This document shows positions 1 through 64,000 of a DNA stretch of 64,000 nucleotides, piece by piece. How positions within the stretch are numbered: position 1 is the first letter of the stretch; every line of letters starts with the position of its first letter. A program made the translations under genes and the position numbers. The notes beneath the pieces are model-generated. The model worked only from the letters and a program-made list of their open reading frames with translations, was not told where the DNA came from and did not search any database. The stretch is from assembly GCF_046119375.1 (NCBI RefSeq), contig NW_027362767.1, positions 70,866,001-70,930,000 on the forward strand. The letters run 5' to 3'. The DNA is from Phyllobates terribilis. Taxonomy: Eukaryota.

Positions 1-106
1 AAGAAATAGTGGTGGTAGACTTGACGCTGCTGGAGCTGGAATTACCACTTCCGAACTCTCCAGTGCATGTTTCCATCCATTTTTGGGTGCGTCTTGAAGT
101 ATGTTT

Positions 107-1442
107 GGTTTAATAATTGGGATTTCTTGCCTTATAATTGGGGTTGGGACCATCAGTTGTGTTGTGCAGAAGTCAGGTGGATACACAGCTGATAGTCCTA
201 CTGAATAGACTGTTAGAATTTGTATTATGGCAAGAGAAAAGCAGCTAAGTAAAGAAAAACGAGTGGCCATCATTACTTTAAGAAATGAAGGTCAGTCAGT
301 CCGAAAAATTGGGAAAACTTTGAAAGTGTCCCCAAGTGCAGTTGCAAAAACCATCAAGCTCTACAAAGAAACTGGCTCACATGAGGACCGCCCCAGGAAA
401 GGAAGACCAAGAGTCACCTCTGCTTCTGAGGATAAGTTTATCCGAGTCACCAGCCTCAGAAATCGCAGGTTAACAGCAGCTCAGATTAGAGACCAGGTCA
501 ACGCCACACAGAGTTCTAGCAGCAGACACATCTCTACAACAACTGTTAAGAGGAGACTTTGTGCAGCAGGCCTTCATAGTAAAATAGCTGCTAGTAATCC
601 ATTGCTAAGGACAGGCAACAAGCAAAAGAGACTTGTTTGGGCTAAAGAACACAAGGAATGGACATTAGACCAGTGGAAATCTGTGCTTTGGTCTGATGAG
701 TCCAAATTTGAGATCTTTGGTTCCAATCACCGTGTCTTTGTGCGACGCAGAAAAGGTAAACGGATGGACTCTACATGCCTGGTTCCCACTGTGAAGCATG
801 AAGGAGGAGGTGTGATGGTGTGGGGGTGCTTTGCTGGTGACACTGTTGGGGATTTATTCAAAATTGAAGGCATACTGAACCAGCATGGCTACCACAGCAT
901 CTTGCAGCGGCATGCTATTCCATCCGGTTTGCGTTTAGTTGGACCATCATTTATTTTTCAACAGGACAATGACCCCAAACACACCTCCAGGCTGTGTAAG
1001 GGCAATTTGACCAAGAAGGAGAGTGATGGGGTGCTACGCCAGATGACCTGGCCTCCACAGTCACCAGACCTGAACCCAATCGAGATAGTTTGGGGTGACC
1101 TGGACCGCAGAGTGAAGGCAAAAGGGCCAACAAGTGGTAAGCATCTCTGGGAACTCCTTCAAGATTGTTGGAAGACCATTTTCGGTGACTACCTCTTGAA
1201 GCTCATCAAGAGAATGCCAAGAGTGTGCAAAGCAGTCATCAAAGCAAATGGTGGCTACTTTGAAGAACCTAGAATATAAGACATATTTTCAGTTGTTTCA
1301 CACTTTTTTGTTAAGTATATAATTCCACATGTGTTAATTCATAGTTTTGATGCCTTCAGTGTGAATGTACAATTTTCAAAGTCATGAAAATGCAGAAAAA
1401 TCTTTAAATGAGAAGGTGTGTCCAAACTTTTGGTCTGTACTG
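107..1442 (+). mobile_element. Tc1-superfamily DNA transposon, DD38E (Intruder-type), 5'-truncated (right TIR only)
   Basis: Near-identical to the copy at 24427-26056 from ~107 onward. The right TIR ends ...CTGTACTG followed by TA (1443-44). Upstream of ~107 the sequence is unrelated, so the left TIR is missing. Confidence 0.9.
227..1279 (+). CDS. Tc1-like transposase, 350 aa, uninterrupted ORF, DD38E triad
   Basis: Paired-like HTH N-terminus, GRPR motif, WSDE, QQDND and SPDLNPIE; 38 residues between the second D and the E. Confidence 0.9.
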   Translation: MAREKQLSKEKRVAIITLRNEGQSVRKIGKTLKVSPSAVAKTIKLYKETGSHEDRPRKGRPRVTSASEDKFIRVTSLRNRRLTAAQIRDQVNATQSSSSRHISTTTVKRRLCAAGLHSKIAASNPLLRTGNKQKRLVWAKEHKEWTLDQWKSVLWSDESKFEIFGSNHRVFVRRRKGKRMDSTCLVPTVKHEGGGVMVWGCFAGDTVGDLFKIEGILNQHGYHSILQRHAIPSGLRLVGPSFIFQQDNDPKHTSRLCKGNLTKKESDGVLRQMTWPPQSPDLNPIEIVWGDLDRRVKAKGPTSGKHLWELLQDCWKTIFGDYLLKLIKRMPRVCKAVIKANGGYFEEPRI

Positions 1443-4400
1443 TACGAAAAATAAATTTTGACCACCTCAGATGGATATGTTATATTGCAGTAGAAATATG
1501 CGGCTATACAGAGCATAGCTGGCTGATGGCCCTCTAAAAATAGTGAGGGACGACTGCTGGACCTCTAACAATAGTAAGGGCCGCCTGATGGCCCTGTAAA
1601 AATAGGCTTTGTGACTTTCAGAGTCCCTCTTTTATAAATGAAACAGGATGTGTTTGATCATGTCTCACACACCACATGGCCAGATAAGGTAGAAAAATGT
1701 TAAAATTACATTTACTGGTGAATGTATTTTTCACTGTTGAAAGCAATGCGAAAGTGCATTGTCAGTCCGTAAAAGTGGTGTAATACTCTGACAATATTGT
1801 TCACAGCAGTGACCTGGAATTCAGAGATACTTCCAGGGGTCTTCCCCATGCTGAGCACCCAAGCATTACGATTTACTCGACCCGAGCAATGAGTACACAA
1901 GCATTTTAGTGCTCGCTCATCACTAATTTTCATACATCTATATTCAAAAATGTACCTGATCAAATACAGTTTCCTTGGTTTATAATAGAAATGTATGCCA
2001 CTCATGTGGGATCCGATTTTTTTTATTGCACCCATAGACTTGAATGGCTGAGTCTCATCTGAGACTGGGAAAAGAATTGTGCATGATGCGATTTTTTTTC
2101 TTGCGTCTGATTTATATGCTCGTCTACATGGGTCTTTAGACTAATGTGTATTTCCAACATTATTCACTTTCAGAATCTATTAAAAAATAAAAATAAAAGA
2201 TACTGGCCCGGTTTAAAGGGAACCTGTCAACTGATACGTGCTGTCCGATCCATGGGTAGAATGTATGTGACAGTGGCTGCACGATTCAGGCAATGTATAT
2301 TCACCTCTGAAACGTTGCAGCATTTCAGAGAAAAAGGAGCTGGCCTTCTTCTAAATATTATTGGACCAATGCACGTAGAGCGGAATCCATGGGTCTAAGG
2401 GATGCAGACTTTTTCCAGCATTGAGCACCAGTTATGTCAATCTTATTGTTGTGTTTTATTAGAGATTTGCTTGCTTGTTAGTTTAAGTGCACTAATTTCA
2501 CATGGAAAGTGTTCAGCTAAGTAATCAATGTTTCCATTCAGCGACAGTAAGCCGAGGAAGATGTGCTGGTTGAATCTTATGAATACTTAAGGCCAGACAG
2601 GAGATTGTTAAATGTAAAGCAAACATTCCATTACTCTCATCAGTGTCTCAGGGGCCTCAAGCCATTGTTCTCCCAGCAACTAGTCCCATTGTATGGATGG
2701 GGATAGTAGACCCAGTGGAGTCGTCACCACAGGGGGTCTCACATGCAGTCCAAGGTGATGGGGCTCTGCAGTTAGCTTTGGGGGGGAAGGTGAAGATACT
2801 TCTGCCCATTCCAGGGCTGACCCCAGGGAGGGAGGACAAGAAGCTACACGTTTAGTGGAGGAGTGGGTGGAGTGATGTTGAGAGGAGAGGATCTATGGCT
2901 GAGGTCCTGGTGCCCAAGTATGGATGGCCTATGGAGTTTAAAATTGGATGTCGGCTGGGCTGGATCCACGTGCTACTTTTGAGGGATCTGCATTTGAGGA
3001 ACTTTCTTGAGGGCTGTTGCTGCTGGATACATGGGCTTCGGTCGTGTTATCTGTCATCTGGAGGAGCGTGGACTGTGACTACAGACCATACTGGTGAGAG
3101 ATATGAAATCTGTGGGCCAACCAAAAATTGAGAGACAGTGAGTATCGCCTGGTAAAGGGCAGTGGGACTACCGACCCCGGGAAGGGGATATTGTAGACTG
3201 GAGGCAATGTATTTTGGCCATCTACCTGGAGTTGTTGTAAAACCATGGAAGCCACTGGGGCCCAAGCAATGCTGGAGATTAGTCCTACATGTGGGTCCCG
3301 GCGACTTCTATGTCCACACTCAGGCAGACACCTGTCAAGTCAGGTCAGGGGGGCGGGAAGACGCTCCCGGGTATCCGACTGTCTGACTAGTCTCCAGCGC
3401 GGGTCGATCCCAAGCGACATTAAAACTATGTTTTTATTTCTGAAACGCTGTCACGTTTCATAGTAAATATATATGGTTGCAATCGTGCAGCCACTGTCTG
3501 ATACATGCTGCCTGTGAATCAGGCAGCATGTGTCAGCTGTCAGGTTCTCTTTAAGTGTACTGGTGGAGACATTTTGGTATTATGGTGTCTGCAAACTGGG
3601 CTAAACTTTCAGATATCAGTTGAACATTCAGATTTGCTGTGTGCAAAACTATTATTCTTACAATTTAGGGGGGTCCTACAATAAAGTAGATTTCTGGTAT
3701 CATCTTTTGTGTGCAGCACATTCTACACACATACCACATACCCACTGAAATGAGTCCTAATAAATAGTGCAGAAGGGTTTTAGTACAGTTACCACTGACC
3801 TCAAAAAACCTACCTCTTTTAAGGTTACGGGCAGATTGCAATGCATTATTAATGCCGTAGCATAGGCAAAACATATTTAATTACCCTGTTTTTCCTGGTA
3901 TCAACACAATGATTTCTTACATGGCCTCAGGATGGTTATTCTGTACAAGCCTTAGGACGCATTTGTTAATTAAAACTGCAGAATGGCAAGAATTTGTTTT
4001 TTTTGCTTTCCATAAAGAAACTACATTGCGGTCGTTTAGATGCTCAGTGGTAAGTACCAATGGAATACAGATGGGATATGTGTATTTCGAGGGTAAGTCC
4101 GACAACCAGGTCATATTTAAAAAAAAAAAAGCAAAATAAAAAGGAAATCAATACACTAAGTAGATTCTAAATGGATATGTTGGATATGTCACCTTAGTAG
4201 AGTGTGTTACAACTCATGCCTTTTCATGACCATTGCTGTTTTATTGGAAATAGTCAGCAAGTAGATAGCCCCATGACAGCTGAACTCCTATAAATAGAGG
4301 GAGGCTGAGAAAAGGGGCATTATTATTTTTCATGCCGTTCACAGGTCAGCATAGGCCAAGGTAGATCCCAAGGTAGCACCTAATATTATTATGATACAAA

Positions 4401-5529
4401 TGTGAACATCTGCATTTACAATTCTGCTGGTAGATATTTGTTTTGCCAAGTTTTTAACACTTAGAATCAGATACTGGCTTTAAAGAAGGTACTCCCTTGC
4501 GATATAACGCAATTTTATTTATAATAGTTCATTTAAAAGATAAAATACAAAATTAAAGGAATAGTATGATATTAGATATTGCGTACACTTTTGTATATGT
4601 TAACATACAAAGGTTAAGTAAATATACTCACGTCATCACCAAGGAGCTTTTACACATGGGTCTGGAATATCAGAGAAGCAATCACCAAGACAGAGAACCC
4701 CTGGAAATATCACAACACTGCATGGGCGTCCCCACTTATGCAGGTATTACAACACTGTACACATAAGTACAGGTACACAACTTTTTGCTTCTGTCTTAGC
4801 TATATTTCTCTGGCCTTATATATAGTGAATCTTCACTATGTGGTAAGTCTAGTTCACCTTTAACCTCAAGTGGCCAGCCTTTGGTAATAGATGAATCAGA
4901 GATACAAGGCAATCCTCAGACAATGGAGGGCAATAAATCCATACAATTCAAAAGCTCTCAAGGATCACATAAGTCAACTGCAGACAAAGGTTAAACAAAT
5001 CTCCATGTTTTACAATAACAAACAATAAACACTGGACTATTTCAGAGGTGAACCTTCAGACAATGTGAGTAAACAATTCAAGATTTTGTTACTATGAACA
5101 TTGTCTGTGTGTAAACATAAGACAAGACTTTGACAGAATGAGCCATATCTATCTGTGAATGTATCACCAGAGATGCTTGTTTGTAATACATTCTGTATAT
5201 TTCAATATGGACTCAAAATATAAATTTTTCTGTTTACACTACAATATTGGAAACAGTCAGCAAGCTGGTGCACAGATGACTTCCTAACAGATGAGCTCCT
5301 ATTATACAGAGAGATGTTTTATTTTTCCTAAATTAGGTGACAGTACAGAGGATGACGACACTTCATAGAATGCAAATGAGCAAAGCAAACTCTGTGCAGA
5401 CACTGAAGTAGCAGGGAACACTGTTGGATTTTAGCTGTAAGGGTTCGCTCACACTAGTGTATTAAAAAATCAGTTCCATTGTCATCCAGGAGTGTGGGAC
5501 GAGTCCAGCAATACCTGTACCTAGCCAGT

Positions 5530-5832
5530 CCGTTACTCTGTTACTGAGAAATCAACATTTAAATTGATATGTAAATAAGGCTGAAGAGCTATGGTAGATC
5601 TGACGCCTCTGTCACTGCAGCTCTATTCCTCACCCAGGACCGCCTCCCTCTGATTGATTGGCAGCATCTATGTTGTGTGACTTCAGGCAAAAGAGCCGTC
5701 AGTCAAGCAGGAGGAAGCAGCGCTGGACAGTGAATAGAGCTGGAGTGACGGAGGCTTCAGATCTACCATAGCTCTTCAGCCTCATTTGCATATCAATTCA
5801 ACCACTGATTTCTCAGAAACAGAGAAACGGAC
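5530..5832. mobile_element. Palindromic MITE-like non-autonomous element
   Basis: Arm gctgaagagctatggtagatctga...gtcactgcagctctattc is mirrored by gaatagagctggagtgac...tcagatctaccatagctcttcagc. Boundaries approximate. Confidence 0.6.
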
Positions 5833-6477
5833 AGGCCATGTAAAGGTATTTATGGATTGAATGTCTTCAGTGCTTGTTTGCTCCTTATGATCCTGTATAA
5901 TAAAGATGTAGAAATAACCCAACCAGTTCAGTTCAGTTTAGTTTATAATCAGAGACCCAAAATAACCTGTCCAGGAAGGGGTTATTGAAAATTATATATG
6001 TCATAATTAACTCTTTTATGGTACAATGATAATCAAATAAATGGTAGAATATAATATTCTGCGTGTGTGTAAATGTAAGACTGTCCCCGCAAATTACCTC
6101 CATGGTTTCATATAATAAGCAGAATTTTACGACACATTTGTGAAATGCGCTGCAGAGAAATGAGAGTGTCTTCTTCCTTTAAATTCCGTGTGCTGTATGT
6201 CACTGATCGGCAGCCAATAGGATCGCTGGATTTGCATTTGAAAAAAAAACAAACTGTCAACAGTCCTCAGTCTGTTACAGGACAGCAGCGAGTGAATATG
6301 GATGTCGGACAAGGCTATGTTTTGTTACTTTGTGCCGGACAAGGCTATGCTTCATTTACTTTGAAAGTGCGGTTAATAAAGTCTGAATAAACCTGCCTTG
6401 AACACTTTAAAGAAACTGACTGCTGTGCCTACCTCAACAGCGGCTGAGTGAGTACCAAACACCTACTATATATATAT

Positions 6478-7299
6478 TGTCAGTAATCACCACACAGTGA
6501 CGACTCCGGGGCGATCACGTGATATCTCACCGTGCCGTCACGCTGTCAGTATTTCGTCCGGAATCGCGAGCATATGATCCAGACTACTCGCTACGTGGAT
6601 ATCGGCAAGCGGCCAGTGAGAGTATGGCGTCACACCTCTGGGTTCTAAAGCCTGGGATCTGTATTTACGCCCTCCGTACTGTCACTGTCAGCTTCATGAT
6701 AGCCCGATTATTAATATTATTCGCTGCCACCACGGGCCGAGTTTGAAATAAAATACAGGCCTGGCCGGACGCCTGCGTTTTGGTAGCATATATGGCTTCG
6801 GGGAAGGGAACGATTACAGGATAAAAGAAACAGCACTATTAAATTTTACTTTTAATCCGAAAAGGGAGGCAGTGTTTAGGAAAAAATATATACAAGGATG
6901 TTACAAAGGAGACATTAAAATACATAAGCAGTTACATAAAATAATCAGGATAAAAAGGTGAAACTTACACTATAAAGTTTTCTGCGACGACTATAGGTGG
7001 AGGAGGGGCTCCCCAGTTTTATTATGCTGTTAATCGAACAGGACTCGTTGCTTATAAAAAACTATGTATGCATTCCTCAGCTATTTCTGTCACTAGAAAT
7101 AGGGATCCCATTATTGTCAGACGCATTGAACTTACAATATTTCATATTTCGTTTCGTAGTCGGATTGTCTGGAGATTTATTTGTTAAGCTCGGGAAAGCA
7201 ACTTTCCCAGTTACAAGCAAATTAGTGCAATCCTGCCAGTAATTACCTCCCTGTGTGTGCCAGGGACAAGAGGCTCGTATCTTAACAAAGTTTGGTGAC
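6478..7299. mobile_element. Possible solo LTR
   Basis: TGTCA...TGACA termini and a CpG-rich interior relative to AT-rich flanks; no clear TSD. Confidence 0.35.
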
Positions 7300-7568
7300 A
7301 CCTCGTGGCTGGCATTTGTTTGTGTAAGGTCTTTTGGCTGTGGGCAATAATTTGCAGGAAGATACTGTATATTTTCATGGAGACAGCTTTCAAAAGATGG
7401 ATAAGGGAGGGGGTGAAGAAAAGTCCTGAGAGAAATGGCCCAAATCTATGTCAGACTTTCAATATTCCTCATATATATGCGCACACATACGTTTATTTGG
7501 GGCTCTTTGTTGTCATTAATGTCAATGGGATTAGTCCGTGGCATAGTCAGTGGGATTCTTCATAGTCA

Positions 7569-7693
7569 GATAATGTAGTAGATGTCATCTGCAGTCCTAT
7601 GTAACACCACAGATAACAGTGATAACTCTCTAAGTAGCGATAATGTAGTAGATGTCATCTGCAGTCCGATGTAACACCACAGATAACAGTGAT
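7569..7693 (+). repeat. Tandem duplication, ~70-bp unit, about 2 copies
   Basis: gataatgtagtagatgtcatctgcagtcc(t/g)atgtaacaccacagataacagtgat occurs twice. Confidence 0.85.
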
Positions 7694-9261
7694 TATACTC
7701 GTCAACAGAACCAAGGCAAAGTGTAAAGATACATGCAACATGTTGAAAAAAGTGCATTGTTTGGAAACTACCATCTATAATTGTGCATCATGTTGGCAAA
7801 AAACGTGAATGTAATAAATGTACTATCAGAGACTTTCTCACCTGCATTCTGTAATAATTAGACTATGTTCATATGCAGCGTTTTTTTCAGCAGCTAAAAC
7901 CTGCTTTTTTGGCAGTAAAAAACGCCCATTTTTCACTGTGTACGGATTATTTGTGTGATTTGTCTACAGCACATGTTTAATGAAGTTAGTTTTATTCACC
8001 AAAAACACTGGAAAACGCTTAGTTATGCAACGGATTCATCTCAAACATTAATTCCATTTGTTTGTTTCTAAAAATGGAAAAGGCAAATGTAACGTCAGAA
8101 TGGAGGAGTCAAGTAACCTAAGGCCAATTGCTGGTCTTGTAACCTGCATTAAACCTTATAAGCTTACATGGGGCTGCTGAGTTTAGGTCCGGAGATCGAT
8201 GGATGGTCCAGGCACTGTGCTCTGTACAAGCACCGTGAAATATGGCTGCTACACCTGGTCTACGGCATAATCTAATGGAAACCGGGGGAAAAAAAAACAA
8301 GTGAGATGAAATTGTAAAAAAAAAAAAACAAACAAAAAAAAACAATGATGGAATTGCATTTTTTATTTTTTACTGTGTTCATTCTGTTGAATATAATTCT
8401 CCAGGTCAGTACAATTAGGCCCATACCAATCTCAAGGTATGTGCACACATTGCGTGTTTTGCTGCGGTTTTTCTCTGTGTTTTTGTCTGGACAAAATGCA
8501 GCGAAGTTGAGATGTCTGTAGTCTCATGCACACGCTGCTTATTTGTTCTTTGCAGATTTGACGCAGTTTCAAATCTGCAGCATGTCAATTTGTTCAGAGT
8601 TTTTGCAGCATTTTTCATCTAAGAATGGGAAGAAAACGCATGAAAAACGCACTAAAAACCACTGCAAAACCGGCATATTTTAGCAAAGTTTTTCCTACTA
8701 ACACTCTGGTATTTGTAGATTTTTCTGCTGCAAATACTGGATGTTCACAACATCTGCCAGGTATGGTGCGGCCTGCCAGACGCCCGCGCACGACTTGTGC
8801 CCTCCATGAATGGCGGGTGAAAAAGGCAAATAAAAAAAATATTGAAAAATGACATAATGTACACAAAACTGAAAAATTGTCCGTCCACACCAGGCGCAGA
8901 GGTCCTAAGACTGGAAAGTAGACAAAACCCAACCGACCCCAAAATAAGTGATCAGGGTCCGTCAGGCACCGATGGTGACAGCGCGGTCAGATGTCAGATA
9001 CGTGCACCACATCAATACGGCCTAATGCGCATAAATATATGTATAAAATAAAGCGAATGTAATCGGGTTTGGTTTATAAGAAATATTCTAAAAACCTTGG
9101 AGGGGGTAAAGGGTTAAAATGCATTTGCAATTAAAGAAATGCATAATATATGTAGCGAGCGTAGAAAGCAGTTCTCTCTCCCCTCACACGACATTGGGAC
9201 CTCCCACTTTTATTCATTTCCCTATGTTAGGCTGTTCCACTGCCTATCACATGGGTGTATG

Positions 9262-9291
9262 CCAATAGACGCGTCTGGTTTCCATAGTGAC
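9262..9291. promoter_or_regulatory. Putative CCDC175 proximal promoter: CCAAT box and RFX X-box
   Basis: CCAAT at 9262-9266. GTTTCCATAGTGAC at 9278-9291 (reverse complement GTCACTATGGAAAC) fits the RFX X-box consensus, ~65 bp upstream of the ATG. Confidence 0.5.
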
Positions 9292-9356
9292 CCTGACTGG
9301 TGAAAGCAATTAGGCCCTGATTTCTGAAGAGAATTCACGCTGAGAGAACGTAGAGA

Positions 9357-12300
9357 ATGACTTCGGGTCTGTCGGTGCCGGACTGCAAGGCGGTGTCTGT
9401 GGTCTTGGAGCATTTCATGGAAGTAGGTAGGTGTCAGTGAGAGGAGCCGGCTGCCGCGGAGGGACATACAGTGATTTATGAGTTGCTGCGGTCATGGTCG
9501 TAGTTCGCGGCTCTGGTGTGTCCATGAGCTGAGGAGGAGACGCGACCTGTCTGTACTGAGGCGTCTGCCCAACATATAGTTCCTTGTTGTATCACTGCTC
9601 CGCCAGAACAGTGCCCCCCCACAGCCTGCCTGACATATACTGCCCTGCTGTATCACTGCACCCCCATAACAGTGCCCCCCCACAGCCTGCCTGACATATA
9701 CTGCCCTTCTGTATCACTGCACCCCCATAACAGTGCCCCCCCACAGCCTGCCTGACATATATTGCCCTGCTGTATCACTGCGCCCCCATAACAGTGCCCC
9801 CCACAGCCTGCCTGACATATACTGCCCTGCTGTATCACTGCACCCCCATAACAGTGCCCCCCACAGCCTGCCTGACATATACTGCCCTGCTGTATCACTG
9901 CACCCCCATAACAGTGCCCCCCCACAGCCTGCCTGACATATACTGCCCTGCTGTATCACTGCGCCCCCATAACAGTGCCACAACAGCAGGCCTGACAGAC
10001 ATATACTGCCCTGCTGTATCACTGCGCCCCCATAACCGTGCCCCCCCACAGCCTGACAGACATATACTGCCCTGCTGTATCACTGCGCCCCCATAACAGT
10101 GCCCTCCCACAGCCTGACAGACATATACTGCCCTGCTGTATCACTGCGCCCCCATAACAGTGCCCCCCCACAGCCTGACAGACATATACTGCCCTGCTGT
10201 ATCACTGCGCCCCCATAACAGTGCCCCAACAGCAGGCCTGACAGACATATACTGCCCTGCTGTATCACTGCGCCCCCATAACAGTGCCCCCCCACAGCCT
10301 GCCTGACATATACTGCCCTGCTGTATCACTGCGCCCCCATAACAGTGCCCCCCCACAGCCTGCCTGACATATACTGCCCTGCTGTATCACTGCGCCCCCA
10401 TAACAGTGCCCCCCCACAGCCTGCCTGACATATACTGCCCTGCTGTATCACTGCGCCCCCATAACAGTGCCCCCCCACAGCCTGCCTGACATATACTGCC
10501 CTGCTGTATCACTGCGCCCCCATAACAGTGCCCCCCCACAGCCTGCCTGACATATACTGCCCTGCTGTATCACTGCGCCCCCATAACAGTGCCCCCCCAC
10601 AGCCTGCCTGACATATACTGCCCTGCTGTATCACTGCGCCCCCATAACAGTGCCCCCCCACAGCCTGCCTGACATATACTGCCCTGCTGTATCACTGCGC
10701 CCCCATAACAGTGCCCCCCCACAGCCTGCCTGACATATACTGCCCTGCTGTATCACTGCACACCTCATGCTGCATCAGGAGAGCGTGCACCCCATTCAGC
10801 GAGTCCCCCAGAGAGTGTCGGGGAGTTGTCTGCCTTTTTAGGGGCTATGGACCTGCTCTTACAATGGTAATAAGAGTAAAATACAAGTGCTTCTCACAAA
10901 ATTAGAATATCATCAAAAAGTTAATTTATTTCAGTTCTTCAATACAAAAAGTGAAACTCGAATATTATATAGAGTCATTACACAGAGTGATCTATTTCAA
11001 GTGTTTATTTCTGTTAATGTTGATGATTATGGCTTACAGCCAATGAAAACACAAAAGTCATTATCTCAGTAAATTAGAATAATTAACAAAACATCTGCAA
11101 AGGCTTCCTATGCGTTTAAAAAGGTCCCTTAGTCTGTTTCAGTAGGCTCCACAATCATGGGGAAGACTGCTGACTTGTCAGATCTCCTGAAGGCAGTCAT
11201 TGACACACTCCACAAGGAGGGTAAGCCACAAAAGGTCATTGCTAAAGAAGCGGGCTGTTCAGAGAGTGCTGTATCCAAGCATATTAATGGAAAGTTGAGT
11301 GGAAGGAAAAAGTGTGGTAGAAAAAGGTGCACAAGCAATCGGGATAACCGCAGCCTTGAAAGGATTGTTAAGAAAAGGCCATTCAAACATTTGGGGGAGA
11401 TTCACAAGGAGTGGACTGCTGATGGAGTCATTGCTTCAAGAGCCACCACACACAGACGTATCCAGGACATGGGCTACAAGTGTCACATTCCTTGTGTTAC
11501 GCCACTCATCACCAATAGACAACGCCAGAAGCGTCTTACCTGGGCCAAGGAGAAAAAGAGCTGGACTGTTGCTCAGTGCTCCAAGGTGTTGTTTTCAGAT
11601 GAAAGTAAATTTTGTATTTCATTTGGGAATCAAGGTCCCAGAGTCTGGAGGAAGAGTGGAGAGGCCACAATCCAAGCTGCTGGAGGTCTAGTGTGAAGTC
11701 TCCACAATCAGTGATGGTTTGGGGAGCCATGTCATCTGCTGGTGTAGGTCCACTGTGTTTTATCAAGACCAAAGTCAGCGCAGCCGTCTACCAGGACATT
11801 TTACAGCCCTTCATGCTTCCCTCTGCCGACAAGCTTTTTGGAGATGAAAATTTCATAACACCTCAGCAGTGCCACAGGCTGATCGCCTCCATGCCACATT
11901 GCCGCATTGATGCAGTAATTGATGCAAAAGGAGCCCCGATCAAGTATTGAGGGCATTTACTGAACATACATTACAGTAGGACGTTTCAGACTTTAAAAAC
12001 ATTTTTCAAGCTGTTGTTATAAAGTATTCTAATTTACTGAGATAATGACTTTTGTGTTTTCATTGGCTGTAAGCCATAATCATCAACATTAACAGAAATA
12101 AACACGTGAAATAGATCACTCTGTTTGTAATGATGCTATATAATATATGGGTTTCACTTTTTGTATTGAAGAACTGAAATGAATTAACTTTTAGATGATA
12201 TCGTAATTTTGTGAGAAGCAGCAGTATGTAGAACAACTGTCTGATCCTGGTTGTGAGAACAGTTCTTGGCTTTTCAGCCCAGTCTTATTAGCGATCGTTA

Positions 12301-15300
12301 TTTTGTCCGTGGACATCTTCACCTGGAGCTGTAACACGAAACTACTGGACACCAGTGCAAACTGAGTACCAGGACCCCCACACCCCCCTCCACGTGCCAT
12401 ATATACACTGCTGTCTTGTGTGTCGTGTATGGTGGTTACAGATCTCCTTAGACACCAGGTTGGGTGACTCCGCACTCTGCCCGCCCTACACCCTCTGCTT
12501 TTAATAATACATTACTGTCAATCTAATTGCACACAACAACATGGGAATGTAATGTATGTAGGACACGGTCACATGGAGCGGATTGTGCTGAGAATCTACA
12601 AGGAGTCTGATGCAAAGTCTGAACGTGGAACATAACATGATGAAGTGTGCAGTGAAAGTGCCTCCAATCCACAACCTATCCCTCAGGCTGCCGATGCTCC
12701 GCTCTGTGCCCCCACGTCTGCCCACAGCTGCTCTGTGCCCCCTGCTGTTCTCTGTGGTATAACCCACTTCTTATCTCATCTAGAGAAACAGGTAAAAGGT
12801 GAAGATCCAGCGCTGGATGATGACGTTTCACAGAACTTGATGGCAGTGGCAGAAGCGGTGAAGGAATTGGTAAGAATGAAGCAGCACATGAGCCCTAAAG
12901 GGGAGCTGTCACCCCCCCACCCCCAAAAAAGGGCATTTAGCTGCTTAAACATTTATATAGGGAACCTAGTCCCTATATAAATGATACTAGGCAGGTATAG
13001 CTAAACTTTTTAATATTTAATTCTAAATCAACTTTTATTTGATATGCGAATGAGGGCGCTTTGGCACACCATTGGCTTGGCTTATGCCTTGGTGCACCAC
13101 CACGCCCTCTTATTTGCATAATGAAGACGGTACCTTACATTGATTGACTGGTCTCGACCACCAGGATGTGAACACTGTCTCCTGTCTGCACCTGCACACA
13201 CGTCTACTCCCTTATAGTAGAAAAGTTATACGTGTAATCCTATCACCAGTACAACAACATACTTTATTACGAAGATTTCTTAGACCTGATGAGGCTGGTG
13301 TATTTATTTTGAACATCCATGTCAAAATGGAAGTAAAATCCTTTTTGAAAGTTAAAACTCAGATCTCAGTTTACCTTGCTTGATGGACAGCTCCTCAGTG
13401 TCCCTCCTCTCTGCTGCTGCTGAGTCTCCACCCAGCTGGCCTGACTGACAGCTCCTCAGTGTCCCTCCTTTCTGCTGCTGCTGAGATCTTGCTGCCTTGC
13501 ACAAGCTGCAGCTGTCAGAAAGGCTTTGTGGGCATTAGAACTTCAATAAAGAGGTTTGTTTTATCCTTTTCCTGCGCCTTATCCAGTTTCTAGCGCCCTA
13601 CTGACCACTTCAATTTGCACACAGAAAGGCTTTGAGGGCAGATACTCAATACAATTGGACTCTTTAGCTGGACACTGAAAATACTCATCTTTACACCAGA
13701 ATTATACAGACATTCTGACAATTGATTTTCAAAGTAAGTACACCAGGCTAGTCAGGTCTGCATAGATCTATATAATAATAATAATACAGAGAGTTTGTAT
13801 TATCTAAGGTCAAAAATAGTGAGCTTGCTTTTGTCTAAATTGCAAAAAAGAAAGGAATAATATGATCTTTTGCATTTTGGATAGAAGATCAGTGCTTTCA
13901 ATACATCACATTCAAGTCCCCGGAATCACAAAGCCGCTTTCTCCTTATGTGTCACATGGGACCAATTGTGATCTCTCCTCCAATTAGGAAGATATAAGAA
14001 GGCGCACGAGGGAGCTGCTGGAAGTGGAGACGATAGAAAACAGCAAATTACGCTACAAAATTATACATCTGCCCAGAATCCTCACAAGAGAGATTGAAGG
14101 TGCGTGGTACGGAGATTCTCTCTACATCAGGACCCATTAGGTGGGCTATGTGTGGGGGGAGTATGTTATATGATATGTGGTGTTTTGGTATTTTTTTGGT
14201 CGCATGTAGACCCTTTTCTGGTTTTTACATGTGGTACCATAGGTTTTTATTCCTTTAGATTCCTGTTTCTGTAAAATAATCTCATAATGGAGTTTATTTA
14301 TCAAGATAAATGCAACAAAATTCTGGCATAATTTGCTCGAAAAAACCTTCTTTATAACGTGTTGTAAAGGCGTGTGACTTAACATAGTACACAATGCACC
14401 CAAAATTGTGCTGCACATTTCTGCCACAAAAGAAAGCCAGTTAATAGTTGGTGTAAACTTGGATGAAACAGTCTGAAAATAAGACAGATTGATGAAACGG
14501 CATAAACCGCTGATAAGGGTGGAGCATTAGGAGACTGTATAGTGTACAGCTGGTCATACATATTGGCTTTTGGCCAAACTATCTTTCCGCCGATCATTCG
14601 GCCAATAGCCACCTCGGGTGGCACTCTCATACTTTGGAGCATTCGTTCGGTTGAGCGCGCCTGTGTTCTGTATGAAAGAGCCGTCGTCAGTGATGTCTGT
14701 TTATCCAGGGGAACAAAGCAATTGGCAGTCCGAAATCAGACATGCCCGATCAACATCTCCCCCCCGACGATGCTGCCCCCCACAAGCATATAAGCTTGTG
14801 GGGGGCAGCATTTTACATCAGCGGAAAAATGATCTTCCCAGAAATTGACATGCAATGTGAATCCTAAATTCCCAGCTTGTCATTGGTTTCTTGCAAAGCT
14901 TTTCCTGATTACTTTTCCCTTTGCATCAGGTGAAATAGGCTGCAAATCTGTGACAAAATTTGCATATTAAACTTTTTGCCGCAAATTTGACACATGTGGA
15001 TGCCCTCAAAAAATGTGATTTTTATTTTTTTTTTTTTTGCTCAACTATCTTTTTTTAACTTCTTCTCGACCAGGCAAAATTTCATTTTCGTACTGTCAAT
15101 TTTTCCAAGAGTCATAAATTTTTTTTTTTTTTTTTTCATTACCGATACCATATAAGAGCTCATCTCTTGCAGGATGACTCCATTAAAATTACTATATAAT
15201 GTACTGTGTACATCCGGCCATCGCTGGAGTGGAAAATGGCTAATTGGTGGAGGTGCCGGGTATCAATCCGATATTCATAACACTTCCTGGAGATAGGTCA

Positions 15301-18300
15301 TGTATGTCTTAAAGGGGTTGTGTCCGGTGAAATAAAGTTATCCCCAATGCACAGGATAAATAATAACTTACTGATTGGTGGGAGTTTGGCCACTGGGACC
15401 TACACCTGTCCTCAACTGGGTCACTTTTATCCCTGTCATAAAATGGAGCGTGATCTGTGAGGCTGCCGGAAAAAGCGGAATTCAACCCTATATGAATGGA
15501 GCTGTACATTCAAACTAAGATAAAAGTTCCCCATTGGGGATCTGTACAGGTCCCAGCAGTCGCACCCTCTTGATCAACAAGTTATCATCTATCCTATGAA
15601 TAGATAATAACTTGTTTTTTTGCCAGACAGCCCCTTTAGATGAATTAATGGTGTGAACTGAGGGGCCGCTCTATATCAGTCTGTTATGAGTGCCAGGGAT
15701 ATGTTTTTCCTGTTACTAGACGCGGTTACAAGTGCTCGTGAGTCCATTGCTTTGGAGAGGCGTCAATTAGAAAAAGAATTGATGAGTATAACCTTGGAAC
15801 TGGAGAAATCGCAAAGAAAAGAGAAGGAAACTGAAGAAATGAATGTATTTTTGAGGTAAATGTATCCTTATATTCTTTAGAATCAGCAGCCATTAATCTT
15901 CATACAGTAGTGACAAATATTATTTACAGTGCAGCATGGAGGGTGAATCTCCTCTCAGAACGTGCAGAATGTTCTGTAGTGAAATGTCAATATCTGAAGC
16001 TGAAAGGGTTAGTTAACTAGACAGCATGAAAATAAGCAAGTTTGCAATTGACTTGTTTTTTTCTATCTGCTGTCATTCTCCTGCAATGAATGCTTTTATC
16101 TTACATAGTCTACTGCTGGTTTCCATGGAAATCAGCCACCAATGCCTGCCCAGACCTTGTCTGAGAGTGTGCAGTAGTTACATTTCAGTAGAATAGTTAA
16201 CTCCTAACATTCCAGCCACCTCTCTCCTTCCCATTGATTTCTATACACCAGTTATCTGATCAGCTCCTTGCAAACTATTATAAATCTTGCAAAAGCAACA
16301 GCCTCCTAATTACTGCTCTCACTGTCTGAGCTGTGTGCTTGTTCAAATGCCTCGTTATCTCTATATGCAAATACAGTGATAGCTGTGTAGCCCGCCCTGC
16401 CAAAAAAAAAAACAGGCAGTAAGGAGACTGCACATCTCTAGAGCCAACTTGAGAATATCAATAAGGGAAGTGGAGAATTATATGCTGCATAAGAAAATAA
16501 ATAAATAAATAAAACAGGGCTCCAACTGCAATAAAAAATAGATTGGACAATAAATCGGTACAGAAATGCTTTAATGCATGACCACTGAACTGCTTTTTAT
16601 TGGTCTGGTTTTATCATTGGGATGTTATTTGCTGACATGTACAGTGAATTTCATTTTATTCATAGCCAGCAGGGGGAAACCTTATGGGACAAGCATCAAG
16701 AAGCAGTGGATCTCCTAAACCAGCAGATGGCAGGCAAAGCCCATCAGAGCATTCGTGTAAATGAGACCCACAACAAGCGAAAAGAAGCCGAGGAAGCCGT
16801 CATCGAGTATCAGAACCGGACTGAAGACCTGGCAGAGGACATGGCTATAGAAAGGCAGCAGTTCATCGAGGAGACGGAAAGACTAACTGCGGAGGTGCAC
16901 ATGGTCCTCACATATGAATATTCGTTTTTATAGCTTGGCAATTACATCCAGCTTCATTCTTTTAGTTGTAGTCACTTCATGAGTCCTAACACTACATTTA
17001 CAAGTACTTGCTTGTATTCTAGCTTTTGCTACATTGCACATTACATTCCACTTGGAAGCTTGTAATAAATTTTATAACTAAACAAATATTGCTCAAAATT
17101 AACAATAACATTGACCTTTTTTACAGCAAATTCACAAAATTGTGTGGATCCTGCGCTTTTGGTGCAGCAAAAATATGCAGCGTCAAAAAACGCACCCACA
17201 TAGGAACGATTGCCCAAAGCGCTGCATTTTTATGGTGCTGTAGAATTCTGGTGATTTTCGGGGACTCAGGGACCCTGTGTGACCAGAAAGAGCCCCAGGG
17301 CTGTGTAATTACTAAGCCTGATGGCAGAGTATTCTTGCAGTCTAAAGTTATTGAACCCCAAATGTCATAGCACCAGTGTGAATATTGGCCAAAATAAATG
17401 TTTGCGGAAACACATAATAAAAAAGAACCCTCTGAAATATTTATCAACATGATTGGCTGTCTAGATTGCAGAAACGCAAAGAAAGACCGAAATACAAGAT
17501 GCCAAAAATGCAGAAAAGAAAGTATATATCAGCCAGAGGAGGTCGGTGCTATATGAATTGGAAGAGAAAATTAACATGGAAAAAGAGGTAAGATGTGGAA
17601 GCTAGATGTCGATAGAAATGGGATTGTACGTATCATTGTATAAATAGATTCATAGTACACAGTATTCTGTGCAATGAAAGAAGAACTACATGAAGAAGAA
17701 ATATAACAGGATCAGGTGCCCGTACACACGAGAGGAGGGGTGTTCGGAAACCAGAAAATCAGGTAATCCCAACATCTGTTGCGGAAAGTCGAGAGGCCTG
17801 CTTACACATCAGATGGACGGGCTGTGCTGCAATAATCGTCAGGGACAGCTGACTTTAGTCTAATGTGCAGGGGGTCTTTAGTGCCACGTATTTCAGCACA
17901 GTTCCCCCAACCACCGGCCCAGGAGCCACATGTGCCACATTATATCTAACAGCAGCTGCAATGGCAACATGTCCTTCTGTCTGCTCGCATACCGCTGCCT
18001 TAACACAATAGTAGAATAAAAGATATGATGTAAAGTAATATCACTGGTTTCCTTAGCCTCATACAGTCAGTGAATGTGATGGCCAGGGACCTCAAATGCT
18101 GAGCTATGCATGGTCACTAGAAATATTGTACACATATTTTTTTTATTTTCCTCTTCTTTTTTTTTTTTTTCAGAATATATCTTCTATGAAGGGCAGGGTT
18201 TTACTTTTGGAAGCTTCACATGGGCGACTGACCAATAAACTAGGCCTACAAAAGAAACAGTCAGCGGATACTGAAAACAAAATGTGAGTCGTAGTGATAA

Positions 18301-21300
18301 GAGATGTTCCTGCCTGTCCATAGGATCAATCTCCAGGAAAGACCAAAAGGATTCTGTGTTAAAATTTGCATACCTAACCCTTCTCAGGGGAGCGTAAAGA
18401 CCCTATACCCATTAGATGTCCATACCCTTTACCCATTATTGTCTATATTGAGGTTTTAATACTAGAGAGAGGACCGTCCTGCTTGGGGTCACCTTGTCGT
18501 GGTGGGATGGCTTTTACGCTTTTTTGATAAAAATAGTGTTAACTAAGTTTCCTATATTATTTATGTGTCCTATTACTATTTACCTACTCCGGGGTATATG
18601 CTCATATTTTTTTTTCTCTTAGGTTTAACCCATTAGATAGTTGGCTAGCCAAAATTGGTAGGCTTGGACCGCAATGATCTACTGTGTATGGTGTCTCTAA
18701 TATGTGAATCTTCTGCTACTATTTACATAATCGATTGTCTTAACATGGATATGTCTAACGACTTGAATTCACAAATTGTCTTTTTATACATCTTAGAGAT
18801 ATTCTACAGCTCCACATGGCGAATAGGACAGAGCAGTTTTCCAATCAAAGCAACTCTTTGAAAGATGAAATATCAAAGGTAAAGGTAGTGTTGTAATTAT
18901 GATGTTTATTGTGAACACTGTATCTTAAAATATTAAATATATAAAAAAGTATATTTTATTGTCAAAGGACACAGACTGATGTAAAAAAAAATAAAGCAAT
19001 TAATGCTCCCCTAACTGCCACTCTTCATAAATGGAGGTGGCCCCATACCCACAGCTTTCTCTTCATTTGTATGGAAGTTCTAAAAATTTCCTTGCACGCT
19101 TAGTCTGCAATTTTTGGGACTCATGCAAATTCATGCACAACTGTGCCTTTTTTTTTTTTTCCCTGGATAGTACACGATGCTGCCCTGTTCATGAGATAGG
19201 TGCGGGTCCCAGAGCTGGTACCCACATCTATCATGTACAAGGTGAGAATACCCCTTTAAGTATGATATAATCATATTTTCTTTCCAGGAAACCCTGAGTA
19301 CACATCTTTCTCAATTCCATTGTTCAGGTCCGTCATTGAAGTAGATGTATAGGAAGCAAGCGGTGATGGTCCTGTTACATGACGGACATGATAGACCCCA
19401 TTGACTTATGTTAGCATCTTTCATTTGAATTGGATGGTTTCTCTAGCCATTGGCAGATGATTCTATTTCCCAGCAGCATATATACAGGAAAAGGGGTCTC
19501 TCAGCAAAGACCACAATAAATCCCCCCATTCCCCTATTTGATGCTTGTTTATCCACGTGTCTGACTGAGACGGTATGCACATACTTGCCCAGCAGGCTGA
19601 CTATCAGAATTGCCTCACATTCTGCTAATATTGTTATAGGACATCCATAATATATGGAGCTTTTCCTTGAGTTGCATGTTTGTGTTAATTTGCACTTTAA
19701 ATTATACAAAATTTCTCTGGAGATACTTTCCTATTAGGCAGGGTCATATTCTGTCTCATCTGGTGAGATGGATCCTCAAAGCCTCTGGTCAGGACTAGCA
19801 GTTCCTGAGCTACATACTGAAGATGTACCAAGCTACAGAGAAGATGCTGAATTGGTGAAGCAGGGGTGGAACAGCGGTGGCTGGTGGAACAGCTTTGGCT
19901 GGTGAAGCAGGGGTGGACCAGCGGTGGCTGGTGAAGTGGGGGTGGACCAGCGGTGGCTGGTGAAGTGGGGGTGGACCAGCGGTGGCTGGTGAAGTGGGGG
20001 TGGACCAGCGGTGGCTGGTGAAGCGGGGGTGGACCAGCGGTGGCTGGTGAAGCGGGGGTGGACCAGCGGTGGCTGGTGAAGCGGGGGTGGACCAGCGGTG
20101 GCTGGTGAAGCGGGGGTGGACCAGCGGTGGCTGGTGAAGCGGGGGTGGACCAGCGGTGGCTGGTGAAGCGGGGGTGGACGAGCGGTGGCTGGTGAAGCGG
20201 GGGTGGACGAGCGGTGGCTGGTGAAGCGGGGGTGGACGAGCGTTGGCTGGTGAAGCGGGGGTGGACCAGCGGTGGCTGGTGAAGCGGGGGTGGACCAGCG
20301 GTGGCTGGTGAAGCGGGGGTGGACCAGCGGTGGCTGGTGAAGCGGGGGTGGACCAGCGGTGGCTGGTGAAGCGGGGGTGGACCAGCGGTGGCTGGTGAAG
20401 CGGGGGTGGAAGAGCGTTGGCTGGTGAAGCGGGGGTGGAAGAGCGGGGGTGAAAGAGCGGTGGCTGGTGGAAGAGCGGTGGCTGGTGGAAGAGCGGTGGC
20501 TGGTGGAAGAGCGGTGGCTGGTGAAGCAGGGGTGGAACAGCGGTGGCTGGTGAAGCAGGGGTGGAACAGCGGTGGCTGGTGAAGCAGGGGTGGAACAGCG
20601 GTGGCTGGTGGAACAGCGGTGGAACAGCGGTGGCTGGTGAAGCAGGGGTGGAACAGCGGTGGCTGGTGAAGCAGGGGTGGAACAGCGGTGGCTGGTGGAA
20701 CAGCGGTGGAACAGCGGTGGCTGGTGAAGCAGGGGTGGAACAGCGGTGGCTGGTGAAGCAGGGGTGGAACAGCGGTGGCTGGTGAAGCAGGGGTGGAACA
20801 GCGGTGGCTGGTGAAGCAGGGGTGGCTGGTGAAGCAGGGGTGGAACAGTGGTGGCTGATCTAGGAGAGTTGTAGCAACATAGCAGTGCTGGAACAGTATA
20901 ACACAGATGTTTCTGGAGTCCTGCACAGCGTAGTGGCTGCCTGAGCCGGATTTAAAGGACCCGGGCTGACGTAATTGGAGCACATTGGGTTGTCGGCAGT
21001 GGCTGGCAGCGCTTGGTACTGGAAGCAGCACAGGTGACTGACCAGCATTTTCATAGTATGACACTACTGAATGTTGCCATATATGTATAGATTGTGCCAT
21101 CACAGGTTTTAAACTTCCTTTACTTTCTTATATTATCTTAGTTTTTTTCCCCTTAATTTTAGTTGTCCCTTATGTGTCAATATCAAAGGGCTTTTATCAA
21201 AATGTGTCAGTAAAAGCCTGACCTTTCATTACACAAACCTCAGAGGGTGCCTAGGACTTATGACTTGGCAATGGCCCAGGTGTAACTTTAAGATAAAAAT

Positions 21301-24300
21301 AGATGAAGGAAGTAACTTCACTAAATGTCATAGATTAATATTTCACAAGGCAAAACTGCATGTCTGACTGGCAGCGGCATATCCATTTTATAGATAGAAT
21401 ATTATGCTATGCGGAGCTGTTATCTTATTGATGCTTACTAACTAGCCCTGAGCATCCTGAGCAGTCTCCCTATTTAACTAGTTGTGGACATTTTCACACG
21501 TGGGATTTCTTTGGAAAAGCAGAATTGTGAGGATGACCATTGAATGTCTTCGATAGATTTGCAGTGTGAAATAAAGCAGATCTGCATGTAAACTCTGCTT
21601 CATTCAGTGGGGCTAATCCATGTATTGCTACCCAATAGGGTTTCCACAAATAATCCAGGTCAAGAATTGAAATGTCAATTTATTTTATTTTTACTTTGAT
21701 ACGAATGTTTTATAAACCAGGCAGCGGATTCCCATTGAAACCTATAGGAGTCAAAATATGCCCAGATTATGTGGACTTTGCTGTGGAATCTGCATCAGAA
21801 TCTCTGTAAAACATCTTTCTTTGTGAACATACTTGTATTCTGCTTAATATTACATTTTGAAGTTAGTTTGAAAGGAAAAAGAAATATGGTTTCAGCTCAC
21901 AGATCTTGATTTATTCTGTACATGAACTTGGAAATTTGCTCACAATTCATTTGATTTTTCTATGGGAAATTGTGTATATTATGGAAAATGTCATCTGTTC
22001 ATGAATGACAAGTGTTACGCATTAAAGTTGCAACAACAACAAAAAAATTAAATTGGCTTTCCTCATACAGTATATTATCTGTGATCTGGACACTTTTGTG
22101 GCAAATTTTGGCTAAAATAACTTTTGCAATAGGGTTTCATTAACACTTTTGGACTGTACTGCTTATACAGCCTCTATGAATCACAGTACATAGGTTACCT
22201 TTAACTCATTCTGCAGTATGCTGACTTTATATTCATGCAGTGTGAATCCTACATTGCCTGCTTTATTCTGAATTGCTGCCGCATTTTAGAGAAAATCTAG
22301 TTTACAAAGCCGCTCGGGGACTGTGCGCCTCAGATGACAAGTCTGAGTGTTTATAGGGAGAGACCTGTTGGGAAAGTTTAAGTGCACCAAGAGGGGAAGG
22401 AAGCCTAAACACTAGGGAAAGGGGGAGTGGAGACCCCTAGGCAGATCTGACTCCCCTAACGTCCCTAAATAGATTTCGCACCTATCGCCGAGCAGGAAAC
22501 CTTAGCCCTGACTGTCCCTAGTGATAGGCCCTAGATGGAGAGGGGATGGGGTGAGCACTAGTCAGCCTCCACTGCAACTAAGGACAAACAGGTAAAAAGA
22601 CAAGGGAAACACTTAGCTTGAGAAGACACCAGAGAGATCACGTCAACTATCCTCCAAGGGAACTCCAAGAAGACATTAGGCGACTACTAGTACTCCAGGC
22701 ATGGACAGAGGAAAATAGAGCTATCAGCGACCACTCTCTGGAGAGACTGAAGGTATTTAAACATCCAGCAAGGGTGTGTCAATTAGCAGCAGAAGGTGGA
22801 GGACACTGCTAGGTCCTAGAGGGAGAAGGATATCACTTCACTACAGAAATGAAAAGATCAAGAAGGTGCCTGCAGAGCCAAGCGCAGTGACTTTCTACAG
22901 CTGGATCCAAGACGACTGTCTGTCACACCGGACACCCCTGTGACTGATTTATTATTATTATTATTGGAATTATTCTTCCACATATTTACACTAGGTGTAA
23001 TGTATTTCAGTTCATTATTTTTGTTTTTTTACTCCTAGTTAGATGAGCAAATGAACGCTGCTGAAATATTACACAAGTCTCTGACAGAAAAGCATAAAGA
23101 TCTGAAGCTGAAATACCAGACGGCGTCCGAGGAGGAAGACAGGCAGCATGCGATAAAGAAGGACCTGGCTAAGCAGTAAGATTGCGCTTGTTTTATATCA
23201 AACCTTAGTAAATATAAAATCAACTAGAATGGTAAACACACAGCTCTGATCTGCACACTTATTATATTTTTTTTAAAGACTTGCAACATCCAGATCTGCT
23301 CTCGACGAGAAACAGGACCTTATAGGAAAGTTAAAAATGGAACTAACAGAGATGGAGCATGATACTGAAAACCTGTTGGAAAGCCTGAGGTACGTTGCGA
23401 TTAACCATCCATTTATGATTGTTATATACTCGTGATGCATCATTACGTTAATATGTATTTACAGGATTTCCACCGAGCAGCTCGCCACTCACGTGGAAGA
23501 ATTCAAGGAAAATCTCACAAGCGAACGTCAAAAAAGGTCTGATCTGAACATTTGTATGTAGATTTATATCTTTCCTCTTCTTTTTTTTTAACTATTATTA
23601 TTATTATTATTATTATTATTTATGGATGTGTTCAGTATTTGTATATATCTTGTCTCATGATGCATCATATGTAGCACAGAATGAGCATCCAGATTAAAAA
23701 AGATGAAGTGGCCAAAGAGATGGAGCTGTGGAAACTGTCTGAGGAAGGGTTTGTGACTGAGATGAAGAAAAGAGTTCAGCAAGGACAAAATAAGAAAGCC
23801 TTTTTAACAAATGAGGTGAGACATAAACCCAGGGAGTAAGTGAGACTTCAATTTAGTACCAGAAACTGCACTGGAAGAACTTTAAATACATTTTCCAAAA
23901 ATAATGTTCAATAACATTTAAGGCAACAGGGAAATTCAGGTAGCATTTTTTCTTTTAAAGGCTATATGGCAATGTATAATCTGTGAATGCAATGCAGACT
24001 ACAGGCTGCCGCAAAACTTGTAAAAACGAGTGCTTTTGCAAATTGCTGCTTATTGAATTTTGCAGCCGTTCTTCTGATTTTTAATTCTTCTATACAACTT
24101 GTTGCCTAGGAGACCGACCACCGCCGCTGTCTAGCTTGTAAGCGCTGCACTGAAACTGGCCGGAATTGGTAACCACACGCTCCAGTGACCCCGGCCAGCA
24201 AAAACAGTGCTCAGAAGCCGAATGTAAAATTGCTTATAAACACTAGGCATGTTGTGTTGTCCTAGATGCGGTGGTCGGTCTCCAAGGCAATGAGCTGTAG

Positions 24301-24383
24301 AGAAAAGAACAGCTGAAAAGTTTAATACACAGTAAATTACAAAAAAAAGGATGTGTGTGTGTATATGTGTGTATATGTATATG

Positions 24384-24429
<46 letters not shown>

Positions 24430-27400
24430 TACATTCCAAAAGTTTGGACACACCTTCTTTTTTAAAGATTTTTCTGTATTTTCATGACTATGAAAATTGT
24501 ACATTCACACTGAAGGCATCAAAACTATGAATTAACACATGTGGAATTATATACTTAACAAAAAAGTGTGAAACAACTGAAAATATGTCTTATATTCTAG
24601 GTTCTTCAAAGTAGTCACCTTTTGCTTTGATGACTGCTTTGCACACTCTTGGCATTCTCTTGATGAGCTTCAAGAGGTAGTCACCGGAAATGGTTTTCAC
24701 TTCACAGGTGTGCCCTGTCAGGTTTAATAAGTGGGATTTCTTGCCTTATAGATGGGATTGGGACCATCAGTTGTGTTGTGCAGAAGTCAGGTGGATACAC
24801 AGCTGATAGTCCTACTGAATAGACTGTTAGCTGCTTTTTTCTTGCCATAATGCAAATTCTAAGTAAAGAAAAACGAGTGGCCATCATTACTTTAAGAAAT
24901 GAAGGTCAATCAGTCCGAAAAATTGGGCAAACTTTGAAAGTGTCCCCAAGTGCAGTTGCAGAAACCATCAAGCGCTACAAAGAAACTGGCTCACATGAGG
25001 ACCGGCCCAGGAAAGGAAGACCAAGAGTCACCTCTGCTTCTGAGGATAAGTTTATCCGAGTCACCAGCCTCAGAAATCGCAGGTTAACAGCAGCTCAGAT
25101 TAGAGACCAGGTCAATGCCACACAGAGTTCTAGCAGCAGACACATCTCTTCAACAACTGTTAAGAGGAGACTTTGTGCAGCAGGCCTTCTTGGTAAAATA
25201 GCTGCTAGGAAACCACTGCTAAGGACAGGCAACAAACAGAAGAGACTTGTTTGGGCTAAAGAACACAAGGAATGGACATTAGACCAGTGGAAATCTGTGC
25301 TTTGGTCTGATGAGTCCAAATTTGAGATCTTTGGTTCCAACCACCGTGTCTTTGTGCGACACAGAAAAGGTGAATGGATGGACTCTACATGCCTGGTTCC
25401 CACCGTGAAGCATGGAGGAGGAGGTGTGATGGTGTGGGGGGGCTTTGCTGGTGACACTGTTGGGGATTTATTCAAAATTGAAGGCATACTGAACCAGCAT
25501 GGCTACCACAGCATCTTGCAGCGGCATGCTGTTCCATCCGGTTTGCGTTTAGTTGGACCATCATTTATTTTTCAACAGGCCAATGACCCCAAACACACCT
25601 CCAGTCTGTGTAAAGGCTATTTGACCAAGAAGGAGAGTGATGGGGTGCTATGCCAGATGACCTGGCCTCCACAGTCACCAGACCTGAACCCAATCGAGAT
25701 GGTTTGGGGTGAGCTGGACCGCAGAGTGAAGGCAAAAGGACCGACAAGTGCTAAGCATCTCTGGGAACGCCTTCAAGATTGTTGGAAGACCATTTCCGGT
25801 GACTACCTCTTGAAGCTCATCAAGAGAATGCCAAGAGTGTGCAAAGCAGTCATCAAAGCAAAAGGTGGCTACTTTGAAGAACCTAGAATATAAGACATAT
25901 TTTCAGTTGTTTCACACTTTTTTGTTAAGTATATAATTCCACATGTGTTAATTCATAGTTTTGATGCCTTCAGTGTGAATGTACAATTTTCATAGTCATG
26001 AAAATACAGAAATTTCTTTAAATGAGAAGGTGTGTCCAAACTTTTGGTCTGTACTGTTTATATATAATGTATATTAGAAAATGGGAATAACTCTTTTAGG
26101 CAAATTAGGCCTGAACCTTCAGGCGTTAATATCAGGATTATACAAACATGTATTTTTTATTGAATTTTTTTTTTAAAAGGAGTACACCAGCTTCATCAGG
26201 TCTAAGATTTATTTAACAATGAATGCAGTTTGTAATGCAAAATCTGGTGGCAGATCCTCTTTAATATTGAATATCGATGACGTCCGCTTCAATTCTGAAG
26301 TCCTTGTCTGACCTCCCACAGTCAGCAACCAGCGCCCTCGGCAGACAATTATAATAGATTGTTTTGTGCATTAACTAGTTTGGATTTACATGAATATATA
26401 ACTACTGGGAGGACATTGCTCATCCATAATCTTTACTACTGGTAAAAATAGAAGAGAGACATACTTGCACTCTCATAAGGAGAGGCTCTTCATTATAAAC
26501 TAAAGGCAAGACTGAAGAAGACAGCACATCCAAGGTGAATAAAAGGCAATGGTTCTTTAATCTGAATCCATTAAAACAACAAACAATGGATTTAAAACCG
26601 ACGCGTTTCTGGCGAGTCACTCGCCCTTAATCATAGTATAGCACTTGTTACAATGGACAGTGAACCAATCCTGGTGGACAAACACATGACTTAAATGCAA
26701 ATGGCAGGAAAACCACACGACTAAGTATACACCTGAACTGTAATGAAGAACTTGGATATACATAATTACAAAATAAAAAAGGGGAGGGGGGAAAAAGGGT
26801 TCAATACCTTACATCCAGCTCAAAACATAACTGCATTATATAATCCCCTTCACCACCTTGGGTTTTTCCATTTTTGCGTTTTCATTTTTTGCTCCCCTTC
26901 TTCCCAGAGCCATAACTTTTTATTTTTTATTTTTGTGTCAATATGGCTATGTGAAGGCTTGTGTTTTTTTGCGGGACAAGTTGTACTTTTGAACGACACC
27001 ATTGATTTTGCAAAAAAAGTACAATAGTTTTTTGTTTTTACCACGTTCACTGTATGGTAAAACTGACCTGCCATTATGATTCCCCAGGTCATTACAAGTT
27101 CGTAGATGCCAAACCTGTATATGTTCTTTTTTATTTAAGTGGTGAAGAAAAATTCCAAAGTTTGCAAAAAAATAAAAATCTTACAAAAGCGACGGGTCCG
27201 TACCTTCCTGTATATCATCACCTGTAAAAAGAATATCCAAAAAGGAAGTTTGAATTGTGAGGGTATTGTCTGTAAACCGCAGATTGTTTAGATAGGCAGA
27301 AATGTCACGTCTTACCATACCTCACTATAAGGAGATCATCTATATATCTCCCATACCATTTCAGATTGGAGGAAAAGGGCTTAGTTGGATTAAAAATGAA

Positions 27401-30028
27401 CCTCTCCTCCCACCAGGCTCTTCATCATGCATAATCTTAGACTTTTTGCCGACTATAATGGATATTTTGTTGTATCTGGGTGTGTAGATAATCTGTCTTT
27501 CCTATGTAAGGATGCATTGTTAGATTTATGATGCTATTAATGCATTTCACATTTTCCATCAATATTGCATTGTGCTTTTTAGTACATTTCTATTTTTCGT
27601 ATCCTCTGTTTATTGTTCTTATTTTTATCAGCCAAGTTTGGAAGAAATAAAAAAAATCCTTGTATCTTTTTTTTTTCATTTTTAGGGCAGTCGTCTCCAA
27701 AGGGAGGTTGAGAAATGGGACAAGGAGATCTGCAGTATAAACGAAGAATGGGCAAAAGCAAGCGAGCAATATTCTAGTCAAGTACAAAGTCTGAAGGATC
27801 AAATACAATTTCTGGAGGTGAGATGAAATGTATAACATTAATACATGCAGAGTGACAAAAATCAGAGGCCACCTGTAACTATTTCATTGCAGAAGATGAA
27901 ATACTGCGGGTGAAATAAGTATTGAACACGTCACCAGTTTTCTAAGTAAATACAATATATATCTAATGGTGCTATTGACATGAAATTCTCACCAGATGTC
28001 GGTAACAACCCATCCAATCCACACAGGCAAAGAAATCAAACCATAGATGTCCATAAATAATGTGTAATAATGAGAAATGACACAGGGAAAATTATTAAAC
28101 ACTCTTACTAAAATTTATTTAAAGGCGTTGTCCGGTTTAAAATAAGTTTGCAGTCATTCTGTGTGACTGCAGATTTATGAATCTCCCCAGCACACACACT
28201 GTGCTCCGAAAATTTGCCGGTTTCCGAGTCGGGAACAACGGTGATGTATGCACTATGCTTACTCCCAGGCATAGCAGTCTAGTTGGGAGCGAGGTTAGAC
28301 AGCTGGACAGCCTCCTGTATGGAGAAACTAGTCGCAGGCATTGCTCAGGTGTGATTTTCTCATTCTTCCACACAAACACTCTTCAAATCCTGAAGGTCCG
28401 TGGGCTCCTTCTATGAACTCTGAGCTTTAGTTGCTTCTATACATTTTCTATTGGATTCAGGTCAGGTGATTGGCTCAGCCATTCTAGCTGCTTTATTTTC
28501 TTTCTCTGAAAGAAAAGTTTCCTTGGCTGTGTGTTTGGAATCATTGTCTTGCTGAAATGTCCACCCTCATTTCATCTTCATCATCCTGGTAGATGGCAGC
28601 AGATTTTTATCAAGAATGTCTCTTTACATTTGTTCATTTGTCCTTCTTTCAATTATATGAAGTTTGCCAGTGCCATATGCTGAAAAACAGAACCTCACCA
28701 TGATATTCCCACCTCCAAACTTCACTGTTGGTATGGTGTTTTTGGGGTGATATGCAGTGCCTTTTGGCATCTAAACGTGGTGTGGATTATGCCATCCATA
28801 GAGTTCAATTTTGGTCTCGTCTGACTAGACTGCATTCTCCCAGTATTTCACAGGCTTGTCTAAATGATGTTGAACATACTTTTTATTCAGCATTGGAGTC
28901 TTGCATGGTGTGCGTGCATACAGGCCATGGAGGTTATGTGCATTACTTATTGTTTTCTTTGAAACCATTGTCCCTGCTGATTCCATGTCTTTCTGTAGCT
29001 CTCCACAGATGGTCCTTGGCTCTCGGACAACTCTTCTGATAATTCCTTTATCTCCTCAGTCTAAAATCTTGTGGGGAGCACCTGGTCGTGGTCTGTTTAT
29101 GGTGAAATTATGTTCTTTCCACTTCTGGATTATGGCTTAACAGTGCTCACTGTAACCTTCAGTAATTTTAGAAATTCTACTGTAACCAATGCCATCAGTG
29201 TGTTTTGCAACAATAAGATTGCAAAGGTCTTGAGACGGCTCACTGGTTTTACCCATCATGAGATGTTTCTTGTGTGGCACCTTAATAATGAGACACCTTT
29301 TTATAGGCCATCAGTTGAACCAGCTGATATTATTTTTCACATAGTGGCAGGATTGCTTTCTAATTACTGATAGATCTCAGCTGGTGGCATGACTTTCCAT
29401 GGAATTTTGCACCTCTTTCTTCATGTGCTCAATATTTTTTCTCTCTGTCATTTCTCATTATTACACATACCTTAATTTAAGGACATTTATGGTCTGATTT
29501 TCTTCTTTGCTAGAGTGGATTGGATGGGTTGTTACCGACATCTGGTGAGAATTTCATGTCAATAGCACCTTTTAGAAATATATTTACTTAGAAAATTGGT
29601 GACTTGTTAAATACTTACAGCAGGTGAAATAAGTGATTTGGCTGGTTATGATCTGGCAGAATTCTCAACTTCTAGCCCTACAATATTCAGTCTGTCATTT
29701 GCATTTTTTTAACTTTTTCCCAATATTGGATGTACTGGAATATCTGGTCCCTGTGTTTGATTCGGTCTAGGAGCTGAGTACCTTATTCCTGGCAGGCGCT
29801 GACTGTGTTACACAGCTAGCATCTGTCTGAACAGCAGCGAGCAGAGATGAGCTCTAGCCACTGCTGTTGTTAATCCCTTAAATGCCACTGTCAATCTCTT
29901 ACAGCGGCATTTAAAGAACACCAATCCACACGTCAACATCTGCCCATGCCTGCTCATCTTTATTCAGACTATTAATTTGGAAGCTGATTATTTATTTTTA
30001 GTGGGGGTGGAAGAGAGTTCAAGTGTGT

Positions 30029-30060
<32 letters not shown>

Positions 30061-33000
30061 GCCTTGTGTTATAGGAGAAAATGAAGAATGCCATTTTAGA
30101 CTTAGACAATCGGCAAGAAAATCTGGCCAAAAACATTCCCATCATGAATGCAGCTGAGGACACATACAACAAAGAGCACATCAACTATGAAGACGTGAAA
30201 AAGAAATCTAGTGGTAAGGAAGCCAACCAGAAGATTCGTGGGTTATTAGTAAAACATACCGATTGGTTGGGTTATGTTCACATCTGCTTTGAAACTTCCA
30301 TTTCAGATTCTGTAAAAAAAAAAAAAAAAAAAAAAAAATTGCCCATCAAAATTCCATCATGATGGGAAACTGACGAACCCGACTATCGTGGGTGTTTGTC
30401 TTGTATGGTTGTCATCACCAATGTTATGTTTGTACTTCTGTTCCAATGACGAAACAGAAATACTGAATTAATAAGGATGATGTGAACAAAGACAAATTAT
30501 TCTGACAAATGCAAATTTTATTCAAGAAATGACTTAAACCATCTTATATATCACAGCCATGAAAAGCAAACAGAAAGCCTTGGAGGGATCCATTAACACA
30601 ATCACCAAGGATATTGAAGCCAATTGTAAGATAAAGGTAAAGTAATTGTGCTGATGTGCCGTGGGTGTGCAGCAGATCCGCACTGCAACTAAACTATTAC
30701 CATTTATTTGGGCTAATTTTTCACAATTCTATCGAAATAAGTGACATGCTACAATAAAATCTGGAGATCCACATAGAAATTTTGAATTTTACATGTGAAA
30801 GGAAAACCCCATTCACATTCATAGGATGTGGATTTCATGCAGAACAAATCTTGGAAAACCCCACATGGGTAAACTTACCCTTTTAACCACTTCACGCCCA
30901 TCTACTATATAATTGGCTTATCCCGTCTGTCTGTCCGTCCAGGAAATCCCGCGTCGCTGATTGGTCCGGCCGCGGCCAATCAGCGACGTGGGATTTCAGA
31001 ACAAGATGGCGGCCGTTAGCGGCTCATCTGCCGCACGGAGGTCAGCAGCGATGCAGCCGGGAGATGACCGGCACCGGCCGCGACCAATCAGCGATATTGG
31101 CGTGAAATTTAAAACACCGCTGTCCTGATTGGTCGCAGCCCGGCCGCGAATTGGCGCCGGATTTGAAACACGCAGGCCACCGTCGGGAGATCAGCGGCGA
31201 CCCAGCCGGGAGATGACCGGTGGTAGCCGGTCATCTCCCGGCTGCTTGCAGCAGAAGTACCCCGACTGGCGGCCTCGCTCCCCGGTCCTCCCTTCACACT
31301 TGCCGTCGGGAGATCAGCGGCCGTGGTCAGCGATGTTGTCACAAGCAGTATTGACAACATGACGTAATTACAAAATTCATTAGGGGCCCCGGGGGGATAC
31401 ATTGGGGGGTTAATTTAAAGCTGTGCACAACCATTTAAACACTGCTTCGCTGATTAGTCGCGCCCGGTCGGCCGCATACATATTCTAGAATACCCGATGC
31501 GTTCGAATCGGGCCACCATCTAGTAAGACATAATTGTACATCGTACATCTGGTCTCTCTGAGCTGAGTCTGAATCCTATCTGGCAGATGGCGGCTGTGTT
31601 ACACGGTCTGCAGCTGCCTGTAACAGTGATGAGCGGATCTAGCTCAGACCGCTGCAGTTTCACAATTTAAATGCCGTTGTCGGTGATGCGAATGCTGGTG
31701 AATACATGTAATGACTCCTGTAGTCCCCCGCAACGCAATCGTGAGGTGTTGATGGGTTTTCACCGCAGCTGGGGGCCTTCTGAAAATGGACGTATCCGAT
31801 ACACAAACAGATGAACGTTTCTATTCCTTCATCAGGACACAAAGAAGGATTCATTAAAAGCTCTTAGAAAATCTGCTTTTGAAAAACTTCAGGGTGATCT
31901 TGAAATGTTAAAGCTGATTGACAAAGAAATTTATGAAACAAACAGAAGGCTGGAGCTGGTCCTCATGGAGAACTGCAGACTGAAATTGGTGAGAAAATTT
32001 AAAAGGGTTGTCTAAGATATTTTATTTCTCCCTAATCTTTCACTCAGCAATATAGGTGTAGGTGTAATATACTTAACATTAGACAGGAACACAGTTTTTA
32101 ATATAATGTGGGTTGTGACAGCATTCTGGTGACGTTCCATGTACAGCCCACATGATTTTTCAGCGAAACTGCACTGTCCAGTATATGTAACATCACTGCT
32201 GACGCAAGAATAGGGACAGTGCTGAAGTTGTAGGTCCGTGCACATGTGATCCCCGATTGCTCTCCTGCACACTCAACCGTGCAGAAGTAGGATCGCACGT
32301 GCACGATAACTGCTGTCATGTTTTGTCATCTGTCAGGTTGCTGGGATCGCTGATGAATGAGTGGCGATCGTGATCCCTGCATCCTCTCTTCTCAGTAATC
32401 AGGACTTCTTTTTTTTTTAATCCGATCTTTTTTTATTAAACATACAGGATGTATAACATTTGTTATACACGACATTTGTTATACACGTCATTTATAAAAC
32501 AATATCTTGCATATAAATATGTAAATGTAAGGTGCCCCAGCGAGGTAGTCATGGGCGAGCTGTGGCCCCTGCTCGCTCTGGCTCCCTACAGACAATGTGT
32601 GGCCTCTCTCTGATGTGCTGCGGTGTATGTGGTGCTCTCCACTTACTTCAGACCATCCGGTCGCTTCTGTCTCCAGGCATTTCTCTTCTGGGACTAAGGC
32701 TGCAATAAATTCAGAGGACACAAGATTCTTAACCATAACTGGGACTTTACTTGGGGAAGAGGAATATGTACAATATTTACAGGCAGATATAATGGATCAG
32801 GCCCAACAGGTTATCATCTCTCACAGGTACTGGAAACCACTTCAGCCCTGGTTCCTTCTTTAAGTGAAGCATCTCTAGCCCTAGAGAATCTTCCTCACCA
32901 GCGACAGTATATCCGGATCCTATATCGCCCCACGTCCTAGCCTTGAGTCCTAGCTTCTTCTGCAGCCTGCAGACAGAATGTGCCCTGGGTCCTCAATACC

Positions 33001-36000
33001 TCTGTTGAGTTTCTCCAGCTAATGGGACTCTTGCGTAGGGAATCTTCGCTCTGGTAATCCTACTGTCTGGGGTATGGGGCTCCTGTCTGCCCTAGCAGCC
33101 ACTATACTTAGGCTGCCCGTACTGTTCACTGCCCAAACTCTGCGTTCTTTCTGGATACTCACCACAGGTTTCCTAAAGTGCCCACCCTCTATGGGCTGCC
33201 TTACACACACTTAACTCTTCACTGTCATACATGTCTGCAATCCTCTGCCCGGGACAGTGGCATCTTGTGGCTGGTTACCAATACTACAGCCCACAAGGAA
33301 TTATATCAGGAACAAGCTTTATACACACTTTATGCTTGATCATGGCACTAAGTTCCCCCTCTACTCTACTGGCTGGATCATCACAGCTAACCCCCTTAAC
33401 TGGACATAACTGCATCTCAGAGAGATCTAACTATGGGAACATTCTCTCTTAACTATTTCAGTGCCAAAGGAAGGCTACGTCCTTCCCCACTACTACATAC
33501 ACATCCTGCATTTGCATTATCCTTTTTACATTTGATTGCATTTTCAACCTTTTTATATAGTCATCCTTATTTTTCCTTCTAGAAATATATGAAAAAACTA
33601 AACTAAGTGAATCACCCTTCCCTCACCCCAATAATGCACCAGTTCAAACCACTTAAATAAATCAGTGCACCACAAAAATTCCAGGAGCATTGCACACTGG
33701 AATCAGCTCTAATCATTGTGACCATTGTCTTACTATTTTGTCAATTCTTAGGTCGTATTGGGGCATTTTATCCTAATACCATCAGTTGCCATATTCTATC
33801 TTGCAACAACACTCCAGACGGAAGGCCAGGAACATTTAACCAGGGTCCTCAGATTTTTTTTCAAATTTCCCTATTGCTTTTCTTTTTCTGTAAATTCCCT
33901 TTTCCAGCCATATGTTGTTATTTATTCTATTTTATAAGTTCATTTATTGACGGGGGGGAGGGGGAAGCAACCAATGTACTGCGATTAACTTACAGGCCTG
34001 ATACAATATACGCGTCACACCAATAGCTAGTGGAGATTCGAGATCCGTTGGCTCACCCAGGTATCCTAACACCCATGTCCTAGGGTCCAGCTGAAACTGT
34101 ATTCCGAACACCCTATGTAATAGAGCCAGGGTATTCTTCCAGTATAGGCCCAACTTTCTACATTCCCAAAACATGCATCAGGTGGGCATCCTCTGTGCCA
34201 CATCTATGGCGGTCCGTATCTGGGCGAACACCGATTTTTAAATAGTAAACTTAATGTATACACCCTGTGTATGAGATATAGCTGTGAAAGTCTCTGAGAC
34301 TCACAAAGAGAGCGTCTAGGAACATGCTCCAATATCTTTATCCATTGTTCATCTGTAATTTGTCCCATATCTGCTTCCCACTTCAATTTTACCTTCCCAC
34401 TATGATCGTTGAGACGAGATTGCGTGATTGGGCTGGACGTGAATTTTGCAGCTACTAATGACTCAAGGACATGGCTTTTTTGAATCTGAGGTATGGTATT
34501 ACCAAACTGAGTCTGAAACGCATGTCTCAGCCCAAATTCCTGTTGAAGTCTGTTGAAACTTTTGCGTATGCTATTATATTATCTATAGTCTGTATTCCTC
34601 TAAATTCCCATCTAGCGAACCCTTTTAGTTTACCAAACACCTCTAGTTTATGGTTATGCCACAATGGAGTAAATTTAGTGAACCTAGTGATTCCCAGCAG
34701 TCTCTTCCCTCTGTCCCATACTTTATGCATTAGTGCTGGAGTTGGTCTGTCCCCATCAAGGCCTCCCATGCCCCCCTGCACTACACGAATAGGTGAGGAA
34801 CATTTCCTATCTTGCAAAACAAGACTGGCAGCCCTATCCATACCGTCCCTTGTTTCTCAGCCATGAAAATGTTGTAACTGTGAGGCTATATGCTCACGTA
34901 GTGTTCTTGTAGCGTTTTTACGGCCACGAAAACGCTTGTAAAACCGTCTGCCATGCAAAGCAATGTGAATTCGGATCTGCTGTGCACATGATGCGCTAAT
35001 TAGCGCGCCGAATTCGCATTGCGTTGCAAAACGCAGCATGACCATTTCTACCGCGATTACGCTGCAAATTCGCACCCATTGAGGAACATTGAAACGCAGC
35101 ACACCCGCAGGTATATGTGGATTTGCTGCGTTTCAATTAAATTCAATGTCCTCGAATTCGCGGCATAATCGCGGTGCATGTGGTACCCTGGATGAAGAGG
35201 AGACTACAACTCCTCTTCATCCCGGCTATCACGCGGTGAAAAAAATAAAGTAAAAAATAAAAAAAATCTGTATACTCACCTCTCCGGTCTCCTCCCGGCC
35301 GCGTCCTTTCTCCTCGGCGTCCCGCGGTGTACTGTCAGGACCTGCGGTGACATCATTTAGTCATCTGATGGTCACGCGACCGCTGACATCAGAGGTCAGG
35401 TGATGGTGGCGTGACCATCAGCTGACTAAATGACATCACCGCAGGTCCTGACAGTACACCGCGGGACGCCGAGGAGAGAGGACGCGGCCGGGAGGAGACC
35501 GGGGCCACCGGAGAGGTGTGTGTATACAGGTTTTTTTTTATTTTTAACTTTTTAATTCTTTACTACAGATGCAGCATTTAAAGCATCTAAGTTGGTCACA
35601 CAACATAAATCCATGCCGGTTGCATGGATTCATATTGTGTGACCAACTTGTCAAGCACTTTTCCAAGTGATGTTCAAAATCGCTTGGAAACGCGCTTGAA
35701 AAATGCATGCGGAAATGCATGTAAAGACGCATGTAAATCTGTGTGCATTTTTTCTGCCAGGGAGAGGCAAAACCGCTCTGCATTGTGGGCACATCCCATG
35801 GGTCCGGTATCGCCAGTCCTCCTTCCGTCTTATCCTCCTGTAAGGTTAACAGTTTGATCCTTGCTCTTTTACACCAAATTAATTCTCTAAACATTGTTTG
35901 CACTTTGCGAAAAATAGGGGGAATTGTGTAATACGTGCAGCAATTGTGGCATTAAAATAATTTTGATAAGATTACCCCTACCAATTACCAACAAAGGGAG

Positions 36001-39000
36001 CCTACACCACGCATTTATTTTGGATCTAAATTTGTCTAGCAAAGGATTAATATTTAGTATTATGTAGTCTATTATGTGTAAATTAATTACTACGCCAAGG
36101 TATTTAAATTTATCTACAACCTGTATTTGAGTTGATGAAATTGAATCCATAGACGGGAGGGGGTCCACTGGTAATAGTGATGATTTTTGCCAGTTAATCT
36201 TTAAGCCAGACCAGCTACCAAACTCCTATTTCCATCATTATTGGTTCTAGTGATGTCTCCATATTTCCCACATATAACATGTCATCAGCGTATAAGCTTA
36301 CTTTCTTTTCTATATCGCTACACCCAAGTCCTACAAAGTTCCACATGTCTCAGTCTACACGCTAATGGCTCTATCGCCAGGGCAAATAATAGGGACAATA
36401 GTGGGCATCCCTGTCACGTGCCTCTATCCAATGCAAATGGGACTGACAGGAGTCCATTAATTTTCAGCCTCGCAGAGGGTGACCTAATACAGTAGTTTAT
36501 CCCAGTTTATAAACTATTGGCCAAACCCCATTTTTTCCAGGACTTTCCACAGATAGTTCCACACTGTCTAATGCCTTTGCGGCATCAAGGGATATTATCG
36601 CTCTGTTCCCCGTCTCGGTGCTACACAGCTACATGACAAGGTATACGCGTCTAATATTAATAGCCGTGGACCTATTAGGCATGAATCCGGATTGGTCTTC
36701 ATGTATCAGTGCCGTGATGACTTTATGAAGCCTGTTGGCCAATATCTTGACCTCAACCAGCAGCAGAGATCGATCTCTAGGAGTCTGGGCACTCAGGGTC
36801 CTTTCCTGGCTTTAGTAACAGAACTACAATTGCTTTGTTCATTGAGGCAGGCAGTCTACCTACCGTTGCAGCTCCCTCTAATACTTTCAGCAATCTAGGA
36901 AGGAGAATCGCTCTATATTCTTTGAAAAATTCACCGGGAAGGTCGTCCGAACCTGGAGCTTTTTCATTCTGAAGTGTGTCCACTGCCTCATCCAGCTCCT
37001 CCACTGATAGTGGTTGATCCAAGTACCTCCTGGCTTCTACTGAGAGATTAGGGAGTTTTACCCTTTCCAAATATGTTTCTATATTTTCCTCCCGTGTTAC
37101 TGATCTAGTGGTGTATACATCTTTAAAATATTGTCTTAGGGTTGATAGGCAGAAATAATTAGGAGTCCAGTGCAGAGAAAGAAAGGGAACAGGGATGAGG
37201 TGAGATTAGCTACAGGATGGAGCTCTTTATTCTGGGGGCTAAGAGGAGGCTATTTATTCTGGAATGGGATTGTTTATAAAGGGGCATGATAGGAGCGGTA
37301 TACTGCAGGAGGAGGCTGTACATAGAGGGGAATCAGAGGTGCAATATAATGTAGGAGGAGGATGTACACAGAGGGGAATCAGAGAAGCAATATACTGCAG
37401 GAGGAGGCTGTACATAGAGGGGAAAGCAGAGTAGTGATGTTCTGAAAGACAAATCTATATATACAGGGACAGAGTTGTGATGTACTGCAGGATGGTATCA
37501 TATTCAGAAAATCTGAGAGGAGCGAAGTTCTGCAGGGTGGGTTATATGTAAAGGGTCTGAGAGCAACCAAGCACTAAACGATGGCTGCTGTATTTGGTGC
37601 TATGTACTGCAGGTTAGTACCGTATACTGAGGGGCAAAGAGGAGCGAAGTTCTGCAAGATGGTACAGTATATAGAGGGGCTGAGAGGAGCAATGTACTGC
37701 AGGATGGGATTGTATGTACAGAGGCTGAGAGGAACGAAACACTGCAGGATAGTACTGTATACAGAAAGGAGCCATGTACTGCAGGATGGTATATTATATA
37801 CTCAGGGATAAAGGGCAGCAATTTACTACAAGATGGAGCTGTACATAGAGGGGCTGAGAGGAGCGATGTACTGCAGGATAGGTCTGACTTCCAAAAGGGG
37901 ACAGTGGCAACTGAACAAGGGAGACTATGGCTGTATTGGTACCACAATCTCATTCTACAACACAGTTGCAGATCCACAGATAATGTGCGGAGGCACAGAG
38001 ATGCCAGGGCTGCATTGGCTCAGATATCACAGAGGAAGAATTATGGGAGCGAGGTGATGGGAGGTAAAGACCAACGATTGCCCATTACTGGGATGTCAAC
38101 AAAAGTTAGAGCTGTTTAGCTGCATAAAATGATTTTCTGACTATATAAATTAGTTGGCGAGAATTGATTTGCAAGTGCCGTTACATCGGCCACAACAATG
38201 GTCTGTGGCTGTTGTACAGGGGTGGGAATATCGCCGCTTACCTGCCAACATCCATGACTCTGCTTTTGATTAGCCGGCCTGGTGCAAAATCTTTGTGGTG
38301 TGATGCAGATGTGACGTCGCTCCAGGCCGGCTAATCAAAAGGAGCGTGTGGAAGCCGGCAGGAAAGAGGTGGTGCATGATGTGGCTATAATTGTTCTGAT
38401 CTCTTTACAGAAAAATGCACAATATAAGGATGATATCAGCGCCATCATAGGAGAATCACAAAACCACTTATCAGCTGCAGATCACCTAGAGAAAGAGCAG
38501 GCGTCTCTTATTGGTAAGTTCAGGATTAGAGATGGGTGAACCCGACCAGTAATGTTTGGCTTTCATACTGGACAGTTACCACAGTGGTCAGGTCAGGAGA
38601 CCGGCGGCCGGTCCGTGCTGGGACCAGGACACATGGATGTGTGAATCCAGCCTTAGCCTGACTGATATATCTTTTCAGATCATCTGCATGAAGGCTGGGA
38701 CCAAGACATCCTTGTCTGCAGTGTAAGTACGTCTTGCAGATTTTTGATTCCTATGCACTAATCATAAAATCAAGTCAATAGACATAAGTGATTCACTTTA
38801 CTGATATTCTGGCCTTATCTGCTAATAAATACCATTAGCAAGAATCCTTCTAGAACTCCTTTCTTTACTTTTTTTTTCCTTCCCTTTTTAAAAGAGACAA
38901 AATTACCATATATACTCAAGTATAAGCCGACCCGAATCTAAGCCGAGGCCCCCAATTACTATAAAAAACTGGGAAAACTTATTGACTTGAGGCTAAACCT

Positions 39001-42000
39001 AGGGTGGGAAATGCAGCAGCTACTGGTAAATTTCCCCATCCTGGTATGCATGGCACCCTTCATCCCCCAATCCTGGTAAACATGGCCCCCCCATCACTGC
39101 ACACATGAAAAAAAAATAAACACCCCTACTCAACTCCCTCCCCGCTGTGTCCTGTCAGTAGCTCATGTCGGCATCTGAGCAGCGCATGACATCACTGCTA
39201 TGCACCCTCAGACGCCGAGGTGAGCAGCAGGTATATTCACTCCTCTCCACGCCGGGACTATGCATGTGGAGAGGGGTGAATATTCACTCTCCTTAATAGA
39301 GCAGTGTGAGTAGCAGTTGCCGCTTCATGCTGCAGCTCTGCGATCACATGTGCCGCTACTAAAGAGAATTAATATTCACCTCTCTCCACGCCCATGGGAG
39401 TGGAGAAGAATGAATATTCATTCTCTCTAAGAGCAGGCACAGAGAATCACGGAGCCACAGCAGGAAGCCGGCGGCTGCGAGTCACACTGTGGTATTAAGG
39501 AGAATGAATATTCACCCCTCTTCATTCCCATGGGCATGGAGAGGGGTGAATATTAATTTCCCTTTAGCAGCGGGCACACGTGGTAGCTGCAGCAACGGCT
39601 AGTGCCTGTGCCCGCTCCTCCGCCGCAACCCCCCCCCCCACCGGTATATACTATAAATAGGAGTGTGTATATATTAAAGGGGGCTTTTTCAGCATAAAAA
39701 ATGTTCTGAAAAAGTCAGCTTATACTAGATTATATACGGTATTTTTTTTTGTCAACATTGTTGTTTGGGTTTCGCAACAATATGACCTGGTAGATTGAAA
39801 GATTGCAGCAAGACTAAATTTGCTTTGTTGCCATTTTCGGAGATCCGTAACACTTGACATTTTTCCATAAATAGAACTGCGTGAGGTTTATTTTATTTTT
39901 TTGGCAGGGCGAACTGTAATTGAGAGAGAGAGAGATATATATATATATATATATATCTATATCTCTAATAGGTCGGCACCACTAGTAAATACAATCTAAT
40001 AGAGTAACCTATGGCTATTAAATATTACTGTTTTACGTCCTGAGTCTGTTATAACATAGCCACATGTAATGCTCAACAGAAGACAGGCAATTATAAAAAA
40101 TAAGAAGAGAGGAAAAAAAACTGTAGCACTCACCCTGTGGCTAAAAAAAATTATCCCTTTATTACATACTGGGAGGAGGATACAGACAGACAAAAAAAGA
40201 GCGATGGTAATCTCCCACTGCTAAGCACTCTTAGAGCCTGGATGAAGCGATTGGATATGCGAAACGGCCATTGCTCTTTTTTCTCTGTATCCTCCGCCCG
40301 GTATGTAATGAAGGGATACGTTTTTAGCTACAGGGTGAGGTGCCACATTATTCGGGTCCTATTTTTATTTTTTTTTTTTACAGTGTTTTAACATGCAGGA
40401 TAAAAATATTTAAACATTTTGAACTTTAAAAAACAGATCAGGTTTTTTTTCCACAAATGGGGGAAAAAGGACAATTTTTATATTTTATTTATTTTTTGTG
40501 CCCCTAGAGAACTTGAGACTATTCAGTCACTGGTACCATACACTGTAATAGTTCTGTACATTGTATTGTAAATTAAACAATCTTCTACATAAGAGCATAG
40601 AATCATAGAATCATAGAATGGTAGAGTTGGAAGGGACCTCCTGGGTCATCTGGTCCAACCCCCTGCTCAAAGCAGGATTCACTAGATCATCTCAGACAGA
40701 TGTCTGTCCAGCCTCTGTTTGAAGACGTCCATTGAAGGGGAACTCACCACCTCTCGTGGCAGCCTGTTCCACTCATTAATCACCCTGTCAAAAAGTTTTT
40801 TCTAATATCTAATCTGTGTCTCCTCCCATTTAGTTTCATCCCATTGCTTCTAGTCTTTCCTTGTGCAAATGAGAATAAAGATGATCCTTCTACAATGTGA
40901 CAGCCCTTGACATATTTGTAGACAGCTATTAAGTCTCCTCTCAGTCTTCTTTTTTGCAAGCTAAACATTCCCAAATCCTGCAACCATTCCTCATAGGACA
41001 TGGTTTGCAGACCAGTCACCATTCTGGTCGCTCTTCTCTGAACTTGCTCCAGTTTGTCTATGTCTTTTTTAAAATGTGGTGCCCAAAACTGTACACAGTA
41101 TTCCAGATGAGGTCTGACCAAAGAGGAGTAAAGACCGATAATGACTTCACGTGATCTAGACTGTATGCTTCTGTTAATACATCCCAGAATTGTATTTGCC
41201 TTCTTTGCTGCTGCATCACACTGTTGACTCATGTTCAGTCTATGATCTATTAGTATACCTAAGTCTTTTTCACATGTACTGTTGCTTAGCTCTATTCCTC
41301 CCATTCTGTATATGCTTTTTTCATTTTTATTGCCCAGATGTAGTACTTTGCATTTTTCCCTGTTAAAAACCATTCTGTTGGTTGCTGCCCACTGCTCCAG
41401 TTTATTTAGGTCTTTTTGAATCCTCTCTCTCTCTTCTCTAGTATTAGCTATCCCTCCTAGCTTTGTGTCATCAGCAAATTTAATCAGTTTACCCTCAATT
41501 CCTTCATCTAAATCATTGATAAAGATGTTGAACAATACAGGTCCCAGGACGGAGCCCTGTGGTACCCCACTTGAGACATTCATCCAGCTGGATGTGAAGC
41601 CATTTACAACCACCCTTTGAGTCCGATCACTAAGCCAGTTATGAATCCACCTAACAGTTGCCTGGTCCATTGCATACTTGGTCATTTTTTCAATAAGGAT
41701 GGTGTGAGATACTTTGTCAAATGCTTTGCTGAAGTCAAGATATACTATATCTACAGCATTTCCCTGATCCACCCAGTCAGTGATTCTGTCATAGAAGGAA
41801 ATTAAGTTAGTCTGACATGACTTGTTAGTTACAAACCCATGCTGACTCTGGTTAATCACTTCATTCTTATCCATGTACTTACATACATGTTGTTTAATAA
41901 TTTGTTCAAAGATCTTTCCTGGTATAGAAGTCAGACTCACCGGCCTATAGTTCCCTGGGTCCACCTTCTTCCCCTTTTTGAAGATAGGAACAACATTTGC

Positions 42001-42951
42001 TCTTCTCCAGTCTTCTGGGACTTCTCCTGTTCTCCAAGAATTTTCAAAGATTATGGAGAGTGGTTCTAAAATTTCTTCTACAATCTCCTTCAGTACTCTG
42101 GGGTGTAATTCATCTGGACCTGGAGACTTGAACTCATTTATGTTAGCTAAATATTCCCTCACAATCTTTCTGTTTACTGATAACTTGGATTCCTCTATTC
42201 CTTTAAAAGGACAGTGAAGATCAGTTGCTGTTACATTTTCTTTCTGAGAGAAAACAGATGCAAAATAGGAATTAAAAAGTTCGGCCTTCTCAACATCCTC
42301 TCTTACCTCTCAGCACAATGATGGGAGACACGAGGGGGCCTTTTAATAGGGTCCGGCTGTTAATGGGGTTGTCTATTGGAGGCGAGTGCCGTTACCTCCT
42401 TACACCTGCCAATACATGCGGACGATCAGCAGTTCTTGTGCATGTGTCTTGTTAAATAACATAGGACATGTGCACACTATCTATTGATGGTGCACTCTGT
42501 ATGGCAGGTGTAGGGGATTATCGGCACCGCTCAATCCCTCTACGGAAGTGACGAGTACTAGACAATCCTTTTACATCATGCTTTCTTCTGTGTATACAGC
42601 TCACACCATTCTGGTAACATGTGCAGGTAACGCTGTCATTTCAGGACTTTTCGGAGAGAGATCAAGAGATCCTAGACGCCATCACCGACCTTTTAAGAAA
42701 AATTAGCAACAGGGAGGAGAAGGTCGGACACCTGAATAATGTACTGCATGAGAAAGTCACTGGACTTTCTTCTCTATTAGAAAGCAAAGCAGGTCTGCAA
42801 CTTTGTAGGATATAGAAAATATTTTTTAGAAACCAAATACTCATAAAAGATTTCAGCAACCAATAAATTTAGTATTTTTTTCTCTTTGATTTCAGGAAAA
42901 AAGGCAACAATGTCTTCCAACTCACTGGGAAAAACTACACCCTTTCCTTGA
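9357..42951 (+). CDS. CCDC175: Coiled-coil domain-containing protein 175 (20 coding exons, 752 aa)
   Basis: Exons: 9357-9426, 12784-12869, 13988-14099, 15720-15855, 16666-16894, 17465-17587, 18174-18283, 18797-18878, 23039-23175, 23279-23389, 23465-23536, 23680-23815, 27686-27817, 30075-30213, 30557-30636, 31836-31988, 38411-38513, 38679-38722, 42645-42792, 42896-42951. All introns are GT-AG, phases are compatible, and the total is 2259 nt with no internal stop. The protein is E/K/L-rich coiled coil ([31 protein letters not shown]...). The name rests on recalled similarity and tail-to-tail synteny with JKAMP; exon 1 assignment is the least certain. Confidence 0.82.
9589..10761 (+). repeat. 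Minisatellite, ~58-61-bp unit, ~19-20 copies, CCDC175 intron 1
   Basis: Unit cactgcgcccccataacagtgcccccccacagcctgcctgacatatactgccctgctgtat; it explains the repetitive ORFs at 9492-10356. Confidence 0.95.
10884..12224 (+). mobile_element. Tc1-like transposon, internally deleted and frameshifted
   Basis: TA-flanked ~200-bp TIRs (caagtgcttctcacaaaattagaatatcatc / gatgatatcgtaattttgtgagaagcagcag). Transposase pieces at 11157-11696 (FSDESKF) and 11612-11950; the QQD...NPIE segment is deleted. Confidence 0.9.
15313..15635. mobile_element. TTAA-targeting (T2/Kolobok-like) MITE
   Basis: TTAA|AGGGGTTGTG...ACAGCCCCT|TTAG termini with internal mirrored gataacttg/caagttatc motifs. Related fragments occur elsewhere, e.g. 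~2213, ~28120, ~46990. Confidence 0.6.
19854..20856 (+). repeat. G-rich minisatellite, 29-bp main unit plus 18-bp and 11-bp sub-units, CCDC175 intron 8
   Basis: ggtggctggtgaagc(g/a)ggggtgga(c/a)cagc repeated; source of the 468-aa minus-strand pseudo-ORF. Confidence 0.95.
22366..22945. mobile_element. Solo LTR (~580 bp), same family as 55875-57495
   Basis: Shares aaacactagggaaagggggagtggagacccctaggcagatct and the ...ccaagcgcagtgac...gacac(a)ccc.gtgac end with the copy in L3HYPDH intron 3. Confidence 0.7.
23586..23621 (+). repeat. (TTA)n microsatellite
   Basis: Direct tract in CCDC175 intron 11. Confidence 0.9.
24352..24426 (+). repeat. (TG)n/(TA)n microsatellite flanking the transposon insertion site
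   Basis: Direct tract immediately left of the Intruder-type TIR. Confidence 0.9.
24427..26056 (+). mobile_element. Full-length DD38E (Intruder-type) Tc1 transposon with ~268-bp TIRs, CCDC175 intron 12
   Basis: Left TIR 24427-24694 and right TIR 25789-26056 are reverse complements of each other; transposase ORF at 24850-25893. Confidence 0.93.
24850..25893 (+). CDS. Tc1-like transposase, 347 aa, second catalytic Asp changed to Ala (QQAND); likely inactive
   Basis: Highly similar to the 227-1279 protein. The N-terminus MQIL is created by a 28-bp inversion, and GAC is changed to GCC at the catalytic D. Confidence 0.8.
   Translation: MQILSKEKRVAIITLRNEGQSVRKIGQTLKVSPSAVAETIKRYKETGSHEDRPRKGRPRVTSASEDKFIRVTSLRNRRLTAAQIRDQVNATQSSSSRHISSTTVKRRLCAAGLLGKIAARKPLLRTGNKQKRLVWAKEHKEWTLDQWKSVLWSDESKFEIFGSNHRVFVRHRKGEWMDSTCLVPTVKHGGGGVMVWGGFAGDTVGDLFKIEGILNQHGYHSILQRHAVPSGLRLVGPSFIFQQANDPKHTSSLCKGYLTKKESDGVLCQMTWPPQSPDLNPIEMVWGELDRRVKAKGPTSAKHLWERLQDCWKTISGDYLLKLIKRMPRVCKAVIKAKGGYFEEPRI
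26595..26638 (-). ncRNA. Minimal type-I hammerhead-ribozyme-like motif (Penelope-type), variant core
   Basis: Minus strand reads ACT ATGATTA AG GGCGAG TGA CTCGCC A GAAA CGCG TC GGT: perfect 6-bp stem II, palindromic stem III ACGCGT and a GUC cleavage triplet. Confidence 0.55.
27904..29632 (-). mobile_element. Degenerate Tc1-like transposon (antisense in CCDC175 intron 13) with an internal MITE fragment
   Basis: Long TIRs (gtgaaataagtattgaacacgtcaccagttttctaagtaaata / tatttacttagaaaattggtgacttgttaaatactta). The minus strand encodes a broken MGKTSE...KHTDGIGY...[16 protein letters not shown]...; 3' part disrupted near 28120-28320. Confidence 0.85.
30901..31523 (+). mobile_element. Non-autonomous Helitron
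   Basis: Inserted between A and T; 5' TC (A|TCTACTATAT); 3' hairpin CCCGAT-gcgttcga-ATCGGG at 31493-31512 followed by ...CTAG|T. Confidence 0.8.
32526..33497. mobile_element. Possible solo LTR (~970 bp)
   Basis: TGTAAGGTGCCCC...CCCCACTACTACA termini; no TSD recognised. Confidence 0.4.
33860..37145 (-). mobile_element. 5'-truncated, degenerate L1/Tx1-like LINE (ORF2 RT and C-terminal Cys/His region), interrupted by a MITE
   Basis: Minus-strand fragments [51 protein letters not shown] and HMFWEC; many stops and frameshifts. Confidence 0.85.
34884..35797. mobile_element. MITE with a CpG-rich internal palindrome, inserted in the L1
   Basis: Termini ggctatatgctcacg / tgtgggcacatccc; internal arms at 35268-35377 and 35409-35529. 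Confidence 0.65.
37290..37880 (+). repeat. Degenerate ~40-bp minisatellite
   Basis: Recurrent tactgcagga(t/g)gg...gtacatagaggg...gagaggagc units. Confidence 0.75.
38906..39739. mobile_element. Non-autonomous Tc1/mariner (Tc2/pogo-like) element
   Basis: TA|CC(A)TATATACTCAAGTATAAGCCGA ... TCAGCTTATACTAGATTATATACGG|TA terminal repeats; internal repeated gagaggggtgaatatt units. Confidence 0.7.
40126..40343. mobile_element. Penelope-derived fold-back element containing a degenerate hammerhead motif
   Basis: ~80-bp inverted arms (40126-40207 / 40268-40343) enclose AGAGC CTGGATGA AG...C GAAA CGGCC ATT GCTCT (40233-40277). Confidence 0.5.
40596..42308 (-). mobile_element. 5'-truncated CR1 LINE
   Basis: 3' tail (ATTCTATG)3 at 40596-40619, a CR1-type 3'UTR, RT ORF at 40780-42162, and an upstream [14 protein letters not shown] motif near 42300. 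Confidence 0.95.
40780..42162 (-). pseudogene. CR1 reverse-transcriptase ORF fragment (460 aa open)
   Basis: [29 protein letters not shown] and FADD motifs; no endonuclease domain; small deletion frameshifts the C-terminus after RKNFLT. Confidence 0.9.
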
Positions 42952-43718
42952 AGCAGGTTTTATTTTTTTCTCTACGGGCACATCCAACAAAACTTTTATA
43001 TTACAGAAATCAAATGTATAAAAGAAACAAAATCTCATTCACTTACCTTCATATGTCACAAAACAAACAAGTGAAAAATAAATATCAAAGTTTACAAAGG
43101 TTCAGAAGACACAATATGAAGGATCGGCCTCTGCCCACCATTCCTGAAGAAGGCCGTGCGTTTTATGAGGTTACTTTAAGTACTTCGCTCCTCTATTTTT
43201 GCGCTCTGCAGAATTGGTCATCTACATTTTACTAAAGCCGTTGTCCTCTAACTCCCTGTGAAGTGCCAGCATGCTCCACCAGGCGGGACCGCCATCCCTG
43301 GTAATACTTTAGGTGCATTAGATTTATTATGGTAATTAGGGTACAACTTGGTTTGAGGATGGAAGGTTTTGCCATCTATAGGAAAATGAAGGGAAAAGCT
43401 TTAACAACTTGCTGGTTACTTGCATGTGTTGGAAGGCGCCAGTTATACCAATGAAAATGTGGCCTCCATTAGGACATAAGTGACCAAATGCATAAATTAA
43501 AACGCATAAATCACAAACTAAATGCTCCATCCTGTGAAGGCAACAAGTTTTTTTCGTGTAATTGGCTCCTTGTTAAATCATAGGATAAAGAGTAGCAGAC
43601 AACATGGCTCTCTCCATTGTATTGCCTTTGTCCAGGAATGCTGACTTGTCTCAGTCATCCACCTTTTAGCGCATGGCTTTCAGATTTCAGTTCATTTTCC
43701 TGGGATGTCCGCCCTAGG

Positions 43719-46700
43719 TTAATGTCCACTACCTTCTTCCAGACGTATCCGGGAGGGGTCTGTAAATTTGGCAGTGATCAGGTAGAAGAGAGTAGGCCCC
43801 GGGACCAACGCCAGGAGAGGCAAGTCCCGTTCTAATTTATCCATTCTAGAAATGGAGATAATCCCATAGGCGTGAATTAGCCAGTGGCTGAAGAGGACAA
43901 CCAGTCTTTTCTTCCTCACCAGGAGATCCTTAAAAGTCTACAAAGAAAAATATCAGAACATTAAAAACTAAAAAAATAGAAAAGTAGCACTAGCAAAGAA
44001 TTGGGGATGCCAAGCCTTCTGCAAATATAAAGAATTATTATAATGGAGGCAGAACACAGACTGGGAAAAAAAGGTTGACTTTCATTAGCCAATAGTGCTG
44101 ACGTTCTGGTTCATGATGTGAACCTTTGAAAGGGCTTGAGAAAGGGGTCAGATCGTGAACCAAAAAATTGCCAATATTAAGTCAGCTTTTTTTTTCAATC
44201 ACTATGCTACCTCTATTATTTTCTTATATATATTTTACTCCCTTATATAGCACCATTAATTCCACAGCGCTTCATAGACATCAGCACTGTCCCCATTGGG
44301 GCTCACAATCTAGATTCCCTATCAGTATGTCTTTGGAGTGTGGGAAGAAACCCAGGCAAACGTGGGGAAAACATACAATCTCCTTGCAGATGTTGTCATT
44401 GGTGGTTTATATATCAAGATATCAAACTAAAATATGATCGGTGCTTGTAGGTCAAACACTTGTATTACTGAGAATAAAGGGTTTTGTCACGTAATCCTAA
44501 ATTATCACCTAATCACAGGATAGGTGATGAATGTTTAGGGGCCCTCAACACACATACGGTGGGCCCTGGTGCTCCTGTTGGATTGCAGCAGTAGTCGAGC
44601 GAGCACTGCAGCTCCATTCAAAGTGTATGAAAGATGGAGATATCCGTGCATGTATTCCCATAGACTTAAAATAAAGTGGCAATGAGCATATGCTACCTCA
44701 GCTATAGTAACTGTTTATAGGACTGATGGAAATAGGAGAGCACTGTACTTGGTTTAATCTGGCAGTCCTATAGATAAGAAATGGGGCCGAGGGCAAACAT
44801 ACTCAGCCTCCACTCCACTTGAGATGGGGCTCTACAGAGACCAGTTCCCACAGCCCTGTTAGGATCCTGTGGGTCCCAGTATTCAGTAAGTTATCCCCTA
44901 TTATACTTATAGTAGTAAGAATAAGCAATAAGATTAGGGGTGATCTTTTTCTTCCCTGACATCTGGCAGGCAGCTGCTATACACATTAGATGGGCGGCCA
45001 GTCCCGCCAGCATCAGTGGGTTTGGGTTGACTTACATGGAGTGTGTATAGGAGGCCATTAATCCTGAAAGCTCTCATCTCTGAGATGGTCATAATGACTT
45101 TGTACAAATATACCAAGATCCAATTTGAAGTCGTGACCAGAGAAAAGCTCTTTGTGAACGAGAGAAAGGTAAATGCTAAACTCCAAGACGGCCGAGGAGA
45201 ATAAAAGAGAGAGTGCAGCCATTATCAGCAGCGTAATCACAGCGCGGTCCGCGCGCCCGTCCTTACCTCTATCTCTGATGCAGACATATACACAGCCAGC
45301 GTTATTAGCGACAACACCAGAATGATGTAGGGGAAGGCGTAATCTGGAAAAGAAAGAACGATAAATGATGTATACGTAAGGAGCAGAAGTGACTGAAGCT
45401 ACGTGAACCATGCCGAATTATGTGACTCATATTCCCGCCATACACAAAAGGACATATTGTTCGGTTCTCTACCACAAGAAGCACGGCGGTGTAATACTGT
45501 GTGAATACGGTCATATCGCTGACAATACAGCTCATCACACTAGACGTCTCCTATTAATTGCTCAATGTCAAAAAAGGGCAGTATAGGTTTCACCGCTTAT
45601 AATCCGATATCATGAGGTTCCTCGTCAATGTAGAACGCACCTCATACTTTAAACAGACCTTCACTAACAAAAATCAATTTTGAATCTTTTTTGTAAATGA
45701 GGCTGTAAGTGCACAGAGGGAGGGGCTGAATGCTAGAAGGTATATAGATCATTAACATTATACCCCGCTTACTTCCCCCCAGGGGCTCAATTTATGTCTG
45801 TTCATTGCTAGGATGGCATTGCTAACAGCAGCGCTTAAAGGGAATCGGTCACCAGGTTTTTATGATGTAATCTGAGAGTATCAATATCACAAAACCTGAG
45901 TTTAGAAACAACGCTCAATAGACCAGAGTCTTAATAAATTAATAAAGTGTTACTGTTTGGATATTAAGACTCTGGTCTATTGAGCGTTGTTTCTAAGCTC
46001 AGGTTTTGTGATATTGATATTTATATGGAGTTTAAGTCCACACAGGATACCGTGTGAGTATAATGTTGTTTGTAATCTGATGTGGGGGCAGAGACCCTGA
46101 TTCCAGATATGTCACTTGCTGGGCTGTGCATTTCTGCCGATCAGTGGTGTCGGCTCTGCTACACCTGCAGCAGAGGAAACTGTGATTGTATCGCAACTGC
46201 TGCACCAAATAAACTGACACATCACTGTAATCAGGGTCTCTGTCAGATTTCATAGTAAAAACTTGCGAACAGATTCCTTTTAACAGCGTTCAGTCGAGCC
46301 CATGGGGGTCACATTAGACAGAAAATTGGAGCACTAGCTGGGGAATAGTTCACTAGTGATCTAATTTACATCAAGAGTCAAAGCTGACTTTCCTAGAACT
46401 GGTATATCTATTTGCAGCTGCAAAGCCTATCCAGCAATGTAATACATATTTATTGCCAGCAAAAAGTTCCCTTTTTTTTTTTTTTTTTTTAGCATTTCCT
46501 GTTTTGTTTTCTCAGCGCCTATGCAGACCAATGTGTCTCCATGGCAGCAGACAACAAATCCCATATAGTGTAATCCTGCAATATTCTACATTTGGTAGAT
46601 CAGGACACTGCGCTACATGATTCAACCCATGGAGAAGAGGGACGGGGTCCCCCATATTAGTGGCGGGTCAGCAAGGCTATGGATAGGTGAGACATATTAT

Positions 46701-49700
46701 TGGTCACAAGCCCCTTTCTTACATATTTCATAGGAATCCCATTCAGCAAGAGCTATTGAGGATTAGGGATTGCAATCACTGCAGCTTCTATGTCTGCCCA
46801 GCACCAGCGGCGGACAGTCTGTATCTGCTGCTCCATGTTTGCAGGCAAGCAAGCGAGAATAAATGCCTTGCATCTGTCCTGCATTATTGTGAATATCTCC
46901 CCTCTGCTAAAGGAGGGGATGCTGGTTCTAGCTTAAAAAAAACAACTCCATGATGCCGATGCGCAAGAGGTTGTACCGAGATCAGTGATAACTTGCTGAT
47001 CACTGAGACCTCATCCGATACAGCAACCCCTCTGAATGAAGCCTCGGGCGAGCACCTGAGTCACTGCCCCAGATGTCGTCAATGGGAGTGCTGGACCTCC
47101 AGCGATCAGCAAGTCACCATCTATCCTGTGATAACTCACCATCTTGCTAAACCCCTTTGAGCCTTTTCAGACGTGTGATACCTCCACAGTTTGACTAGTA
47201 TCAATTTTGTGCATTTTAGTCCCATACTATAGCACAAATATACAATATATCTATAAAGTACATAAATGTGACTTACACAGTAATCCGCCTCCTACAGCCT
47301 GTATCACAGTTAAGATCGGGAAAAAATACAGTGCTGCATAGATGCTTTTAAAACGGTCCGACTTCCCTAACCCGCAGGCGATCTTCTTTATTAAAAGAGG
47401 TCGGAGCAGCATCATCAACACCAAGCTGAATGCATAGTAAATGAAGACAATGGTGTACCTGTGGATGATAGCAATGCAATCATTACAAAAAGAATAATAC
47501 AATTTACACTACCAAAAGAAAATCACTACTTAAAGATGGCCGCCTCAGACATCCGAGATGTAGTCATCTTCATCCATTGGCACCAAGACACTGAACGAGG
47601 AGAAAATATCATTCTGATTCAGGCTTTGATATACTGCACTAGCTTCCCATTATACAGAACGCATCATCAGTAAATAACCCATTGCTTCAATCAGGTTTTT
47701 GTGTTGCATTTATCACAGTAGCTGCTGGGGATATTTCAGATTCACCCATCCTTTTTTTTCCCAGAAGTCTCATTATCATCAGAGACAGGCTTGCAATGTC
47801 AGGTAACTCCTCTATACACAGCTGATAACACAGGATCCACCAATCACAATAGGCAATGTCAGAGCTCGCCCTCTGCACTTTGCACATGCTCATTAGATGC
47901 TTCAATCCAAAAGACAGGTCTGGTTGTGTTCTTGGTGGCTAATGTACATGTGCATTTCCAGAAGTCAGTCTGAAATAGCCCCAGTGGCTGGTGTGAAAAT
48001 TAATAGATTTATAATTTTTTTTTCATACAGATTGTGAAATGGGGAAAAAAAGTTGATTTAAACAATAGGTCATTTTCTGATGTCCCGTTCCCTTTAAGAA
48101 CCAGAATTGGCTCCTGGTTTAGGACATATAGGTAAAAAAAAATGGCACAAATGAATAATCTATAAGATGACCACTGATAAAATAACTGAGGACTGATTAT
48201 ATCAGACTATTCATATTATGGGAAGAGAAGACTTACAAGGGATAAACGGCTTCATGTGTACAGTGCACAGTGTTGACGTAGTCCGGGCTGGGGTTGTACA
48301 GCATTGTATACCAGTCGGAAAGCTTTTCCACTCCACAGGAGCGAATGTGTAGATATCCAATGGGTTCATTGACCAGTAACGTTATCAGGGCAGCCACAGT
48401 GCATTCAAACAAGGCCGTGATGTGCTGGAAAAAAGCGCTGGAACTGTACAGAGGGAACGTTACAACACATATACACATACAGTAAATACTATATAATATA
48501 AGATAAGTGCAGGTTGGGGATACAAGAAAACTCTGCTCTTACCTCTTTTTTCCAGAATACCATTCAATGAAGAACCAGTGTAATATAAGTGGCAGCATGC
48601 CCATAAATCCTAAATACAGCCAGTCGTACAGCTCGGGAGACCCTACACACTGCCGGCAGATGCTGCGAGAATCGATCCGCTCACCTCGAGGACACGCCTG
48701 AAAAACAGAGGCAGGAGAAATGAGATTACACAGCATGAAGTGAAATAATGGCCCATTTTCATAATATATAGACTGGACGGGTCTGCAGAGGAAGAACTGA
48801 CTATAGCAGCTTTCTACTTACGCAAATGCTATGTTCCCACAATGAGTTTTTTTTACACTGCGTATTTTTGAGAAAAATGCAAGTAACCCAATTTACCAAA
48901 TGGGACAGAAAGTCGGCAACATCAAAACCTCATCGTGGGAATGTAACCTAATGGAGGGGGCTTAACATGGTATATGCAATAGAGCTGCCTAAGGGTTAAT
49001 TCAGAAGACCATAAAGAAGTCATTTATTTCTCATCCATGTTATATCAGCAATTACTGGCCCAATTGACAAGAATCATAAGCTGACGCTGTTTGCTAGGCA
49101 CTAGACCCGCCGCCGGACCTGGCATAACACTGCTACACGGTCACCAAATGGATGTCAGTTCAATCCATGGCCATGGATCATAAATATATATTTATATATA
49201 GTAGATATAACTTACCCCACATTCTCCAAAGGTTTCATTTGACCCATTTGAGAACAGAACAGGTTTTCCACAGTAAAGGCCAATGCATACTTTTCCTGTA
49301 TCCACAGCTGAAAAAAAAAAACATTATGTCAGGGGAGTTTTGTCCACAATTTGTGAAACATCTGATATTACAATGTATTTCTTGCAAATATGCATAACTA
49401 TCGTTTTCAGTATACAGCTCCTATGCATAGCGATGTGTCTCCGTGGTTACAAACTATAACTAAACTGAGTATTTCCATCCTACAGGCAGATCTGCTTTTG
49501 TCTGTTCACTAGTAGTTGGACGGGGTTTGTTCGCAGTCTGTAATCATGTAGATACATAAAGACCGTGATATGATCGCTGGGTGCTGAAGGTTGCTTTTTT
49601 TTTTTTTTTTACAAAGTTTAGAACTTTTTTTAGCCACTAAAATAATAAAAAACCTGACAAGTTTGGTATCGTCGGTCTCGTACTGACGGCACAATAATGT

Positions 49701-50195
49701 TTCCAGGTCATTTTACCACACAACAACGTCAGAATTGCATGTTTTCACCATTTACCCCGTTAGATTCCCCCCCTACACTTTTTAGTACATCTTATGGTAA
49801 AATGAACGGTGCCATTGAAAACTCATCCCACAAAAATTAACCCTTATCCGTACGGCTATGACAACGAAAAAAATCAAAAGGTTACAGCTCGTGGCAGAAG
49901 GGGGAACAATCAAAAGGGCAAAAACGAAAATTGGGAGGGGGTTAAAAATCATAGGATCAGTCTGGTTGCTCCGGGCAACGTCTCCATTCTCCATTTTTCC
50001 CTCTTTTCTACATGGGGCAGAGTGAGGGCTGACAGGGAGGCTGGGATATGTGATGGGGCAGCCATTGTACCTCCCCCAGCTGTATGCTGGGAGCAGGACG
50101 TACAGCCTATAGGCAGCGCCTGTCTGGCCAGGAGGCCCCGGGGCCCCTCACTGACTCGTTCCCTGGGAGCCCCGCAGTGTCCATGACTTACCCAT
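43719..50195 (-). CDS. JKAMP: JNK1/MAPK8-associated membrane protein (7 coding exons, 311 aa)
   Basis: Exons (minus): 50192-50195, 49216-49307, 48543-48697, 48237-48443, 47277-47458, 45267-45343, 43719-43937; total 936 nt, all GT-AG. Protein MAVDTGKVCIGLYCGK...SPELYDWLYLGFMGMLPLILHWFFIEWYSGKK...LYNPSPDYVNTVHCTHEAVYPLY...KFTDPSRIRLEEGSGH. Confidence 0.96.
45838..46281. mobile_element. TTAA MITE carrying an inserted 58-bp-arm hairpin, JKAMP intron 5
   Basis: TTAA|AGGGAATCGGTCACCAGGTTTTT ... AAAAACTTGCGAACAGATTCCTT|TTAA termini. Confidence 0.6.
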
Positions 50196-50378
50196 CAGCA
50201 TCCAGGGTCAGGGAGCTCCAGCCTGCAGACATCACCACCACTTCCGGGTCTGGCTCTGCGGATGTGCTGACGTCACACCTTACGTCGAACTTGAGAGACG
50301 TAACGGCTTCGCCGCCATCTTTGCTGTGGGCAACGTAAGAGTAATATTGCCCACAGTTGAGGCTCCGCTTCTTCAGCG
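50196..50378. promoter_or_regulatory. Bidirectional CpG-island promoter of JKAMP and L3HYPDH
   Basis: 183 bp between divergent ATGs. ETS ACTTCCGG at 50240-50247, perfect CRE TGACGTCA at 50268-50275, YY1 GCCGCCATCTTT at 50311-50322; CpG-rich from ~50050 to 50870. Confidence 0.75.
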
Positions 50379-53300
50379 ATGTCGGCTCTGAAGTTCCGCT
50401 TAGCCCCCAATGACGGCCCGGTGCTGTCAGTGGTGGACATGCACACCGGCGGGGAGCCGCTGCGGATAGTGCTGAGCGGGGCACCGGTACCCAGCGGGAG
50501 CACGCTGCTGGAGAAGAGGCGCTGGGTGCGGGAGAACATGGACTGGGTGCGCAGGGTGCTGATGCTGGAGCCCCGCGGGCACCGGGATATGTACGGGGCG
50601 CTGCTGGTGCCCAGTGAGGAGGCGCAGGCGCAGCTGGGGGTGCTGTTCATGCACAACGCCGGGTACAGCACCATGTGCGGGCACGCCATCATCGCGCTGG
50701 GCCGCTTCGCCATAGACTACGGACTGGTGGATCCGCAGAGTCCGGAGACGCCGCTCACCATCCACTGCCCGTGCGGCCTGGTGCGGGCCTACGTGTCCTA
50801 CAGCGGCGGCCGCAGCGGACGGGTGCGATTCCACAGTGTGCCGGCCTTCACCCTGTGCACAGGTAATGCATACAGTATAGCGCCACCTTGTGCCCAGGTA
50901 ATGGTGTGACCCGGCATGCAGCGCCACCCCGTGCCCAGGTGATAGAGAGCACCCCCTCCCCTGTGCCCAGGTGATAGAGAGCGCCCCCCTGTGCCCAGGT
51001 GATGCATACAGTAGAGCTGCACACCCTGTGCCCAAGTAATGTATACAGCGCCACCTTGTGTCCAGGTAATATATACAGCGCCACCTTGTGTTCAGGTAAT
51101 ATATACAGCGCCACCCTGTGTACAGGTAATGGTGTGACCAGGCATGCAGCGCCACCCTGTGCCCAGGTAATAAATTCAGTATAGCGCCACCCTTTGCCCA
51201 GGTGACAGAGAGCGCCCCCCCCCTGTACCCAGGTGATGTGTACAGTAGAGCTCGACACCTTTTCTGTTCCACCTTACAGCAGTCTGTATACACTAAACAC
51301 AAAAAGTTAGGGATATTTGACTTTCAGGTGAAATTTATGGACAATGTATAAAGTTCCCGCTACAGTTATATTTTCTCATGACAGTCGAGCATTTTTAGAA
51401 GCAGCAATCGTGATTTCATCATCTTATACAATTTATGGAAACAAAAGCCAACAACTGTGGTGGTATACACCCCCCCCCCCCAAAAAAAATGTCAATGTCG
51501 CAATAACTTGTCGTGTGGCCTTGAGCATCAATTACAGCTGACAACGACGTCTCCTGCTGTTCACAAGTGGAGTTATTGTCTGCTGAGACATGGCATCCCA
51601 CTCTTCTTGAAGGGCGGCCTTCAGGTCAGTGAGGTTCTGGGGTACAGAGTTACAAGCCCCCTACTCGGCAACTCAGCTGATCCCATAGGTATTCTATGGG
51701 TTTCAGGTCTGGAGAAAGTGCAGGCTGCTCCATTTGAGGTTCCCCTGTCTACAGCAGCCGTTCCCTAATGATACGACCTCAATGAACTGGAGCATGGTCG
51801 TCCAGGAAGATGAAATTAGGCCTGTGGTGTTTATGCAGAGGCACAATGACTGGATTAATGATGCTATTCGATTATTAGGGACTTGTCACAAAGTGTAGGG
51901 CAGTTCTGTATTGACTAGACACCTGCCCACACTGTAACACCACCACCACTGGTGACAACAGTGGCTGATGCACAGCGCTCTCTTTGATGTCTACAACATC
52001 CTTGGTGGCCATCGTTTCTGCTCAGCGTGAATCGGCTTTCATCAGTGAACAGCACTGAGAACCTCTGGTCCCTTGTCCAACGTAGACGTGCCCTGGCGGT
52101 GTGGTCAGGTACCTTGCAGGTCGTCTAGCACGCGGACCATGCTGATGTAAACTGTTTTGAATGGTCTGACCTGACACTTGGGTGTGTCTCACCTCCCTTC
52201 AATGTGCCTGGAGTTGTGACATTCATCATCCGGTTCCTAAGGACAGTGTTCACAATGAAGCGGTCATCCGTGTGGGATGTGGACATCCTTTGGCCACTTC
52301 TCGGCCTTTCTGGGACTCTTCCAGTCTTCCTGTATCTCTGTTACAACCTGCTGATGACTCTGTGACTCTAAGCTCAGTGGCCACCTCTGTCTGAGAACAT
52401 CCTGCTTGAAGCCTCATAATGGCGAAGTACTACTCCTCAATTGTTAGATGTCGTCTTGGTCTCATGATATCAAAATGTGACCAGCAGGATGAGGAGGACT
52501 GTTTAATACCAATTCTAATTGAACCCCGAAATTTATTGCCCGAATCATGGCTCAAACGCCCGTTGTGAATTTTGCCATTAAGCTCCTTGTTAGAGAACAG
52601 CAAGTTGTGCAAAAAGTCCTGAAACATTGAGCAGTTGGACATGTGCAATCAAATGTTTAGAGAAGGTCACCTGAAAATGTTAGAGGGCATCTTAGGATCA
52701 TACTGAAATTTCATCCAAAAGCCAAATATACCTAACTTTTTGTTAGTACTGTATATGGTTTGGTGCGGAAGTGGCAAAATACAGAGAAAATGTTTTCCTC
52801 CCCCACTCTACCCTCATTGATTCACTGACAACGCCGATTCCATCTAACCTGATGTGATCATTTGCAGAAAAATCTGATATTTTACTCAAGCTGCTCCAAA
52901 AGCCACTGCAGGATCCATACAATCAATGCTTGGTGCATGGCTATGGGTACACAGGTTGTGGTGCAATAGTCATTGACAGATATGTGACCACAGTCGTGTA
53001 CATAGACGTCTTCCAGTAATTCTATGTACAGAACTGATGACAAGGGTGAGGATTATTTTGATGGGACAACATGTCGTATATGTCACACATGTCCCTGTGC
53101 TGCATTTATGCAGCATCCACAGAGGAACATATAACACACAAATCGTTGTGGCCTCCATGGTCCCCAGACTTAACTGAGTGCGACATTTATCTATAGGGTT
53201 ACCTAAAGGGTCAGGGTTTATTAAACACATTCCCAGATAATGCCCGAACTGAAAGGCAAAATTAACCCTGACGTTTTTCATAGATGATGGACCTTGCGGT

Positions 53301-56300
53301 GCTGCAGAATGTGAAGTTAGACGGCACAACTTTCCATCGCTGCTGGTGGAAACCACTCCTAGCATTTCTTGCAACGGGAAAATACATAATTTTTTCATCA
53401 TCTTACACAAAACATACAGGGAAAACTTCTCTTTTTCTCAACCCAAACTGGAAAATCCTATAGATGCCCCATATAGTAACCAACAGTTCTTGGGTATAAC
53501 CATTGAAGATACAAAAAACTGAAGTCCAACCTCCATAATCCCATGATATTACCACAACTCTTTGATGAGGCCGCATCATCGTGAATTAATACAACGTTTC
53601 CTTGTATGACTCCATCATTGTGCCTGGCATCACCTTATTCTGCACCATAAATAATAGTTCATCCTGCTGACCAGTCCCTACTCTTGGTGACTACGGAGAT
53701 GTGCATCATATGGGATTTGTGAACTGTAAGGCCAAACTCAGACGTCATGATCCCAGTACAGACCGTGACGTCCGCACCGGCCACGGATCTCTTGAACTGG
53801 ACTTATAGGCATGTATAGGTTGGGTTTGAAAGACCCGCAGTCAGTCTTGAAGTAGCGGTCCGTACTTGGACCTCATTTCTTGGACGTCTGATTACAGCCT
53901 GACTCTTGGTGTTTTTGTATCCAGATGTCACGGTTGACGTGCCTGGCTATGGCAGGGTAGTAGTGGACGTAGCTTACGGGGGTGCCTTCTACGCCTTCGT
54001 TAGCGCAGAGCGGTTCGGATTGGACGTTTGTTCTTCGAGGACAAGAGATCTTGTAGATGCCGCAGCCGCGGTATCAGATGCTGTGAAGGCTCAGGTAGCG
54101 TACACGACCTCCTCCTACCAGGACTGCTGCGTCCTGTCTGCTTTACCTGGCTGGTCGTTATTGTAACATAGTCTTCCTTCAACCTTAAAAACTAAGTCCA
54201 TCTAGCTCAACCCATAGCGTGTGGACTCCTATTACCGGGAACAAACTAACCCGACTAACGCTTCTCTTTCCATTTAATATTACCAGTAACACATTTCCCA
54301 CCAGTAGGTCTAGCCCTGTTTTGTATCGGTTATTAACCGGCGCTTTATTGTTCTGCAGGTTAAGATTGGCCATCCTGACAGTGAGGACCTGGCGTTCTTA
54401 TATGGCACCATAATAACTGATGGGAAGGATGCACACAGCGAGGAGCCCACTGCCAATATCTGTGTGTTTGCGGATTCCCAGGTAAATTCTCCGCCTTAAT
54501 CTACTGCTCTATATGCCGGCTGATGGGAGACCCACATTAGGGAATTGCATTCTATGTAATTTACTGATAAATATGGAACGATATCTACCTGATGGTTCCT
54601 CCACCCAAAATAATCAGAGTATTAAATGGATGATATATGTAAAGAATAGAAGTGATGGACCGTGCAGACCAACAACTGCGGAGGAGAAACCAAATGATGG
54701 ACTTTCCCTGTAAAGAGTAGCTAAATGTATTTTTAGTATTCATTTTTTAAACATAAATGTAATTTGAAGACATTTTATAACAGATACAAAAAAAGAGGAC
54801 AAACATGGCCTTGGAGGAATATATACTTAATTATTAACCAGATGGGGAGAACCCCATGTAGAAATCCCTCTCTATCAGGCCATAAAACTTTAGCTTTTAT
54901 TATCTACATTTAAAATGCATACAGGGTGTTAAAATATTGTCCCTAATCTGCCTATATCATTTTGTTTTAAGTTGCCACTTATGTATTGATCCACGCGGTG
55001 CCACCATTTATGACTGAATAGGACAGTTGTTGCTTATAGCACGCGTCCCCCCAACATGTTTCACCACATATGCAGCGTCATCAGCGGATGGGACACTGGC
55101 ATTCACTTGTGATGACGCCGCATATCTGGTGAAACGTGTTAGGGATGACTCGTGCTATAGACCACATTGTATAACGGCTAATTGGTAGAGATGGTGAGAA
55201 TCATTTCGCAGGCCCCGGTTCATTGGCCACGTCGGTAATCTGTCACTGCCGGACAGGAGGCTCTGAGAACTGGCTTCTACCCGATGGCTTCCGCGGCTCT
55301 TCTTTTGATTAGCCGGCCTGGCGTATTGCGCATGTGACGTCTTGTCAGGCCGGCTAATTGAGAGAAGAGCCGGGATGCCGTCAGGTAGGAAGCGTTTCTC
55401 AGAGCTCCCATCCAGAGGCTACAGATTACCGACGCGGCTGATGGACCGGGTCCTGCGAACCGATTCCCATGGTGGCTATTAAACTATTTTGCTGCCTTGA
55501 TAGAAAAAAAATAGCTAAAGTGTGCTTAGATCTGGATTACAAATCTCCCAATTCTGAGTGCGGAGGGAGCACAGTCTTCATGGTCCAGGCAGTCTCTTTG
55601 CATACAAAAGTCAGTGAGGGAAGTCTGCACAGAACTCGCTGTGACTCCTTCGTCTTCTCCTCGTATAGGAGCGAGCAGTCTACAGTGGGGCTTGCAATTT
55701 GATTTCGGTAATAATTTTGCCCCCGCTTGCCTTCTATATCCCCTATTATGCACTGTCTATTGCTGTCTGCGGAATGAGAATCAGCAGGCTCTTTGTGAGA
55801 TTATAACTCTGATCTTCCTTCTCTGCTCTTCCTTCTCTTCTGTTAACTCATTCTGCTGCCAGAAATAGTGTAAATGTCATGCAAGGTGTGGGAAAGACTA
55901 AGTACAACATGAAGGGAAGAGGGGGAGGAAGCCCAAACACTAGGGAAAGGGGGAGTGGAGACCCCTAGGCAGATCTAATATCACCCTGCCTACCCTACCG
56001 TCCCTATATTGGTTCCACACCAATCGCTGAGCAGGACCCTAAACCCTGTATGTCCCTAGAGCTTGGCCCTAGATAGGGAGGGGTGAGCGCTGGTCAGGCC
56101 CCACTGCAAACTAAAGACAACAAGGTAAACAAAGGTGATTAATTTAGCTTGAGCAGATGTGTCACCCTGGCCTGGATGCCACAAATATATTAAAGCTGTG
56201 TCTGAGAGCAAGGGGGAAGTTCTCTAGTCAGGGGAACATTAGCATGCAATGCCTCCTGTCTCAGGCCAGTAGGGGGAGCTGGCTGCCCCTATAAAAGCTG

Positions 56301-58960
56301 GTACTGGGGGCAGGGTTAGAGAGAAGTGGATGACCTGTCTCAGTACTGAGACGTGTCCCGGAGCAGAGCAGGGACAGAAAGTTGTATTGCACCTAAGAGG
56401 AAGTGTGGCAGGAGGAGAGCCACAAGCCAGAGACAAGAGGCGAAGCAAGCCTGTCTTGGCTGATAAAGGACTTAATTTACAAGACTTTGGTGTCTGAGGC
56501 TGGGAGGATTCCACATCCTACAGCAGATAACCAGTCCGCAGGGGACTGTATATTCCTTGGCCTAAGAAGCCTGGAGGCCCTGCCACAACAGAAGGCACCA
56601 GCAAAGCCGTATCAGGCCGGGAGCAGAAAGGAACCCACGTCGCAGGCCATACAGGCGAGAATATACGGAGAGCTCGGAAACGTGGGCTGTTACCCTATAA
56701 CGAGGAGATAGCCAGAAGGAGCACAGAAAGCACAGTAGGCCTACACCCTCACCCTGACCAGGGCCAATTTCCCCATTGCTCTCAGACATCCAGGTCTCCT
56801 CCTAGCCGGGACTGTTTGTGGGTCAGTTTACCTGTTCTAGTAAAGACCCTGGACTGCAACCTGTTGTCTGTGTGCTCCTTGCTCCTCCAGCACTATCAGC
56901 TCTGGGACTCTCACTACCATCACTCCCACCATCCACTGCACTGCCCTGGGCCCGCACTCTTCCCGTGGGGAGTCATGCCGTCCCAGCTGCATACATCATC
57001 AGCCCCAGCGGTCTGCCTTGCAGCGGCGGTTCCTAATGACCGCAAATCCATGGGTGGCGTAGTCGGACATAATCATCAGCACATAACGGACTACCACGGG
57101 CCTAACCACCCTGAGCCACGGAACCGGGTAGCCACTACTACCCCCATCGTTCCCCTATTGCCCGGATCCGAGTGCCCCACGGCCCAGGGGCGAGTCACAG
57201 ACACCAAAGAAGTAACGCCAACTGTCCTCCAAGGGCACCAGAGAAGAAGCAAGCCCACAGCTAGTGCTCCAAGCCTGCACAAAAGAACATAGAAGTATCA
57301 CCTGCAATTGCCTGGAGCAAACTGAGTTTTTAACTCCCCTGCCAGGGTGTGTTAATCAGCAGCAGGAGGGAGGTCGCCGCTTGGTCTTAAAGGAAGAAGG
57401 ATTAAAAAGGTGTCTGCAGCTGCAATGCCAAGCGCAGTGACCTTCTACAGCCAGATCCAGAGCGACTGTCTATTACACCTGACACACCCGTGACAGTAAC
57501 CAACCACTATAGAAGGCAAACGGGGCAACACTTTTAATGAAATGTTATTGCAAATATGATTTTTAGTCAAAAATACATGCAGTTAAGTAAATAAAAAGAT
57601 GTCAAAATCTGTTAAAGCCCCTGTGATGCATTAAAAGGATTTTCTCATCATCCTGAATGGGTAAAAAGGCACAGTGTTTGTAAAAACTAGCAATTTTGCA
57701 ATCTACCTCTTACTAAAAATTCTCTTGTTTATCAAAAATGAAGGAATTATTGTTTGTTGGTTGTTGCCCATGTTGCAGACCACCTCTGCAGCCTATAAAA
57801 GGTCGTTGGTCTCCTAGGCAAGGAGCATAGACTTGCAAGTGCGGCTCTAAAGCTGGCAGGATCTGGCGCTGCAGAGGGCAATGCTGCTTGTGTGTACAGC
57901 ATTGTAGAGTACACAGTTCAGACCCGTGTTACTGATACAAATTGTAAATCATCAAGAGGGCACCACTCCCCAGCAATCAGAAAGCTTGGAGGCAGAGGAG
58001 CCGTGTGCTCCGGGTGACCCAGCAACAGGAGGCAGAGGAGCCGTGTGCTCCGGGTGACCCAGCAACAGGAGGCAGAGGAGCCGTGTGCTCCGGCTGACCG
58101 AGCAACAGGAGGCAGAGGAGCCGTGTGCTCCGGCTGACCGAGCAACAGGAGGCAGAGGAGCCGTGTGCTCCGGCTGACCGAGCAACAGGAGGCAGAGGAG
58201 CCGTGTGCTCCGGCTGACCGAGCAACAGGAGGCAGAGGAGCCGTGTGCTCCGGCTGACCGAGCAACAGGAGGCAGAGGAGCCGTGTGCTCCGGCTGACCG
58301 AGCAACAGGAGGCAGAGGAGCCGTGTGCTCCGGCTGACCCAGCAACCCAAGATTAACCCTTTAATATCTATGAACATGTGGGTCTTTTAGGGCACTTTTT
58401 TAAGGGATAAAAAAGACAACTCGTCAGCCATAAAAAGTTAATTGTGATTTTTTTTTTTTTTTTTGCTCTGTTATCAGGTTGATCGCAGTCCCACAGGTTC
58501 TGGAGTCACCGCTCGTATCGCTCTACAGTACCACAAAGGCCTAATACAGTTGGAGCAGACCCGGACCTTCAAGAGCGGTGCCACAGATTCCCTGTTCACT
58601 GGCAAAGCAGTCAAGGTGATTTAAGCAAAGTCCTTATACCAAACCGTATACATTCCTGTATCTGTGCCTTTTCACCTCTGGTCGTCTTCTGCATGTGGAA
58701 ATCCTATAGTAGCCATGTGTAATTCTCAGCTGAGACTTGTAGAAGAGGCCGTTCTTGTACCATCCAGCATTAGGACGTGGCAGCCATTGATCTCCGTGCA
58801 TCGCTCGCTGCTGATTTACTTCTCTCTTCTCTAGGAGACTGTTTGTGGTGACTACAAAGCGGTGATCGTGGAGGTGTCCGGACAGGCGCACTACACCGGC
58901 ACGGCCAGCTTCACTCTGGAGAGCGATGACCCACTGAAGGACGGATTTCTGCTGAAATAA
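50379..58960 (+). CDS. L3HYPDH: Trans-L-3-hydroxyproline dehydratase (proline racemase family; 5 exons, 346 aa)
   Basis: Exons 50379-50862, 53925-54094, 54359-54481, 58478-58615, 58835-58960 (1041 nt, GT-AG). Motifs DMHTGGEPLRI, LEPRGHRDMYG, STMCGH and DRSPTGSG (Cys/Thr pair). Confidence 0.96.
50850..51245 (+). repeat. ~30-40-bp minisatellite spanning the L3HYPDH exon-1 donor, ~11 units
   Basis: Units of (c/t)agcgccacc(c/t)tgtg(c/t)ccag|gt(a/g)at. Confidence 0.85.
51291..52751 (-). mobile_element. Degenerate Tc1-like transposon in L3HYPDH intron 1
   Basis: TA-flanked short TIRs (aaaaagttagggatatttg / caaatatacctaacttttt). A broken transposase starts at 52465: MRPRRHLTIEE...RLQAGCSQTEVATEL...RPRSG...DDRFIV. 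Confidence 0.8.
55035..55159. repeat. Inverted repeat formed by two head-to-head degenerate hammerhead-like motifs
   Basis: Minus: CTGATGA cgctgcatatgtggt GAAA catg TT (55084-55053). Plus: gTGATGA cgccgcatatctggt GAAA cgtg TT (55109-55140). Confidence 0.55.
55190..55470. mobile_element. Palindromic MITE
   Basis: Mirrored arms around gattagccggcctg...caggccggctaatt; a related core lies at ~38260-38345. Confidence 0.55.
55875..57495. mobile_element. Solo LTR (family of 22366-22945) interrupted by a second solo LTR
   Basis: TGTCA...TGACA termini; flanks GTAAA/GTAAC; the two halves sum to ~577 bp, matching the uninterrupted copy. Confidence 0.7.
56158..57197. mobile_element. Nested solo LTR (~1040 bp, Gypsy-like)
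   Basis: TG...CA ends and a 4-bp TSD CAGA (56154-57 / 57198-201); absent from the 22.6-kb copy of the host LTR. Confidence 0.7.
57988..58346 (+). repeat. 40-bp minisatellite, ~9 copies, near the L3HYPDH exon-4 acceptor
   Basis: Unit ggaggcagaggagccgtgtgctccgg(c/g)tgacc(g/c)agcaaca. Confidence 0.95.
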
Positions 58961-59279
58961 GGATTCACATTACATTTGCTTTTTGATTATCCCCCCTTTA
59001 TCTTCCACTTTTGTTTTTTCCTTCCATTCTTTCACAAGCCATAACTTTTTGTTTTTTCTTTTTCTATCAACGTAATTCTTTTTTTGTGCTCGGCTGTTGT
59101 TTTTATTAATACCATTTTGGGGTCTATACATTTTGATCACATTTTTTTTTGGTAACTGCAGTGACAAAAAAAATGGCAATTCTAACTTTTTTTTTTTTTT
59201 CTCCATTTCTGCATTCACCTTGTGGGATAAATATTTTTATAATATATTAGATTGAGCAATTGCGCACCTGGAAACACCG

Positions 59280-59313
<34 letters not shown>

Positions 59314-59795
59314 TATATATACTTTTGGAGAAAACTGATTGATTTACACTATATATACCTCTCACCTCATAACAGACACAATCAATAGTTGCCTTACAAT
59401 CTGGATTCTTCACTTTTTTTTGTATTTTTAAGGATATATACCGTATGTACAATTTTTTTTTTTTACATTTTAATTTATTCCCCTTGGGGAGCTTAGTACA
59501 ATACTTCCTTATTGCATTGTGAAATTAAATATCTACCGCGATCGTGCTGCATGGTTTGTCGGCGGCTGTAAAAACTGATGGCCGATGTGAAGGGTTTTAA
59601 ATGTGGCTTCACGTCAGCATCTAAGAGTTTATATTGATGCGATCCGAGCGTGCTCCGATCGCATCTGTTACTGTATGGTGTTGGCTGTGCAACAGAGCCG
59701 GCACCTGCGTTGCAAAGAGGGGGCTCAGCTCCTTAGGACGATCCATATAGTGATAGCGCATAGCCCCTGTACATGGCAGCTAATGCTAAATAATA

Positions 59796-61332
59796 CACTG
59801 CTCAAAAAAATAAAGGGAACACTCAAATAACACACCCTAGATCTGAATGAATGAAATATTCTCATTGAATACTTTGTTCTGTACAAAGTTGAATGTGCTG
59901 ACAACAAAATCACACAAAAATCATCAATGGAAATCACATTTATTAACCAATGGAGGCCTGGATTTGGAGTCACCCTACAAAATTAAAGTGGAAAAACACA
60001 CTACAGGCTGATCCAACTTTGATGTAATGTCCTTAAAACAAGTCAAAATGAGGCTCAGTATTGTGTGTGGCCTCCACGTGCCTGTATGACCTCCCTACAA
60101 CGCCTGGGCATGCTCCTGATGAGGTTGCGGATGGTCTCCTGTGGGATCTCCTCCCAGACCTGGACTAAAGCATCCGCCAACTCCTGGACAGTCTGTGGTG
60201 CAACGTGACGTTGGTGGATGGAGCGAGACATGATGTCCCAGATGTGCTCAATCGGATTCAGGTCTGGGGAATGGGCGAGCCAGTCCATAGCTTCAATGCC
60301 TTCATCTTGCAGGAACTGTTGACACACTCCAGCCACATGAGGTCTGGCATTGTCCTGCATTAGGAGGAACCCAGGGCCAACCGCACCAGCATATGGTCTC
60401 ACAAGGGGTCTGAGGATCTCATCTCGGTACCTAATGGCAGTCAGGCTACCTCTGGCGAGCACATGGAGGGCTGTGCGGCCCTCCAAAGAAATGCCACCCC
60501 ACACCATTACTGACCCACTGCCAAACCGGTCATGCTGAAGGATGTTGCAGGCAGCAGATCGCTCTCCACGCCATCTTCAGACTCTCACGTCTGTCACATG
60601 TGCTCAGTGTGAACCTGCTTTCATCTGTGAAGAGCACAGGGCGCCAGTGTTCTGTGGCAAATGCCAAGCGTCCTGCATGGTGTTGGGCTGTGAATACAAC
60701 CCCCATCTGTGGACGTCGGGCCCTCATACCACCCTCATGGAGTCGGTTTCTAACCCTTTGTGCAGACACATGCACACTTGTGGCCTGCTGGAGGTCATTT
60801 TGCAGTGCTCCTCCTGTTCCTCCTTGCGCAAAGGCGGAGGTAGCGGTCCTGTTGCCCTCCTACGGCACCCTCCACGTCTCCTGGTGTACTGGCCTGTCTC
60901 CTGGTAGCGCCTCCAGCCTCTGGACACTACGCTGACAGACACAGCAAACCTTCTTGCCACAGCTCGCATTGATGTGCCATCCTGGATGAGCTGCACTACC
61001 TGAGCAACTTCTGTGGGTTGTAGAGTCCGTCTCATGCTACCACGAGTGTGAAAGCACAACCAACATTCAAAGGTGACCATAACATCAGCCAGAAAGCATT
61101 GGTACTGAAATGTGGTCTGTGGTCCCCACCTGCAGAACCACTCCTTTATTGAGGGTGTCTTGATAATTGCCAATAATTTCCATCTATTGTCTATTCCATT
61201 TGCACAACAGCATGTGAAATTGATTGTCAATCAGTGTTGCTTCCTAAGTGGACAGTTTGATTTCACAGAAGTTTGATTTACTTGGAGTTATATTCTGTTG
61301 TTTAAGTGTTCCCTTTATTTTTTTGAGCAGTG
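59796..61332 (-). mobile_element. Tc1-like DD34E transposon, frameshifted
   Basis: TA-flanked ~28-bp TIRs (cactgctcaaaaaaataaagggaacact / agtgttccctttatttttttgagcagtg). Transposase pieces from 61035 to 60055 with FTDESRF, MQDNARPH and SPDLNPIE (34 spacing). Confidence 0.92.
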
Positions 61333-64000
61333 TATATACAGTATCTGTCATTAGACTGAGCGCTTGAGGTGGTTTACCAAGTCAGTGAGTGGTCATCATC
61401 CCGAAAACACACTTTGATTCTATGATTGGGACCCTGCTTTGACCCCTCTATTGACTAATCAGATTCACCTGCGAGAGCCTTTACATTCTCATCATCACAT
61501 TGAATCCTGGACACTTATTTAGTTTCATGAGGAGGGCCACATAAGTGGTCGAAAAGCCACAGACATGAAGCACAAGAGTATATTCAGTTGTGTATTCTGT
61601 AAAACTGACTTTTTTCCATTTATGTAATATAATGTGCTACTTATGTGTGTTATGTGATAAATCTGACAAGCTGCCATTCCTGCTTTTATTTTTAAGCCCA
61701 AACTAGAAGCTTACCTTCATAAGTTCTTCACCTAAATCGTGGCTCTCAACATTGTTTTTTAGGCCAGGGAATCCCTATTCAGTCATTGCCCACACCGAGG
61801 AATCCTAATGGAATATTCACACACGGCAGATTTATTGACGACATTTCTGTTACTCTTCTTTTCATCTGAATGAGGCTAGCAGAAATCCATGGCTATGCTG
61901 CAGAAAAAGATATGGACACCTATGACATGGAAAATAAAACTATTGTTTTACATGCTAGTTATTACTTTTAGTTAATAAAACTGCAGTTTCAATATTCAGC
62001 CCCCCTGATATATAGTTTACAGCATGAGTTTCAGATTTTTCTCTTGTAGGACTGCCCCTCACTGTAATACATGCTGGATATGAGGTCTGTGTGTATCCAG
62101 GGTTCTGCTGTGTTCATCAGCTCATGTATCAGCACAGCTTCTATCCTGCACTGATTTCCTCTTCATGTGCTTTCCCCCTTTTCTATAGCCTGTTTTCTCT
62201 GCCCTCCATGACACTGTAGTGGCTTTCTCCTATGTCCATATTCTGGATATCTGTGTACAACCATTTATCCGCTGCTATCTCTTATCACTGAGAGAAGCGG
62301 AGAGCAAAGAGCCGTCATAGCCAGTACTTGTAACATTTTTGCAGAGCACTCAGCTAGGTAATGATGTTACAGACTTTGCGACAGCAAAACTATAGAAAAT
62401 TTCTAATGCTAGCTGGTTAGAAAGTGGCTTAACTTTGCCTTTAGGTAGCAAATGAACAACAACAAGAAAATCTGTTTACAAAGCCTTTATATTGCAGAAA
62501 TTCATGAAAAAAACTTCTGCATGTGAATATACCTTACCTGGAAGGGAAGTCACCAGATCACTTTATGGCTGTGATGTTACCTCTGTATTGCCAGGTGACG
62601 TGTTCTCTGTATGCACAGTGTGTCCAGAAGTGTGAACACCTTACCCATATTAGAAGTATGTCCGATGCATGTGATAGCCCCACTGAGTTCTGGTGTGAAT
62701 GCGTGCTTGTGATCAATGGCTGCCACGTGCAATATGCCACTCTGGATCCCCAGGGATCAACAGTGGACAATAGGGTAACTTGAGTCTGGTCATTCTTGCT
62801 ACAATAACATGAAAACCAACATGGTTCTTGATATCACTGATAGATGACACCATACATGTGTGATCTCATAAGAATATATCACCTACTTCTGCTAATGGCT
62901 CCATGCCGTGATAGGTGGAGGCATCCCAAATGAGGGCGCTGCTGGGAATAAACCAGGATTAAAGAGCTGCGTCCTCAGCAATTCCTGCATTAGGCTAAGT
63001 TCACATATAGGTTTTTGAGTTGGACAAATCCAATGCCTCTATGTAGAAGGTTTTTAAAAAAAAAAAAAAAAGTTTTGGAAAAGTTTTTTGAAGTTTTATT
63101 TGCAGTCTTTTGATTGAACAATGCCTAGCTTGGAGAGGTTTCATTCAGAATCTGCTTCAAAGAAGTGAAATACACTCATTTTTTTTACATCAGGTATTTT
63201 CAAAACCCCTTCAGGGAAAAAAAATCCCTAATGTGAATTTCTCATAGAAATGAATAGGAATGGGTTTCCAAGAGGTTTTTTTTTGGAGCAGATTGGCTCC
63301 AAAAGCGAATGTAGCCTTAGCTCAGACAGCTGTGTTTTCAGTCAATGGGCAAAACTGATAGAACACAGACTTCAGTAAATTAATGTTTTCTATACTGGCA
63401 AAGTGCAGCGGTGCACAGTTACCAACATTTTTGGAGCTATTTAAGCCCTGCCCCAAAGCGCCTGTGAATACCCACTTTATGCCCAGGAGTCCAAGGGCTT
63501 CGGGATCATTGACAATTAGGCCAATTTCTCCTGTATTTTGGATGAGACCTGCAGACATTATTCCTATAGCATCATTTTTAATGGATCCATTGCTGAGATT
63601 ACATAGAAAACTGAAATGGGCCTTTTATTATTTTTTTTTTAAATTGTGACTGTAAATACAGACATATAAACTACCATACAGTTGCAAAAAAGGAAGGTTT
63701 TTCAGACACTGGTGTGAACTGAGTCTTATATGTGCTGCACCAGCACCAGACTTCAGCTCATCAACATTCATAGTTCAGCATGGGGGTATGTGGGCTACAC
63801 CTTTGTGAGATGGAGCTGTATAGATATTTTTCCAACACCCTGGCATTTTAGTAAAAAACAAACAAACAATGCAATACAAATGTTTTGAAAAAACAAACAA
63901 ACATGATTTTATTTAAAATAAATAAAAGATGCAGGAGCTGCTCTGTGTGAATGGGGGAGTTTTCCTTTAATTGAATGTGCTCAGCTCTTGCACCTCATGT

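What the first reader, a model, noticed from the sequence alone, without database searches (positions are those of the whole stretch)
26595..26638. Hammerhead-ribozyme motif with an apparently compensatory A3-U8 core pair in CCDC175 intron 12
Seen: the minus strand reads ACT-ATGATTA-AG-GGCGAG(TGA)CTCGCC-A-GAAA-CGCG-TC-GGT, with a perfect stem II, the palindromic mini stem III and a GUC triplet. Established: the hammerhead core is CUGANGA...GAAA with a tertiary C3-G8 Watson-Crick pair, and Penelope-like elements carry minimal type-I hammerheads whose palindromic stem III favours dimers. Inference: both positions of the pair have changed (A3, U8) and can still pair, which looks like covariation rather than decay and suggests a variant ribozyme family in frog Penelope-derived repeats. 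Caveats: stem I is only ~3 bp and an extra A precedes GAAA.
Basis: partly seen in the sequence, partly recalled or inferred. Interest (0 to 1): 0.7.

Follow-up and report, generated by a model that had tools for sequence, protein, structure and literature searches.

The report
Solitary Penelope-type hammerhead relic, A3:U8 core
This is one stranded copy of a short frog repeat carrying a Penelope-type mini hammerhead motif. Its core swap (A3:U8 for C3:G8) is shared by the whole repeat family, so it is not damage private to this copy, but this copy is most likely inert and cleavage is untested.

Summary
It fits the published Penelope-like-element (PLE) minimal type-I hammerhead, with three departures from the consensus core: A3, U8 and A11.1. 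The "extra A" is position 11.1, giving a G10.1·A11.1 mismatch.

Contigs from three frog species laid on the locus show a repeat of about 90-130 nt, most deeply covered over the hammerhead core. No listed alternative letter occurs at 26634, 26629 or 26610. The variation inside the motif is almost all CpG decay. So the A3:U8 swap belongs to the family, not to this copy.

This copy has no second motif within 64 kb to form the dimeric helix III, only a 3-bp helix I, a predicted rival hairpin, and no PLE gene nearby. I read it as an inert relic.

Rfam gives no hammerhead hit, but it also misses a canonical mini-hammerhead pair elsewhere in the window, so that blank says nothing.

Natural 3-8 covariation (U3-A8) is already published. 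I found no paper that mentions A3-U8. This scan has noted the same variant in at least 10 other windows of this genome. No catalysis was tested.

The parts
26519..26650 (-). Largest extent of the dispersed repeat copy that carries the motif. It is flanked by single-copy sequence.
   Evidence: tables 2 and 8. Contigs of species B and C align over 26519-26640. Contigs of the source species align over 26553-26648. Depth is single-copy (9.8) at 26350-26539 in X1, and only 8.6-24 (about 1-2.5 times single copy) in the bins from 26654 to 26748.
26553..26648 (-). The part of the repeat shared with other copies in the source species
   Evidence: table 8, records 2-7 of X1. These contigs are 100-717 nt long, align only here, and run on into unlike sequence.
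26600..26634 (-). Hammerhead-like module, from A3 to C17
   Evidence: It is also the depth peak of the repeat in all three DNA runs (bins 26597-26634).
26628..26634 (-). Core box 1, AUGAUUA (A3 U4 G5 A6 U7 U8 A9); the consensus is CUGANGA
   Evidence: No alternative letter is listed at 26634 or 26629, table 3.
26610..26627 (-). Bulged A (26627), the G10.1·A11.1 mismatch (26626/26610), and the 6-bp helix II GGCGAG/CUCGCC with loop UGA
   Evidence: The paralogues vary at 26613, 26616 and 26622.
26606..26609 (-). Core box 2, G12 A13 A14 A15.1
26600..26606 (-). The self-complementary ACGCGU (A15.1 to U16.1) plus C17. This is the minimal helix III that can only become a 6-bp helix with a second copy. 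The predicted cleavage site lies 3' of 26600.
   Evidence: The architecture is as described in PMC4209133.
26635..26637 (-). 5' strand of helix I (ACU); it pairs with 26599-26597
   Evidence: There are only 3 pairs, one of them G·U.
26597..26599 (-). 3' strand of helix I (GGU)
26594..26609 (-). Predicted rival hairpin, GAAAC (26609-26605) paired with GUUUU (26598-26594). It ties up the GAAA box and the 3' strand of helix I.
   Evidence: The minimum-free-energy fold is -12.4 kcal/mol, against -2.3 for the hammerhead fold.
26547..26552 (.). Weak candidate for a target-site duplication, CAATGG; its partner is at 26651-26656
   Evidence: About 0.7 such 6-mer matches are expected by chance. It does coincide with the 26553 and 26648 boundaries seen in the source-species contigs.

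Best explanation
The stretch is one solitary copy, about 100-130 nt long, of a dispersed frog repeat whose 5' part is a Penelope-like-element (PLE) type minimal type-I hammerhead module.

In this repeat family the core reads A3:U8 in place of C3:G8. That swap still allows a Watson-Crick pair. The family also has A instead of C at 11.1. All three states are the family's own and were inherited from the source element. They are not mutations of this copy.

In the source elements, two neighbouring modules would pair through the self-complementary ACGCGU to build a 6-bp helix III and cut after C17. This may need the element's protein, as in the Anolis PLE studied in vitro. This step is inferred from the literature and was not shown here.

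At this locus the module is alone. It has only a 3-bp helix I and a competing hairpin, and there is no PLE gene near it. It is most likely an inert relic. Whether the family's variant core cleaves at all remains open; I put it at roughly 40%.
For: - Sequence and parse.
- Match to the published mini-hammerhead traits: an extra base between 9 and 10.1, a helix II of 6-8 bp, a short helix I, and palindromic 15.2-16.2 (PMC4209133, read).
- Family evidence. Dozens of contigs from three species align at 80% or better over 26519/26553-26640/26648, with peak depth on 26597-26634.
- Private differences of this copy do show up clearly in that table: 26587 T>G in 33 of the X10 contigs, and also 26565 and 26578. 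In contrast, no row is listed for 26634 (A3), 26629 (U8) or 26610 (A11.1).
- The rows listed inside the motif are CpG transitions (26599/600, 26602-05, 26613) plus 26616.
- One X10 contig joins two copies head to head (table 5), as PLE insertions often do (PMC8557442).
- Solitary state: searches find no second ACGCGU-type module in the 64 kb.
- The only reverse transcriptase ORF, 40780-42162 (-), is LINE-type.
- Folding.
- A swapped 3-8 pair can work. U3-A8 occurs naturally, and covarying 3-8 pairs are active in vitro (PMC3088659). The C3G/G8C double mutant partly rescues a PLE hammerhead (PMC11167929).
Against: - No sequences of other copies could be fetched. The family-wide claim rests on the summary tables, where 19 weaker rows were hidden. 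Canonical-core families with a different helix II would not have aligned at all.
- The link to a PLE rests on architecture and literature.
- A11.1 breaks the G10.1-C11.1 pair, which PMC4209133 calls highly conserved.
- The RNA-labelled run has no contig on the motif (X19), though that data set is small.
- No cleavage data exist.
Confidence: 0.78

Rival explanations
1. Founder effect. The family descends from a master element whose hammerhead was already dead. A3, U8 and A11.1 are three unselected hits that spread because PLE mobility does not need the ribozyme. On this reading the Watson-Crick fit of A3 with U8 is a coincidence.
For: - Hammerhead catalytic mutants do not affect PLE insertion in vitro, and no RNA ends were found at the cleavage site (PMC11167929).
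- The third change, A11.1, disrupts a pair instead of compensating for anything.
- Copies decay by CpG loss with no sign of compensation in helix II.
- Helix I is weak and a rival hairpin is predicted.
Against: - My own rough count: among three random hits in about 15 constrained positions, about 1% would fall on both 3 and 8 and give complementary bases.
- The hammerhead core is the best-covered segment of the repeat in three species. That suggests it was the most conserved part among the source lineages.
- The remaining core bases (U4 G5 A6 A9 G12 A13 A14 A15.1 U16.1 C17) are all intact.
Confidence: 0.35
2. Private decay. This copy was a canonical CUGAUGA...GAAA mini-hammerhead that mutated after insertion.
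For: It needs only three substitutions. Most mini-hammerheads in frog genomes are dead single copies (PMC4209133).
Against: -: related contigs in three species show no listed alternative at 26634, 26629 or 26610, although true private changes of this copy (26587, 26565, 26578) stand out clearly.
- All five CpGs of the motif are intact, so the copy has decayed little.
- All three changes are transversions, not the CpG transitions that dominate decay in this family.
Confidence: 0.03
3. Chance resemblance of an unrelated repeat or hairpin to a hammerhead.
For: - The descriptor is loose. At 0.015 hits per 64 kb, a genome of several gigabases would hold on the order of a thousand chance hits.
- There is no Rfam hammerhead hit.
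Against: - Every architectural trait of PLE mini-hammerheads is present at once (one search compared with PMC4209133).
- The motif is the conserved core of a multi-species repeat.
- Rfam also misses the canonical mini-hammerhead pair at 55047-55146, so its silence carries no weight.
Confidence: 0.02

Closest known systems
Minimal type-I hammerheads of metazoan Penelope-like elements (Cervera & de la Pena 2014, PMC4209133; about 9,000 in Xenopus tropicalis)
   Same: Type-I topology, a bulged base between 9 and 10.1, a helix II of 6-7 positions, a very short helix I, a helix III reduced to A15.1-U16.1 around a palindromic tetraloop (dimer logic), a GUC site, and occurrence mostly as dispersed single copies.
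   Different: A3:U8 in place of C3:G8. A11.1 in place of C11.1 (G·A instead of the conserved G-C). Helix I has 3 bp rather than 4-5. No PLE ORF lies beside this copy.
Natural U3-A8 core covariants (Perreault et al. 2011, PMC3088659; about 1,300 Schistosoma mansoni Cercyon-PLE motifs, PMC4209133)
   Same: Both partners of the tertiary 3-8 pair are exchanged for another Watson-Crick pair, family-wide, in a PLE mini-hammerhead.
   Different: Those variants keep pyrimidine-3/purine-8. Here the orientation is purine-3/pyrimidine-8 (A3:U8). I did not find this in any searchable paper. Lunse et al. 2017 could not be read.
PAc (Poseidon, Anolis carolinensis) PLE hammerhead (Frangieh et al. 2024, PMC11167929)
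   Same: A vertebrate PLE mini-hammerhead. The engineered G3:C8 double swap partly restores cleavage, which shows that the 3-8 pair can be exchanged in this ribozyme type.
   Different: PAc has the canonical core. It cleaves only with the element's protein, and cleavage is not needed for insertion in vitro. Nothing comparable was tested for the frog variant.
Amphibian non-LTR retrozymes / satellite-2 hammerheads (PMC7229834; bioRxiv 10.64898/2026.07.22.740005)
   Same: Frog or salamander repeats related to PLE pseudo-LTRs. They carry type-I hammerheads with a 1-bp helix III and a palindromic loop, and act as dimers.
   Different: Those are tandem units of about 170-400 nt with full loop-loop tertiary contacts and a canonical core. 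This is a single short copy with no tandem partner and no loop 1.

Membership tests
PLE-type minimal type-I hammerhead | Core box 1, C3 U4 G5 A6 N7 G8 A9 | tested here: not met
   reads A U G A U U A. Positions 4, 5, 6 and 9 are met. Positions 3 and 8 are both changed, to a pair that can still form a Watson-Crick pair.
PLE-type minimal type-I hammerhead | Core box 2, G12 A13 A14, the A15.1-U16.1 pair, and H17 | tested here: met
   GAAA at 26609-26606, U 26601, C 26600.
PLE-type minimal type-I hammerhead | Unpaired base between A9 and 10.1 | tested here: met
   A at 26627. The trait is as stated in PMC4209133.
PLE-type minimal type-I hammerhead | Conserved G10.1-C11.1 pair closing helix II | tested here: not met
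   G 26626 lies opposite A 26610. A11.1 is also the family state, since no alternative is listed.
PLE-type minimal type-I hammerhead | Long helix II (6-8 bp) | tested here: met
   GGCGAG/CUCGCC, 6 perfect pairs with loop UGA.
PLE-type minimal type-I hammerhead | Helix I of about 4-5 bp | tested here: inconclusive
   Only 3 contiguous pairs, one of them G·U. The hammerhead fold scores -2.3 kcal/mol against a minimum free energy of -12.4.
PLE-type minimal type-I hammerhead | Palindromic 15.2-16.2 / loop 3 that allows a dimeric helix III | tested here: met
   ACGCGU is self-complementary.
PLE-type minimal type-I hammerhead | Belongs to a multi-copy consensus family | tested here: met
   dozens of contigs in each of three species, peaking on the motif.
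PLE-type minimal type-I hammerhead | Lies in the pseudo-LTR of an element that encodes RT and a GIY-YIG endonuclease | tested here: not met
   There is no such ORF within the window. The only RT, 40780-42162 (-), is LINE-type. Most published mini-hammerheads are likewise orphan copies. The link of the family to PLE genes could not be tested here.
PLE-type minimal type-I hammerhead | Self-cleavage 3' of position 17, as a dimer | not testable with these tools
   No raw RNA reads were available. The RNA-labelled contig run has nothing on the motif.
Rfam hammerhead families (covariance models) | A score at or near the gathering threshold | tested here: inconclusive
   No hammerhead hit, even at E<=10. 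The canonical mini-hammerhead pair at 55047-55146 is missed too, so the models do not detect this minimal type.
Non-LTR retrozyme | At least two tandem units, each with a hammerhead | tested here: not met
   A single copy, with no second module in 64 kb.

The most novel reading that the evidence does not exclude
The A3:U8 (plus A11.1) module is a working, probably protein-assisted, hammerhead used by a lineage of frog Penelope-like elements. It would be the first natural hammerhead core with a purine at position 3 and a pyrimidine at position 8, maintained by selection across several frog species.
Probability: 0.3. Interest if true: 0.5.

Novelty: new variant of a known kind. Interest (0 to 1): 0.33.

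Why it matters
The C3-G8 pair positions the general acid of the hammerhead. In nature it has been reported to covary only to U3-A8. A whole repeat family built on A3:U8 would be a natural test of whether the pair's orientation matters. It would also bear on whether PLE mini-hammerheads are under selection for cleavage at all, which is still disputed. Cleavage is dispensable for PLE insertion in vitro, and some PLE clades lack the motif altogether. The single copy at this locus has no likely consequence for its host gene.

Tried and rejected
1. Rfam scans. I ran the whole window at gathering threshold, 651 nt at E<=10 and 101 nt at E<=10. None gave a hammerhead hit. I reject this as evidence because the canonical control at 55047-55146 is also missed.

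2. Other copies in the window. There are none.

3. Fetching paralogue sequences.
- An IUPAC pattern left open at positions 8 and 11.1, with Y/R at the CpG positions and starting at U4 (so position 3 was not in it), found 0 loci in metagenome contigs.
- A word search with the 66-aa ORF that reads through the repeat, restricted to residues 1-40, found no candidate.
- No real alignment or covariation count could therefore be made.

4. A PLE gene nearby. None was found. The one RT ORF is LINE-type.

5. Literature. Lunse et al. 2017 (PMC5785218) and Przybilski & Hammann 2007 (PMC1986816) are not held. No supplement is held for PMC4209133. The 2026 retrozyme preprint's supplements contain no matching strings.

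6. Target-site duplication. There is only a 6-mer, CAATGG, which is not significant alone.

7. Host gene identity and strand (CCDC175). This was not verifiable, because exon-sized pieces cannot reach a full-length protein under the word search's length rule. Two coiled-coil-like ORFs on the + strand (30081-30362 and 42621-42815) have no Pfam family passing its cut-off.

Full report
**Observation.** The minus strand of 26638-26595 reads uACU AUGAUUA A GGGCGAG UGA CUCGCCA GAAA CGCG UC GGUuu. GAAACGCGTC occurs once in the window, and the helix II hairpin occurs once.

**Parse.** Cervera & de la Pena (PMC4209133, read) give the recurring traits of metazoan PLE mini-hammerheads:
- a base between positions 9 and 10.1;
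- a highly conserved G10.1-C11.1 pair;
- a long helix II (6-8 bp) and a short helix I;
- palindromic 15.2-16.2 / loop 3, which implies action as a dimer.

With that template no insertion or deletion is needed. The "extra A" is position 11.1 (26610). The module then differs from the consensus at exactly three positions, all transversions: C3>A (26634), G8>U (26629) and C11.1>A (26610). The first two can still pair. The third leaves G10.1·A11.1 unpaired. U4, G5, A6, A9, G12-A14, A15.1-U16.1 and C17 are all intact, and ACGCGU is self-complementary.

**Chance.** I wrote a descriptor for A3-U8 mini-hammerheads: helix II of at least 5 bp with the closing mismatch allowed, GAAA, a palindromic helix III, then U and H. 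It hits once in the window, against 0.015 expected per 64 kb in 200 dinucleotide shuffles. Across a genome of several gigabases that rate would still give many chance hits, so the descriptor alone proves nothing. The repeat evidence below settles the point.

**Family evidence.** I laid Logan contigs on 26350-26900 at 80% likeness or better. The runs were the source species (X1), two related species (X9, X10) and one RNA-labelled run (X19).
- The flanks are at or near single-copy depth in X1: 9.8 over 26350-26539, and 8.6-24 in the bins from 26654 to 26748.
- Between about 26519/26553 and 26640/26648, many contigs from all three DNA runs align. Most of them run on into unlike sequence at both ends (table 8).
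- Summed depth peaks on the hammerhead core, at 348-442 over 26597-26634. It falls several-fold on either side.
- Changes private to this copy are obvious in table 3. At 26587 T>G appears in all 33 X10 contigs and in 267 of 315 depth in X9. Other examples are 26565 A>T and 26578 A>G.
- No row is listed for 26634, 26629 or 26610.
- The rows listed inside the motif are transitions at its CpGs (26599/600, 26602-05, 26613), plus 26616 G>A, which turns the loop-closing G-C into G·U.

Nineteen weaker rows were hidden. Rows with only 5-10% share were shown, so any alternative at the three key positions must be rare. The listed alignment pieces mostly end at or beyond 26634, and none ends at 26633 or 26628. 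That is where a local aligner would clip if position 3 or 8 differed.

I conclude that A3, U8 and A11.1 are the state of this repeat family in at least three species. They are not decay of this copy. This conclusion has limits:
- It rests on summary tables, not on an alignment.
- It covers only contigs similar enough to align.
- My attempts to fetch real paralogue sequences failed.

**State of this copy.** All five CpGs of the 44-nt motif are intact, in a window whose CpG observed/expected ratio is 0.47. The copy shows three clear private differences from the family. It is therefore a fairly well kept copy. It is also alone:
- There is no second module of this type within 64 kb, so there is no partner for the dimeric helix III in cis.
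- Published single mini-hammerheads show no detectable self-cleavage (PMC4209133).
- Helix I has three pairs.
- ViennaRNA puts the hammerhead fold at -2.3 kcal/mol against a minimum free energy of -12.4. In the minimum-energy fold, GAAAC (26609-05) pairs with GUUUU (26598-94), which hides box 2 and the 3' strand of helix I.
- There is no PLE ORF nearby. The neighbours are a Tc1/mariner element (24428-26055) and a very high-copy repeat starting near 26845. The only RT in the window is LINE-type.
- The RNA-labelled run has no contig on the motif. That is a weak negative.

**Rfam.** There is no hammerhead hit at gathering threshold or at E<=10 on 651 nt and 101 nt. As a control I ran the same scan over a canonical PLE-type mini-hammerhead pair that I found at 55047-55146 (CUGAUGA-C-GCUGC...GUGGU-GAAA-CAUG-UU on the minus strand, with an inverted partner on the plus strand). 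It also gets no hammerhead hit, only weak matches to microRNA hairpin models.

**What is known.**
- The 3-8 pair covaries to U3-A8 in natural hammerheads, and covarying pairs are active in vitro (PMC3088659).
- The same U3-A8 variant occurs in about 1,300 Schistosoma Cercyon-PLE mini-hammerheads (PMC4209133).
- In the Anolis PLE "PAc", the single mutants C3G and G8C kill cleavage and the double mutant partly restores it. That ribozyme needs the element's protein, and cleavage is not required for insertion in vitro (PMC11167929).
- Naiad PLEs multiply without hammerheads (PMC8557442).
- From my own memory, not checked here: Przybilski & Hammann 2007 found that any Watson-Crick pair at 3-8 keeps cleavage competence in some hammerheads, while others prefer pyrimidine-3/purine-8.
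- The string "A3-U8" occurs in no paper of the searchable library. Lunse, Weinberg & Breaker 2017, the largest survey of PLE hammerhead variants, could not be read.

**Reading.** Two explanations remain for the family-wide state.
- (a) The swap is a tolerated or selected covariation in working source elements.
- (b) It is a founder effect from a master copy whose ribozyme was already dead. This is possible because PLEs do not seem to need cleavage to move.

For (a): by my rough count, the odds that random hits fall on both partners and give complementary bases are about 1%. The rest of the core is intact, and the core is the best-covered part of the repeat in three species. For (b): the uncompensated A11.1, the weak helix I, and purely neutral CpG decay among the copies. 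I put catalytic competence of the family's module at about 40%, and activity of this particular copy below 10%.

**Earlier notes of this scan.** The same A3:U8 Penelope-type motif has been noted in at least 10 other windows of this genome. Four follow-ups read it as an inherited family trait in dead copies. One describes an abundant 148-nt repeat that begins with the motif, which matches the extent I see here. These notes are unchecked AI leads. My result agrees with them independently, but only through summary tables. One note names the genome as the golden poison frog. I did not verify that.

**Gene context.** L3HYPDH exon 1 is confirmed at 50379-50909 (+). The "CCDC175 intron 12" label and the gene's strand were not verified. 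Two coiled-coil-like ORFs lie on the + strand (30081-30362 and 42621-42815). If CCDC175 runs on that strand, the motif on the minus strand is antisense to the host transcript. That is inference only.

**Verdict.** This is an ordinary relic copy of a mildly interesting natural core variant of a known ribozyme class, and its catalysis is untested.

Noticed in passing
window 55047-55146: An inverted pair of canonical PLE-type mini-hammerheads. The minus strand, 55084-55053, reads CUGAUGA-C-GCUGC AUAU GUGGU-GAAA-CAUG-UU. The plus-strand partner starts GUGAUGA, so it has G3. Together they form a long hairpin, which Rfam scores only as weak microRNA-like matches.
   Followed up: partly
window 36262-36288 (-): CUGAUGA-CAUGUUAUAUGUGG-GAAA-UA. 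It looks like a decayed relative of the 55-kb mini-hammerhead family, without loop 3.
   Followed up: no
window 24428-26055; also 1-1441: A Tc1/mariner transposon with 271-nt terminal inverted repeats (97% complementary) and an open 347-aa transposase ORF (24850-25893, with HTH_Tnp_Tc3_2 and DDE_3 domains). A 95-98% identical partial copy lies at the start of the window.
   Followed up: partly
window about 26845-26941 (+), also 59009-59070: The start of an extremely high-copy repeat. Summed contig depth is about 1e5 in three frog species, and it is also present in the RNA-labelled contigs. It is unrelated to the hammerhead repeat.
   Followed up: no
window 40780-42162 (-): A 460-aa ORF with an RVT_1 domain (E 9e-36). 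Its closest solved structures are the LINE-1 ORF2p and R2 reverse transcriptases, so this is a LINE fragment and not a Penelope RT.
   Followed up: partly
window 50379-50909 (+): A 176-aa ORF matching the first 143 positions of Pfam Pro_racemase (E 3e-51). This fits exon 1 of L3HYPDH. A 30-nt-period minisatellite follows it at 50850-51270.
   Followed up: partly
window 19749-20928; 9502-10845; 57948-58387; 37242-37898: Four tandem arrays, with periods of 29 nt, 61 nt, 40 nt and about 45 nt.
   Followed up: no
table 5, run X10: One contig of a related species joins 26586 to 26626 on opposite strands. That is two copies of the hammerhead repeat head to head, the inverted arrangement typical of PLE insertions.
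   Followed up: no
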